Assembly (NCBI RefSeq): GCF_963676685.1
Contig: NC_092353.1
Coordinates: 27,590,001-27,654,000 of the forward strand
DNA length: 64,000 bases
Origin: Mytilus edulis
Lineage: Eukaryota
Reading direction: 5' to 3'
In this document: piece by piece, positions 1 through 64,000 of the stretch
How positions within the stretch are numbered: position 1 is the first letter of the stretch
Layout: every line of letters starts with the position of its first letter
The notes under the pieces: model-generated
The model's database searches: none
Told to the model about the DNA's origin: nothing
What the model saw: only the letters and a program-made list of their open reading frames with translations
Made by a program: the position numbers and the translations under genes

Positions 1-445
1 TGAAAACTGAGCTGTAAGACAGAAAGAGCAAACTTCAGCTGCTCAATTATTTCTATTTCTATGTAGTAACAATCTAGCGGCGCCTGATTAAGAAGTATAT
101 ATCTTCAAGTTGTAACGATATCCCAGGGCTTATATTTACTATTAAGATTTCCTAATAGAGGGTTGGTGCTCAACAAGAAGCTCTTAAACAAAAGTTCAAT
201 TTGGTGAAGTTTAAATCGACCCTCCATTTATCTTAATGGCGCAATCACGAATTGGTCGACCATTATGGAATATCCGTATCGATGATGACAACGGTTATGC
301 TCCAATAGTCGTAATTATAATCTACTCCCCTTTTCTCGGTAGATGACCTACCGAATACGATTTTTCAACGAGTGTGTACTAACATGAACAACAGGACAAG
401 TGTCACATGTAAAACAAGATCTGCCTACCCTTCCGAGGCACTTGA
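1..445 (+). mobile_element. Degenerate 3' fragment of a Penelope-like RT element (thumb region and 3' UTR)
   Basis: Decayed match to the KIYDK-DDFNFPIVNFPFLCSNIPAAPAYGVYISQLIRYSRA segment that is better preserved at 53209-53532 (-). Many stops and frameshifts. Confidence 0.6.
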
Positions 446-1230
446 ATGTTCCTTTTGTTATCACCCCCCTCTCTTCAACACATGACCGCGCACATTTTGG
501 TGTTCATGCCATCACGTCAGGTTTGGTTTAGCTTAGTTGTGTCTCATCGCAATGAATTTGAACACTTAACAATTCAAATAAATAAAATTCTTTCTTTTGA
601 ACGTAAAACCTCATACGAATGCTTATTGTTTTTATTCGAAAGAGTTTGATAATATATGTCAATATATGCTGTGTATCTAAAATATAAATTTAAGACATTT
701 CAAATGTTAGTCACTTGAAAAGGACGATTTTATGATATGAACCTAATGATAAACAAATTAAAGGTTGCATTATAATACAACGATATATACATTTGACACT
801 CAAATGTGACGAAAATATTCACACGTTTCGGACTGTCATTCAGCTCCGCAAGAAATCATATTAAGTATACATGTATTTATTTTTCTTTTATTATAAAATC
901 GGGTTATTTAAAAAAAACCTAGATCCTATTAAAATTAAAATTATTTATTTGCATCTTTATACTTTATAAATTACACGTTCAGATATCCGTAAACTTTAAT
1001 TTTCATTAATAATTAATTAGTAACTTACAGGTGTTCGGTTTAATACATTGTTTGCAGGTTGTGATCCGATGTGGACATACATTTACTAGTATTATATAGC
1101 CATCAGGTAAGTGATGACACTTTAACGTTTACATTTTTATTGTCGACCTTACCACCAATTAAAGCGTTATCACATCTTTTTATTATTATTATTAAATTAT
1201 GCGGGGATTTAGGAAATTTTTGTCTAATAT

Positions 1231-1295
1231 AATAAAATTGAGAAAGGAAATGGGGAATATGTCAAAGCGACAACAACCCGACCATAGAGCAGACA
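1231..1295 (-). mobile_element. Extreme 3' end of a Penelope-like element UTR, cut by the duplication breakpoint
   Basis: aaaattgagaaaggaaatggggaatatgtcaaagcgacaacaacccgaccatagagcagacaa matches 4490-4555 and the reverse complement of 37250-37305. Confidence 0.7.
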
Positions 1296-1493
1296 ATATC
1301 CAAAGGAACTGAACGAGTTATATGACAAATAGAGATCTGCTAATGAAAATTAAAAAAAACCCATAAAACTACTCATGAATTTGTTAATGCACATTATGTA
1401 CAACTCTAAAAAAAAAAATACTCTCAAAGAAGTTGTAAATTGAATGCTCTTCAACTTCGTATTTTATATGGCCTTTTTAACTTTTTTGGATTC

Positions 1494-1522
1494 GAGCGTC
1501 ACTGATGTGTCTTTTGTAGACT
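1494..1522 (+). ncRNA. Truncated, mutated hammerhead remnant (retrozyme family 2 fragment); partner at ~58615-58645 (-)
   Basis: gagcgtcaCTGATGTgtcttttgtagac ends before GAAA. The flanking sequence matches 9160-9230. Confidence 0.6.
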
Positions 1523-2529
1523 CTATTAGATCTACTAAACAACAACCTTTGTAAGTCATAAGTCTGTCGGAGATCAGTCTCAAAATTTCGTCTTACATCA
1601 TTCATGTAGCAATATGGCTTCAAACTTCTTACCTCAAGTTCAAAATACAAAAAACTGCCAAAATAAGTACATGTGGAACAGAATCTGATTTCCCTTCCGG
1701 AGCGCATGAGAACCTTCCTCGCATTTTCAACGGGTTAATGTTTGTTAATATTTGGTTTTCTGTGATTTTTTTTTGTCAACTCTTGTTTGTTTGTTTTTTT
1801 GTCATGGCGTTGTTAGGAAGAAAAAATTTAATTACGAGGAGGTAATTTTTTTTTAGGACAAATGATCCTCTGGTATCTTTCACCTATCTATGATATCTTG
1901 TTATCAATATGTAATCATTTAATTATATATGAGATTATTACATATTGAGTTTTTGCTACAAATTATATTTTACAAAGTAATTTAAAAAGTGTGAAATTAT
2001 CTCTTCCTGTAAAGCTGTTGTTTATATATATTTTTCTTATCAAGAGCGATGTTAAAATGGTCATTTTATGTCGAATAGATTTTCTTTGATTGACATGAAA
2101 AACTTCAAGTTCTATGAGATGAAGTTTTCGCTCATTATTGAAGGCCGTGCGATTACTGATACACTGTAGCTACTCACATACACGTCATTTGAACTCCGTG
2201 TCATTAGCACTTTATTATTTTTATCTATTGATATTAAATAACATATACTGATTATCATGAACTCCAGCCAAGCTATTTTCTACGTGCTCATTTGACGTCT
2301 CGGACGTGTACAATGTATTGCTCCTGTGGGATTAACTATACTTACACATTTTATTATATTTCAATATGTAAATCAGTAGCTTGTAATTATAATTGTTCAG
2401 ATTAATTAATGGTGAATTTATCTCATCAGGTATTTTTATGAGAAATAAAGTATTCGTTATTCGATAAAATTAGAGAGAGTAGAAGCCGTAAGGGGACACA
2501 CAAAACATTAGAAAATATTTTTTTTAATT

Positions 2530-3190
2530 CGAGATCACGATAAAACATAACCGTTTTACCGAGATCTCGATAAAAAATATCTCGTTATCTCGAGAAAACG
2601 AAACTGTTATATCGAGATCTCGTATTATTAAATCGTTATCTCGGTTTAATATATCGAGATCTCGATATAAAATATATCGTTATCTCGAGAAAACGATACT
2701 GTTATATCGAGATCTCGGATTATTATATCGTTATCTCGAGAAAACGAAACTGTTATATCGAGATCTCGTATTATTAAATCGTTATCTCGATTTAATGTAT
2801 CGAGATCTCGATATAAAATATATCGTTATCTCGATAAAACGAAACTGTTATATCGAGATCTCGGATTATTATATCGTTATCTCGAGAAAACGAAACTGTT
2901 ATATCGAGATCTCGTATTATTAAATCGTTATCTCGGTTTAATATATCGAGATCTCGATATAAAATATATCGTTATCTCGAGAAAACGAAACTGTAATATC
3001 GAGATCTCGGATTATTATATCGTTATCTCGAGAAAACGAAACTGTTATATCGAGATCTCGGATTATTATATCGTTATCTCGATTTATGAAAACGAGACTT
3101 CGGATTATTAAATCGTTATCTCGGTTAAATATAACGAGATCTCGATTAAAATATATCGTTATCTCGATAAAACGAATCTGTATTTCTGAA
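2530..3190. repeat. Subterminal minisatellite of palindromic CGAGATCTCG / TCTCGAGA modules (left arm)
   Basis: Repeated modules tcgagatctcg(g/t)attatta(t/a)atcgttatctcgagaaaacgaaactgttata. They produce the low-complexity RDNDIIIRDLD ORFs. Confidence 0.92.
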
Positions 3191-4489
3191 TTCGTCATTC
3201 TGATGTTATCTTACAAATATTCAAAGTAATATCAGAAACAAAAATTCAAAGCACTCTTTAAAATTTTTAACTTAATTCATTCATTTATTTAGTTTCGGAG
3301 AATAAACTAGTGGATTTCCCTAGCTATTATTAACCGAAATTCCTTGGTTCAATGTATGGAAAACCTGACTACCAAAACATATAAATATATTAAAATACTC
3401 AACGTTACCATTTTTTATTTTCAAAGTACCTTTGATGTTCTTCATGCTATATTTAAGAAATAATTCATGGGGGCTTGAATATATCGTGATTTTACCACGG
3501 GTTGGCCCTTTATGACAAATATTTTACCCCTGTCACATTTTAGCATCATTTGTGTATGTTTCCTTGTGATGATTTTCGGATTCACAAGCGTGTATTTTCC
3601 CGTAAAATGCTTACATTCTAACGTCATTGTTCTATGACGTCGGGTATCTCATTCATAAAAAAGCATATGACGTGGGAGTACAATCGGAACAGCACTGGCA
3701 ATATATTCATATTTTACCACGGGTGTGTACTCAAAGCGTTTGAAGGACGTCATGTTAGAATTATAGATATAACATGTCCATTTTGCCGCAATGACCATTA
3801 GAGGGGTTACAGAAGACCTACATGCCAAAATAAGCGTGAAAATTATGAAAATGTCCAATTTTGAATAATGAATGGGATATTTTGAATAATGAAATGGACT
3901 GTTGCGACCCTTCTGACCCTATACATATATACATTAGACCTTATTCGAAAGCTTATTAATAGAGAAACAAAAGGAATATAGTCAATATGTCCTGCAACGC
4001 ATATTAGAGGAGTAACCAAGGACCTAAAAATAGAAATACGGGTGAACATCATAAAATAGCTTATTTTGAATAATGGAGTGAACTTCTGCGACCCGTCAGC
4101 CCATAATTAAGGAAAAATTTATAGACCATTTGAAAGCTTATTAATAGAGAAACAAAATGGTTATAAATAATATGTGCCGCAATGACCATTAGAGTGGGTT
4201 ACGGAGGACCCAAATGCCTAAATACGCGTGAACGTTAAGAAATATGTAGCCAATTTTGAATAATGGAAGGGATATTTTGAATAATAGAATGGACTGCTGC
4301 GATCCTTTAGCCCCTAATTACATACAAACCTTATACCTCATTCAAAATCTTATTTATAGAGAACAAAAGACATATAGTCAATCTGTTCCGCAACGCATGT
4401 TAGAGGATTGACATAGAACCTACATGTCGAAATACGCGTGAACATTAAGAAATAGCTTATTTTGAATAATGGAATCGATATTTTGAAAA

Positions 4490-5175
4490 ATGAAATTGAG
4501 AAAGGAAATGGTGAATATGTCAAAGCGACAACCACCCGACCATAGAGCAAACAACAGCCGAAGGCAACCAATGGGTCTTCAATGCAGCGAGAATTCCCGC
4601 ACCCGTAGGTGTCCCTCAGCCGGCCCCTAAAATATGCATAATAGTACAGTGACAATGGACGCCATACTAAACTTCGAATTATACACAAGAAACCAAAATT
4701 TAAAATCATACAAGACTAACAAAGGCCAGAGGCTCCTGACTTGGGACAGGCGCAAAATTGCGGCGGGGTTAAACATGTTTATGAGATCTCAACCCTCCCC
4801 CTATACCTCTAGCCAATGTAGAAAAGTAAAAGAATAACAATACGCACATTAAAATTCAGTTCAAGAGAAGTCCGAGTCTGATGTCAAAAGATGTAACAAA
4901 AGAAAATAAATAAAATGACAATAATACATAAATAACAACAGACTACTAGCAGTTAACTGACATGCCAGCTCCAGACCTCAATTAAACTGATTGAAAGATT
5001 ATGTCTTCATCATATGAATATCAGGTACAATCCCTCCCGTTAGGGGTTTAGTATCATACTATCATAAAATATATGAGAAGAACATAACCCGTGTCATGCC
5101 AACAACTGTTTTTTTTAGAAATAAATGTGTTTAGTTCCGATGCAAAGACCCTATCAGTGAATCAATGTTAAAGCC
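4490..5175 (-). mobile_element. 5'-truncated Penelope-like element 3' UTR inserted in the foldback element
   Basis: Reverse complement of 36655-37305, the region that follows the RT-thumb ORF at 36159-36695. Confidence 0.8.
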
Positions 5176-6029
5176 GCTGCAATCCTTCAGCCCCTAACTA
5201 CATACATACCTTATACCTTATATAGCTTATTTATAGAAAACAAATGACATATAGTCAATATGTTCCGCAACGCTTATTAGAGGAGTAACACAGACCCTTC
5301 GACCCCTTTATACACTACTTGAAAGCTTATAGAAAGAGGGATACAATGGTATATTAATAAGCTTTCGAATTATGTATACTGTATATTTGGAATTAGGGTT
5401 GAAGGGTCGCGACAGTCTATTCCAATATTCCAAACATCCATTCCATTATTCAAAATTGGTCATTTATTAATATTCACGTGTATTTTTGGCATTTAGGTCC
5501 TCAGTAACCTCTCTAACTGTCATTGCGGCACATACTATTTATATCATGTTGTTCCTCTTTTAATAAGCTTTCAAATGGTGTATAAAGTTTTCCTTAATTT
5601 GTGGCTGACGGGTCGCTGAAGTTCATTCCACTATTTATAATAAGCTTTTTCATAATGTTCAGCCGTATTTCTATTTTTAGGTCCTTCAATACTTCTCTAA
5701 TATGCGTTGCGGAACATATTGACTATATAACTTTTGTTCCTCTATTTATAGGCTTTCAAATGAGGTCTATTAACAGCAAAGGTAACGTGAAAATAAAAAT
5801 AAAGAATACGTTGAGTATTTTAATACTTATATATATATGTTTTGGTATTCAGGTCGTCCATACATTGTACAAAGGAATTTCGGTTAAAAATAGTAAGGGA
5901 AATCCACTAGTTTATTTTCTGAAACTAAATAAATGAATGAATTAAGTTAAAATTTTTAAAGAATGCTTTGCATTTTTTTTCTGATATTAATTTGAGTATT
6001 TGTTAGATAACAACAAAATGACGAATTCA

Positions 6030-6655
6030 GAAATACAGTTTCGTTTTATTGAGATAACGATATATTTTTATCGAGATCTCGATATATTTAACCGAGATAA
6101 CGATTTAATAATCCGAGATCTCGTTTTAATAAATCGAGATAACAATATAATAATCCGAGATCTCGATTTAATAAATCGAGATAACGATATAATAATCCGA
6201 GATCTCGATATAAGAGTTTCGTTTTCTCGAGATAACGATATAATAATCCGAGATCTCGATATAACAGTTTCGTTTTCTCGAGATAACGCAACTGTTATAT
6301 CGAGATCTCGGATTATTATATCGTTATCTCGAGAAAACGAAACTCTTATATCGAGATCTCGGATTATTATATCGGTATCTCGAGAAAACGAAACTATATA
6401 TTAAACCGAGATAACAATATAGAAATCCGAGATCTCGATATAAATATCCGAGATCTCGATATAATAAATCGAGATCTCGATATAATAAATCGAGATCTCG
6501 ATATAATAAATCGAGATAACGATTTAATAATCCGAGATAACGATTTAATAATCCGAGATCTCGATATAACAATTTCGATTTATCGAGATAACGATATATT
6601 TTTTATCGAGATCTCGGTAAAACGGTAATGTTTTATCGTGATCTCGAATTAAAAA
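6030..6655. repeat. Subterminal minisatellite of CGAGATCTCG modules (right arm), with an internal orientation switch near 6290
   Basis: Same modules as 2530-3190, mostly in inverted orientation. Confidence 0.92.
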
Positions 6656-8427
6656 AATTATTTTCTAATGTTTTGTGTGTCCCCTTCCGGCTTCCGTACT
6701 ACGAGAGAGAGTGTGTTCTGAAAAGATGTGCTAAATTAGTTTTACCGGCTTGATTTTAATATCAAATCACTAGTTTATAACCATTCATGATATCTGTGAA
6801 TACAAGTTTAGATATAGGCTCTAAATAGCAAATGAAGCAATTTATAAATAAAGTAAAAATTATTGTTGACACAATTTATAAATGAAGTGAAAATTATCGT
6901 TGACACAATTTTGTTCAAAGGATTCAATATTGTTTTTTTTTTGCTTTCATTTCAATTACATGTATCTTAGGAAAGATGATATATGGATGGTGTTTTACGC
7001 CTATTGGCAAAATTAAACGCATATCGGTAGCTTAATAATGTAATGTGAATATTATCCTGAATGTAATGTACCAGAACGTAAAACTTCACCGGATTTTTAA
7101 CGTGCTATTTAAAAATCCCACAGTACGTAAGAAAAATTCCAACAAGTTCCAACCTTGTACACGAGTCAAATTTAATTTTGTCTTACTCTGAAAGACAACA
7201 CTTAATAGATAAGCATTATTTACTAGTCACTGGTTTTACTGGTTCGGATGACTTGGTTGATTTGACCCTTGTTTCCCATGAAAAATATATATCTTCGGTG
7301 ACAAGACTTGTCCTGACGCCAATTATGAACAGGATATGTTGCTTGAGTACCACGGCCGACACTCGGCTAACCGAGATATTGGTCGGTTAATCTATATTGA
7401 GTATGCGGCATATGGGCGATTGGTCTGTTAATCGGGTTGGTTATACGTCTGTTAAGAGTAACACGATTAATTTAATGTTAAACTCTATTAAATATACAGA
7501 TTTTTGGCATGTTATCAGAACCAAATCAAAAAAAGAAAAGTGTCTGACAAAATGATATCTATCATAGAACATTTTGCACTTGTAAAAACATTTCTTAGTC
7601 TGCGCAGTTTTCAGTAAAACTAAAAGGCGTCGCGCAAGTATGTAGTATTTATGCTTATACACATAGCAATTTATTTTAATAAAAGGCGAAACAAACAAAT
7701 TTAGATATCATTTAAAGGGTAAAAAATAGTACTGTGGTTCTAAAAAATAAATTGACATTAGGAAGTATTTCATAATTGTAAAATAACGTGAATAATATCA
7801 CGTTTTAGTGAAAATATGGGAATAAAGTCTGTTAATGGGTTGGGCAATTGAAATTGTGTCAGTTAAGAGTTATTTAGCCACGACAATAATTTTGCTATCT
7901 TTATATTTTCCCCTTGAAAAATTTAAGAATGAGTTGTTCCTGAGTAAACTAAAATGACAATATGGTGCCACAGTATACTAAAAAGAGCATTTTTATTTTG
8001 ACTTTCTTTGCATTTTATTGAAGGGTGTGTCACTTTAATATAGTGTGATATGGATTGGCCTCTGGAATATGTATAAATGTTTTATTGACGTTTTCAATCA
8101 GCCTTAATTTTTGTGTCTGTTCGAAGTAGCACGTTCTCAATTCCGATTGAAAGTGTCTTTCTAATACAACACAGGGTACATATAACGTGTTCTCGTTCAC
8201 ATATGAACATGATATTTGTCACTGGACGTTAAATCCTAATTCGTCAGCATTATCCAATTGGTTCTTTTCTTCTATTATTTAATCATATGTTGTTTACAAA
8301 TCACTCTAAAGAAGTAAACGGAAAGGAGCTATTGCAGCTACATTTGGTTATTTTAAGTTTCAATTCATTTTATTCCGTTTAGTTCCTTTCTACAGAATTC
8401 GAAGTGCAGAGGAGAACTACAGTTGTC

Positions 8428-8629
8428 TATAGTGGCCGGTGAAGTCCATTTCGCGTTTTCACCTTTCATATTCTATAATGGAAATCTCGAAGTCGAAAAC
8501 GCGAAAACGCGAAGTCGAAAACGAGAAATCGGTTTCGCGTTTTCGCGTTTTCGCCATATACAATGTAGAATATATAAGGCGAAACCGCTAAGGCGCTAAA
8601 ACGCAAAATGGCATTAACCTGCCCCATAG
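8428..8629. mobile_element. MITE with imperfect TIRs and internal AAAACGCG inverted repeats
   Basis: tggccggtgaagtccatttcgcgttt ... aaacgcaaaatggcattaacctgcccca. Confidence 0.6.
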
Positions 8630-8969
8630 TTTTCCGCATGTAAACCTCTAGAATTTATCACCAATATAAGTACATCGCAATCCGTTACTGTTTCGACAGC
8701 CATCGGTGTTTCATGTGTGTATTCTTAAACAAGTATTATTTTTCTCTCGTTTTTAGCAATGTATCACTCTCTTCTGTCCTTATATATTATTCTATATTCT
8801 GCGTTTCCATCCAGATTCTCGTGTATACCATGAGGGTCCGGATTGGGGGTATTGTTTATTTCTGTATTCTTTATTGTTATGTCATTTTTTTCTACATTTT
8901 ATTTATCTTACTCATTATTCTTTCTTTATTTTTCATATTTTGTCATTCCAATATATTTTATTTATTTCT

Positions 8970-9293
8970 CCGAGCGTATCACAAGCCCAGTAGTCAGCAC
9001 TTTTTGTGCTGACATGAATTGTAATTGATATGGTTATATTTATAAATTTACTGTTTACAAAATATTGAATTTTTTGAAATACTAAGGCTTTTCTACCTCA
9101 GGCATAGATTACCTTAGCTGTATTTGGCAAACACTTTTAGGAATTTAGGTCCTCAATGCTCTTCAACGTCGTACTTTATTTGGCCTTTTAAACTTTGTTG
9201 GATTCGAGCGTCACTGATGAGTCTTTTGTAGAAGAAACGCGCGTCTGGCGTATATATTAAATTTAGTCCTGGTATCTATGATGAGTTTATTTA
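8970..9293 (+). mobile_element. Retrozyme family 2 monomer with a mutated type I hammerhead (9206-9251)
   Basis: gcgtca-CTGATGA-gtcttttgtagaa-GAAA-cgcgcg-TC-tggcgt, with the stem II closing C changed to A. The body is homologous to 51270-51601. Confidence 0.8.
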
Positions 9294-10249
9294 CTTACTG
9301 ATGTTTAGTTACATTATGACGTTTATCTCTGATTTATATACTGGTTACCAATGTAGAGGACACATTTCTGTCATTCATGACAACTAAACAGAATCAACAT
9401 GATATATGCGATCATTCTTGGATGAAATTAATATTACTTTAATGTTACACTTTTTGAAACCATTTTTATCAATTTTCAATTTCATGTGTTGTTTCCGTAT
9501 ATGTTATGTTTCATTGCTCATGTGTTGTTTTCGTATATTTAGCCGCTCGTCTTGAGCCTACTCATTTGATCCGATAACACCCGAAATAGCAATAAAATTA
9601 TACTTTTATTGCCATTCATAACTCTTAACAGACCAATTAACACACCGGGTTTTATACATCCGACCCATTAACAGACCAGGTTTTAAATAAAGTAAAATAA
9701 AATTAAATTCACCAAAATACAGATTTTCGTGTAGATTTTTCACACAATGATATCAAAATGGTAAACAAACATAATGCCTTTCTTTTTTCGATGTTCAAAA
9801 TATTGAATGCAAGTAAATTTAACCAATGTGTCATTTTGTGTACATTTTATGTGTGTAAAATGTGTATAAATTTATTGATGAGTAACCCGCCTTTTCATTT
9901 TATAGATCGTACATCGAAGCTAGAAAAATAATAATTATACCACTGAGTTCAGTACATTGAATTGTTTTGTTAGACATGAATACTTTTTATGATGAAAATA
10001 TATTTAGAAAGTTATACAATGAAACATGCTGAACTTTCAATGATTTTCTCGATAACACCTAATTAACAGACTTTAACCAACCCGATTAACAGACCAACCG
10101 CCGATATAGCCGCATACTCAATATAGCTTAACCGACCAATCTCTCGTTTGAGTCGTCAAGTCATATATCGTACTTTACAAACAGTCCATATCAAGCATGA
10201 TTCCAGTCTTGGTCTTGACCGTGTAAATTATGCAAGATATCGATTTCCT

Positions 10250-11200
10250 TCACAAACACCACCAACAGGTTGCAATGAAATTTGTAAATGGTAATTTTAA
10301 TTGTACGTAAGACCAGCAAGTTGATTACTTATATTACAATTGATAAGACACAAACACAGAATAATGAGTCGTGAACGGCGATATTGGTACCATACGTTTA
10401 ATCAAGATCCTTTCGAGACGATGGATGGTACTAGTAGCTGGAGCAGAAGTCAGTAGACTGGTAGATTAATTTGAAAGATTCAGTGGTTTCAGTCATTCTA
10501 CAACAAATGTACGACGACATGAAGACTCTACGAAAACACAAACGAATTTCTTCGAAAAACTTAAAAAGCTTTAAAAAGTTATTTTAACTCCATTTCTAGA
10601 AGAGTCGTCAGATTTGTTCAAAATGTACTCTTTTAAGGAAATTGTTGATTCAGAAGTAGGTAAGATATGTATATAAACTTCAAGATATTTGGTCTAAACA
10701 GTACGATCTTTTTAAGCAAATATAAAACGAAGAGAATCTGCTTTTTAACCAGATGAAAAAGAACGTTTCCATATAAAAGCCGTAAAATGAAACTTGAAAC
10801 TTTTTTGTAAAAAAACAAAGCTAGATAACCTGAACACTAATTTGGATCTCTTTTCTAGACTTTTCATTTCTTCTTTAGCCATGAAAACCAAACTTCGCCT
10901 CTGCTTTTGTGTCAGGATGAGGTATTCGATCGAAGCAAATGGGTATACTTGAAAAATTCTGCGATTTGCCGTCAACTGACTAACTTCTGACGCATTTATC
11001 GTTGGTGTGGCAGCAATGGTTAATTTATTGCCACCACCTGGGGCAAACATATTTGATGATTATGCAAATGATATCATACTGCCTTACATAAAATCTTCCT
11101 TCGATAAGGATCCAAGAGTAGACATAGATTTGATTTGGCTGATGAACAAACAGAACAGCACAAAAATCTACTGGAATAAAGAAGAGGAAAGCAGCTGAGG
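10250..11200 (+). pseudogene. Decayed large-transposase fragment, probably Academ-type (XPG/PIN-like region); second copy at 55190-56110 (-)
   Basis: Broken frames give LDLFSRLFIS, FFSHENQTSP and AAMVNLLPPPGANIFDDYANDIILPYIKSSFDKDPRVDI. The superfamily is assigned from remembered motifs only. Confidence 0.5.
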
Positions 11201-11349
11201 AAAATAAAATTAAACATCTGTCATATCTTTTAGTGGTTATCAAATGAATGTCATTTTTGCAGGACCAGTCAATTTTAAGTCGGACCAGTAGATTTTAAGT
11301 CCACTAGTCCGGCTGGCCAGTACATTAAAAAGCTTAAATTCGACTCCTG

Positions 11350-11755
11350 ATTGTAACAAATTTATTCTGTTACACGATGGGCAATTTCTGTAATAGGCTG
11401 ATGTGCATTTAGTTACTTTATTTACTTCTATAACTGCTAATCCACCAGACATATGGTTAGGTTTAAAAATAAATTTGTTTGGTACTTTATTTATTATATC
11501 TCGTGATATATCCTTTGAATTTGTGACAAAAGCATACTCGACAGCGGTTTTAAGATCTGACGTTATACTTTGTACATACAACCAGTGATTGTCAGCATAC
11601 TTAGTATATGTTGAATTACTTAATTGATGATCCGCACACCAGTCATGGACACAAAGAAAGAAAATATGTAGTATGCTTATGACTTAGCTTCACAGAACCG
11701 TAAATACGATGGACCATTGTATTGTTTTTGTAGTACATCTGCGTATAAACTGCAT
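11350..11755 (-). pseudogene. 5' half of TupA-like ATP-grasp gene, copy 1 (two stops in the signal anchor, truncated by a hAT-like fragment)
   Basis: ATG at 11755: MQFIRRCTTKTIQWSIVFTVL*S*VISILHIFFLCV...YADNHWLYVQ...VPNKFIFKPNHMSGG...NLLQ. Homologous to 59055-59470. Confidence 0.8.
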
Positions 11756-11914
11756 AATTAGCAATATTTCTGTGTCAAATCATCGGAATATAGTCCTCAC
11801 AGATTCAGTCCTTCCGAAGAGCTTCTTTTGATTCATCGTCATTGCAAAGCTCCAGCCTTTCAACTTGACAGCCATATATGTATATCTAAAGAAACTTATG
11901 AGCTGTAAGTTAAA

Positions 11915-12707
11915 TAAACAACCTACAAATGAAATTCACAAGAAACGATAAAACTACGCTTGAATATATTTTTGTACATCAAGATATACTATCAATGAAG
12001 TTGTAAATGGGAATCATAAAAGAAAAGTGACCATTTTCAGAGTGTACAATAGCATGTATGGCCTTAGCTTCACAAGAATCCTTATAAGGAAAGGTATATT
12101 GCAGGTATTTCCAAGTGTTCCACTGAATCCCTTTCTAAAGTTCTTACTTCCATACTCACTGCATTCAAAGAAGGACTTCAGAAACATTCCGAAATTGCAT
12201 ATTCAAGAAGAGGTGTTAATCAGATGTGGATACTGAAAAATTTGAAAGAGTTATTGGTGAATTTACAATCGCAATCATTTAAACATTGTACCAACATTAA
12301 AACCTTTGATATTTCAACCGTTTATATCACTATTCAACATACTACACTTACTAAACTTACAGCAAGACTGAAAGTACTCGTCAGCTTATGTTTCTTTAAC
12401 AAAAAGGGCACTAGACGTTTTAATATCTAGTTTTGGGCAGGAATTCAGCTTACTTTGTGAAAAAATCATACAGAGTCATGCAATAAATACACCGAAGAGG
12501 ATATCACTGCCATGCTGAACCTTTTAATTGATGACATATTTGTTGAATTTGGAGGTTTGGTCTTCCAACAGACTATTGAAATCCCAATGGATACCAATTG
12601 CGCTCCTCTACTGGTAGATTTGTTTTTGTATTCTTATGAAGCAGAATGTATCCAAGGGCTTGTTCAGATAGGAGAAAAGAAATTAGCCCAGTCTTTTAAT
12701 TTCACCT
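11915..12707 (+). mobile_element. Penelope-like RT fragment truncated at the duplication breakpoint
   Basis: IKTFDISTVYITI and FQQTIEIPMDTNCAPLLVDLFLYSYEAE motifs. The fragment stops at FNFT, just before the catalytic YxDD position. Confidence 0.85.
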
Positions 12708-13489
12708 CAAAGGCAATGTTTAACAGAAAAGCAGCATTGTCTAGTCCCTGGTTTTACTGGATTACAGACAACTTCCAAAACAATCCAAACAGATTGTACT
12801 TCAAATATGTTGAAATGATATTTTTTCTTGAATTAATTGAATGGAACTTAAAAAATATTTTAACTTTTTTAAGCTTGCTTACAATTGTCTGCTTTTACGT
12901 TAAAACAAATCGAACTTGAACAAAACAAAAGGGGGTTTAGAAAAATGTCCTGTCCCCAAGTACCTATGGTCAATACTTAGAATTACATGTGTGTGCTTGG
13001 ATCATGAAATCATGAAAATACGATTTCTAATATGTTTTTCTTTTATTTACTTGTGCACTATATTGTGGAAGCTCGTGACATTATGAATGTCTCATTTTAA
13101 ATTTTGAATGCATTTTGATATCAGTATGACTCGAGATGGTTGTTAACCAATCAAAATAAATTATTATTTCGTAATGTAATTGTTTAAAATTCTTAACTTA
13201 AAGGTGTTTATTTAAATTGATTGTCTCTAAACTTTTGTGGATTTTTATTTATATGTCCATAAGGTAAGTTTTTGTACATTGACTTTAATTTTTCAACATT
13301 ACCACCAACTGAAGCGAATTCACATCTTCCTATTTCTTATATTTAAAGTATAAAGTTAGACATTTTAAGTAAATGTTATGTCCTTTTTCACATGATTTCT
13401 ATGTTACTTTTCATTCTTTTTTTTTATTAACTATACATACTGTTTGATTACGTTTTGCCCGAACTTACGTTTTCGATCAACAAGTCCAT

Positions 13490-13962
13490 TGTGGCGAAAT
13501 CAGACTAACACGGAATCCTTGTTATATCTTTAATCCAATAACTAACAGTTATTTACAGTATGTACAGTTTGTAAAAGTTAATAAATACCACATTGGAATA
13601 ATCCGTCTTTTTCTTTCTAGTTCAACTGATAATACTTCTATACTTCTGTTACTACTATTTTTACAATGACAATTATCCATAAAAACCCTTATCTTCTATA
13701 CTAAAATCATAAGAACATTCTAAATCTAGAACAAATTATAATTAACTAGACTAAGAGAAATGATAAATATTCTATTTTTAGTAACAGGGTAAATTCCGGA
13801 AGATGACACTTTCTTGAGCATAAATATACACAAGTATTTTCACTACCCATCTAGAATATTCTAGAATGATTCATTTACTATAATTAAAATAACAATGTAA
13901 TTTTAAATACACAATGTCAAAATAAAAGTCCAATGTCTTTATAATTGCGTACTTTCGCAACA
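13490..13962 (-). repeat. 3' LTR of outer BEL element
   Basis: tgtggcgaaatcagac...tactttcgcaaca. Direct repeat of 27128-27609 with a few substitutions and two small indels. Confidence 0.95.
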
Positions 13963-13985
13963 CTCCAGAGGCCAAAGAAAGTCTA

Positions 13986-16900
13986 TCATGATTCCAGCTG
14001 TTCTTGTATCTTCTTCATTGCTGTTCGGGCTGCTTGTCTTTGTGTTCTCTCTCGTGTAGTACTAGTTTTGTCATTTATCAACTCAGTATCCTTTTCCGTA
14101 TTTGAGTGTTTTAAGCCCTCATCTAACTCTTCACATTCTATAAAATAAAGCATATTCAGAGCTCTGTTTAATGTCTTTTTATTAGGTAGCATAACTTTTC
14201 CAGATCTTATTTGACCATATCGACTGACTACTAATTGACATATACGGCCAATTTTCCAATTTCCTCGTGGAAGGTTTTCCTTAATTAACACTATGTCACC
14301 AACCTTAGCTGGAGTTTAGCTCTGAATTCTTCCACTCCTTAGTTTGTTGGCAGTTCTTTCACGTAGACTAAGGAGATTCTCATCTCTCCATGTTTTCCAA
14401 AACATAGTTAGATGTTTCTGTCCTTTCTTCCATGTCAATAGCAATTTTTTAGCACTACTGATTTGTGGTAAATATTCTGGATCTGTAGAATCTTCTTCGT
14501 TATGATCTGGAAATCCTGTTTTAGCGTTCAGAGTTAGAAAGTGTGCTGGTGTAAGAATAATATTGGAATGTATGTCATCTCCAATATAAACAAGTGGTCT
14601 AGAATTCACCACTGCTTCAGATTCAGCTAAGAGAGTTCTAAATTGTTCATTTGTTAGACATAACTTTCCAATTGTTTTCCGTAAACATTGTTTCACAATA
14701 CCAATTAATCTTTCATAAAATCCACCCATCCAAAGTGCCAACTCAACAATGAATTTCCACTGAATTCCTTCATTTGCCATGTATGTTTGCACACCTGAAT
14801 CGACTGTTACACCATTCCATGCTTCTTCTAAGGTTTTGCTAGCTAATTTGAACTGGGATCCATTATCTGAAATTATTTGTTTTGGGTTACCCCAGCGAGC
14901 AATGAACCTTCGAAAGCCTAGTAAAAATTCCTCTGCTGACATGTCTTGCATTAATTCCATATGTATGGCTCGAACCACTAGACATGTATATAAGCACACC
15001 CATACTTTTTTGCTTCCAGTGTCTGATTTCACAAAAATTGGTCCAAAATAGTCTACTCCTGTATATGTAAATGGGGCTGACTCGTTTACTCGTTTCTTTG
15101 GTAGTGGAGGCATTAATGGCATTTTATATGGTCCGCCTTCACACCGTTTGCAGATTGTACATTTTCTCAAAACTCTTTTTACTTCTGAACGTCCTTGTGG
15201 AATCCAGTACGTTTGACGCATCGCTGATAAAGTTTGTGAGACACCAACATGAAAGTTTTTTCTGTGCATGCTTTCAATTAACAGTTCAGTAACTTTGTTT
15301 TTCTTTGGAAGTAATATTGGTGTTTTGCCCCTTCTGACAGTTGAGCAGCTCCTAATCTACCAACACACCTGATCACATTTTCCTGGTCTAAAATGACCCC
15401 TAACTGACTTACTAAGTTGTGTCTTTTATTTTCTTTAATTGCTATCATCACTTCACCAAAACATTGTTTTTGAACAGATTTTATCCACAATAACTTTGCG
15501 TGTTCTAGCTCTGCAGCTGTTAGAGGACCAGATATCGTCTCTTTATTTAATCGTTTAACAAATCTCAATACCCAAGCTGATACTCTGATCAAGCGGATAA
15601 ATGAGGAAAATCTGTTACAATCAATGTCTAACAGATACCCAACACTAGATTTCGAATTTTCAACACTGTTTGTTTCTCCGTCAGGACCCTCTCCAGCAAG
15701 GAATTTTGCTTCATGTAATACTTTAGATACCTTGTATTCTGATTCAATCGAATTTCGATTGTCAACACTTATATTGTGAGGATCCCAACTAGGCCACTCA
15801 GTTCTGTGTTTAGTTGACCAAAAGGGACCATGCCACCATTGGCTGTTTTCTTTTAACAGTGATACTGTTGTGCCTCTGCTTGCAATATCAGCTGGATTTT
15901 CCTTCGTATAGACGTACTGAAATTGAATGTCTTGTTGCTGCCTAATCTCCTTTATTCTATTATCAACAAATATTGCTAGAGGTTTTTTCGATCCTATCCA
16001 GTGTAAAACACATTGAGAATCTGTGCACAAAATCGTCTCACAGATAGGAAGTTTTAATTGCTTCTTAACAAAGTCAATGCAACGGACACCAATGACAACT
16101 GCTAATAACTCAAGTCGTGGTAAAGTTATTTTCTTATTTGGTACCAAGCGTGTCTTGGAAAACAGTAAATCAATTTTACATAAGTTATCTTCCCTGAGTT
16201 GATGTAGATAAACAGCAGAAGCATAGGCTTTGGTTGAAGCAACGCAAAAGCATAGAAATCTAAACGTAACTGTACCTGGTAGCCCAATAGCTCTAGGAAT
16301 ATGATATTCCTGAATTTCATTTAAATCAAAAGAGATTTCTTTCCATTGCTGAATATCTTCCTCTGTCAGTTGTTCATCCCATTCCATTTTCTTGTTCCAC
16401 AACATTTGGAGGAAAAGCTTGGTTCTTAGAGTCACAGGTGTAAAAAATCCAAGTGGATCAAACACAGAAACCACTCTCTGTAATACTTCTCTTTTGGTGA
16501 TTGGAAACATGATATCATTTCTTGCACTGTTCACCATTAATGTATCATCTTTTATAGTCCAAATTAATCCAAGAACCTTTAATTTTTCTCTATTCGCCTG
16601 ATCTTTCTTGGGAATGCATTCTAAAAATTTCTGTGAATTTGATGCCCATTCTCTTAAGTTCATTGATGCATCACTGAATATTTGTTTTGCCTCTTTATAT
16701 AATGTAACTGCATTCTCTGTCGAATCTACTCCAGTGATAAAATTATCCACATAAATGTTTTCTCTAATATTTGCTGCTGTTGCATTTTTGTTTGTGTCAA
16801 GATGATATTCCAAAGTTGCTGCAAGTAGGAAAGGACTTGATATAACTCCAAATGGCACTCTGCAAAATCTGTAAACTTGTACATTGTTTTCTACAGTTGG

Positions 16901-17668
16901 ATGATTAATGTTTCTTAGCCAAAAAAATCTAGTTGCATCTCTGTCATTTTTTTGTAGTTCAATTTGTAGAAATGCCTTTTCAATATCAGCAACTACTGCA
17001 ATTTTGTTCATTCGAAAACGCAACAAGAGTCCACATAAATCTTGTAACATTACAGGTCCTCTGTGCAGGCAATCATTCAAACTTTTATTCTCTTGTTTTG
17101 ATTTGGCAGACGCATCATAAACTATCCTTACTTTAGTTGTAGGTTTGGTTGGGTCAACTACTGCATGATGTGGTATGTAATGCTTGATTCCGGTATCCTT
17201 ACTACATTGGTTTGACACCTTTTCTATGATGCCTTTTTTGCACTGGTCTTGAATAATCTCATCATACTTGTTTAATAGGTCAGGATTGTTCTTCATTTTC
17301 TGAAAAAGTGACTTTAGTCTTCCGTATGCAAGTTCCCTATTTTCAGGAAGTTCCGGTAATTTTTCTTTCCATGGCCAGGCTACTTGATATCTTTTCCATT
17401 TTGAGTGAGGTGACAAAGTTACTCAAAGTATTTTCGTCGTCTGATGTATATGGACAATCTTGTATTCCAATAGTTTCCAATTTCCAGAAATCTTCAATGG
17501 AAGGCTTGATTTGTAGACATGTGTCAATTGTAGAGTGAAGACATCATTCTGTTATAGATAATAAGCCATTTACTGTCATGGTCATTTTGTTCTCTTTTTC
17601 TTCATCACTTAATTGTGACCTTCCTGTAAGGATCCATCCTAGCTTAGAGCCAAGTAGATAAAGCCCTT
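13986..17668 (-). pseudogene. pol: Outer BEL pol: RT, Pao RNase H/peptidase A17 region, integrase and C-terminal domain (disrupted)
   Basis: YIPHHAV, ADIEKAFLQI, YVDN, PRLEL, NPADIASRG, H..H...C..C zinc finger, GVDYFGP, SDNGSQF and WMGGFYERLIG motifs. Split across ORFs 15278-17416, 14316-15269 and 13986-14291. Confidence 0.93.
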
Positions 17669-17877
17669 TGTAGATTATTGCGTTGCGTTGTGTATTTGAT
17701 CGTAAGCTAACTAAGGCGTTAAAGATAGAACTACGTCTGCCATTATACGTTTCTATTCAATACAACATAAAGTATAACAGTTACGCGACGTCACAAAGAT
17801 AGCGGCCGTACCGCAAAAAGGTACGTTAATATTAGCGCAATTCTTAACATTCTGGGGCCGCAGAAAATGATATTTAA

Positions 17878-19435
17878 CCCTTTAACGTTCCTACCGGTCA
17901 ATTTGACCGATAAGCAAAATTTGTGGCGGAGTAGTTTGCATGAAGTTTTGTATCGTTGACAATTTTTAACGTACATATGTGGTTGTGGGCTCAAATTGAA
18001 GATCAGTATACCACCAACTTGATTTTTGGTGTCTGAAACCAACAAAATGCAATGCATCATGTCAATTTGCCCTATATTGACAAGATTTTTTTGGGGGAAA
18101 ACTGTTTTATTTCTATTTTTAAATAGAATATTTTCACAAAATGTCACAAGACAAATTGTTGCTGTTTTTTGTTTTAAAATGACAATTTTGATAACTGTGC
18201 CGTGATCATTTACAAGAATACTATCAAAACTGTAAGTAAAACTCATACACATACAAAAAATCTGATTCATAGAGTATCAACACTGAAACAAACTCAAATT
18301 ACAAGGAATTTTCATGTTTTGTTTTGTCAGTTTTTATAGCAAAAGAGATGAGAACATCCAAAATGTGTTAAAAATTGTTAGCCAAGTCGAAATAGCAATA
18401 ACAAATCTTTGTTTCTTTAGTGTCTGGTTATGAGGGTGTTGGATATCGTATCGCTAAGGTATAGAAATAGTGACATATAGACGAAAAAACGAACATTTCT
18501 GAATAACTTTCTTACAAATTTGCTTCAAAAAATAATAATTTTCAAAAAATAGCTTCTTAAGAAAACGAAGTTTGATTATGTTCTCGCAACATTAATTTCT
18601 AGTCTTACAGAGAAGGTGACTTATATGCTTAAATTTCATAAGTTTTCCAATGGTTTCTGTGGCTCAGTGGAAAGATGCACAGTCTAACACCCGGATGATC
18701 GCGGGTTCAAACCTCACTGCCGGAGGATGAAAAAATTAATTCCTATATTAAATGTAACTCAACTTAACTTTACTTTCAATTTCAATTAAGACAACTGAAA
18801 TACATGATTTACATCAAAAAGAAAAATCCCCCCCCCCCCCTTTTTCTCCCCTCTCTCTGTTTTTGTTACATTCTTAGCCTGGGCACTCAAAAATACCAGA
18901 TTTTCATTCAATATTTACTCAAAATTCTATCCTAAAGGCTTATTCTGTCAGCAGTTATGAATAGAACATCTTTAACATAAACTTGGGCCATTTATTTGAC
19001 TATGACAAAAATTCTCAAAAAAATCCACTATTTTTCGGTGTTTCGAGTCTTGATATTTCTACCAATCAGACAAGTTTTGCATCTTTCTGTATAAAGTTTT
19101 CACCGATAACGTTTCCGAAAGTCTTCTTGCATTAATTTAACACTAAAACTATGTTCTATTTTTGTCACTAAATGTCTGTAAAACCGCTTTTCCGCTTGAA
19201 TTGTACATTTTTGTCACTTTAATTCAGCATGTCACGTGACTTTTGAGGGATATCACGTGACCAACGTAAGAAATTATTTTCCTTAAATCAAGTTTTCCTG
19301 AAACCTTGGTCAATTATCTATCAGATGAGTCTAACTTGTCCTTTGAGTGAGCTTTTTATCGAAATGTGCAATTGATTGAAAACAGATATCCTTTATTCGG
19401 GAAGAAAAGGTAAAAAATCCTTGAATGTTAAAGGG
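17878..19435. mobile_element. Non-autonomous piggyBac-like element in the 3' UTR of the inner BEL element
   Basis: TTAA|CCCTTTAACGTTC ... GAATGTTAAAGGG|TTAA, i.e. a TTAA TSD and 13-bp TIRs with one mismatch. No transposase ORF. Confidence 0.88.
18653..18725 (+). other. tRNA-derived sequence (tRNA-Val(AAC)-like pseudogene or SINE head)
   Basis: GTTTCTG start, A box TGGCTCAGTGG, CTAACAC loop, B box GGTTCAAACC. The acceptor stem does not close. Confidence 0.55.
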
Positions 19436-19610
19436 TTAACTTAAATTTGAAATACAATATGAAAAATTCGTAAATTGTGACATAAAAAGAAATAAAATCA
19501 TATTTAAAGTCTCTCAATAGTATTTTAACTGTTCACGTCTGAATAATTTAACACTTTTACAAGTCTATATAATAACTGGAGTTAATTGAACAGTCTATAC
19601 ATCCACTAAT

Positions 19611-19664
19611 TTCTCCAGGGCAGAAAAGTTCTCCAGGGCAGAAAAGTTCTCCAGGGCAGAAAAG
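19611..19664. repeat. Three perfect copies of an 18-bp tandem repeat (ttctccagggcagaaaag)
   Basis: Directly visible, immediately downstream of the inner gag-pol stop codon. Confidence 0.95.
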
Positions 19665-19665
19665 T

Positions 19666-22600
19666 TCATTCACTGTCATCATGTGTACTACGTATTTCCA
19701 ACGGATAGAGCTTCACAATCGGACGGTTGGTGATTCCTGTGTCGGTCTTGATAACAGCTGATCGAATGAGTCCATCCTTTCCACGAACTAAATCTTGTAC
19801 AACTGCTAATTTCCACATTATACGATTTGTGTCATTGTGTACTTGTACAATGTCACCTATTTGTATTGTTTGTTCGTTTCTTCCAGATGTACGGTGAAAT
19901 TCACGGAGTGACGTCAGATATTCGTGTTTCCATCTTGAGCGAAAATGGTTGATTAGTTCATTATTTCTCTGTAAATTTTTATTGAGTTTCACGTGCAAAT
20001 CTTCGGAAGTAGCACTGTCAATATTCTGTTCCGATTGGTTGTCAAGTCGACGACCATATAAAAGGTGCGCTGGCGTCAGCGGTTCGGGATCTTTAATATC
20101 AGTAGAAATGTGAGTTATCGGACGATTGTTTAGAGTTCCCTCGATTTCGATTACAATTGTATTCAACATTTCCGTAGTGACACATGACTTTCCTAGTATT
20201 GCTTTAATTGACTTTTTCGTGAGTCCAATTAGGCGTTCCCAAAAGCCTCCAAACCACGGTGCTCGGTTGGGTATGAATTTCCACTCCGTTCCTTGATCGG
20301 CCAGTTTTTCTTGTATTCGGTTGTCTTTGCTTGATCTTGTAATCTTTTCGGCGGCTGCCTTGAAGGTTGTTGCATTATCGGACAACATAATCCTTGGTGT
20401 AGATCTCCTAGCGACAAATCTTTTAAAAGCAAGCATGAAAGACTCCTCGGTTAAATCTGTGACTATCTCCAAGTGTATAGCTCGTGTAGCGGCGCAAGTG
20501 AATAAACAAATATATGTTTTGCTTAATTCGTTCTGTTTTCCTTTTGTATACAAAGCTCCTGTGAAATCAACGCCGGTTACTGAAAAAGGATAATCGTAGT
20601 TGACTCGATCTTTAGGTAGCGGTGGCGGATCGGGTGCGCTGTAAGGCATTCCTGATATTTTAATGCATTGGACGCATTTACGAATTTGTGATTTTACGCA
20701 CTGCCTTATTCTCGGTATCCAATATTTCTGTTGAATATATGCGATTGTACTGTTAAGTCCGGCATGTAAAGTCTTTGTGTGTGCATCCATTACGATTAAG
20801 GACGTAAGACTGTGGTGTGTTGGTAATAACAACGGATATTTAGTACTCTCCTTCACAAGTGCGTTTTGTATTCTCCCGGTAGAACGTAGTAATCCATTTT
20901 TGTCTGTATATAGTTTAAGTTGTCGAACAAGTGGCACTTTTGTCTGTGACGATGAATTCAAGCTTTCAATTTCATCCTTAAATGTTTCCTGTTGTACTGT
21001 TACTATTAGAACTTTTAATGCTTTACATCGCTCCTCAACACTGATAAATCCGATTGACCGTTTATCTTTTGAATTCCGTAAATTCTGTATAAAACGCAAG
21101 ACGTATGCTGTTACTCTAATTGCTTTTTCTAAAGATCTGTATCGTTGTATAGCTATACATGAAATTGTCTGTGTTGAAGCATTTTTACTTTCATCGTCTG
21201 TATTGTCATCACTAACAGTTACCATCGTGCTGCAGTCTTCAATTTTCCTCGTCCATGTCGGCCAATTTTCACGATTTAAAATCCATTGTGGACCGTTCAT
21301 CCATAAGCTGTTATTATAAAGGTGTTTAGCGTAAATTCCGCGAGTTAAGTAATCAGCTGGATTGTCGTCTGTTGGACAATAATTCCATTCAGCATTCTCT
21401 GTTAATTTTCTTATTTCTTTAAGTCGATTTGCTACGAACGGTTTTAAGTTTTTTGACGATTTAATCCAACTCAAAACAATTTGACTATCGCTCCACATAT
21501 ACACATGTTCTGTTGTTATGACTTTAAGGAGATGCGTTGCTAATCTGGCGCCGATAAGCGCGCCCATAAGTTCTAAACGTGGCAATGAAATCGGTTTTAC
21601 GGGTACTACTCTGTTTTTAGCCATGACGATGACCGATGAATTTGCTGTAACTAAGTAAGCACAAGCTCCGTATGCTAACTGACTGGCGTCTGTGAAAATA
21701 TGTAGCGACGTTTTCTCGTTAATAACTCCTTCCGTTAACATTCGTGGAAATACTATTTTGGTACCCTCCTCGATATCTAAAGCTATTACCTGCCATTTAC
21801 TTCTCTGTTCGTCGGACAAACATTCATCTCAATCCAATTTTGCCTTCCATAAAGTCTGCATAAACAGCTTAGCTTTCACCGTAATTGGCGTGATTAATCC
21901 AAGGGGGTCGAAAATTCTAGAAGATGTGCGCAAAACCTCACGTTTTGTTATCATTTTGTTCTTTTCCATAAATTCAATCTGTTGAAATTTCAAATCGTCG
22001 GATTCCCTATCCCATCTCATGCCTAAAATTTTGACTATGTCGTCATTGTCGCCGATCTTGTCTTGTCCTGCGACGTTCTGTAATTCCGTACTATTAGAAT
22101 TCCAAGACCGTAAGTTGAATCCTGCCTCTGACAATAATTTTCTTGACTCCGTGTAGAATTTTAAAAGGGATTGTTTATCTGTAAAACTGGTTAGAACGTT
22201 ATCCACGTATAAATTTCTCTGTAATTCTGTTGATGTAGTTGACGGATTGTCTCTAAAATGTTTCATTAGCGTGGCGCTTAACATGAATGGCGAACAGGTG
22301 GCGCCGAAAAGTACAACCTTAAACCGGTAAGTAATCAAACGGCTTTCTGTGTCCATGGGATTCTCTAACCAATAAAATCTTGTGACATCTCTGTCATCAA
22401 CATCTAATTCAATATGCAAAAATGCTTTTTCAATATCCGCTGTAACTGCATATTTATACATTCTAAAGCGTACTAATATCTCCGTCAAATCAGTCATAAT
22501 TGGTGGATATGTTGCTAGGCAATCGTTAAGACAAGGACTACTGTCGTTCGCTCTACAGCTACAGTTATATACTATGCGTATCGGGGTGGTGACTGAATCC

Positions 22601-24879
22601 TTTTTTACGGGATGATGCGGAATGTAATGAACCTTGTTTGTGCATGTACTTTCATCATATACCTTTTCAATGAATCCTCTTTGTTCTTGATCTGTAATTA
22701 TTTCACCATACTTTCGGAACATCTCGGGATCCTTCTTAAGGCGACGAATAACGCTTTCCGTTCTGCGTTTTGCGATGCCTTCATTTGTCGGTAGTTCTGG
22801 CGCATTCTCTCTCTATGGTAATTTCGTAACATACTTATTATTTTTCTTCGTAATGGAGGTTTGTAAGTAATTTTCAATTGATTCAGCTAGGTCTGGATCA
22901 TTTTGTTCTTCAGCGTCAATTCCCAACGATTCAAGCTGCCAAAATTTTTCAAGATCGCACTCTTCTTGTTTGTGACATACTAGTATATTCATCATTGAGA
23001 AAGATGCATTACTGTTTCGCGTAGGGACAGGACCGGAAAGTAAATATCCAATTTTCGAGCTAACTGCGGTTGGACCGTTTCCACGCACTATTTTGTCTTG
23101 AACTATGTCCCAGTAGAAATCACCTCCAATTAATAAGGATATTTCAAATTGCTCTCCATCCATGACTGGGTGTGCTAATTGTAGACCACGTAAATATGAA
23201 AACTTCTGCGTGATTCCTATGTTGTGGGTTTGAAGTGGTGAAGCAATGGTTGGTACAATTAAAACTTTAATCGGGATTAAATCTCCTTCTGTAGACTTAA
23301 GATTAATTGTTGTTTTGTCAAGATTTCTCACCTTTTTTGTAGTACTTCCAAATGTAGCTATACTTAATGTTTCAGACCCTTCTTTTTTAATGTCCAATTT
23401 AGCTGCTAGTTCTTCGGTTATAAACGAGCGCTGAGCTCCCTCGTCAAAGAGTATTCTTGCATCTATACATGTATTTTTGTGAACGACTGGACTGAATGCG
23501 GTTTTCAGTAAAACAGTGGACCTTTCTTCGCTAGCGGTATACAACATAGAAGTTTCTGTGTCTACTTTATTTTGCGATTGTTCAGTTTCAATATGATGTT
23601 TATTTGAGTACGAGTTCTGTTTACATAATGAAGAGTGATGCTTCCGGTGGCAACACTTACACGTATTCTTGGATTTGCAATCGGCTATTTTATGCTTACC
23701 TAAACAATTAAAACATAACCTCTTTTCTTTTATAATGGCTACTCTTTTATCGTGATCTATGACATCTTTACATTCGTTAGGCCAGTGGTTTCCGTCACAA
23801 TATGTGCATTGTTTCTTCCGATTCGAGTTGAATAATTTGTCTGTTGTGTATATCGGACGGGTTTTATCTGTAGTTACTCGTTTAACGCCTGTTATGAAAT
23901 TTGCGCTAGGTGTTGCGGTTGAATACGTCTGTGTATAATCTCCGTAGCCGGACTCTTGAATAGAAATCTCTTTACCTATCGCGTTTCGAAGCGATTGAAT
24001 ATTCCAACTGTCGCTCCCGTTTTCTCGTGTTATATTTTTTCGTACTTCATGCGGTATCTTCCCGAGAATTACTGGTATCAATAACGATCCGTACATTTCC
24101 TGACATTGTCCGAGAGACTCTAGACCCCGTATGTAGGCTTCCGATTTGTCATGAAATGTTCTCAAACTTTCTAATGTATCATGTGGTGCGGGTATATCAA
24201 GTAGTGCTCTCATATATGCATTAATGATTTTATGTGGTTGCCCATAGCGGTTTCTCAATAATTCAATTGCTTTGTGGTAGTTTGGATTTGTCATGGTCAA
24301 TCCTGAAATTACGTTTGCAGCTTCAAATTGAAGCAATGAGTTCAAGTACGAAAATTTCTGAATGTCAGTTAATGTGTGATTGTGATGAATCGTGGTCTCG
24401 TATGAATCCCAGAAATATTGCCATTGTAGAATGTCTCCATTAAAATTGGGAAGAGATAGCTTTGGTAGGCGATGGTTATTACTTGAGGTCGAACTTGACT
24501 GAGATAACTGCTGACTTGTGTGAGTAAAAGGGTTTGTGTACGGAACAAACTCTGGTGCGTTTGAATCTAGTATAGAAGATGTTGCGTTTGTTACGGGCTT
24601 TAAGAACTTCTTAAATTTTCGAATTTTACCCTCTAAATCTAAATAATACTCATCTGTTTCAAGAATTTCATTTGTAATATCTTCTGATTCGACTGCATTT
24701 AATATCTGTTCGTCTATTGAGGCTAACGTCTTCTTTTTCTTCTCAATTGCTTCGAGCAATGTTGATACTTCCTCCGTGTCTATTTCTGAATCTCCGATGG
24801 CTTCCTCCAGTTTTTTAAAAACTTTTGTTACTGCTGCTTTGTTCCCCGCTCTCAAGGATTTTAGTCGGCTGATGTCCAT
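19666..24879 (-). pseudogene. gag-pol: Inner BEL single gag-pol ORF (~1737 codons) broken only by two in-frame stops
   Basis: ORFs 22813-24879, 21829-22722 and 19666-21819 share one frame. Motifs: LFDEGAQRSF protease, LYVDN RT, FTDAS/PRLEL/WSDS RNase H, GVDFTG/SDNA/FWERL integrase. Confidence 0.95.
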
Positions 24880-24891
24880 TCTCTCCGTTTG

Positions 24892-24905
24892 AAGTCACGG
24901 CACCA
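24892..24905 (-). promoter_or_regulatory. Primer-binding site complementary to the tRNA-His 3' end
   Basis: Minus strand TGGTGCCGTGACT, 1 nt inside the 5' LTR. Confidence 0.85.
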
Positions 24906-25087
24906 ATGTAGATTATTGCGTTGCGTTGTGTATTTGATCGTAAGCTAACTAAGGCGTTAAAGATAGAACTACGTCTGCCATTATACGTTTCTATTCAATA
25001 CAACATAAAGTATAACAATTACGCGATGTCACAAAGATAGCGGCCGTACCGCAAAAAGGTACGTTAATATTAGCGCAATTCTTAACA

Positions 25088-27050
25088 CCCTTGTTGAATT
25101 TCTATTTTCTGTTGCAATATGATATCCAAATAATAATCATTTCCGATAAGAATCTCTATTGTTGAACTTTCTAAGCAACTGGGCAGTGTGTCAGCAAGTT
25201 GCAGATTGTTACATAAGTATTTCACATTTTCACATACATCCATTTGTAAAGGTCTTCTTAGTATTGATCCTGTTATCTTAGGAACAACATTAGCATCAAT
25301 AAGCATACAAACTCCATCTTTTAGTCTGATCTTTAATGACACCTTTTGTGTTCTTAATGTTTTTGGCTTATCTGCACCAAATGTTACAAGAGTTATCCTC
25401 TCTCTAGCTTTCTTCTTCAAATTTAATCTCTTGGCCAAATTTTCTGTTATATATGTTCGCTGAGATCCGGAGTTCATTAGTAGTCTTACTACTTTTGTTT
25501 CAATAACTTCTGTATTTGACACAGTTGTTTGAGCTGTCTGCATCAAAACTATATCTCCGGAGGACAACAACCTATTCTCTGGTACGTTCTCTTCACTTAA
25601 AGCTATTTCACAAATTTCATCAGCTAGATGTGAAACTTCGAATTCTTTCTGTTGAGAGGGAATTGTCTTTGGGCATAGACTTCTATGGTGTCCCTTTTTC
25701 TGTTTGCAATGATAGCATGCTTTTTCAAATTTACAGTCTCTACTAACATGTCCTGGTTTCAAGCATGTATAACAACTATCTTTGATTTTCTGCTTTTTGT
25801 CTTCAATAGTACTGAACTTTCTGCACTCATCACTCCAATGGTGTCCATCACAATATCGGCAAACCATTGAATTTCCACTGCCTGAGCATTTTCCAAATGG
25901 CTTTATTGTCATCAGAGCTTCTGCAGATAAGTGTTTTCTTGGTTGAAAATTATTGTTGTTTGACTGGATTTTAGACTGCTGTTTTTCTTCAGAACTGGGA
26001 CCAGTATGTGTTTCCTTAGACTGACTTTCTGCAGCTTCCCTAGCAGTTAAGCAAAAATGTTAAGTAAGTATTGAAAAACTGTCTTAACTTCCCTACTGTC
26101 CATCTTTCATTGTTACCTTTCTGTATTTCAAGTTGAATCATGACTTCCTTTAGTAGCTTAGATGTTATCATCGAGATGAATACATCTTGGGTTACATCTT
26201 GATGCATTGCGTCCAAACTACGTAAGTGTCGTTCCAAGTCATCATAAAGTCTACGTAGATGTGTAGTTTCATTTGAAGCTGACTGAAGGTTTATTAAATC
26301 TGAACAGTGCTTGTTGACAACAGATTGAACATTTCCAAATCTTTCCTTTAGTATTGAAATTGCTACATCGTAATTTTCATGGGAGAGCGTTAAGTCAGAT
26401 ATAGCAGAATTAGCTGTTCCAAAAAGTTTGCTTTTCAAGTAATTTAATTTCTCTATTTTTGTCAAGCTTTGATTTGTGTGCACTGCTGCTTCCCAAAATT
26501 CTGTCCATTTTAACTTATCTCCATTGTACGAAACTAGGTCTAATTTAGGAAGTTTAACTGCACTTACTGTTGAAGGTTGACTTTTCCTCTGTAATTCTTG
26601 GAGTTGTAACTGTTGAAACTGTAATATCTGTTCTTGCATTTGTGTCTGTAATTGTAATAAATGCTCCACCTTGTGGTCCGTGGCCGTTTCTGTTTACTTA
26701 ATATCTGTAATTTTATCCTGAATTTCTTCCTCGAATATTTTTAATTCGTCTAAGCGCTGTGTTATACCGTCAAGCAATTAAAAATATATTTCACTTGCCT
26801 TTTTAAATTTTAGAATTTCACCCTCGTTATCTTCTTTCTCTTCTAATATAAGTGAAATTTCTTTCGTACTATCTTCAAGTTTTGCTACAAAATCCTTTAA
26901 TCGTCTCTTTGCTGATAAAATTTGCCTTAATTGTGTTGTCACACTTTCATCTTGAATCCCTTGTGCTATTATATCTCCACTTTTATCTAGTTCTTTAGCT
27001 AACAAATTATTGTACCTTGTACAGAGTCCTTTCAAATATGAGACTGCCAT
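25088..27050 (-). pseudogene. gag: Outer BEL gag (DUF1759-like, Cys/His knuckles) and aspartic protease (disrupted)
   Basis: VKLPKLDLVSYNGD, CRYCDGHHWSDEC, CYTCLKPGHVSRDC and LMNSGSQRTYIT (catalytic Asp reads Asn). Several stops and frameshifts. Confidence 0.9.
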
Positions 27051-27104
27051 CTTTTCTGTGGTAACTCCTTTTCCGTGTTCTTTATAAATTTTCTTTTCTG
27101 TAAC

Positions 27105-27122
27105 TCCCGGGTTCCGGCACGA
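27105..27122 (-). promoter_or_regulatory. Primer-binding site, tRNA-Phe-like (degenerate)
   Basis: Minus strand tcgtgccggaacccggga vs the tRNA-Phe 3' complement tggtgccgaaacccggga. Confidence 0.7.
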
Positions 27123-27127
27123 TACAA

Positions 27128-27609
27128 TGTGGCGAAATCAGACTAACACGGAATCCTTGTTATATCTTTAATCCAATAACTAACAGTTATTTACAGTATG
27201 TACAGTTTGTAAAAGTTAATAAATACCACATTGGAATAATCCGTCTTTTTCTTTCTAGTTCAAGACAACTGATAATACTTCTATACTTCTGTTACTACTA
27301 TTTTTACAATGACAATTATCCATAAAAACCCTTATCTTCTATACTAAAATCATAAGAACATTCTAAATCTAGAACAAATTATAATTAACTAGACTAAGAA
27401 AAATGATAAATATTCTATTTTTAGTAAAAGGGGTAAATTCCGGAAGTTGTCAACACTTTCTTGAGCATAAATATACACAAGTACTTTCACTATCCATCTA
27501 GAATATTCTAGAATGATTCATTTACTATAATTAAAATAACAATGTAATTTTATATACACAATGTCAAAATAAAAGTCCAATGTCTTTATAATTGCGTACT
27601 TTCGCAACA
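27128..27609 (-). repeat. 5' LTR of outer BEL element
   Basis: Direct repeat of 13490-13962, followed by TSD tccat. Confidence 0.95.
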
Positions 27610-27689
27610 TCCATCACAACGTTCTTAAAGGAACTAATATTACGGTAGGTATATTGTCCGGATAAATAACAAATCCATAGTTTCGAAAC

Positions 27690-28110
27690 ATTCCTGATGA
27701 CTTTTTATGAAAGTTTAGAAACAGTTGTAAAATTGCTCTTAGCAAATGATGCTTTTCATAAATAGTATTAAAATATTGTTGACAATTTGGTCAAAATAAT
27801 GCAATATTGTTTTCTTTACATTCGTTTGAATTATCTACAAAAAGATGATATATGGTATACTACACCTATTGGCAAAATTAAACGCATTAATAAAATTATT
27901 GGGAGCTTGAAAAAATGTAATGTGAGTATAATCCTGAATGTGATGTACCAAAACGAAAAGCTTCAACGGATTTTAACGTACTATTTCAAATGCAACAGTA
28001 CGTAGGAAAACATTACACAAAGTTTCAACCTTATACGAGTGGAGTTTTGTTTTGTTTCACTCCGAAAGGCAATGCTTAAAAGAGAAGCAGTATTTTTTTT
28101 AATTCCTTGG
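27690..28110 (+). repeat. Low-copy local paralogous segment (other copies ~6780-7250, ~29250-29600, ~56770-57040 inverted; continuation at 12708-12850)
   Basis: Shared gatgatatatgg...cctattggcaaaattaaacgc...aatgtaatgtga.tat.atcctgaatgt...ggattttaacgt. Confidence 0.8.
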
Positions 28111-31100
28111 TTTTACTTGAAATCATCGATTCTACACCTTCTCAAGCTGGAGATAGTATGGTACCACGAAACAACCAATTTTGTCTTTGAATGGACAACT
28201 GACAATACAATCCAAACAAAATGTACACCAAAGATTTCGGAATGATATTTTTCTTGATTAATTGAATGGAACAAAACGTTCACTGTTATCCCAAAAATGA
28301 AAGGATATTTGCTAATTGTTTTATTTTCCGCGGCAGCAATCATAAGAACTTTTCTAAAAGAATATCAAATTCCAGACAAACCTTGCATGGTTTACAAATA
28401 GTGGAGTACTACGATTTTTTTTCGAACTTAAAAAAAAAAAGGATTATAAGGAAAAGTTTTCTTATGAGTTTGACATAATCATTTACCATCTTTATGAACA
28501 GCATTCGTTATATATACATGTAAACAACTTTCAACTGGAAGTCTGCGTTTTTATAGGTACTATTGAGTCGTACGGTTACGTTGAACGTACGAAACCAAAG
28601 AATCATGATAGTAAACTGAAGTCTATTCTTTAGTTTACAATCCTCATCGTTCGTTTTGTTTGCGATGTACTTCCAATGACAAAATACATCTTCTGTGACC
28701 AGACTTGTCCTGGTGTCAACTTATAAACAGGAGATAATGCTTGAGTACACGATCAAAATATTCATACACATAACCGTCTGTGGGACAAATGTACAAGGTC
28801 GATATGCATAAAACAATTGAAGTTAAGATTTGTTCAAACGGACCGATTTTTTTTCTAAATGTCTAACGATAAATTAGAACTAAGATTGGATTTTTTTTTA
28901 ACTTATTTTGTTTAATGCATACAGGCCTCAGTATAGTTAGCCAAGTTATGGAGGTGTCCCTTAAACTTTCAATATAAAAAAACTTTACTCCAAAGATTTT
29001 TTTTGTTTATAAGTATTTTGGTAAATGACATTAACATTTTATGTATAAGCAGCTCTCTTAAGAACTGGGTATTTTGTCGTCTCGGACTTGTATTGATTTA
29101 GATATACATACACATTTTATTATAATTCAATATGTAATTCACTAGTTTCTCATTGTTCAGTGAATTTAATGGTGAACTTATGTCATCAGGTAAAAGTAGT
29201 GAGAGTTTGTTAAAAAGCTTGATTAATTTAGCAAATCATTAGTGTAGACATATTCCTGATGACTTGTATAAAAGTTTAAAAAAAAATAATAGGCGCATTG
29301 CTTTACAAATTTATTATCAAATGTCGTATTTGATAAATGATAAATAAAAAAAAGTTAACGTTGACACAATTTTGTTTAAAGGATTTTTTATTGTTTTCTT
29401 TGCGTTCGTATGATTTTTTTTCAAATAGGTATATGGATGGTGTTTTATGCTTATTTTCAAATATTTTAGAATACATCGGGACGAGAGCTTCTTAATGTAA
29501 TATGAATATTGTCAATGTTTTGTACTGGAACAAAAAGCTTCACTGGATTGTTAACGTATTTTTCAAAAGCAACATTCATTATAACGAAGGGGACTCGTGT
29601 TACCATGCTCTAACCTTATTCTGACATTTTAATTCTAACTCTAGCATCTCTAGGGACAGCTGGATAAACATGTGCGCCAGCATCAACCCCCGCTTGAGCT
29701 TCGACAAATGTTGCATCAGGAATGGCAAATAATTCCACACAACAACATTAGGACATTGATAGCATCCATCGAAAGAATTGACTGTCCTCACCTTTCTAGT
29801 GAATATCTTTATTAGATATTCATTTTAAATACATGTAGAAAAAAAATCATAAAAAGATATTCGCTAACAATTAGGAAAACAGAAATTATTAAAATACTGG
29901 CAAAATTGCGTGATATATGGTGCTAACTCCTCCATCAGAAATTATTTTTGTGATGTTGTGTACATTAGCTTTCCTTATTCTCGGCATCCTGTCAAATAGT
30001 TTATGAAAATAAAAAAATGAATTATACATTTTGTACCTATAGTTTAAGATTAAAAACTATACCATATGGACAATTTCTGCTACTGACGATAAACTAAGAG
30101 AAAAAAAATTAAATATCCAAAAAGCCAGAAATAGATTTAAAACACTATAATCAATGAAAAAAAAAGAAATGGTATATAAACGTTAAATTAAGTGAATGAA
30201 TATTGGGGGATTTTTTTTACGGTGTTCAGTAAATAAAGTGTGAATATGCTTTTTAGAAGAAATAGGTTAGAATTTGTTTTATAAAATTTTCTGTATCAAC
30301 ACAACTTTCATATTTATTCAACTGCTATAAATGCAAAAGTAATATAAATTCAAACCAAAACCAAAACAAGCTGTCTTAAATATTGTAAATTCAGAAATTA
30401 TTTCTAGTTGCAAATTTTGAAAAATGGACAAAATTCAGAAAAAAATTCTCCACATAATGATGTCATGTATCAGAATGCGATATTCACCAAGTCTAATTAT
30501 TTGCATTAATAAAAACGTCACGATAATTTCTATGAAACTCTCAAAGTTTCCTATAGCCTTAAATGTGGTTAAAAAACTTTCTGAAATAGTTGTATGCAGA
30601 TACATATGGGAAATTTACATAATTACATCCTGAATTTTTTACAGAGACCTAGCTAGACCTATTTTGATGGCAGTGTATAACTTTATAAACCAGCAAAATG
30701 CAAGGATCACAAGATACATTTTAAGTTAACAAACATCAAAGAAAGACCACGTGTTTGTCTGCTGTGCTTGAATTATTAACCAACCAAGCTGCTTCATGTT
30801 CACAAATGTTTGCCAAGTTTAACATGTCTGTATACGAAATAAGTTTTATAAAAAAAATTAACTTGGTGTTATTACTTGTGTATAAATGGTGTTTTGATGA
30901 AGACAACATTGATTTTTATCGTAAACAAATTAATACATAATAATATACCAGTGATATACACATCTACCACATCCTACTTTTGTAACGATGGAGCCACTTA
31001 TATAACAACAAATGTCATTTGATAAGCTACCAACCAAAGAACAATGAATCATTTGCACATTCATAATTGGAAACGCAATTTTTGCAGCTTTTGTTGTAAA

Positions 31101-31327
31101 GTGAAAATGTAATTGAAAACTGACATTTTGACATAGGAAAGAAGCTTGTTTCGAATTTTGGATGAAAAGGACATTCACAAATTACCAGCATATTATGCAT
31201 AAGCAGGTATGTGATATTTGTTTTGTAGACTTATTATTCTATGTTTCAGTTCAAGGCGTTTGCTGTCCATCTGAGAAAGTAGAGCTGTCTAGTTACCATT
31301 ACTTAGCCAGAAACTAAAGGCATTGTC

Positions 31328-31379
31328 ATGTGGATAAACATTTTGCGATTTTTGATGCTATTTCTGATAGTTTTGAAAG
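31328..31379 (+). CDS. Apextrin-like (ApeC) gene, coding exon 1 (signal-peptide-like)
   Basis: ATG MWINILRFLMLFLIVLK, then donor AG|GTAATA in phase 1, which is compatible with the next exon. Confidence 0.65.
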
Positions 31380-31851
31380 GTAATAATTGTGGTTTATAAA
31401 ATTCGTATGAAGATGAAATTTAATTTTGATTTTTGATTTATGTAGTAATTTACAAAAGAAGGATAGATGGAAGTCGGAAAACAATACATTTTGGAGCGTA
31501 CAAAAAGTCTTAAAATGTCTGACCAATGTTAACGTTTGATCGGAAATGGACATATTAGGACGTCATACTGGAAAGAGCAAAAAGTAAAATCACAAAAATA
31601 CAGAACTTAGAGGAAAATCAATTCCGAAAGTCCATAATCACATGGCAAAATCAAATAACAAAACGCATCAAAAACGAAACAAGAGACTAGATCAACATTT
31701 CGAGTCTCACTATACAAATTCTTGTTTTCATCAATGAAAAAAATAGTCAAAGAAAACAACTCGATATTACTATTTGTTCTGACAGTTTAAATGCTATATT
31801 ATTTATTGTTCAAAATTCCAAAAAATAAATTATAATCATGTTTACCGCTAG

Positions 31852-31986
31852 ATGACTTTGTTAGAAGAACAAACAGTGGAGACACAAAATTGTATTTTTG
31901 TACCAAAGAAGATCAAAGTGGTTGTTCTGGTGATTGGCCGAAAGGAAACTACTGTATAATGAGAAAAGGTTATCCATGTCCTAAAG
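31852..31986 (+). CDS. Apextrin-like (ApeC) gene, coding exon 2
   Basis: Acceptor ctag|, peptide DFVRRTNSGDTKLYFCTKEDQSGCSGDWPKGNYCIMRKGYPCPK, donor G|GTAGGT. Contains the ApeC signature FCxK...WPxGxYCI...CP. Confidence 0.88.
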
Positions 31987-32644
31987 GTAGGTTTCCATAT
32001 AACGTCAATAAACTCCAAAGAGGGTCTAGTTGTTTAAGGGCGCTAAAGCATATAATTTTTATAAACGCTTATCGTGTCCATTCTTTAAAAAAAACCCAAA
32101 CGTGTCCACATGAAACCTTAATTTTTCATTCTCTGAAAGCTCAATCGTGTCCATGTCATAACAATGCCCAGACTTGTCACCAGTTATTTTGTAATTACTT
32201 ACCGACGTCCACTCAACTTTATTACCTATATATTATTATGTTGTCTGCCCATGTGTAGTGACAACTGTAGATTATACCTTGTCTATCGAATTTTTATGAT
32301 TGAGAAATAACAGGCGTTAGAATATTTATTTAGTGTCTAGAAAATCTAACTAACAATGTTAGGGTAAGTCTGATTTTTACTTCCTCTCCGACCGGGGCTA
32401 GAACTTGTACTTTTCAATTCATACATCTATGTCAACACCGCCTAGCATTGCACAGACGGATTATCCCTGGAATTATCATCTCTAAATGATGCTATTCTAT
32501 TTTTAGAAGACTGTAAATTTATAAAACTTTTCTAATAAAATTAGAATTTGACATGGTGTCATGGTAATTCACATTATTATCCTTTACGACAGACAAATTA
32601 GCTGACATGAAAGGTACACCATCAACTTCCCACTATACATCATA

Positions 32645-33437
32645 TGCATATGTTGGCTTTAATATTGATTCACTTATAGGGTCTTTGCATCGGAATTAAA
32701 CACATTTATTCTAAAACCAGTTGTTGACATGACACGGGTTATGTTCCTTTCACATATTTTATGATAGTATAAGAGGGATTGTACTTGATATTCATACAAT
32801 GAAGACTTAATCTTTCAAGCTGGCAAGTCAGTAACTGTTAGAAGTCCTTTGTTAATTTATGTATTATTGTCATTTTGTTTAGTTTCTTTTGTTTCCTATA
32901 CACCTTATCGCTAATCCCTGCTGACCCGGCCGCTAGAACTTTTGACGCATACAACTATCACTTTTCCATTATGGCGTCAGATATCATGTTTTATGACGCC
33001 AAAATTTTACCGGAACTTGTGTGATATCTAGTATTGGCGGACAAATAGAAATAAGGTGTATTCTGTTATCGGACTTGGACTTCTCTCAGAGTTTTAATGT
33101 GCGTATTGTAGTGTTTGTTTTTATACATTGGTTAGATGTATACTAGGGGGAGGGTTGAGATCTAAAAAAACATGTATAACCCCGCCGCATTTTTGCCTCT
33201 TGCCTTTGTTAGTCTTGTATGATTTTTAATTTTAGTTTTTTGTGTATAATTCGGAGTTTAGTTTGACGTCCATTTTCACTGAACTAGTATACATATTTGT
33301 TTAGGTGACAGCTGAAGCACTCCCCCGGGTGCGGAAGTTTCTCGCTGCATTGAAGACTCATTGGTGGCCTTCGGCTGTTGCCTGCTCCATGGTCGGATTG
33401 TTGTCTTTGACAAATTCCCCATTTCTATTCTTAATTC
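32645..33437 (+). mobile_element. Penelope-like element 3' UTR fragment (intronic)
   Basis: Homologous to 36640-37305. Confidence 0.75.
32901..33058. mobile_element. TA-flanked MITE inserted in the Penelope-like fragment
   Basis: TA|CACCTTAT ... ATAAGGTG|TA. Absent from the homologous position near 36930. Confidence 0.75.
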
Positions 33438-33509
33438 TATCATGTGATATATACTAACCCTAGATAAAGCCGACGAGGAAAGACCTTGCATCTATGTTTT
33501 TAGTGTAAA

Positions 33510-33650
33510 CTAGGTTTTTCATTAGGCTAGGGGACACAAAGCAGGCGGTGTTGCAACGATGTCATAGTTGCGAGGGTTCGAATCCCGCTGAGGAAAGAAC
33601 AAATTGTAGATCTAACATTGCTGGGCTGAATTAGAGACGAATTATATATA
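33510..33650 (+). mobile_element. Probable tRNA-derived SINE; related degenerate minus-strand copies at ~32350-32480 and ~35270-35390
   Basis: B box GGTTCGAATCC preceded by ggcggtgttg, with an AT-rich tail. Confidence 0.5.
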
Positions 33651-34076
33651 ATATATAATGTAACACCTATACCACGTAACATTTATGATTGTATCAAATT
33701 AAATATAACATACAAACGTATATATCAAATTGTAAATTCCTTTAGAATTACGTTTTGAATTATACACTACGTAATATTTCTATCATTTTAAAAGTATAAA
33801 TATATGACAAATTATCATAAAGTATGAAAATAAGAAGATTTGGTAGGATGTCAACTTCTCTACAAAGACCCTTTTCAAACAGAGACCAAATGATTTAAAA
33901 AGTTTTTAACCAATAGGTCACCGTACGAATTTCAACAATGAGCAAAACCCATAGTTTTGTTACATTTTCTGGAATGTTGAAATAAGATGTAGTAAAAATT
34001 ATAGTTTTTCATCTAGATGTATGTACACGTTTTAACCGTTTTAGTAAGAAATTAATATAACTGTATATCTTAAAAG

Positions 34077-34188
34077 GATTTGTCGAAGGTTATGCCTATT
34101 GGGATAAGGAAGACTATACCAATACAGATTCAAAGAGTGACACACTCCAAGATGGCAAGTTAACATCTCGCATCATTTTTTTCCCCAG
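34077..34188 (+). CDS. Apextrin-like (ApeC) gene, coding exon 3
   Basis: Acceptor aaag|, peptide GFVEGYAYWDKEDYTNTDSKSDTLQDGKLTSRIIFFPR with a DxED motif, donor AG|GTATGA in phase 2. The 3' boundary is uncertain because an alternative GC donor lies at 34155. Confidence 0.78.
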
Positions 34189-36129
34189 GTATGATCACTT
34201 TAACATTGCGTTTAAATTGATGTGTTTGCCATTTATTTTTTTTAGGCGTCGCCAAAAATATTATTTCTCCCTTTGAAATTATTAACATTCCCTACACTCA
34301 ATTTTGAAAGACTCGGGTGCTTAATATTATTTCTCTTAACATTCAAATTTAAAAGTAAACGTTACAGAAACCTGTCGCTCCTCGCTTGACAGATAAGATG
34401 AAAAGTAGCATTCATGTGCTAAATCAATATATCACTTCTCTACATTTCAAATTTAACATAAAATGATGTTCATATTCTACATGTTAGTAGTCAATCATGT
34501 TTTAAAGATATTTTGTTTTTTTGCTGTGAAATCCTTTTTTTATGCCATGGTGATGTCTGCTTAGCTAGGAATTATCATACAGCAAACAAAGGTGTTACAA
34601 AACTAATTATTCATCTGAAAAAAGTACCTTGTAATATGTGAAATCAAATGAACAGTTTTGAATAAAAATATAAGTTAAGATTCGTGATGACAGGCATACA
34701 AATACCTATAAGAGAACTGAACTATACTGTATTTGCAAAATCAACAATTTCTTTTATTCATTTTTTCCCCAGGATATATAAAAATATGAATGATACAGTG
34801 AACAAATCTTTTTCTTTGTTTAATGCATTACACAAAACACAATTATATGCAAGTGATCGTCCCGGTCCACTTCCTTATATCCGACGAAAGGGAAATTATT
34901 TTGAAACAAAACTGCATTGTTTTATTGAAGAATGTAGAGTTTTAATTGGATCACGAAAATCCAAGATAGTGTGGGGTTCATTTAATAAAAGGGTTAACTT
35001 GAGTCTAAATTGTACCTTCTCCATTGTAACTTGATCTATCATACATCAGAGTATCTATCCTACTTTGGGTCAAGGAAGTGATAATCACATTCATTCATAC
35101 CGTCACTAAGATTTTTTACTTCAGTCAAATGGTATCCGAGAACTAAATAAAACCAATAACACCAATACAATAGAAGACGAAGTATAGCTTAAAATGACAT
35201 ATTTATTGTTGTTATATCTGATACATATATACAAACTGTTGAAGTCAACCTAGAAAATAAACCTATCAAAGTTAGGGTAGATCTGATTCTTAATTCATTT
35301 CCGACAGGGGCAGGAACCTGCAGTTTTCACTCCATACTTCTACGACAACACGGCCTAACATTTCGTAGACGCCTTATCCCTTCATCTAACTTCCAGAAAA
35401 ATAGCTTATACATTACACTTCAAAAACATAATGTATGTCTAAAAGGGTACAAAAACCCATTTTCTCACCAACTGATCAGTATATTTTTTTATCTGTTAGT
35501 ATTGCTACGCATATTTATGCGCACGTTGATTTTTCTATGCAGTGAAAACATTAATTTTCACGTTCATTTTTTTACTTTCGTACAACATATAAATCATATG
35601 AATACTAAACTATTCTGCACTTTATGTTGCAGAATATTTACTGTTATCCTGTCTTCTGCCAAGTCATTTATTTTCAGTTTTTAGCAGGCAAAGTAATTCC
35701 TGTTCAAAACCTCTCCCTCCTTTTCAACTAAAAAATCAAATGGTTGAACCCCTCAGAAATATTGTTGTTACATGTATTTAAGTATTTGGATGCAGGCATA
35801 AAGATGTATATAATCCAAGTAGACTTATAACTATTTAATGGCGACTAGCAATACACAGTATACAATGCATGTCTTATCATAGCACGTGTAACTCATTAAC
35901 ATAATGAGGTCGTGTTACTGTAGTATAAATAGATAAGGTATCTATAGCCAATACTGTTACAACATGTATGTAGATATAGGTTTTGTATTGTTGGGATGAA
36001 AAGAAATGATGTGAATAGTAAATTTGAGCTACATACTAACCTGGACCATTTTGGAAAGTACAATGCTTATTGACGTGAAGACATGTTGGACCTGTTTCTC
36101 CCTCACACAGTGGTTTTTCGTTCTAATAG

Positions 36130-37305
36130 TGTTACTTTGAATAAAGCTAATACTAACAATGACCACTGTCCTTTCCTCGCTCTTGATATCTATATCATTA
36201 ACAGGAAGCTTAATACAAAGAGATGATTCTTCATTTCCTATCGTTAATTATTTATTTTTAGATGGAGACGTTACCTTGTCACCATCTTATGGTGTTTATA
36301 TATCTCAACTTGTACGATTCGCTCGTGTATGTTACAACGTTTTATATTTTAGCGAGAGAAATTTATGTATTACTGAAAAATTATTACACCAGGGTTTTCG
36401 ATATCACAAACTAGTCAAAACATTTACTAAATTTTATCATCGGTATAAGGAAATAATTCGTAAATATAACTCAACATGCAGATATCTCATACGTTCGGGT
36501 ATTTCACATCCAATCTTTTATAGTAATATTCTTTACAAAGCACAAAAATGTCAATATTCACATCAAAAGCTTACAAAAACTTTAAACAGACTTATTAAGA
36601 AGGGATATAGTTACGATACTGTTGTCAGGTCATTAAAGATTGCATATTTTAATTTTAATATTGATTCACTTATAGGGTCTTTGCATCGGAACTAAACACA
36701 TGTATTTAAATAAAAAAACAGCAATTGGCATGGCACGGGTTATGTTCTTCTCATATATTTTATGAAAGTATGATACTAAACCCCTAACGGGAGAGATTGT
36801 GCCTGATATTCATATGATGAAGACTTAATCTTTCAATCAGTTTAATTGAGGTCTGGAGCTGGCATGTCAATTAACTGCTAGTAGTTTTGTTATTAATGTA
36901 TTATTGTCATTTTATTTATTTTCTTTTGTTACATCTTCTGACATCGGACTCGGACTTCTCTTGAACAGAACTTTAATGTGTGTATTGTTATGCGTTTACT
37001 TTTCTTCATTGGCTAGAGGTATTGGGGGAGGGTTGAGATTTCATAAACATGTTTAACACCGCCACAATTTTTGCGCCTGTCCCAAGTCAGGAGCCTCTGG
37101 CCTTTGTTAATCTTGTATGATTTTTAATTTTGATTTCTTGTGTATAATTCGGAGTTAAGTATGACGTCCATTATCACTATGCTGAAGGACGCCTACTGGT
37201 GCGGGAATTTATCGCTACATTGGAGACCCATTGGTGGCCTTCGGCTGTTATCTGCTCTATGGTCGGTTTGGCTTTGACACATTTCCCATTTCCTTTCTCA
37301 ATTGT
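36130..37305 (+). mobile_element. 5'-truncated Penelope-like retroelement (RT thumb with no C-terminal endonuclease, Naiad-like) plus 3' UTR
   Basis: RDDSSFPIVNYLFLDGDVTLSPSYGVYISQLVRFARVC...LLHQGFRYHKLVKTFTKFY. The ORF ends at 36695 with no GIY-YIG domain. Confidence 0.8.
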
Positions 37306-38054
37306 ATTGTTGTGAACTGCTAAACTGGATGGCATTGAATGTCTTACCTTTCGTTGTCTACTGTTCCAATTGTTTAGGTCAAGTAAATAGTCTCCACAAA
37401 TTACAGTATATAATTTGGCAACATAATGACAAGACACTTATTCGCACAACATGCAGGCACTCCATATCTAAAATGAACGTTATTATCCCATCTCAATGAA
37501 TTACTTTTACACTCAAAATTATTTGCTACAAGGAGTTTTACCACCAAATTCAATAAAACAAATTGGTTGCATACAGTTTTCTGCCATATTTTTTTCTCTG
37601 AACACTTTTTAACCCTGCACGGCAGAGTTCTTAATAATTTTCCACTAATTTCAAGGTAGATTCCACCTAATTTGTTTTTGATTTTTGATAAAAGAAAACT
37701 AGACTGAAATTAATTGTTTCATTTTAATAGATGTAGCCGCATAAGTTCACAACGCTTCACCAACCAAATATTGTATTTTCCAAAAATCCTAACTTTCTCC
37801 GGTGTAACCAAGGTACCATTGCAATATGTTTATGGGTTAGCATTATTTTTCTAACTAGTCTAATTTTGTCTGCATCAAACTTCTTTTAATCTGAGTTTTA
37901 CTGATACAGTTCGTGTTTTTTTTTGTCTATTCTGCATTCATTTGGTAAGAGTTATTGGATAGGGTTTAGTTTTCTTACAAAACATTTTTAATCCCACCGC
38001 ATATTTACACCTGCAACAATTCTGAAACATCTGGCCGTTGATAGTCTTGTATAT

Positions 38055-38325
38055 AGATATAGGAAGATGTGGTATGAGTGTTAATGAGACAACTCCCCAT
38101 GCAAATAACAATTCATAAAAGTAAACGATTATAGGTCAATGTAAGGCATTCAACACGGAGCCTTTGCTCACACCAAACAACAAGCTATGAAGGGCTCCAA
38201 AATCACTAGACGTGTAAAACCATTCAAACGGGAAAACCATACAAAATCTATATAAAAAAACGAGAAAAGAGAAACCCTTATAAATTACATAAACAAACGA
38301 CAACTACTGTACATCAGATTCCTGC
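38055..38325. repeat. Dispersed repeat family (gaagatgtggtatga...gagacaactc); other copies at ~33830-33950, ~39745-39790 and ~62105-62370
   Basis: Mutual similarity between the copies. Class not determined. Confidence 0.65.
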
Positions 38326-38688
38326 TAGATTTGTCTTATATGTTTGTTTTAAATTTTGGTTCATTTAAATGTTTCGGTGTGGTTTCCATTTATGCTGTAT
38401 ACGTTTTAATGTAGGGATCAGCTGAAGACATCCTCTGATGCGGGATTTTCTCGATGTGTTACAGACTCATTAGTGGCCTTCTATTTTTCTGCTCTTTGCT
38501 CGGGTTGTTGTCTCTTAACACATTCCCCGTATCAAATCTCAATTTTATTCTCAAGTCTCAGTTTATAAATACTCTTAATGTTTTTTAACGAAAAATTATA
38601 CACTTATTTGCAGGTAGCTTTATATCGGAAAACGGTTGTATTGTTTCATGATAATTATATTTTGCATGATTTTTTTTATTGTGCGCAG

Positions 38689-38935
38689 GAATTATAGTTC
38701 TACCGACATTAGCATCAACTTTCCAACGGCCAAACCATTTTATCTAGTTAGATACAGATTATTACCAGGGTTATCACCATGCCAACACATAAAAGGAATG
38801 CATTTTACAGAAACGATTGTCAAGACATATGATGAACACTACAGAGATACAAACAGAGTTTATGGTAGTCCACCGATGCATACTGGAATAACTGATCACA
38901 CCCTATACTTTTGTTATTATTACAAGAAGCTTTAA
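38689..38935 (+). CDS. Apextrin-like (ApeC) gene, last coding exon
   Basis: Poly-T acceptor gcgcag|, peptide NYSSTDISINFPTAKPFYLVRY...CQHIKGM...GSPP...LYFCYYYKKL*. The four exons total 546 nt, giving 181 aa plus stop in one open frame. Confidence 0.88.
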
Positions 38936-40149
38936 CTTTATCACACTCTGCTGAAAAATACCAAATCCATTGATTACATGCTGTGTTGTTGATAATATCG
39001 TCATATTCCAATTTGATACGTTTATATTGTTACCTAAAACTTACTACTCATATCCGCCATGACATACTGTAACCACTGAACATAGTTGGTATTATTGTAG
39101 AAACATTAATTTTCGTGGGGTTAAAATTTCGTGGTTTTGTCTCTCTGTAAGATTTCATGGGGATTTAATTTTGTGGTTTCCTTAAACTGGAAGTGGTTTT
39201 ATATGGAAGTTAAATTTTCGTAGGGGTTTTAATTTCGTGGATATATTCTTTCCACGAAATAAACGAAATAAAATCCTCCACGAAATCGATAGTCCAACTT
39301 TACAATTATATATTTTAACCATGACAATCAATGGCCCGAATTTTGCTTTGATATACTATAACCACTGAAAATAGGTGTTATATTTTAACAGACAAATCGA
39401 TATGATAACCATCGACGATTAGTTCCGTTTGATATCACAGACAATCAACTGCCCCATTTTTTCTTCACACACTATAACTACTATTACCAACAACAATCAA
39501 TGACTCCCATTGGCCTCTACATTTATTAAATAGCTGACTATATTATTTTACTGTATTACTGGATACATTTGTATTGTTACATACATATTTGTATTGCTGA
39601 TACATGCTGTAATTGATTAACTCTAACGGTAGTTTATTACTAATAGTAATGATTTTTACTTTTTATTGCTTATAATAAAATGGTTTATAACCAGTTGTTC
39701 TTTCATTAGATCATCAAAAATCGACTTCCTGCTAAATACATAAAAGAAAATGTGGTATGAGTGCCAATGAGACAACTCTCCACCAAAGTCTTAAAAAGAT
39801 AAACAATTGAAAACACTTAAACGTTCATATAATTAAGGAAACATTGGTTGGTTGTCACCTTTGATCTAGAGGGACATAACGATATCATTTATTCTTCCAA
39901 TATAAGCGACAATATTTACATTTTATAAATTTACATTTTTTTTTATAACAAAACGCTGGAAAAAGTAGTTATTTATGGTATTATTACTTTATTATTCTGT
40001 TTTAATGAAGTCAAACAGTGTCATGGCCAGCTTTGAACGGAGCTTCTTGTGGTTTCCATGCCTACCATCATTTTACGTATTGGTGTTTTTTTTTTAATTC
40101 GGAAGCTTTTTCGAATAAATTTCAAGAATATATTTTCAATTGGGTTTAA

Positions 40150-43100
40150 ATAATAGTTATCAAAGGTACCAGGATTATAATTTAGTACGCCAGACGCGCG
40201 TTTCGTCTACATAAGACTCATCAGTGACGCTCAAATCAAAATATTTATAAAGCCAAACAAGTAAAAAATTGAAGAGCATTGAGGATCCAAAATTCCGAAA
40301 AGTTGTGCCAAATACGGCTAAGGTAATCTATGCCTGGGATAAGAAAATCCTTAGTTTTTCGAAAAATATAAAGTTTTGTAAACAGGAAATTTATAAAAAT
40401 GACTACATTATTGATATTCATGTCAACACCGAAGTGTTGACTACTGGGCTGGTGATACCCTCGGGGACGAAACGTCCACCAGCAGTGGCATCGACCCAGT
40501 GGTGTAAATAGTTATCAAAGGTACCAGGATTATAATTTAGTACGCCAGACGCGCGTTTCGTCTACATAAGACTCATCAGTGACGCTCAAATCAAAATATT
40601 TATAAAGCCAAACAAGTAAAAAATTGAAGAGCATTGAGGATCCAAAATTCCGAAAAGTTGTGCCAAATACGGCTAAGGTAATCTATGCCTGGGATAAGAA
40701 AATCCTTAGTTTTTCGAAAAATATAAAGTTTTGTAAACAGGAAATTTATAAAAATGACTACATTATTGATATTCATGTCAACACCGAAGTGTTGACTACT
40801 GGGCTGGTGATACCCTCGGGGACGAAACGTCCACCAGCAGTGGCATCGACCCAGTGGTGTAAATAGTTATCAAAGGTACCAGGATTATAATTTAGTACGC
40901 CAGACGCGCGTTTCGTCTACATAAGACTCATCAGTGACGCTCAAATCAAAATATTTATAAAGCCAAACAAGTAAAAAATTGAAGAGCATTGAGGATCCAA
41001 AATTCCGAAAAGTTGTGCCAAATACGGCTAAGGTAATCTATGCCTGGGATAAGAAAATCCTTAGTTTTTCGAAAAATATAAAGTTTTGTAAACAGGAAAT
41101 TTATAAAAATGACTACATTATTGATATTCATGTCAACACCGAAGTGTTGACTACTGGGCTGGTGATACCCTCGGGGACGAAACGTCCACCAGCAGTGGCA
41201 TCGACCCAGTGGTGTAAATAGTTATCAAAGGTACCAGGATTATAATTTAGTACGCCAGACGCGCGTTTCGTCTACATAAGACTCATCAGTGACGCTCAAA
41301 TCAAAATATTTATAAAGCCAAACAAGTAAAAAATTGAAGAGCATTGAGGATCCAAAATTCCGAAAAGTTGTGCCAAATACGGCTAAGGTAATCTATGCCT
41401 GGGATAAGAAAATCCTTAGTTTTTCGAAAAATATAAAGTTTTGTAAACAGGAAATTTATAAAAATGACTACATTATTGATATTCATGTCAACACCGAAGT
41501 GTTGACTACTGGGCTGGTGATACCCTCGGGGACGAAACGTCCACCAGCAGTGGCATCGACCCAGTGGTGTAAATAGTTATCAAAGGTACCAGGATTATAA
41601 TTTAGTACGCCAGACGCGCGTTTCGTCTACATAAGACTCATCAGTGACGCTCAAATCAAAATATTTATAAAGCCAAACAAGTAAAAAATTGAAGAGCATT
41701 GAGGATCCAAAATTCCGAAAAGTTGTGCCAAATACGGCTAAGGTAATCTATGCCTGGGATAAGAAAATCCTTAGTTTTTCGAAAAATATAAAGTTTTGTA
41801 AACAGGAAATTTATAAAAATGACTACATTATTGATATTCATGTCAACACCGAAGTGTTGACTACTGGGCTGGTGATACCCTCGGGGACGAAACGTCCACC
41901 AGCAGTGGCATCGACCCAGTGGTGTAAATAGTTATCAAAGGTACCAGGATTATAATTTAGTACGCCAGACGCGCGTTTCGTCTACATAAGACTCATCAGT
42001 GACGCTCAAATCAAAATATTTATAAAGCCAAACAAGTAAAAAATTGAAGAGCATTGAGGATCCAAAATTCCGAAAAGTTGTGCCAAATACGGCTAAGGTA
42101 ATCTATGCCTGGGATAAGAAAATCCTTAGTTTTTCGAAAAATATAAAGTTTTGTAAACAGGAAATTTATAAAAATGACTACATTATTGATATTCATGTCA
42201 ACACCGAAGTGTTGACTACTGGGCTGGTGATACCCTCGGGGACGAAACGTCCACCAGCAGTGGCATCGACCCAGTGGTGTAAATAGTTATCAAAGGTACC
42301 AGGATTATAATTTAGTACGCCAGACGCGCGTTTCGTCTACATAAGACTCATCAGTGACGCTCAAATCAAAATATTTATAAAGCCAAACAAGTAAAAAATT
42401 GAAGAGCATTGAGGATCCAAAATTCCGAAAAGTTGTGCCAAATACGGCTAAGGTAATCTATGCCTGGGATAAGAAAATCCTTAGTTTTTCGAAAAATATA
42501 AAGTTTTGTAAACAGGAAATTTATAAAAATGACTACATTATTGATATTCATGTCAACACCGAAGTGTTGACTACTGGGCTGGTGATACCCTCGGGGACGA
42601 AACGTCCACCAGCAGTGGCATCGACCCAGTGGTGTAAATAGTTATCAAAGGTACCAGGATTATAATTTAGTACGCCAGACGCGCGTTTCGTCTACATAAG
42701 ACTCATCAGTGACGCTCAAATCAAAATATTTATAAAGCCAAACAAGTAAAAAATTGAAGAGCATTGAGGATCCAAAATTCCGAAAAGTTGTGCCAAATAC
42801 GGCTAAGGTAATCTATGCCTGGGATAAGAAAATCCTTAGTTTTTCGAAAAATATAAAGTTTTGTAAACAGGAAATTTATAAAAATGACTACATTATTGAT
42901 ATTCATGTCAACACCGAAGTGTTGACTACTGGGCTGGTGATACCCTCGGGGACGAAACGTCCACCAGCAGTGGCATCGACCCAGTGGTGTAAATAGTTAT
43001 CAAAGGTACCAGGATTATAATTTAGTACGCCAGACGCGCGTTTCGTCTACATAAGACTCATCAGTGACGCTCAAATCAAAATATTTATAAAGCCAAACAA

Positions 43101-44130
43101 GTAAAAAATTGAAGAGCATTGAGGATCCAAAATTCCGAAAAGTTGTGCCAAATACGGCTAAGGTAATCTATGCCTGGGATAAGAAAATCCTTAGTTTTTC
43201 GAAAAATATAAAGTTTTGTAAACAGGAAATTTATAAAAATGACTACATTATTGATATTCATGTCAACACCGAAGTGTTGACTACTGGGCTGGTGATACCC
43301 TCGGGGACGAAACGTCCACCAGCAGTGGCATCGACCCAGTGGTGTAAATAGTTATCAAAGGTACCAGGATTATAATTTAGTACGCCAGACGCGCGTTTCG
43401 TCTACATAAGACTCATCAGTGACGCTCAAATCAAAATATTTATAAAGCCAAACAAGTAAAAAATTGAAGAGCATTGAGGATCCAAAATTCCGAAAAGTTG
43501 TGCCAAATACGGCTAAGGTAATCTATGCCTGGGATAAGAAAATCCTTAGTTTTTCGAAAAATATAAAGTTTTGTAAACAGGAAATTTATAAAAATGACTA
43601 CATTATTGATATTCATGTCAACACCGAAGTGTTGACTACTGGGCTGGTGATACCCTCGGGGACGAAACGTCCACCAGCAGTGGCATCGACCCAGTGGTGT
43701 AAATAGTTATCAAAGGTACCAGGATTATAATTTAGTACGCCAGACGCGCGTTTCGTCTACATAAGACTCATCAGTGACGCTCAAATCAAAATATTTATAA
43801 AGCCAAACAAGTAAAAAATTGAAGAGCATTGAGGATCCAAAATTCCGAAAAGTTGTGCCAAATACGGCTAAGGTAATCTATGCCTGGGATAAGAAAATCC
43901 TTAGTTTTTCGAAAAATATAAAGTTTTGTAAACAGGAAATTTATAAAAATGACTACATTATTGATATTCATGTCAACACCGAAGTGTTGACTACTGGGCT
44001 GGTGATACCCTCGGGGACGAAACGTCCACCAGCAGTGGCATCGACCCAGTGGTGTAAATAGTTATCAAAGGTACCAGGATTATAATTTAGTACGCCAGAC
44101 GCGCGTTTCGTCTACATAAGACTCATCAGT
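40150..44130 (-). repeat. Tandem array of ~11.2 apparently identical 355-bp units (non-LTR retrozyme, family 1)
   Basis: Exact 355-bp period (identical ORF calls at 40269, 40624 ... 43819). One type I hammerhead per unit on the minus strand. Confidence 0.96.
40187..40230 (-). ncRNA. Type I hammerhead ribozyme (repeats every 355 bp: 11 complete, a 12th truncated at 44130)
   Basis: Minus strand GCGUCA-CUGAUGA-GUCU(UAUGU)AGAC-GAAA-CGCGCG-UC/UGGCGU: intact core, stem I GCGUCA:UGGCGU, 4-bp stem II, palindromic stem III ACGCGCGU. Predicted GUC cleavage between 40193 and 40192. Confidence 0.92.
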
Positions 44131-44250
44131 AAATAAACTCATCATGGATACCAGAACTAAAATTTTACACTTACGCCAAACGCGCGTTTCGTCTACAAAA
44201 GACTCATAAGTGACGCTCGAATCAAAAAATGTTTAAAAGGCCAAATAAAA
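44131..44250 (-). mobile_element. Retrozyme family 2 fragment with a mutated hammerhead, abutting the array
   Basis: Minus strand gcgtca-CTTATGA-gtcttttgtagac-GAAA-cgcgcg-TT-tggcgt. Flanks match 9170-9293. Confidence 0.8.
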
Positions 44251-46822
44251 TTATACATTTTGTTAATTTTTTCTCGTCCACCTGTATGTTCTTCACTCTT
44301 TTATTCTATTTAAATCCCCATTTGAAAGCGATTGACAGATTTAGTGAGCGTAAAAGCAATATTATCGATAACCGATGACAAACAAGTCGAGGAAAATATT
44401 ATACAATTACTGGGCGGCCTCAGTGAATATCATTTTTTCAAAAGTCAATGAAACCCCATATTTACCGAAACAAAAGACAGTAATTGTTTTATTCCATATT
44501 CCGAGAAAAGAAAAGAAAATGTATTTAATGACAAATATATACCAAAACCAATTTTACATGAAACATTTTACCATAATGTTGCATGTAAAAGCGTGTGACG
44601 TTTAGAGCGGTGAATAACACTTTCTCAGGTGAATATGATTTTTTATTCAAAATCCAATTAATATAGAGAAAACTACTGAAATAATACCAATATGGAATAA
44701 TCAATATTATTACCAACAAATGTATTGCGGTGGTCCACCAGTGGCAGTAATAATATAGAAACAGTTAAAAATGCACTTTAAATATCGGGGCTTTTAAATA
44801 AAGCAAATTATTTAAGAGCGATTACTACAAAGAGCTAATTACTACCTTGACTTAAGTGATTTTCAGATTAAAAGTTATTTCATGTTTATAATTTTTTTTA
44901 TTACCAAACATGCCAAATGTACCATTTTCTTTCTACAGTACTTGCAACCGTAGGCGTAACTGTTTTAGCGATCAGTCAGCGGTCATCGATCAGTAACCGA
45001 TCAGTCAAGCTCACATCAAATCACGTCAGCAATCCTTCAGACTTATAGTAAAAGTAATTGACTGATCGGACTGATCGGACGGATAGTACCGATTGACCTT
45101 GCTGACGGATTGAACTTTAAAATGTCACATGATAAACTAATACAAATTACGGAATTTTAGTTTCGTTTGATTTAATTAAAATGGCGACCCGTGAAATTCG
45201 AACGTTCAAGTACAACTGATACATTTTTTTTATTAATAATTTATCAAAGTTTTATGAATTGAAATGAAAAGAAATGTAAAAAAGATAAAACCTAAATAAA
45301 GATATCATCTTTAAAGAATGGTCTTTTTCGTTTTTATTTAGGTTATATATTTACAAACCCGGCGAGTTCTTAAACGGTATCTATATCTTGATTTTGATTT
45401 TATTATTTTCCAAAAAAAATCGTGAAAACAAAATGAAAGGATAAGTTATTGAAAATTTTAGTCTATATTTAAAATTTTTGTATCCTCATCAACATAAAAT
45501 TCTTTAAAAATACTTATCACAATCACGGACTTTCTATATTCCTGTCACAATCGCTTCGATTTAAGATAACAAATTACAAACACAAATTCTGTTTTTTTTA
45601 ACAAAAATATGAATAATTTTTAAATAATGCGAACACAATTTAAGTATGATTTTTCTGACATTCTTTTAATTCTATGAAAAAAACCTATTCTTAACTGTTA
45701 AAAGTACAAAAATTCAATGGCGGTCAATAATAGTCAGTAAATTGAAGAAATATTTGCATTTTAGGTAACGCGTACGAAAATTTAGTATCTTTTTCCTTAA
45801 AGTAAGCATATTTTATGAAAAACAGCCAATCCTGATGTACATCAAGTACTGAAATCATATGGCGGTTATTGATTTGTATCAAAATAAAGCAATAACTGCA
45901 TTCTTATACCACAAAAATAAAACTTTAAGTATTTTAATTCTCATTATATCTCAATTCTAATTAGAAGACTTGTCTCAAGATGGTTAAAATAACTGATTTT
46001 AAATAAAATACTATCATGTTTGTAAAAAGAAGAATGATTTTGGTTATTTTAAACAATGCGAATAAAATTTTAGTATGATTTCTCTGACATTCTTTTAATT
46101 TTATAAAAAAAACACCTATTCTAAACTATAAAAAGAACACAAAACAAATGGTGGTGAATAATTTCCATTTAAATGAAGAAATGATTGCATTCTGGTTCAA
46201 CAAGATCAAAAGTAAACACATACTTATCCTTCAAATATTCACATTTTATACAAAATTAGTCATAAAAAAAAGCATTTATAACAACTGATTGCAATTGTAG
46301 TTACAATATTTTCCAATATGAGAAGAAATATTTGAAATTTAGGCAACGCGTACAAAAATTTAGTATCTTTTTCCTTAAAGTAAACATATTTTATGAGAAA
46401 CAACCAATTCTGATGAACAAAAGTACTAAAATCACATGGTGGTTAATAATTTGTATCAAAATAAAACAAGAACTGCATTCTTATTGAATAATATTCCACA
46501 AAAATAAAAGTTTAAGTATTTCAATTCTTGTTATATATCTCAATTCTAATTAAAAAAACTTGTGTTGAGATGTTGAAATTAACTGATTTTGAAATAAAAT
46601 AGTATAATTTTAATAAAATCAAGAATAGTTTTTGTAATTTTAAATAATGCGAACAAAATTTTAGTATAATTGTTTTGACATTCTTTTAACTCAATGAAAA
46701 AAAACCTATTTCTAAACTGTTTAAAGTAAAAAATTTCAATGGCGGTCAATAATATTCAGTAAATTGAAGAAATATTTGCATTTTAGGCAACGCGTACAAA
46801 AACATAGTATCTTTTTCCTTAA

Positions 46823-47030
46823 GGAGGTAGACCTAGGTTAAGGGAAATAACTCTTAAAATCATCAGTACGTTTATGTCAACCATTTTTTAAGAATATATT
46901 CTAAGCTTCTAGGTTACATAGATTATTTTCAATCTGTTTCAGGTAAATGCTTAAAATACATGGATGAACTTTACTTTACAAACGCTTAACTGATTTAAAG
47001 AGTTATCTCCCTGAACCAAGGTCTACCCCC
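46823..47030. mobile_element. 208-bp MITE with TTAA TSD (Kolobok-like, GG termini)
   Basis: TTAA|GGAGGTAGACCTAGGTTAAGGGAAATAACTCTT ... AAGAGTTATCTCCCTGAACCAAGGTCTACCCCC|TTAA. The empty site is visible in sister units (e.g. 45791-45810). Confidence 0.88.
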
Positions 47031-47514
47031 TTAAAGTAAGCATATTTTATGAAGAACAGCCAATCCTGATGTACATAAAATACTGAAATCATATGGCGGT
47101 TATTTCAATTTGTATCAAAATAAATTAAAGCAATAACTGCATTCTTATACATTTGGACCACAAAAATAAAACTTTAAGTATTTTAATTCACATTATATCT
47201 CAATTCTAATTAGAAGACTTGTCTCAAGATGGTAAAAATAACTGATTTCAAATAAAATACTATTATTTTTGATAAAAAGAAGACGAATTTTGGTTATTTA
47301 AAACAATGCAAATAAAATTTTAGTATGATTTCTCTGACAGTCTTTTAATTTTATAAAAAAAACACCTATTCTAAACTATATAAAGAACAAAAATGACATG
47401 GTGGTCAATAATTTCCATTCAAATGAAGTAATGATTGCATTCTGGTTCAACAAGATCAAAAGTAAACACATACTTATCCTTCAAATATTCACATTTTATA
47501 CAAAATTAGTCATA

Positions 47515-48164
47515 AACAAGAATGGGTCCAAAGTACACGGATGCCCCACTCGCACTATCCTTTACCATGTTCCATGGACCGTGAAATTGGGTAATAATCT
47601 AATTTGGCATTAAAATTAGAAAGATTATACTATAGGGAACATATGTACTTAGTTTCAAGTTGATTGGACTTCAATTTTATCAAAAACGACCTTGACCAAA
47701 AACTTTAACCTGAAACTCCCACTTTCATTTTCTATGTTTAGTGGACCGTGAAATTGGGGTCAAAAGTCTAATTTGGCTTTAAAATTAGAAAGATCATATC
47801 ATAAGCAACAAGTTTACTACGTTTCAAGTTGATTGGACTTCAGCTTCATCAAAAACTACCTTGACCAAAAACTTTAACCTGAAACTCCCACTTTCATTTT
47901 CTTTGTTCAGTGGACCGTGAAATTGGGGTCAAAAGTCTAATTTGGCTTTAAAATTCAAAAAAAGATCATATCATAAGCAACAAGTGTACTAAGTTTCAAG
48001 TTGATTGGACTTCAGCTTCATCGAAAACTACCTTGACCAAACACTTTAACCTGAACGGACGGACGAACGGACAGACGAACGAAGCCACAGACGAACGGAC
48101 GGACGAACGGAGCCACAGACCAGAAAACATAATGCCCCTCTACTATCGTAGGTGGGGCATAAAA
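47515..48164. mobile_element. Helentron-associated non-autonomous element (HINE/pearl-like)
   Basis: Starts with AACAAG, then ~3 internal ~160-bp tandem repeats, a (GGAC/GAAC)n microsatellite and a terminal hairpin atgcccc..ggggcat. Inserted in an A-run (empty site 46261-46275). Confidence 0.82.
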
Positions 48165-48520
48165 AGCATATATAACAACTAATTGCAATTGAAGTTACAA
48201 TATTTTCCAACATGAGAAGAAATATTTGAATTTTAGGCAATGCGTACGAAAATTAGCATCTTTTTCTTTAAAGTAAACATATTTTATGAGAAACAACCAA
48301 TTCTGATGAACATTAAGTACTGAAATCTTATTGTGGTTAATAATTTGAATCAAAACAAAGCAAGAACTGCATTATAATTCCACAAAAATTAAAGTTTAAG
48401 TATTTTAATTCTTGTTATATCTCAATTCTAATTAAAAAACTTGTGTTGAGATGTTGAAAATAACTGATTTCAAATAAAATAGTATAATTTTAATAAAATC
48501 AAGAATAGTTTTGGTAATTT

Positions 48521-48555
48521 CAAGGATTTGTATAGTCTTACTATACAAATCCTTG
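48521..48555. mobile_element. 35-bp palindromic micro-element with 7-bp TSD GTAATTT
   Basis: gtaattt|CAAGGATTTGTATAGTcttACTATACAAATCCTTG|gtaattt. Empty site at ~46631-46645. Confidence 0.88.
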
Positions 48556-49288
48556 GTAATTTTAAATAATGCGAACAAAATTTCAGTGTGATTTTTTCTG
48601 AAATTCTTTTTATTCTATAAAAAAAAACTATTCTCAACTATTAAAAGAACAAAAATCCAATGGCGGTTAATTATATTCAGTAAAATGAAGAAATATTTGA
48701 ATTTTAGGCAACGCGTACGAAAATTTAGTATCTTTTTCCTTAAAGTAAACATATTTTATGAGAAACAATCATTCCTGATGAACAAAAAGTACTGAAATCA
48801 TATGGCGGTCATTAATTTGTATACAAAAAGCAAGAACTGCATTCTTATTCCACAAAAATAAAAGTTTAAGTATTTTAATTCTCATTATATCTTAATTCTA
48901 TTTATGAGAAACAATCAATCCTGATGAACAAAACGTACTGAAATCATATGGCGGTTAATAAGTTGTATAAAAAAAGCAAGAACTGCATTCTTATTCCACA
49001 AAAATAAAAGTTTAAGTATTTTAATTCTCATTATATCTTAATTCTAATTAGAAGACTTGTCTCAAGATGGTAAAAATAAAAATAGTTTCATTTTTAATGA
49101 AATCAAGAATTGTTTTCAAATTGGTAATTTTAAACAATGCAGACATAATTTTGGTATGATTTTCTGACATTCTTTTATTTCTATGAAAAAACCTATTCTG
49201 AGCTATAAAAAGTTCAAAAATCCAATGGTGGTCAATAATTACCATTTTCGTAGGAAGCAGTTTATGTTAACAGAGCTATATAATACAA

Positions 49289-49327
49289 CAAGAATTTGTA
49301 TAGTAAGTCTTACTATACAAATCCTTG
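49289..49327. mobile_element. 39-bp palindromic micro-element with 7-bp TSD AATACAA
   Basis: aatacaa|CAAGAATTTGTATAGTAAGtCTTACTATACAAATCCTTG|aatacaa. Confidence 0.85.
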
Positions 49328-49492
49328 AATACAATTATGTAGTATATGTCTCTGATGTTAACAATATTTAATAAAACACTAATAATCAACACAAACAATT
49401 TGACGCTCTAAGCATCTTATACTGTTATACTATTTTCACTTTTTTATTGCAACTAATTTTATTACAAATTAACGTATACATTAAGGTGTCTT

Positions 49493-50537
49493 CAGGGGCG
49501 GATCCAAGATTTTAGATAAGGGGGGGGGGGGGGTGGCGAAAAGTGAAATTTTCGTCGAGCGGAGCGATGCGAAAAAAATTTTGAGGTATATTTTTCGAAA
49601 TTATTGAAATATTCTTCTATAGAGGGTGCAATGTAGACATCTTGACAAGCAAAACGTGGTGAGAAATATTTTGTAGTAAAATAAACGAGAAATTTAAGTT
49701 TTAAGCTAAAACTGCATAAATCCATCCCTGTCAATCTACAATCACCATAATTACTAGAAATCTGTGAGCTTCTATTCATTGACTCAGCAATACCTAACCT
49801 GAACAATATTAGATTTTGAAAACTAAAATTTCTATTTTAGCCAGCGATTTTTAATTGTCTTTTCATATATTTTTTTTAATTATTATCTTTTGTTAATTGT
49901 TTTTGAAGGTCGTGGCAAACTTTTTATGAACATTTTTTTACCGCCAACCACTAAAATCAGAATGAGATCCTTACGAAAATATGTTTATTTTCATGGTATC
50001 CTTTGTAAAACAAAAGTACAGGTTGGGGCCTTGACCGTTTATGCATGCTTCGGCAAACTTTACAGGTTGCAGGTGAGAAACATATATTGATACATAGATA
50101 TTAAATAATGATACAAATTAATAAACTAACCTTTGGCTTGAACCAGTATTTGTATTTGTATCTTTCATTAAGAAAGAATCTAACCTGGACTTGACCGTGC
50201 AATGACGAAATAGCCAACCCAACCGCGGGTAGGGCACTTTCATTTTTCAATTGTTTAACTACTAAAAGCTTATGATATTTGTCATCAAACACAGTATTGC
50301 GCAAGACACCTGACCAGGACATATATAATTTTTATAGAACTTAAATAAACCGTAGGTCAGTTAATTAGTAATCACGTTGATTCTGTTTTATATACTTCTT
50401 TGAACAAGTGCAGTGCGACGACATTAATTTTAGTCATCTGTTCAGATACTTTATAAAGCTGAGGACAACCCATGCTCTGCAAATTTTAGGGGGGGAGGGG
50501 CGCACGCCCGCCACGCCCCCGCCCAAATCCGCCCCTG
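49493..50537. mobile_element. Non-autonomous DNA transposon with CAGGGGCGGAT termini
   Basis: gtctt|CAGGGGCGGATCC ... AAATCCGCCCCTG|gtctt (5-bp flanking duplication), with G/C-rich subterminal tracts. Confidence 0.75.
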
Positions 50538-51054
50538 GTCTTCGTAGAGGTCCGCGTTCATCGAATTTAAACACTGTCGAGTTTAGTTTACATAAGAATT
50601 TTAAATATATACGTATCCGTCCGATCCGTGCATAAATTTAATTTACTGATCGATCGCTGACCGTTGTCACGGTAACTCTCACATAGGTTTATATTTGACT
50701 TATCTGACGGATCCTATGGATCACCGATCACCGATCACTCATCGATCAGGCAAACATCCGTCACCGATTATTCACCAATCAGTCAAGTTCACGTCAAACA
50801 GTAACGCCTAAGGTTGCAAGTACTGTATATCTCTACCAAAAGACAACAGTTATATCCTCTTTCTCTTTTGGATTTAAACAAATACATTCTTAATATATGT
50901 TATATATAATGTTTCTTTTTTCTGAAACAAACTTTAGAAACATTATATATAAATTTCATTAAATGGATTGTTTGGTCAATGTTAACCAATCAGCTATTTG
51001 CGACCTATGTTTACGTAGGGACTTTCTAAAGTCCCTGGTTTACGTTTACTGTAT

Positions 51055-51601
51055 TAGCTGTATTTTGGCAAAACTTTTAGGAATTTTGGTTCTCAATGCT
51101 CTTCAACTTCGTACTTTATTTGGCCTTTTTAACTCTTTTAGATTCGAGCGTCACTGATGAGTCTTTTGTAGACGATACGCGCGTCTGGCGTATATACTAA
51201 ATTTAGTCCTGGTTTCTATGATGAGTTTATTTACAACCACTGGGTCGATGCCACGGCTGGTGGATATTTATTTCCCCGAGGGTATCACAAGCCCAGTAGG
51301 CAGCACTTTTTGTGCTGACATAAATTGTCATTGATATGGTTATATTTAGAAATTTACTATTTACAATTTTTTAAATTTTTTGAAATACTAAGGCTGTTCT
51401 ACCGCAGGCATAGACTACTTTAGCTGTATTTAGGCAAAACTTTTAGGAATTTGGGTTCTCAATCCTCTTTAACTTCGTACTTTATTTGGCCTCTAACTTA
51501 TTTAGATTCGAGCGTCACTGATGAGTCTTTTGTAGACGAAACGCGCGTCTGGCGTATATACTAAATCCTGATAGTCCTGGTATCTATGATGAGTTTATTT
51601 A
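51055..51601 (+). mobile_element. Retrozyme family 2, 1.5 units (364-bp period) with two hammerheads
   Basis: Hammerhead motifs start at 51146 (GATA variant) and 51510 (canonical CTGATGA-gtcttttgtagac-GAAA-cgcgcg-TC-tggcgt). Confidence 0.88.
51512..51555 (+). ncRNA. Type I hammerhead ribozyme (intact core)
   Basis: GCGUCA-CUGAUGA-GUCU(UUUGU)AGAC-GAAA-CGCGCG-UC/UGGCGU. Confidence 0.88.
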
Positions 51602-52790
51602 CCGCATATTCCCTCCCCCTTTTCTTTTGAATATTATTAGTTTTATTATTTAACAAAATGATAGATTAAAATATTCATATCTGTTTTTTCAAATAACATC
51701 TTGCACTGTACAACGCTGTAAGTGTATATATGCTAGTATCTTATTACAATCCTATCAACATCAGATATAACCAATTGAATAAACAGCTATCCCTCCTTTT
51801 TATGGGCTTACTGTAAAATTTCTGTTTCCCCCTACAAAGTTTTGTCTGAATATACACAAACATTAACTGTAACTTCAACTTACTGTACTGCAGGTATTTG
51901 AAAGTTTAATTCAGTCTAAGTTAAACTTTATAATAAACGAAAATACAGTTTATCACTAGCAGGTATTTCCACACAACATGGAGCCAAAATGCACATTTGA
52001 AAATGATCAAATAATCTTCTAATAATTGTTTACTATATCTCAAGCTGAAAACACAACCAGATCCAAGCATTTTTATAACAGTGATTGAAACCTCAAGTGC
52101 TATCGAACTGCTGGCATAACTGTTGTCCCGACTGCTATATGGAATGCTAAGATAAATGCTACGACAAATGATAAAATGAATGCTAAATATATAAGACGAA
52201 GAAAACGTAAAACGAGAAAAGTTGATCAAACTGCTATTAAATTGAATGCTTAGAATGCACATTAAAAAAAACCCCACTTTTTTAAACGTAGCATAGGAAA
52301 ATAATAGGTAATATACCAGGCCACCAACGAATATTGTCTTCAATATGGAATATACATATACCAAAACTTAACAAAACGAAAAAAGCCACAATGCCATATT
52401 GAAAGATCCAGTATATAGACTAGTTATATATACGAGTCTAAATTGAAAACTACGTTCAAACCTATGATTGTGTTGGATAAGAACCGCAATTTTTATACGT
52501 GTGCATGTAAAACAAATTTCGTTGTAGAAGGGTCTAAATACAGCACAAACAACATTTTCCAAAAGACCAAAAAAGTGAAGAAGTATATTTAAACAAAACG
52601 CATTTGACTAACAGGTCGATTAACTGATGTTCTTTAACCCTGCTGACTGCCATTGGCGATTGCCAAATAAAATTGATCACAGGATGTGACAAAATGGATC
52701 TTAATATAAATTTAATATTAAACAGAAAACAAGTAACTTGTGGCCACGATGTTATGCCACAAACATAAGGGGTTAAAAATTTTTTTGTAC

Positions 52791-52831
52791 ACCAGATCCG
52801 GATTTCGACTATAAATGTCTCTTTAGTGATG
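52791..52831 (-). ncRNA. Degenerate type I hammerhead of a third family, inside a ~268-bp partial tandem repeat (~52705-53045)
   Basis: Minus strand CAUCA-CUAAAGA-GAC(AUUUAUA)GUC-GAAA-UCCGGA-UC/UGGU with palindromic stem III AUCCGGAU. Core G5 is changed to A. Confidence 0.68.
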
Positions 52832-53069
52832 TTAGGGATCGAAACGGTATTTGGAAGCCCATATAAAAGGTACCCTCATTTTTAGATAGACTCTTGAATT
52901 TTAAGTGGCCAATATAGGATGAACGGATCATATAAACCGGAGGGAAAATACGATACAAGCCCAAACGAAAAAATATAAATTTAATACTAAACAGAAAACA
53001 AGTAACTTGTGGGCACGATGTTATGCAACAAACATAAGGTGTTGATATTTTTTTTATATATACAAATGT

Positions 53070-54470
53070 ATATATATTGAAAACAAAGTACTTAATCTAT
53101 TGACTGTGAAGACAATAACAATGAAAACCTAGGAGTAAACAAAGACTCACAAAGCCAAAGGACATTTACATCAACAGTTATGAATAATAAATAAGAAACA
53201 ACACGAGCTCAACTAAAAACCAGAAGTGAAATCAGGTGCTCATAACAGCCAATCAGCTCATGATGGCGACCGTAAAATTTCTTAAGTGATGACCTTAATT
53301 TGATTGATTCATAGCCCTGTCTTAGCAAGTTTTGAGATATCAGTATTCCTCGTTCAACAAAATCAACGTACTTTGAGCTAGCTGTAGAGCAACGTATCAA
53401 TTGAGAAACATATACTCCATATGCTGGTGCCGCTGGGATGTTGCTACACAGAAATGGAAAATCGACTATAGGAAAATTATGATCATCGCCTTTGTCATAA
53501 ATTTTGGTATTCAAGCTTCCATCAGTAGTCATTTCGAGAAAAAGGTCTAAATATGAAGCAGATTTATCTGTGTCGGTAGTTTCTTTAATTTCAATTTCAC
53601 TTGGATATATTGAATGTAAGTGATCACTGAATCTATTACTAGTATTATTACGAGACAGTACATTATCATTATACCGAAAGGTGAAATTAAAAGACTGGGC
53701 TTATTTCTTTTCTCCTTTCTGAACAAGCCCTTGGATAAATTCTGCCTCATAGGAATACAAAAACAAATCTACAAGTAGAGGTGCGCAATTGGTATCCATT
53801 GGGATTTCAATAGTCTGTTGGAAGACCAAACCTCTAAATTCAACAAATTTGTCGTCAATTAAAAGGTCCAGCATTGCAGTGATATCCTCTTCGGTGTATT
53901 CATTGCACGACTCTGTATGATTTTTCACAGAGTAAGCTGAATTCCTGCCCAAAACTAGATATTAAAACGTCTAGTGCCCTTTTTGATAAAGAAACATAAG
54001 CTGACGAGTTCTTTCAGTCGCGCTGTAAGTTTAGTAAGTTTAGTATGTTGAATAGTGATATAAACAGTTGAAAAATCAAAGGTTTTAATGTTGGTACAAT
54101 GTTTAAATGATTGCGATTGTAAATTCACCAATAACTCTTTCAAATTTTTCAGTATCAACATCTGATAAACACCTCTTCTTGAATATGCCATTTCGGAATA
54201 TTTCTGAAGTCCTTCTTTGACTGCAGTGACTATGGAAGTAAGAACTTTAGAAAGGGATTCAGTGGAACACTTGGAAGAACCTGCAATATACCTTTCCTTT
54301 ATAAGGATTCTTGTGAAGCTTAGGAAGCCATACATGCTATTGTACACTCTGAAAATGGTCACTTTTCTTTTATGATTCCCATTTACAACTTCATTGATAG
54401 TATATCTTGATGTACAAAAACATATTCAAGCGTAGTTTTATCGTTTCTAGTGAATTTTCATTTGTAGGTT
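53070..54470 (-). mobile_element. Penelope-like (Naiad-like) RT pseudogene, 5'-truncated
   Basis: RYIAGSSKCST, IKTFDFSTVY, IPMDTNCAPLLVDLFLYSYEAEF, FRYNDNV (catalytic YIDD decayed) and DFPFLCSNIPAAPAYGVYVSQLIR. Frameshifted. Confidence 0.88.
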
Positions 54471-54635
54471 GTTTATTTAACATACAGCTCCTAAGTTTCT
54501 ACAGATATACATATATGGCTGCCAAGTTGAAAGGCTGGAGCTTTGAGGATGACGATGAATCAAAAGAAGCTCTTCGGAAGGACTGAATCTGTGAGGACTA
54601 TATTCCGATGATTTGAAGCAGAAATATTGCTAATT

Positions 54636-55042
54636 ATGCAGTTTATACACAGATGTAATACAAAAACAATACCATGGTCCATCGTATTTACGGTTCTGTT
54701 TAGCTAAGTCATAAGCATACTACATATTTTCTTTATTTGTGTCCATGACTGGTGTGCGGTTCATCAATTAAGTAATTTAACATATACTAAGTATGCTGAC
54801 AATCACTGGTTGTATGTACAAAGTATAACGTCAGATCTTAAAACCGCTGTCGAGTATGCTTTTGTCACAAATCCAAGGGATATATCACGAGATATAATAA
54901 ATAAAGTACCAAACAAATTTATTTTTAAACCAAACCATATGTCTGATGGATTAGTAATTATAGAAGTGAATAAAGTAACTAAATGCACATCAGCCTATTA
55001 CAGAAATTGCCCATCGTATAACTGAATAATTTGTTTTACAAT
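54636..55042 (+). pseudogene. 5' half of TupA-like ATP-grasp gene, copy 2 (stops; truncated at 55043 by a CAGGGGTCG hAT-like fragment)
   Basis: MQFIHRCNTKTIPWSIVFTVLFS*VISILHIFFICV...YADNHWLYVQ...FIFKPNHMSDG...KCTSAYYRNCPSYN*. Confidence 0.8.
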
Positions 55043-57041
55043 CAGGGGTCGAATTTAAGCTTTTTAGTGTACTGGCCAGCCGGACTAGTGGACTTAAAAT
55101 CTACTGGTCCGGCTGAAAATTTACTGGTCCTGCAAAAATGACATTCATTTGATAACCACTTAAAGATACGACAGATGTTTAATTTTATTTTCCTCAGCTG
55201 CTTTCCTCTTCTTTATTCCAGTAGATTTTTGTGCTGTTCTGTTTGTTCATGAGCCAAATAAAATCTATGTCTACTCTTGGATACTTATCGAAGGAAGATT
55301 TTATTTAAGACAGTATGATATCATTTGCATAATAATCAAATATGTTTACCCCAGGTGGAGGCAATAGATTAACCAAAATGCGTCAGAATTTGGATCAGTT
55401 GATGGCAAATCGCAGAATTTTTCAAGTATACCCATTTGCTGTGATCGAATACCTCATCCTGACACAAAAGCAGAGGGGAAGTTTGGTTTTCATGGCTAAA
55501 GAAGAAATGAAAAGTCTAGAAAAGAAATCCCAATCAGTGTTCAGGTTCTCTAGCTTTGTTTTTTGACAAAAAGTGTCCAGTTTCATTTTACGGCTTTTAT
55601 ATGTAAACGTTCTTTTTCTTCTGGTTAAAAAAAGGGGATTCTCTTCGTTTCATATTTGCTTAAAAAGATCGTACTGTTTGGACCAAATATCTTGAAGTTT
55701 ATATACATATCTTACCTACTTCTGAATCAACAATTTCCTTAAAAGAGTACATTTTGTACAATTCTGACGACTCTTCTAGAAATGGAGTTGAAACTCGTTC
55801 ATAACTTTAGAAAGCCTTTTTAGTTTTTCGAAGAAATCCGTTTGTGTTTTCGTAGAGTCTTCATGTCGTCGTACATTTGTTGTAGAATGTGAAACCACTG
55901 AATCTTTCAAATTAATCTACCAGTCTACTGACTTCTGCTCCAGCTACTATTACCATCCATCGTCTCGAAAGGATCTTTGATTAAACGTATGGTACCAACA
56001 TCGCCGTTCACGACTCATTATTCTGTGTTTGTGCCTGATCAATATAAGTAATCAACTTGCTGGTCTTACGTACAGTTAAAATTACCATTTACAAATTTCA
56101 TTGCAACCTGTTGGTGATGTTTGTGAAGGAAATCGATATCTTTCAGAATTTACACGGTCAAGACATAGATTGGAATCATGCTTGATATGGACTGTTTGTA
56201 AAGTACGATATATGTCTCGTCATATGAGAGTACTACTGAAGGCACATGAAGTTCGTAATTCATAATTGAACGCCAGAAATTAAACGGTTGTCGATATAAC
56301 TCTTTATTAATGTTTGTTGCGTAGTTAGTTATTAACTGTTTTATTACTTTTGCACGAAATCAAAATGTTCTTCATAAAGTTCTTCAACGGAATGTTATTA
56401 AAACATAATGGGTTATTTTCATTTACCCAAATGCTTAAAAACGATAGATTCTTAGAAGTAAAGTTTGAAATATTGAAAGTTTTAGGGACATCACTATGGT
56501 AAATATTTGAGAATACCTGGGCCTGTATGTATAAAATCACATAAGTTAAGCAATCCAATTGTAGTACTAATTCATTGTTGGACATGTAGAAAAATATGCA
56601 CATCGTGCTTATGCCTCAAACTGTTATATATACACATGTATATGTAGATTTATTTTTATCGTGTACTCAATCAACATATCCTGTAAATAATTGGCGTCAG
56701 GACAAGTCTTATCACCGAAGAAATATATTTTTTTATGGGAACCAAGGTTCAAATCAACCAAGTCATCCGAACCAGTAAAACCAGTGACTAGTAAATACTG
56801 CTTATCTGTGAAGTATTGTCTTTCAGAGTAAGACAAAATAAAATTTGACTCGTGTACAAGATTGGAACTTGTTGGAATTTTTCTTACGTACTGTGGAATT
56901 GTAAAATAGCACGTTATAAATACGGTGAAGTTTTACGTTCTGGTACATTACATTAAGGATAATATTCACATTACATTATTAAGCTACCGATATGCGTTTA
57001 ATTTTGCCAATAGGCGTAAAACACCTTCCATATATCATCTT

Positions 57042-57625
57042 ACGTAAGGTAGATCATAAGTAAATATTTTTTAAGACAGAATTTTCTTATAATTAGCCAA
57101 AATGAAGATTTTACTATGCTCTTTTCAAATATATAATAAAAGGTATGGGTCACCGTGCTATTTTTCAAGCTATGAGTCGTTGAAAATTGGCTAAATTTGG
57201 TTAGATTGTTCATGGCAAAACACATTTGTGTGAATAAAAAAAAATTTATGAGATAGAATTTTGAAATAAATTGTGAAAAGATAGTTTGTGTGATATATTT
57301 TAAGAAAATAAAAAGAAAAAATGGTGTCACCGAACTTGTTTTCTTGCTACAAGTAAAAAGAATTTTTTTTTATCAATCTAGTATAAATTTTTGACTAAAA
57401 GAGTTATCTTCCCTTAAATGACCCAAAATGATTCTAACAGCAAAAAAAAAATGGTATTTGTTTAGATATTTTGAATTATACAATAAATTACCAAGTTTTC
57501 TTCATATTTTTAAACAGTTTAACCTTTAAATTGCAAATCTGTCTTCAAATTTGCAGATTTAGGCAAATAACTCGACCGATTTTTTAACCGTGATTGTACA
57601 ATCCAAGATGGCGGCCGTATACCAA
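57042..57625. mobile_element. Probable MITE-type insertion specific to the right duplication arm
   Basis: Interrupts arm homology. Begins aaggtagatcat and ends caagatggcggccgtatacc, with the right terminus incomplete. Confidence 0.5.
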
Positions 57626-59054
57626 GTTTTCTTCTTAACACATCTTTTCAAAACACACTCTCTCTAATTTTATCGAATAACGAATACTTTATTTCTCATA
57701 AAAATACCTGATGAAAAAAATTCACCATTAAATTATCTGAACAATTATAGTGACAAGCTAGTGATTTACATATTGAAATATTATAAAATGTGTAAGTATA
57801 TGTTAATCCCATAGGAGCAATACATTGTACACGTCCGAGACGTCAAATAAGCACGTAGAAAATAGCTTGCCTGGAGTTCATGATAATCAGTATATATTAT
57901 TCAATATCATTAGATAAAAAAAAAAATAAAGTGCCAATGACACGGAGTTCAAATGTCGTGTATGTGAGTAACTACAGTGTATCAGTAATCGTATGGCTTT
58001 CAATAATGAGCGAAAAATTCACCTCATAGAAGTTGAGGTTTTTCATGTCAATCAACGAAAATCTATTCGACATAAATGACCATTTTAACATCGCTCTTGA
58101 TAAGAAAAATATATATGAACAACAGCTTTAGAGGAAGAGATAATTTTACACTTTTGAATTACTTTGTAAAATATAATTTGTAGCAAAAACTTAATATGTG
58201 ATAATCTCATATATAATTAAATGATTAAATATTGATAACAAGATATCATAGATAGGTGAAAGATACCAGAGGATCATTTGTCCTAAAAACACATTACCCC
58301 CTTGTAATTATTTTTTTTCTCCCTAACAACGCCATGAACCAAAAACAAACAAACAAGAATTGACAAAAAATATCATAGAAAACCAAATATTGACAAACAC
58401 GAACCCGTTGAAAATGCGAGGAGGGTTCTCGTGCTCTCCGGAAGGGTAAGCAGATTCTGTACCACATGTACTTATTTTGGCAGTTTTTGTATTTTGAACT
58501 TGATGTAAGAAGTTTGAAGCCATATTGCTAAATGAATGATGCAAGACGAAATTCTGAGACTGATCTCTGACAGACTGATGACTTACAAAGGTTGTTATTC
58601 AGTAGATCTAATAGAGTCTACAAAAGACTCATCAGTGACGCTCGAATCCAAAAAAGTTAAAAAGGCCAAATAAAGTACGAAGAGCATTCCATTTACAACT
58701 TCTTTGAGAGTATTATTTTTGAGAGTTGTACATAATGTGCAATAACAAAGTCAAGACTAGTTTTATTGTCTTTTTTTAATTTTTACTAGCAGATCTCTGT
58801 TTGTCATATAACTCGTTCAGTTCCTTCTGATATACACTCCTGGTTTTCAAGTGGTTGGGTTGGAGCATTGCTGATGACGATGCGGAGGTTGTTTTTTTAA
58901 CATTCAGCTCCTAGGTTTCTACAGATATACATATATGGCTGTCAAGTTGATAGGTTGGAGCTTTGCGATGACGATGAATCAAAAGAAGCTCTTCGGAAGG
59001 ACTGAATCTGTAAAGGCTATATTCCGATGAATTGACGCAGAAATATTGCTTATT

Positions 59055-59985
59055 ATGCAATTTATACACAGATGTACAACAAAAAGAATAAAATGGTCCA
59101 TCGTGTTTACGATTCTGTGTAGCTTAGGCATAAGCATACTACACATTATCTTTATTTGTGTCCATCACTGGTGTGCGGATCATCAATAAAATAATTTAAC
59201 ATATACCAAAGATACTGACAAGCACTGGGCAAGATTGTATGTACAAAGTGTAACGCCAGATCTCAAAACCGCTGTCGAGTATACTGTTGTCACAAAAGCA
59301 AAGGATATATCACAAGATATTATAAGTAAATTACCAAATAAATATATAATTAAACCGAACCATATGTCTAGAGGATTTGCACTTATTGAAGCAAATAAAG
59401 TAACTAAAAAACACATCAGTCTATTACAGAAATTGCCCATCGTGTAACGGAATAGATTTGTTACAATGCTTGCAGAAGATATTCGATCTATGGTTACAAA
59501 TTGTGTTCAACCCTGGAAAAGAAAAATACTACCAGTATATTCCACCTAAATGTATGTTTGAGGAGTATCTAGGCTCTAGTGGGATTCCTATGGACTATAG
59601 AGTGTTCACATTTCATGGTAAAGCCTATTTCATTCAGGTTGCCGAAACAAAAGATTGACGTCATACTCACGACTTTTTCACTCCAAAATGGAAGCGGATT
59701 CAGATGAGGGAGGTACCAGAAATATATCCCATTAACTCTTTAGTTAAACAGCCTCCATTCTTTCATGAAATGTTGGGACACGCAGAAATCTTATCTCAGC
59801 CATTTATCATGATGCGTAATGATTTCTTTGCTTTTGATGACCAGTATTATTTTGCTGAATTCACTCCATCACATCATGGCTGTAATGGCAGATTTATTCC
59901 ATCAGTTATAGAGAATTATTTTATTTTGGTTATAAACAACCCGTCTGAGTATTCTGACCCGGAAGTTATATTACAGTTGAAGTAA
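59055..59985 (+). pseudogene. Full-length but disrupted TupA-like ATP-grasp ligase gene with N-terminal signal anchor (~309 aa reconstructed, intronless)
   Basis: MQFIHRCTTKRIK-WSIVFTILCSLGISILHIIFICV (TM), DKHWARLYV, LPNKYIIKPNHMS, YIPPKCMFEEYL, PMDYRVFTFHGKAYFIQV, EMLGHAEILSQPFIMMRNDFF, YFAEFTPSHHG. Lesions: TAA near 59187, +1 frameshift near 59408, TGA at 59656. Confidence 0.85.
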
Positions 59986-60807
59986 TAGTACATTACATAT
60001 AATGTTGTTATCACGCGCGATGAAAAACTGATAATTATATATTATCGGTAATTTGTACATTTTTCCTTTGATGTGTACTCGCTGATAATGCCAGTATCAG
60101 TGGACTGGCCGTGATATAAAAATTATTGGGTTAGTACGCAAATGACATGCGCGAATGCAACGCGTAAGGATCTACTTTCCCCTTTCATTCACAAAATTGC
60201 GCGTGATTTTTATTGCAGAAACGCACGAGATTTTTGGCGAATGAAACACTTGACATTGATCATTATAACTTTCACAAAGTTAGTTTAGCCTTTTTTGTTG
60301 TGAAAATGTAAACAGAAAATGCATGAAAAAGCCGACAGACTTAAAAAAAAAATGCGTTATCTATAATTGATATATAAAGTACAAAATGTACAACTAACAT
60401 CGTCTATGGTGTTCCAATCCGAGTGTTTATTCATACAATACCAATACAGAGCCTGGTGCCGTTCCAAGTAGTTTTCTTTTCTGTTTCTTGAGAAGTATTT
60501 GTTTTACCTATTCAGTCACTATAAAGTGTTACAATTCATATTTAAACGCAACACATAAATAGTGACCAAAAAGGTACCGCTATCACATGAGAGAAGCTAG
60601 GAAAAAATGAAATTTACGCATTTTCAACATTTTTGTCTAATGTGGGACCATCATATACAATTTAAAAGATGTGGTTTCATTGTCAATTTAAAGACAGATA
60701 TTCATAGAACAAAGAACAAAAAAGTGAACTAATTCATATGCGGATCTGGGATAAATTTTAAAAAGGGGTAACCGGGGTACCATCTATTAAAATGTTTGAA
60801 ATAATTA

Positions 60808-61050
60808 GACCAAATAAAAAAGTATGTGTGGTTCCAGTTACATCTGAAAAAAAGTTAGGGTAGGTATATAGGTAGGGATTTTTTTTTTAATTTTTAAGTT
60901 TTTTTTTACATTGAGTCTATGGGAGCAACATTCTGACTTTAACAGTGCTTAATGAAAAATGACAATAAAATCTTTAGGGTAGGCTATTTTTAAGCCGAAA
61001 AAGTAGGGACGGTAGGGTTACTGGAACCACACATATATTTTTATTTGGCC
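60808..61050. mobile_element. PIF/Harbinger-like MITE
   Basis: TTA|GACCAAATAAAAAAGTATGTGTGGTTCCAGT ... ACTGGAACCACACATATATTTTTATTTGGCC|TTA. Confidence 0.8.
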
Positions 61051-61678
61051 TTATGAAGTAGACAAGAAATGAGCTTGTTCAGATAATTTACAAATTACAG
61101 TCAGCCTTTCAGTAAAATATAATTATAAATCGTTGTACTTAAAAATGATGATCGATGAAATATCTGCTGATTCATATCGTATCATTCTAATGTTCTGCAC
61201 AGTAGAGCTTCTCTCGAAGAGAGCTCTTCGAGTCCTTCGAGAGAAGCTCTACTGTGATAGTCGACTTTGGTATATTTTTAACCCCTTATTGATAGGATTA
61301 CAAACTCCTTTAAATTCGGGACCTCGTGATTTCGTGTTTTTAAACCCGGGATTTCGGGATCAGGACCCTCCTATCCCCCTCTATGTTGATGCTTTGTGAA
61401 AAATAAAGAAATCTGACTTACCGGTATGCTACCATTATATTTGCCATTGTTAGAGTCATGTCCAAAGCAGAATATTAATGAAACACATGCAATAATTCCT
61501 TTTCAATACTTTGTGCAAGAGAACGCCATGTTTACCGCACTGTGACAAAATTTCAAATGACGTAATGCAGCCTGTGACGTCAAATGTGATTCGCCGTGAT
61601 TCGACGCGAAAAAGAAGTTCGTTTGTTATTTTCTCTATTATTGTAGTAATTTTTATTTTTTTTGAATTACCGATAAAC

Positions 61679-61802
61679 AGAATAAAGGACTTTTTGTTTT
61701 TGATACTGACTTTATCACAGAAAATATCAGGCTCGCCCTTCGGGCTCACCTGATATTTTACTGTGATAAAGTCAGTATCAAAAACAAAAAGTCCTTTATT
61801 CT
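61679..61802. repeat. Near-perfect ~124-bp hairpin
   Basis: agaataaaggactttttgtttttgatactgactttatcacag(t)aaaatatcagg arms around ctcgcccttcgggctca. Confidence 0.9.
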
Positions 61803-62804
61803 ATATATAATATATAGGAATAACTGTTCTTCTCTTGATTTTAAAATGGTCATCGCACAGCATATAGACAATCGAACATCAACAAAATGTTTTCAATATT
61901 TGAATAAGTTTTGGATTTTTAAAAATTGTGGCTTCATTATAGTACACAAGAGACATTAATTGTCAGAATGCAAATCTGGTGCAGTATAATTGGTACCGTT
62001 TATATAATTGTATTTTAACTATCACAAAGCGGCCACAATAATCAAATTTCAGAATGATCCTTGCACTATAATATCCTCGTCGTACCACCGAGTACTACAT
62101 ATATAAAAAAGAAGATGTAGTATGATTGCCAAGGAGACAACTTTCCACAAAAAACCAAATGACACAGAAATTAACAATTATAGGTCACCGTAGAGCCTTT
62201 TACATTATTGAGCAAAGCCCATACCTGATATTCAGCTATAAAAGGACCCGAAATGACGATGTAAACAATTCAACCGAGAAATCTAACGGCCAAATTTATA
62301 TAAAAAAATTATCGAAAAACAAATATATAACACATTAACAAACGACAACCATTGAATAACAGGCTCCTATGCAGAGTAAGCATTATTTTTGCTAAATAAA
62401 GAAGACAAAGAAGCAAGGTAACAATAATTCTAATGCAATTATTTTGCAACAATTGTTCTGATTGGATAACAGCAAGCGTAAAATTCTCTATCTCCTTGTC
62501 TGTAACTAAGGAAGCCGACATTTTGAATTTCGGAATGTATTGACATGTTATTTCTACAATAATAAACAAAAAACTCACTTGTTGCGCCTAAAAATCTTCT
62601 ATTTATCAAATTTTATTACATTCTGAAGCGGCAAAGAAGCCAGAAAAAGCCCGGTGTTTATGTTTGATGCCGGAAGCATACATATGACGTCACCTAGTGT
62701 AGGGACCAAAGAACATAACATTTTTTCGCGGAATTTTCTTTAATGAACATTTTACACCGAAATAATGATTGAAATTTAATTATAAACTTGTTTTGCATTA
62801 GAAT

Positions 62805-62971
62805 AGAGATAACTGTATTGTATTTGAAGCTTTAAGGACGTCCATCGGTAGTTTTACAGTCGCAAATACCCGTTTACCTGTCTCCGCTCCGCGTCGCCAG
62901 GTAAACTAAATTTGCGACAGTAAAACTACCGATGGACGTCTTAAAGCTTCAAATACAATACAGTTATCTCT
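62805..62971. repeat. Near-perfect ~167-bp hairpin
   Basis: agagataactgtattgtatttgaagctttaag(g)acgtccatcggtagttttac.gtcgcaaat...gtttacctg arms. Confidence 0.9.
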
Positions 62972-64000
62972 TAATAATTGGTAGGAACAATATTCTACAC
63001 ATGCAAACATCTCCGAAAACCATAACTAAGGACCAACACGAATCAATTAAAAAAACTACTCAACTGCTAATGAAAGGTAAGCAGTTCCTGGTGCATTAAT
63101 TGCATATCAATCATGCAGTCTAATATCTGGTGACAAGTGATTGTCAAATTTATATTCGATAAATGAAAGAAGAGAGTATGGCTATAAACTATTGAGAAAT
63201 ATTAAATGTACCATACGTTCCTTTGATGTTAAAATATATCTATTCCAATGGTGGTTTTAATTTCATAAAGGTATAAATGTATACATTTAAATTGAATAAG
63301 AGGCCTACGACCCGGATTTGAACGAGTTGTGTGATATACTATTGAATGATAGCTAATATAAAATCCTTTAAATACTCCTTAAATTTAAATATGCAGAAAC
63401 TAGTCAATAAATGTATGTTATTGTTAAATTTAAATGTTAAGATTTAATTTAAACTTAATTCAAAGGCTAAACGTTTAACTTATATGTTTAAATGATGACA
63501 CTTTCCATCGTGAATGAGCAAATTACTCATATTAAATCACCGAAACCGTCTGATATATAATTAAGACCGTACCACCATTTTATTAAGATGTATGACCAGA
63601 TATTAGATAGGCACTTCAGTTAGTTAGACACGATACAGCTACAAATGCACCGAAATTCCGCAAAAAACCCCACCAATTATTGATTGGGTAATGGAAAGAA
63701 TGTAAACCCTTGGCCATCATCAGTTTAGCCCAAACCAAAATTGGACATCCGTTTGATTTTGTGGGATCCATAAATTCGTAGTATGTCCAGTCTTAACAGG
63801 AACGCTAAATCCATGCCTTGCTTGCGATGTCTGTATGTTAAAAGATCTTGCATTAACTATACGAGTGTGAACTGTTGCAAGGCAAAATTTATGTCCGCAT
63901 TTGTTATCGAATAGTTCGTTTCTAGAAATGTAGCATTAGCGTTAGTATTTGTTGCACTTCAGTGTTTCTGTTGTTCCTTGGGTTTTCTCTTATAGATGTG

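Follow-up and report, generated by a model that had tools for sequence, protein, structure and literature searches.

The 355-bp tandem array at 40152-44130 of the window, by which we mean the whole 64,000-nt stretch of Mytilus edulis DNA that was analysed, is best explained, with a probability of about 0.58, as a very recent insertion whose unit combines a hammerhead ribozyme with a Naiad leader hairpin, likely written by a Naiad reverse transcriptase (RT)/endonuclease in a single pass on a circular RNA. The class of element is already known, and the main finding is the Naiad signal in the unit. This signal bears on the enzyme behind the mobility of animal retrozymes and on the feature that such an enzyme recognises.

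A previous sequence-only reading had described about 11.2 identical units, and we observed 11.21 units with an exact period of 355 and 0 mismatches over 3,979 bp. The array, its ends and its flanks are as follows:

40152..44130, minus strand: retrozyme array of 11.21 identical 355-bp units, 38% GC, with the RNA 3' end at 40152 and a 5' truncation at 44130.
40152..40192, minus strand: tail of 41 nt beyond the final cut, stopping where the next hairpin would start.
40147..40153, plus strand: TAAATAA, left copy of a target-site-like duplication, sharing 2 nt with the array.
44130..44136, plus strand: TAAATAA, right copy of the duplication, sharing 1 nt with the array.
44130..44250, minus strand: older truncated copy of a 364-bp retrozyme subfamily, with a decayed hammerhead core (CTTATGA, GTT).
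39878..40150, no strand assigned: left flank, an old dispersed repeat with 73-75% identity to at least 39 other places.

The RNA 3' end of the array lies 41 nt beyond the cut site and its RNA 5' end at phase 323; we infer that reverse transcription started at the end of the tail, at 40152. The 7-bp duplication has a length reached by 1 of 89 shuffled partners, and it exceeds the 4 bp above which retrozyme duplications lie when present. On its 5' side the array adjoins the natural 3' end of the decayed 364-bp-subfamily copy. We considered this copy as a template switch within the same event and rejected the idea, since the copy shows decay and it is the new array that the duplication encloses. 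The unit is non-coding, the array holding no frame of 100 aa, and the RT fragments of the 64-kb window matched no Pfam family. We found no empty allele: the left flank has no allelic counterpart in the assembly, and none of four contig sets included the unique right flank at 100% likeness, a result that is uninformative on an empty allele. The TAAATAA duplication, the older subfamily copy at 44130-44250 and a Naiad-type hairpin in every unit were absent from the sequence-only reading.

Each unit carries a hammerhead on the minus strand:

40187..40230, minus strand: type I hammerhead, the 3'-most of 11 complete ones, repeated every 355 bp, with a predicted cut after GUC at 40193/40192 and the stem III palindrome ACGCGCGU.
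44092..44130, minus strand: twelfth hammerhead, with the core kept and the stem I 5' strand lost through truncation.

Twelve minus-strand cores (CTGATGA-stem II-GAAAC-GCGC-GTC) were located at 40193-40224 plus multiples of 355, the last at 44098-44129. The claim of an intact ribozyme in every unit thus applies to the 11 complete ones, the twelfth being clipped, while the predicted cut position and the truncation inside a ribozyme at 44130 were both right. The Rfam model Hammerhead_1 (RF00163) matched 40187-40230 on the minus strand with 33 bits (E 2.8e-6); a scan at the gathering threshold was empty because this is one bit below the gathering score of 34. At E values up to 5 Rfam returned the hammerhead only, and the hairpin was assigned to no family. 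In folding predictions, two copies co-fold through the palindrome ACGCGCGU as a double hammerhead at -30.1 kcal/mol, compared to -6.0 kcal/mol for the single hammerhead fold of the monomer, whose minimum free energy is -9.3 kcal/mol. The short stem III had been taken to imply dimeric cleavage: these energies favour the double form, but one cloned mussel repeat is reported to cleave at about 0.1/min (PMC7229834), so that dimerisation is likely to help cleavage and may not be required.

We then considered the family as a whole. The exact 39-nt hammerhead core occurs 6,709 times in the 1.37-Gb assembly (14 large contigs) and 0 times in the control, and the junction across the cut site is letter-perfect at 6,709 places, the pattern counting exact ones only. 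For the insertion footprint, we used 56 consecutive chromosome-1 regions with an exact core, corresponding to 57 insertions, selected with a pattern that demanded only +7; four loci chosen as multimers (L152-L155) stand outside the 57. These insertions have a median length of 216 nt and a maximum of 1,741 nt. The 3' ends fell at +38 to +45 nt past the cut in 53 of the 57, while the 5' ends were spread over phases 1-351, with one at the cut. Duplications of at least 5 bp flanked 23 of 90 insertions, compared to 11.4 in 300 shuffles, none of which gave so high a count; this comparison excluded three irregular loci, two duplicates, and five loci in which the 3' end was non-standard or an internal deletion was present. 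No poly(A) tail was found at the retrozyme ends. This footprint is that of target-primed reverse transcription starting inside the RNA, on a template intact across the cut. The fixed 3' end, the scattered 5' ends and the duplications do not fit a satellite grown by unequal exchange only, and together with the hammerheads they bear out the proposal of a retrozyme in place of a plain satellite. The family also has the features of metazoan non-LTR retrozymes, namely tandem units of 150-450 bp, GC below 50%, a type I hammerhead, non-coding sequence and dispersed copies. The two mussel hammerhead families are both present in this genome, the second with a unit of 350 bp, and there is also the 364-bp subfamily; both of these carry the same Naiad-type hairpin and the same 3'-end position. 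Within this abundant, known mussel family the locus is young and unremarkable, and its insertion is very recent.

A second element of the unit, at phases 45-107, resembles the start of a 1,053-aa GIY-YIG-first frame (L157):

40441..40503, minus strand: Naiad-type leader hairpin, 63 nt, in 11 copies (the last at 43991-44053), with 55 of 63 positions identical to the leader of Naiad family C.

A short hairpin and ATGAA come after it, an order also found in the Naiad leader. The unit and Naiad C are identical at 61 of 71 positions at the leader, the sole match between them and not the relation of a unit derived from the pLTR of a Penelope-like element (PLE); the differences from the Naiad C leader within the hairpin include compensatory changes. 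The same bulged hairpin was predicted for the retrozyme, Naiad B and Naiad C, with z scores from -2.6 to -3.4. In an alignment of nine sequences, 96% of cells were paired and 8 of 23 pairs had changed on both sides, a value reached by 0 of 500 shuffles, a control that is lenient for nine related sequences such as these. For the Naiads themselves, 3' ends within -4 to +5 of the hairpin foot were seen for 22 of 25 family C matches and 6 of 7 family B matches; for family A, 18 of 30 matches ended at -8 to +1. The remaining matches were read-through into the ORF or breaks farther upstream. Anchored mapping gave one end window common to three retrozyme and three Naiad families. A terminal cis-element and an end position are thus common to the retrozyme and an intact Naiad of the same genome, as expected of partners. 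The location of the hairpin beside the common end point likely identifies the enzyme that copies retrozyme RNAs into the genome. From its sequence, the unit appears to consist of a hammerhead, a Naiad leader as the putative recognition signal and an AT-rich spacer, and we do not read it as a pLTR remnant because Naiads are without hammerheads. The earlier proposal of a recent insertion through a Penelope-like RT is supported and, by the hairpin and the end position, narrowed to the Naiad clade. We also evaluated the hairpin as an HDV-like ribozyme cutting at its own foot and rejected this on inspection, as it forms one nested hairpin, the ends vary in position by about 8 nt and RNA reads continue through the foot.

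Three intact Naiad families were recovered in this genome by a GIY-YIG search followed by a protein search: A (1,053 aa), B (1,007 aa) and C (1,000 aa). The start of family A resembles the published Naiad_Mgal. Naiad C is intact and young, with many 1000-aa frames scoring alike and 138 exact leader cores. Its motifs comprise an N-terminal GIY-YIG with an upstream cysteine motif, CxC, GxKY, DKA and a C-terminal RT; they were read directly, the Pfam scores being below the cut-off. For each of A, B and C, the 3' UTR of one copy was inspected and contained no hammerhead core, in agreement with published Naiads. At the 5' end of one full-length Naiad C copy, which is 99.7% identical to another copy, the 83-nt leader unit is present 23 additional times without differences and without any ribozyme, and the unit recurs with the same boundaries at a second locus. 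Other ribozyme-free tandems were a 201-nt mini-Naiad and three full-length Naiads in a row. Because the leader stands 24 times on a young Naiad C copy, these results suggest that a single event by the Naiad RT can yield long multimers free of differences, and that multimers can be reached by routes other than a hammerhead circle.

We tested how the 11.2 units arose by following their variants, with eight short fetches replaced by longer ones and low-complexity phases left out of the variant counts. A diagnostic 47-mer of the present variant occurs 13 times in the assembly, 11 times here and once in each of two 1.6-unit loci, and we found with it no long source array. The array differs from these 1.6-unit sister loci at two fixed positions, and in both cases its allele is widespread in the family. 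Such alleles make up 41 of 1,065 possible substitutions, and inheritance from a template fits the two differences better than the ageing of a seed. Both sites adjoin T runs and may be recurrent mutations. Among the other arrays, L031 has 6.8 units without polymorphism, L032 has 12 units with singletons only and L051 has 15 units. Variants within arrays are mostly rare alleles, and therefore arrays usually begin from one template, with L034 as the exception. By contrast, 3 of the 15 arrays of at least 1 kb (L051, L052 and L053) have clear blocks of common variants: in L051 variants recur every three units, in L052 two neighbours have five variants in common and L053 shows blocks of three. These arrays therefore grow or homogenise post-insertion. 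The length of 3,979 nt has a probability of 6e-7 under an exponential fit, 1e-4 under a log-normal fit and 0.6-4% under a power law, and so is admitted by heavy-tailed fits only. The length and homogeneity of the array had been called notable; its identity is indeed perfect, but L031, L032, L051 and published 62-mers temper this description, and its length is not unique. Likewise, a single rolling-circle event is favoured without being proven by unit identity, because 3 of 15 arrays were later duplicated and the Naiad machinery makes hammerhead-free multimers.

We consider synthesis on a circle in one pass the most probable origin, at somewhat better than even odds, and we weighed it against other accounts. 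The same element and the same driver could have left a short insertion, of 1.2 to a few units, that later grew by unequal exchange or slippage. Most insertions are below one unit (median 216 nt), the variant blocks of L051, L052 and L053 show later duplication, and local amplification has been invoked elsewhere (bioRxiv 10.64898/2026.07.22.740005). However, the present array is variant-free over 3,979 bp, ends included, while its 1.6-unit sisters carry about 2-6 private changes, L032 has singletons only over 12 units, and the two fixed differences are family-common alleles, so that we judge later growth unlikely. A single event that used no circle, in which the RT would have jumped repeatedly on a cleaved, linear monomer or copied an uncut multimeric transcript, seems less probable still. 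The hammerhead-free leader repeats of Naiad C at two loci with the same boundaries are in its favour, as is the anole element, for which uncleaved RNA was the main in-vitro substrate (PMC11167929). Against it stand the exact cut-site junction at 6,709 places, the 5' ends that are not piled at the cut (1 of 57), the lack in the assembly of a long source array of the present variant, and the observation that mussel retrozyme RNA is mostly circular (PMC7229834).

Two further accounts concern the driver and the assembly. We consider it very improbable that another retroelement, such as a hammerhead-bearing Neptune, Nematis or Poseidon PLE or a LINE, drove the insertion and that the hairpin serves as an internal promoter or survives as a Naiad relic and does not bind a protein. 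Intact canonical PLE frames do exist in the genome, vertebrate retrozymes are related to the pLTRs of hammerhead-bearing PLEs (bioRxiv 10.64898/2026.07.22.740005), and the hairpin foot, where the 83-nt leader repeats begin, may be the 5' end of the Naiad transcript. Nevertheless, the two-anchor motif is absent from the canonical PLEs among 16 long GIY-YIG loci, the retrozyme ends lack poly(A) and lie within a few bases of those of Naiads, and the paired changes indicate an RNA structure; promoter and binding roles can also coexist. A search for canonical PLEs as the source of the unit gave no match in the bodies of 16 long and 30 short GIY-YIG loci, a weak negative since BLAST also missed the Naiad A hairpin. 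Finally, zero differences across 4 kb of assembled sequence could in principle be a consensus artefact affecting copy number or identity. This is scarcely credible, as unit-level differences are kept in other arrays of the same assembly and an X16 contig spans the left junction with no difference. Variant-specific X16 contigs are also 1,560-1,820 deep compared to 92-99 for the flank, a weak argument given that the variant is found in other runs and that X16 is possibly the source sample.

In the one-pass reading on a circle, a tandem transcript would be cleaved by its hammerheads, probably aided by dimers, and the cleaved monomer would be ligated into a 355-nt circle. A Naiad protein would bind the hairpin and nick AT-rich DNA, and the cDNA would start 1-6 nt upstream of the hairpin foot. 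The RT would then round the circle about 11 times and fall off at phase 323, with a short duplication remaining.

RNA reads were examined for the family; a search across sequencing runs listed no RNA run as a holder. In run X21 (6% read), the depth of first mates over the unit was 1,010-1,440 on the plus strand compared to 184-374 on the minus strand, a bias of about 4-6:1 under an assumed strand convention of the library, while a neighbouring repeat gave 1,120 and 1,301, about 1:1. Run X24 was strand-symmetric. In X21, 570 reads join 40506 to 40152, the unit-unit joint, with no pile-up of starts or ends, and the family RNA is continuous across the cut site and the 3'-end position; junction reads look alike for circles and uncut multimers. 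The reads represent the family and not the locus, with 278 of 8,283 placed reads at 99% or above and a depth of about zero on unique flank. The X21 pattern fits an abundant hammerhead-sense family RNA, circular or multimeric.

More generally, we put at even odds a model in which the 63-nt Naiad leader element, found from mussels to hemichordates and fish, loads a telomerase-related RT and sets the cDNA start just upstream. Mussel retrozymes would then be chimeras that fuse this element to a hammerhead and become self-circularising templates, and the RT would recopy short templates in one pass, with 11 rounds here and 24 on its own leader. A Naiad signal would explain the fixing of 3' ends by hammerhead-free Naiads. 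A named protein (an intact Naiad family), an RNA signal, a predicted start and a 355-nt template are now in hand, and trans-mobilisation and rolling synthesis are therefore testable in vitro; a Penelope-like protein has been observed to start reverse transcription within its RNA in vitro (PMC11167929). If the model holds, retroelement biologists would be interested in a small portable RNA tag that makes an RT/endonuclease copy circular RNA into DNA.

Known systems are in partial agreement with these results. The non-LTR retrozymes of M. galloprovincialis (Cervera and de la Pena 2020, PMC7229834) are alike in their 350-390 bp, type I hammerhead and two ribozyme families, self-cleave and accumulate as circles, and by description are alike in their thousands of copies, low GC and a proposed RT that copies a circle into tandem cDNA. 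However, the available part of that paper names no specific driver, fixed 3' end or recognition element, all of which point here to Naiads. Published retrozyme arrays reach 62-mers and beyond (PMC7229834; bioRxiv 10.64898/2026.07.22.740005). The vertebrate retrozymes (Li, Clavereau, Pollet, bioRxiv 10.64898/2026.07.22.740005) are likewise non-autonomous partners of PLEs and range from monomers to long multimers, but those of Xenopus have homology to PLE pLTRs, whereas the homology found here concerns a clade without hammerheads and lies in its leader, immediately after the pLTR; the sampling of that study, as described, has no molluscs. Poseidon PAc of Anolis (Frangieh et al. 2024, PMC11167929) resembles the present case in that reverse transcription begins within the RNA, close to the 5' region of the ORF, targets are AT-rich and genomic ends are fixed. 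It belongs to another clade with another domain order and has its start site 111-118 nt inside the ORF, in an AC-rich stem-loop, whereas the ends here are just upstream of the leader hairpin, and rolling synthesis is not reported for it in the sections available. In the open PMC and bioRxiv text that was searched, we found no sequence link between Naiads and retrozymes.

Naiad PLEs (Craig et al. 2021, PMC8557442) share with the retrozyme 5'-truncated, partly tandem insertions, a hairpin that opens the consensuses and the same 3'-end position. They are 3.4-4.4 kb long, coding and without canonical hammerheads, whereas the retrozyme is non-coding and hammerhead-bearing, with about 70 nt in common. 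A conserved leader structure is not described in the available portion of that paper. A metagenome scan with the hairpin motif gave at least 120 loci, of which 80 were examined (median GC 0.68); one (L313) was element-like, without a hammerhead. In File S1 of PMC8557442, as far as it was available, the motif has at least 11 matches, at least 10 of them heading a named Naiad consensus. The hosts of the consensuses that it opens are bivalves, two hemichordates and one fish, and the flanking stems covary by eye among them.

Naiad tandems without a hammerhead were also observed in the same genome assembly. At L368:~170-5517 (G000:C12:78783500-78793400), a Naiad C element of full length, which shares 99.7% identity with the copy L208, is preceded on its 5' side by 23 additional 83-nt units, all identical and composed of leader only, each spanning from the hairpin foot to just short of the start codon. 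Two extra leader units with the same boundaries were found at locus L369 (G000:C10). At both loci, it looks like the template's 5' end was copied over and over, a pattern that we take to recall telomerase. In addition, L366:490-1050 (G000:C1:68128400-68129900) carries a tandem mini-Naiad with a 201-nt unit made of the pLTR end, the leader and the ORF start, without hammerhead, and this array terminates at the hairpin foot. Since three Naiad C leader cores lie 3,370 bp apart at L367 (G000:C6:87604500-87614400), this locus is a tandem of full-length Naiad C elements.

Internal structure was observed in other retrozyme arrays: variants return at every third unit in L051, and blocks of shared variants are present in L052 and L053. 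The 5' end of the L034 array holds one unit from a different sub-lineage, due to either a template switch or recombination. The metagenome contig L313 (JYMV01024826.1), which is AT-rich, carries a full hairpin of the retrozyme type, with no hammerhead found within 600 bp.

Besides the 40152-44130 array, the window contains four further retrozyme copies or fragments, together with reverse transcriptase (RT) sequences.

Retroelement-related features of the window
51054-51602, +, retrozyme copy of the 364-bp subfamily, 1.5 units, one intact-looking hammerhead core
8967-9294, +, retrozyme copy or fragment
1443-1521, +, retrozyme copy or fragment
58616-58688, -, retrozyme copy or fragment
13986-17422 and 19666-27137, -, frames resembling two LTR retrotransposons, with gag, RT and integrase motifs by eye
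12068-12919, +, decayed RT fragment, Naiad-like motifs
36141-36695, +, decayed RT fragment, Naiad-like motifs
53209-54425, -, decayed RT fragment, Naiad-like motifs

Among the sites noted here, new retrozyme insertions seem often to sit within or next to older retrozyme copies, or within Naiad 3' ends (L032, L033, L218 and window 44130; L131 and L064).

Judging the frames by eye, we presume both LTR-retrotransposon-like elements to be of BEL/Pao type; the one at 19666-24894, with three long frames in succession, is apparently nested inside the other. The first and last RT fragments listed are near-copies of each other, in an inverted pair resembling a segmental duplication that also takes in 11240-11683 and 54708-55025. 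The frames at these last two positions, for which no Pfam match was found, look related to a TupA-like ATP-grasp fragment at 59659-59985 (+; PF14305, E 5.7e-8), a family known mainly from bacteria. Two clusters of near-palindromic tandem repeats with a 21-bp base (2578-3172 and 6051-6573) show higher-order periods of 51 and 146.

Among the canonical Penelope-like elements, L156 and L171 possess an additional downstream frame, two-zinc-finger-like, and L159, L160, L162 and L164 an additional upstream frame of ~420 aa that overlaps the RT frame.

What the first reader, a model, noticed from the sequence alone, without database searches (positions are those of the whole stretch)
59055..59985. Bacterial-type TupA-like ATP-grasp ligase with a type II signal anchor in an animal genome
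Seen: joining three short ORFs and the upstream frame gives an intronless ~309-aa protein. It has the ordered motifs DKxxxRxYV, LPxxxIIKPNHxS, YxxIPPKxxxEEYL, PxDYRxFxFHGK, EMxxxAExLSxxFxxxRxDFF and YFxEFT. These are preceded by a short basic N-terminus (MQFIHRCTTKRIK) and a ~23-residue hydrophobic helix. Established: this motif order is that of the TupA-like ATP-grasp family, which are bacterial amide/peptide ligases linked to teichuronopeptide and surface-polysaccharide loci. Basic residues followed by a TM helix is the topology of Golgi/ER type II enzymes. Inference: a horizontally acquired ligase was retargeted to the secretory pathway and could add amino acids or peptides to glycans or secreted matrix, a modification I do not know to be described in molluscs. 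The gene sits among host transposons and occurs three times locally, which argues against contamination. All copies here are broken, so any functional paralog lies elsewhere.
Basis: partly seen in the sequence, partly recalled or inferred. Interest (0 to 1): 0.82.

Follow-up and report, generated by a model that had tools for sequence, protein, structure and literature searches.

The report
Dead mussel copy of algal-type ATP-grasp ligase
The stretch is a broken duplicate of a real mussel (Mytilus) gene for a membrane-anchored TupA-like ATP-grasp ligase; an intact, apparently transcribed paralog lies about 23 kb downstream, and the family's nearest relatives are proteins of diatoms and other marine protists rather than bacteria, so it looks like a gene that mussels took from microalgae.

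Summary
Window 59055-59985 (+) reads as a 309-codon, intron-free TupA-like ATP-grasp gene (Pfam PF14305). It has a basic N-terminus and a 23-residue hydrophobic anchor. It is broken by TAA 59187, a 1-bp insertion in the A-run 59406-59411, and TGA 59656. It has also lost two cysteines that are invariant in its clade. Two further local copies are truncated 5' fragments.

The genome (Mytilus edulis or very near) holds two intact paralogs on the same chromosome. One is 309 aa and starts about 23 kb downstream. About 1.2-kb transcript-like contigs cover it in three independent run sets.

In a careful tree the mussel proteins fall inside a clade separated 100/100 from bacterial TupA-like proteins. 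The named members of that clade are diatoms and MMETSP protist transcripts. Its members already carry the N-terminal anchor, five invariant cysteines and, in protists, fusions to Golgi-type glycosyltransferases. The move to the secretory pathway therefore predates the mussels, and the likely donor is a microbial eukaryote. Among named animals only Mytilus has the gene.

The likely function is ATP-dependent amidation of a glycan carboxylate in the Golgi or ER lumen. This is inferred, not shown.

The parts
58886..59054 (+). Conserved untranslated leader shared by all local copies and the intact paralog. It begins just after a pyrimidine-rich tract that ends in AG.
   Evidence: DNA homology among the copies starts here. 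In the intact paralog the transcript-like contigs start at the equivalent position, L003:1199, right after tttcatttgtAG.
59055..59985 (+). Pseudogene of a TupA-like ATP-grasp ligase: 309 codons, 91% nucleotide identity to the intact paralog L003.
   Evidence: Against L003: dS 0.244, dN 0.063, omega 0.26.
59094..59162 (+). Codons 14-36, the hydrophobic signal-anchor helix, preceded by a basic tail (59055-59093).
   Evidence: In the 89%-identical M. californianus ortholog P0001 the best 19-residue Kyte-Doolittle window averages 2.7 and starts at residue 16. AlphaFold2 gives a helix at residues 14-31 of the paralog.
59187..59189 (+). Premature stop TAA. The intact paralog has TTA (Leu45) here.
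59406..59411 (+). Frameshift: the window has six bases (AAAAAA) where the paralog has five (AAATG). This also removes the clade-invariant Cys119.
59656..59658 (+). Premature stop TGA. The intact paralog has GGA (Gly) here.
59509..59901 (+). The part that Pfam PF14305 recognises (profile positions 98-229). It holds EEYL, DYRVFTFHGK, RNDFF and AEFT.
54466..55042 (+). Truncated 5' fragment copy (leader plus about 130 codons, with a stop and a 6-bp deletion).
11350..11934 (-). Truncated 5' fragment copy, part of an inverted segmental duplication of the 54.4-58.8 kb region.
   Evidence: Against the 54466-55042 fragment, dS is 0.026.
60011..61830 (.). A 1.8-kb insertion relative to the intact paralog's 3' flank.
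   Evidence: L003 2324 pairs with 60010 and L003 2381 pairs with 61830.
61830..63844 (+). Downstream flank homologous to the flank of the intact paralog. It shows a DNA-level segmental duplication, not a retrocopy.
   Evidence: L003 2381-3716 matches window 61830-63844 at 79-89% identity.

Best explanation
Window 59055-59985 is a recently inactivated segmental duplicate of a Mytilus gene family. The family encodes single-pass, N-terminally anchored TupA-like ATP-grasp ligases (Pfam PF14305). It has at least two intact members on the same chromosome. One, a 309-aa protein, starts about 23 kb downstream of the pseudogene. The other is a 429-aa protein with a long stem region at 4.60 Mb. The family belongs to a eukaryotic (protist, including diatom) subfamily of TupA-like enzymes adapted to the secretory pathway, with an N-terminal anchor, a W-x-x-W-C motif and five invariant cysteines. 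In protists these domains are often fused to Golgi-type glycosyltransferases. Among named animals the family is seen only in Mytilus, so a mussel ancestor most probably acquired it horizontally from a microbial eukaryote (inference). How it would work (inference from the ATP-grasp fold, the retained Lys/Glu/Arg/Asp/Glu nucleotide- and Mg-binding residues, and the characterised homolog Cj1438): the catalytic domain faces the Golgi or ER lumen, uses lumenal ATP to turn a carboxylate such as a uronic acid C6 carboxylate on a glycan into an acyl phosphate, and then joins an amine (amino acid, ethanolamine or similar) to it as an amide. The window copy itself makes no functional protein.
For: The intact paralogs and the genome census come. 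Segmental duplication is shown. Omega of 0.26 against the intact copy means the window copy was under constraint for most of its history. It has also lost clade-invariant Cys119 and Cys143 and near-invariant Gly106. AlphaFold2 gives pLDDT 92.6 with an N-terminal helix at residues 14-31. Foldseek matches ATP-grasp ligases PsnB, Ddl, RimK and LysX/ArgX at probability 1.0. Near-invariant K100, E169, R254, D256 and E268 hold across 66 sequences. The deep HMM search gave 5519 hits, of which only 31 were at E<=1e-30. The looked-up members of these come from MMETSP, EukProt, T. oceanica and unnamed metagenome records. In the careful IQ-TREE, bacterial-type versus the W-x-x-W-C clade is supported 100/100. 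Mytilus+P0003+P0007 is supported 100/97. It is sister (100/94) to a 19-row clade that contains the diatoms, with another MMETSP lineage outside. The outgroup representative is 98% identical to an Eubacterium MAG and has relatives in 463 bacterial genomes. Named close hits are only M. californianus, M. edulis and M. coruscus. The ORF GC of 35% and GC3 of 32% match the host's 33%. One ~1.2-kb contig over L003:1199-2409, at depth 12-42 and without indels, appears in three run sets from three studies. The listed substitutions are 7 synonymous and 7 non-synonymous, none a stop. Cj1438C amidates the GlcA C6 carboxylate (PMC11800379).
Against: Most members of the 'protist' clade are unnamed metagenome or SRA-assembly proteins. 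Only five rows trace to named protists. One long-branch cluster (P0025) contains a 55-aa fragment labelled as a Selenomonadales MAG. The two closest non-Mytilus sequences (P0003, P0007) are of unknown origin and could be other animals. No other mollusc genome could be searched directly, so 'only Mytilus' rests on protein databases. The three run sets are only guessed to be RNA. The one certified raw RNA run, sampled at 6%, had no reads on the ORF. Lumenal orientation, ATP use in the lumen, the substrate and the activity are all untested. No ATP-grasp ligase of this family has been shown to act in a eukaryotic secretory pathway.
Confidence: 0.7

Rival explanations
1. One reading: a bacterial TupA-like ligase was transferred directly into a mollusc and then retargeted to the secretory pathway by gaining an N-terminal anchor in the animal.
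For: PF14305 is overwhelmingly bacterial. The outgroup representative has relatives in 463 bacterial genomes across many phyla. The control genome Bacteroides thetaiotaomicron carries the family. The coding region is intron-free.
Against: Bacterial-type sequences are separated from the clade that holds Mytilus by a 100/100 branch. They score 90-115 bits against 120-240 bits for the protist-type ones. The anchor, the W-x-x-W-C motif and the five invariant cysteines are shared with diatom and MMETSP proteins. They were therefore present before the mussel acquired the gene.
Confidence: 0.08
2. Vertical inheritance: an ancient eukaryotic secretory ATP-grasp ligase kept in the mussel lineage and lost in almost all other animals.
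For: The clade is eukaryotic. The Mytilus family is old, with two paralog types only 53-56% identical. Composition is fully host-like. P0003 and P0007 are of unknown origin and could be other invertebrates.
Against: Protein collections of about 15 billion sequences, which include NCBI and UniRef, returned no named animal other than Mytilus. The Mytilus clade is nested among protist lineages rather than outside them. Vertical descent would need very many independent losses.
Confidence: 0.17
3. Transfer through a giant virus (Nucleocytoviricota) of a protist or of the mussel, rather than directly from an alga.
For: The language-model look-alike search puts a Nucleocytoviricota TupA-like cluster first. 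BFVD holds TupA-like folds in Marseillevirus LCMAC103 and ChoanoV1. Very long intron-free multi-glycosyltransferase fusions (1143-1928 aa) are typical of giant viruses.
Against: The viral proteins are only 17-21% identical to the mussel protein, against 25-36% for the protist-type ones. Three scans of IMG/VR with the clade alignment and two clade members found no relative.
Confidence: 0.05
4. Contamination or assembly artefact: the ORF belongs to an alga or bacterium in the sample, not to the mussel.
For: Mussels filter-feed on diatoms, so algal DNA can be present in tissue samples.
Against: The copies lie inside a chromosome-scale contig of a 1.37-Gb assembly. They sit between Pao/BEL retrotransposons and host satellites. 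There are eight matches in two clusters on that contig, some decayed. Composition is host-like. Homologs are annotated in three Mytilus species.
Confidence: 0.01

Closest known systems
Cj1438 C-terminal domain of Campylobacter jejuni NCTC 11168 (TupA-like ATP-grasp amidoligase)
   Same: It has the same Pfam family and ATP-grasp fold. It acts on a glycan, forming an amide at the C6 carboxylate of glucuronic acid. It is fused to a glycosyltransferase, as the protist relatives of the mussel protein are (PMC11800379).
   Different: It is bacterial and cytoplasmic, with no signal anchor and no conserved cysteine set. It falls on the other side of the 100/100 split only by inference, because it was not included in the tree.
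Bacterial TupA-like proteins such as WemR (Proteus mirabilis) and CfmP (Klebsiella pneumoniae)
   Same: Same Pfam PF14305 family. They are predicted or shown to decorate surface polymers or proteins (PMC13419641).
   Different: They have an N-terminal 'NP-x-TFNEK-lqWLK' module in place of the anchor and W-x-x-W-C. They lie in operons with polysaccharide genes. The mussel genes stand alone among transposons.
Diatom and other protist W-x-x-W-C TupA-like proteins (e.g. Thalassiosira oceanica THAOC_10061 / EJK68731.1, Entomoneis paludosa EP00522_P008483)
   Same: Same subfamily by tree. They share the N-terminal hydrophobic anchor, the five invariant cysteines and the catalytic residues.
   Different: They are 25-36% identical to the mussel protein and uncharacterised. 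Some are domains of very large multi-glycosyltransferase proteins, whereas the mussel proteins are single-domain.
CPED1 / C7orf58 of metazoans (secreted TTL-like ATP-grasp fused to a PC-esterase)
   Same: [quoted passage not shown]
   Different: It belongs to a different ATP-grasp family (tubulin-tyrosine-ligase-like), is vertically inherited in animals and is multi-domain. It is not related to PF14305 beyond the fold.

Membership tests
TupA-like ATP-grasp (Pfam PF14305) | Match to the family HMM above the gathering score | tested here: met
   Window piece 59659-59982 scores 33 bits, E 5.7e-8, against a cut-off of 25. The six-frame genome search over 59509-59901 gives 55.7 bits. The intact paralogs score 80.4 and 85.8 bits.
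TupA-like ATP-grasp (Pfam PF14305) | ATP-grasp three-dimensional fold | tested here: met
   The AlphaFold2 model of intact paralog L003 has pLDDT 92.6. Foldseek against PDB returns PsnB, D-Ala-D-Ala ligase, RimK, LysX/ArgX and PurK at probability 1.0. This was tested on the paralog, not on the broken window copy.
TupA-like ATP-grasp (Pfam PF14305) | Conserved nucleotide- and Mg-binding residues (Lys in KPNH, Glu in EEYL, Arg/Asp in RxDFF, Glu in AEFT) | tested here: met
   K100, E169, R254, D256 and E268 are at least 90% conserved across 66 sequences and present in L003 and L001. The codons are also present in the window copy. There the frame is broken and G106, C119 and C143 are replaced.
TupA-like ATP-grasp (Pfam PF14305) | ATP-dependent amide-bond formation | not testable with these tools
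   This needs an enzyme assay.
TupA-like ATP-grasp (Pfam PF14305) | Genomic linkage to surface-polysaccharide biosynthesis genes (the bacterial hallmark) | tested here: not met
   The neighbours in the window are retrotransposons and satellites. The functional link survives only as fusions to glycosyltransferases in protist relatives.
Type II (N-in, C-lumenal) Golgi/ER membrane enzyme | Short basic N-terminal tail followed by one hydrophobic helix, with the catalytic domain C-terminal to it | tested here: met
   The tail MQF(T/I)HRCTTKRIK carries four Lys/Arg. It is followed by a 23-residue hydrophobic stretch with Kyte-Doolittle mean 2.7 in the 89%-identical M. californianus ortholog P0001 and a predicted helix at 14-31. 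L001, P0002, P0003 and many protist relatives have the same layout.
Type II (N-in, C-lumenal) Golgi/ER membrane enzyme | Lumenal exposure of the catalytic domain | tested here: inconclusive
   The support is indirect. Five cysteines are invariant in the clade. The median is 6 Cys per domain against 3 in bacterial-type sequences. Protist relatives are fused to lumenal glycosyltransferase families. A sequon test was weak, 12 of 26 against 4 of 18. There is no localisation data.
Horizontally acquired gene in an animal | Physically integrated in the host chromosome with host-like composition | tested here: met
Horizontally acquired gene in an animal | Nested inside a non-animal clade with strong support | tested here: met
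   100/100 for the clade and 100/94 for Mytilus plus the diatom-containing sister clade, with an MMETSP lineage outside. The root is assumed to lie on the bacterial branch.
Horizontally acquired gene in an animal | Absent from other animals | tested here: inconclusive
   No named animal other than Mytilus appears in three word searches and one exhaustive HMM search. Other mollusc genomes could not be searched, and P0003 and P0007 are of unknown origin.
Horizontally acquired gene in an animal | Expression of an intact copy | tested here: inconclusive
   Three contig sets from three studies hold a ~1.2-kb contig over the ORF at depth 12-42, and unique flanks are uncovered. The sets are only guessed to be RNA, and the certified RNA run showed no reads.

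The most novel reading that the evidence does not exclude
Mussels domesticated an algal Golgi-lumenal ATP-grasp amidoligase. They use it to cap carboxylates, such as uronic acids in secreted glycans or acidic residues of matrix proteins (byssus, shell matrix, mucus), with amino acids or small amines. This would be an ATP-dependent glycan or matrix modification not described in animals. The same uncharacterised enzyme class would work alongside fused glycosyltransferases in diatoms and other protists.
Probability: 0.25. Interest if true: 0.75.

Novelty: new variant of a known kind. Interest (0 to 1): 0.52.

Why it matters
The window feature itself is a dead gene of no functional consequence. 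It does, however, flag a small, intact and apparently transcribed Mytilus gene family that public annotation lists only as 'uncharacterized protein'. [quoted passage not shown] If the branch is active, it would be a new kind of lumenal, ATP-driven amidation of glycans or matrix in eukaryotes. It would also be a clean case of gene transfer from a food organism (microalga) to an animal. I found no paper in the searchable library that describes PF14305 proteins in animals or protists.

Tried and rejected
1. The joined or repaired window protein was never sent to a search tool. The four stop-free pieces were searched apart, and the intact paralog L003 served as the full-length query.
The genomic context of the unnamed metagenomic relatives therefore could not be read.
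3. The word-index protein searches found only Mytilus and a few query members and named no further taxa. The queries were L003, the 14-sequence alignment and P0003.
4. Three IMG/VR scans found no relative.
5. The genome-contig scan with alignment A3 failed because no stretch was conserved enough.
6. The metagenome scan with A1 found nothing. The scan with P0010 fetched only loci for its glycosyltransferase part, none with the ATP-grasp domain.
7. The PDB sequence search gave no hit. NCBIfam has no model for the family.
8. A retrocopy origin for the window copy was considered. It was rejected because homology to the intact locus continues at least 1.4 kb past the ORF.
9. An N-glycosylation sequon after W-x-x-W-C looked conserved by eye. 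A crude count gave only 12 of 26 against 4 of 18, so it is not used as evidence.
10. The many 'joints' at L003:564 to about 2653 in the read table come from repeats and the retrozyme satellite, not from the gene.

Full report
**What is in the window**

Frame 1 opens with MQFIHRCTTKRIK and the 23-residue hydrophobic stretch WSIVFTILCSLGISILHIIFICV. It continues through DKHWARLYV and LPNKYIIKPNHMS. Frame 2 then carries YQYIPPKCMFEEYL, PMDYRVFTFHGK, EMLGHAEILSQPFIMMRNDFF and YFAEFT, and ends at TAA 59983-59985.

Three lesions break the gene:
- TAA at 59187-59189.
- A 1-bp insertion in the A-run 59406-59411.
- TGA at 59656-59658.

The insertion was placed by aligning the copy with an intact paralog.

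Pfam PF14305 (ATPgrasp_TupA) hits the last piece at E 5.7e-8 (33 bits, cut-off 25) and the third piece at E 0.023. I did not search a joined or repaired version. The intact paralog served as the full-length query instead.

**Local copies**

The 5' 582 bp (58886-59467) recur at 54466-55042 (+) and 11350-11934 (-) with 86-88% identity. These two fragments share the same 3' break, a 6-bp deletion and stops. They belong to a larger inverted segmental duplication, roughly 54.4-58.8 kb against 11.9-1.3 kb, and are very close to each other (dS 0.026).

The rest of the window is host repeat landscape. It holds two Pao/BEL LTR retrotransposons at 14.3-26.7 kb, a 355-bp satellite at 40.2-44.1 kb and other tandem repeats.

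**The genome and the intact paralogs**

The window is G000:C10:27590001-27654000 of a 1.37-Gb assembly. One paralog's protein is identical over the aligned domain to an annotated Mytilus edulis protein. The other is 89% identical to M. californianus LOC127725834. The genome is therefore M. edulis or a very near relative.

Searches of the whole assembly with the Pfam model and with the protein place every match on contig C10, in two clusters.
- **Cluster at 27.60-27.67 Mb:** the window pseudogene, its two fragments, and an intact 309-aa gene, L003:1369-2295. This gene starts about 23 kb downstream of the pseudogene.
- **Cluster at 4.60-4.96 Mb:** an intact 429-aa gene (L001) with the same anchor followed by a long low-complexity stem, a copy with one TAA (L002), and small fragments.

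**History of the window copy**

Homology to the intact locus continues past the ORF. L003 2381-3716 matches window 61830-63844, interrupted by a 1.8-kb insertion at 60011-61830. The copy is therefore a DNA-level segmental duplicate, not a retrocopy.

Against L003 it is 91% identical, with dS 0.244, dN 0.063 and omega 0.26. It was under purifying selection for much of the time since duplication and died fairly recently.

Besides the three frame-breaking lesions, it has replaced Cys119 and Cys143, which are invariant in the clade, and Gly106, which is nearly invariant.

**Is the family real and working?**

The intact proteins match PF14305 at E 1.9e-22 and 4.3e-24. An AlphaFold2 model of the 309-aa paralog, built on a 66-sequence alignment, has mean pLDDT 92.6 and an N-terminal helix at residues 14-31. 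Foldseek finds ATP-grasp ligases (PsnB, D-Ala-D-Ala ligase, RimK, LysX/ArgX, PurK) at probability 1.0. No solved structure matches by sequence.

K100, E169, R254, D256 and E268, the usual nucleotide- and Mg-binding positions of ATP-grasp enzymes, are at least 90% conserved and present in both intact paralogs. ORF GC (35%) and GC3 (32%) equal the host background of 33%.

**Expression**

Twenty public runs hold the stretch. I laid four of them on L003. In three contig sets from three studies and two species labels, a single contig of about 1.2 kb covers L003:1199-2409 (1199-2287 in one set). Depth is 12-42, there are no indels, and about 2% of positions differ. Unique flanks (373-496 and 2853-3717) have no depth.

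The listed substitutions inside the ORF are 7 synonymous and 7 non-synonymous, and none is a stop. With about four times as many non-synonymous as synonymous sites, this again points to constraint.

All three contigs start right after tttcatttgtAG, and two of them carry 37 and 126 further letters that do not lie on the locus. This suggests a 3' splice site and an upstream 5'-UTR exon. That is an inference.

Two caveats apply. The runs are only guessed to be RNA. The one certified raw RNA run, of which 6% was read, had no reads on the ORF.

**Where the family comes from**

An exhaustive HMM search of 1.84 billion cluster representatives gave 5519 hits but only 31 at E<=1e-30. Below these lies a plateau at 90-115 bits.

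I looked up thirty of the best non-Mytilus hits. Most are unnamed metagenome or SRA-assembly proteins. The named ones are:
- MMETSP protist transcripts (the P0019 and P0023 clusters).
- Entomoneis paludosa (P0030).
- Thalassiosira oceanica EJK68731.1 (the P0032 cluster).

One long-branch cluster (P0025) holds a 55-aa fragment labelled as a Selenomonadales MAG.

Members of this group share several features with the mussel proteins:
- An N-terminal hydrophobic segment.
- A W-x-x-W-C motif and five invariant cysteines.
- In several cases they form the C-terminal domain of 1143-1928-aa proteins that carry GT31, Fringe, GT32, GT8, GT2, DUF273 and methyltransferase domains.

The plateau sequences instead have the bacterial N-terminal motif. 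One representative, P0123, is 98% identical to an Eubacterium MAG and has relatives in 463 bacterial genomes.

A careful IQ-TREE run (55 rows, 306 columns, LG+C20) gives the following:
- The two groups separate at 100/100.
- Mytilus joins two sequences of unknown origin (P0003, P0007) at 100/97.
- This group is sister, at 100/94, to a 19-row clade that contains the diatoms.
- Another MMETSP lineage branches outside.

A quick 76-row tree agrees.

Viral candidates are much more distant. The best are Marseillevirus LCMAC103 and ChoanoV1 at 17-21% identity, and three IMG/VR scans found nothing.

Among named proteins, only M. californianus, M. edulis and M. coruscus have close relatives.

**Reading**

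The family is a member of PF14305, but of a eukaryotic, secretory-pathway-adapted branch. The anchor was not added in the mussel. The patchy animal distribution and the nested position favour transfer from a microbial eukaryote into a mussel ancestor. Mussels filter-feed on such organisms.

The transfer is old enough for complete compositional adaptation and for two paralog types only 53-56% identical. Vertical descent with massive loss remains possible, because I could not search other mollusc genomes and P0003 and P0007 are unplaced. A direct bacterial donor is disfavoured, and contamination is excluded.

**Mechanism (inferred)**

The basic tail, the single helix and the cysteine-rich C-terminal domain give an N-in, C-lumenal topology. 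The glycosyltransferase fusions in protists mirror C. jejuni Cj1438. There a GT2 domain is fused to a TupA-like ATP-grasp domain that amidates the C6 carboxylate of glucuronic acid (PMC11800379).

The most likely activity is therefore ATP-dependent amidation of a glycan carboxylate in the Golgi or ER lumen. Modification of a secreted protein is the alternative. For comparison, see CfmP acting on FimA (PMC13419641) and the secreted TTL-like ATP-grasp domain of metazoan CPED1/C7orf58 (PMC2824669).

Lumenal ATP is available to other Golgi enzymes such as secretory-pathway kinases. That statement rests on my own knowledge and was not tested here.

**Literature**

Searches for TupA-like, PF14305, ATP-grasp with bivalve or HGT, and ATP-grasp with Golgi lumen found no description of this family in animals or protists.

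**Limits**

- Sequencing-run ids and organisms are coded.
- Only one read-laying run was allowed, so expression of the window pseudogene itself was not examined.

Noticed in passing
window 14316-26669 (-): Two Pao/BEL-type LTR retrotransposon copies with long open frames: reverse transcriptase, Peptidase_A17, integrase, DUF1759/DUF1758 gag-like, and DUF5641. They may be young elements.
   Followed up: partly
window 40152-44130; also 9095-9291, 51054-51599; L003:2610-2811: A 355-bp satellite of 11.2 units at 100% match, noted by other readers as a hammerhead retrozyme. A related unit next to the intact paralog shows depth 4800-11000 in the transcript-like contig sets.
   Followed up: no
window 54.4-58.8 kb versus 11.9-1.3 kb: A large inverted segmental duplication at about 92% identity with indels. 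It carries one of the truncated ligase fragments on each arm.
   Followed up: partly
window 20896-21225 (-) and 59217-59704 (+), via protein P0004: A public M. edulis gene model ('unnamed protein product', 263 aa) is a chimera. It joins a Pao retrotransposon piece to a frameshifted TupA-like pseudogene read on in the wrong frame. This is an annotation artefact from another copy or allele.
   Followed up: partly
window 61198-61256, 61673-61808, 62805-62971: Stretches that match their own reverse complement at 87-89% (hairpin or MITE-like) in the 3' flank of the pseudogene.
   Followed up: no
window 2578-3086 and 6051-6569: Tandem arrays with 51-bp and 146-bp periods built from the same TCGAGAT/ATCTCGA-rich unit, in opposite orientations.
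   Followed up: no
L009:4892-6796 and L010:10001-10309: Metagenomic relatives of the glycosyltransferase part of the protist fusion protein P0010 are interrupted. There is a 1.1-kb gap in L009, and only the first 103 residues are present in L010. This looks like introns, that is, eukaryotic genomes.
   Followed up: no
G000:C10:4959671-4960088 (L005): Small inverted fragments of the long-stem paralog type lie about 310 kb from L002. They are further decayed copies of the family.
   Followed up: no
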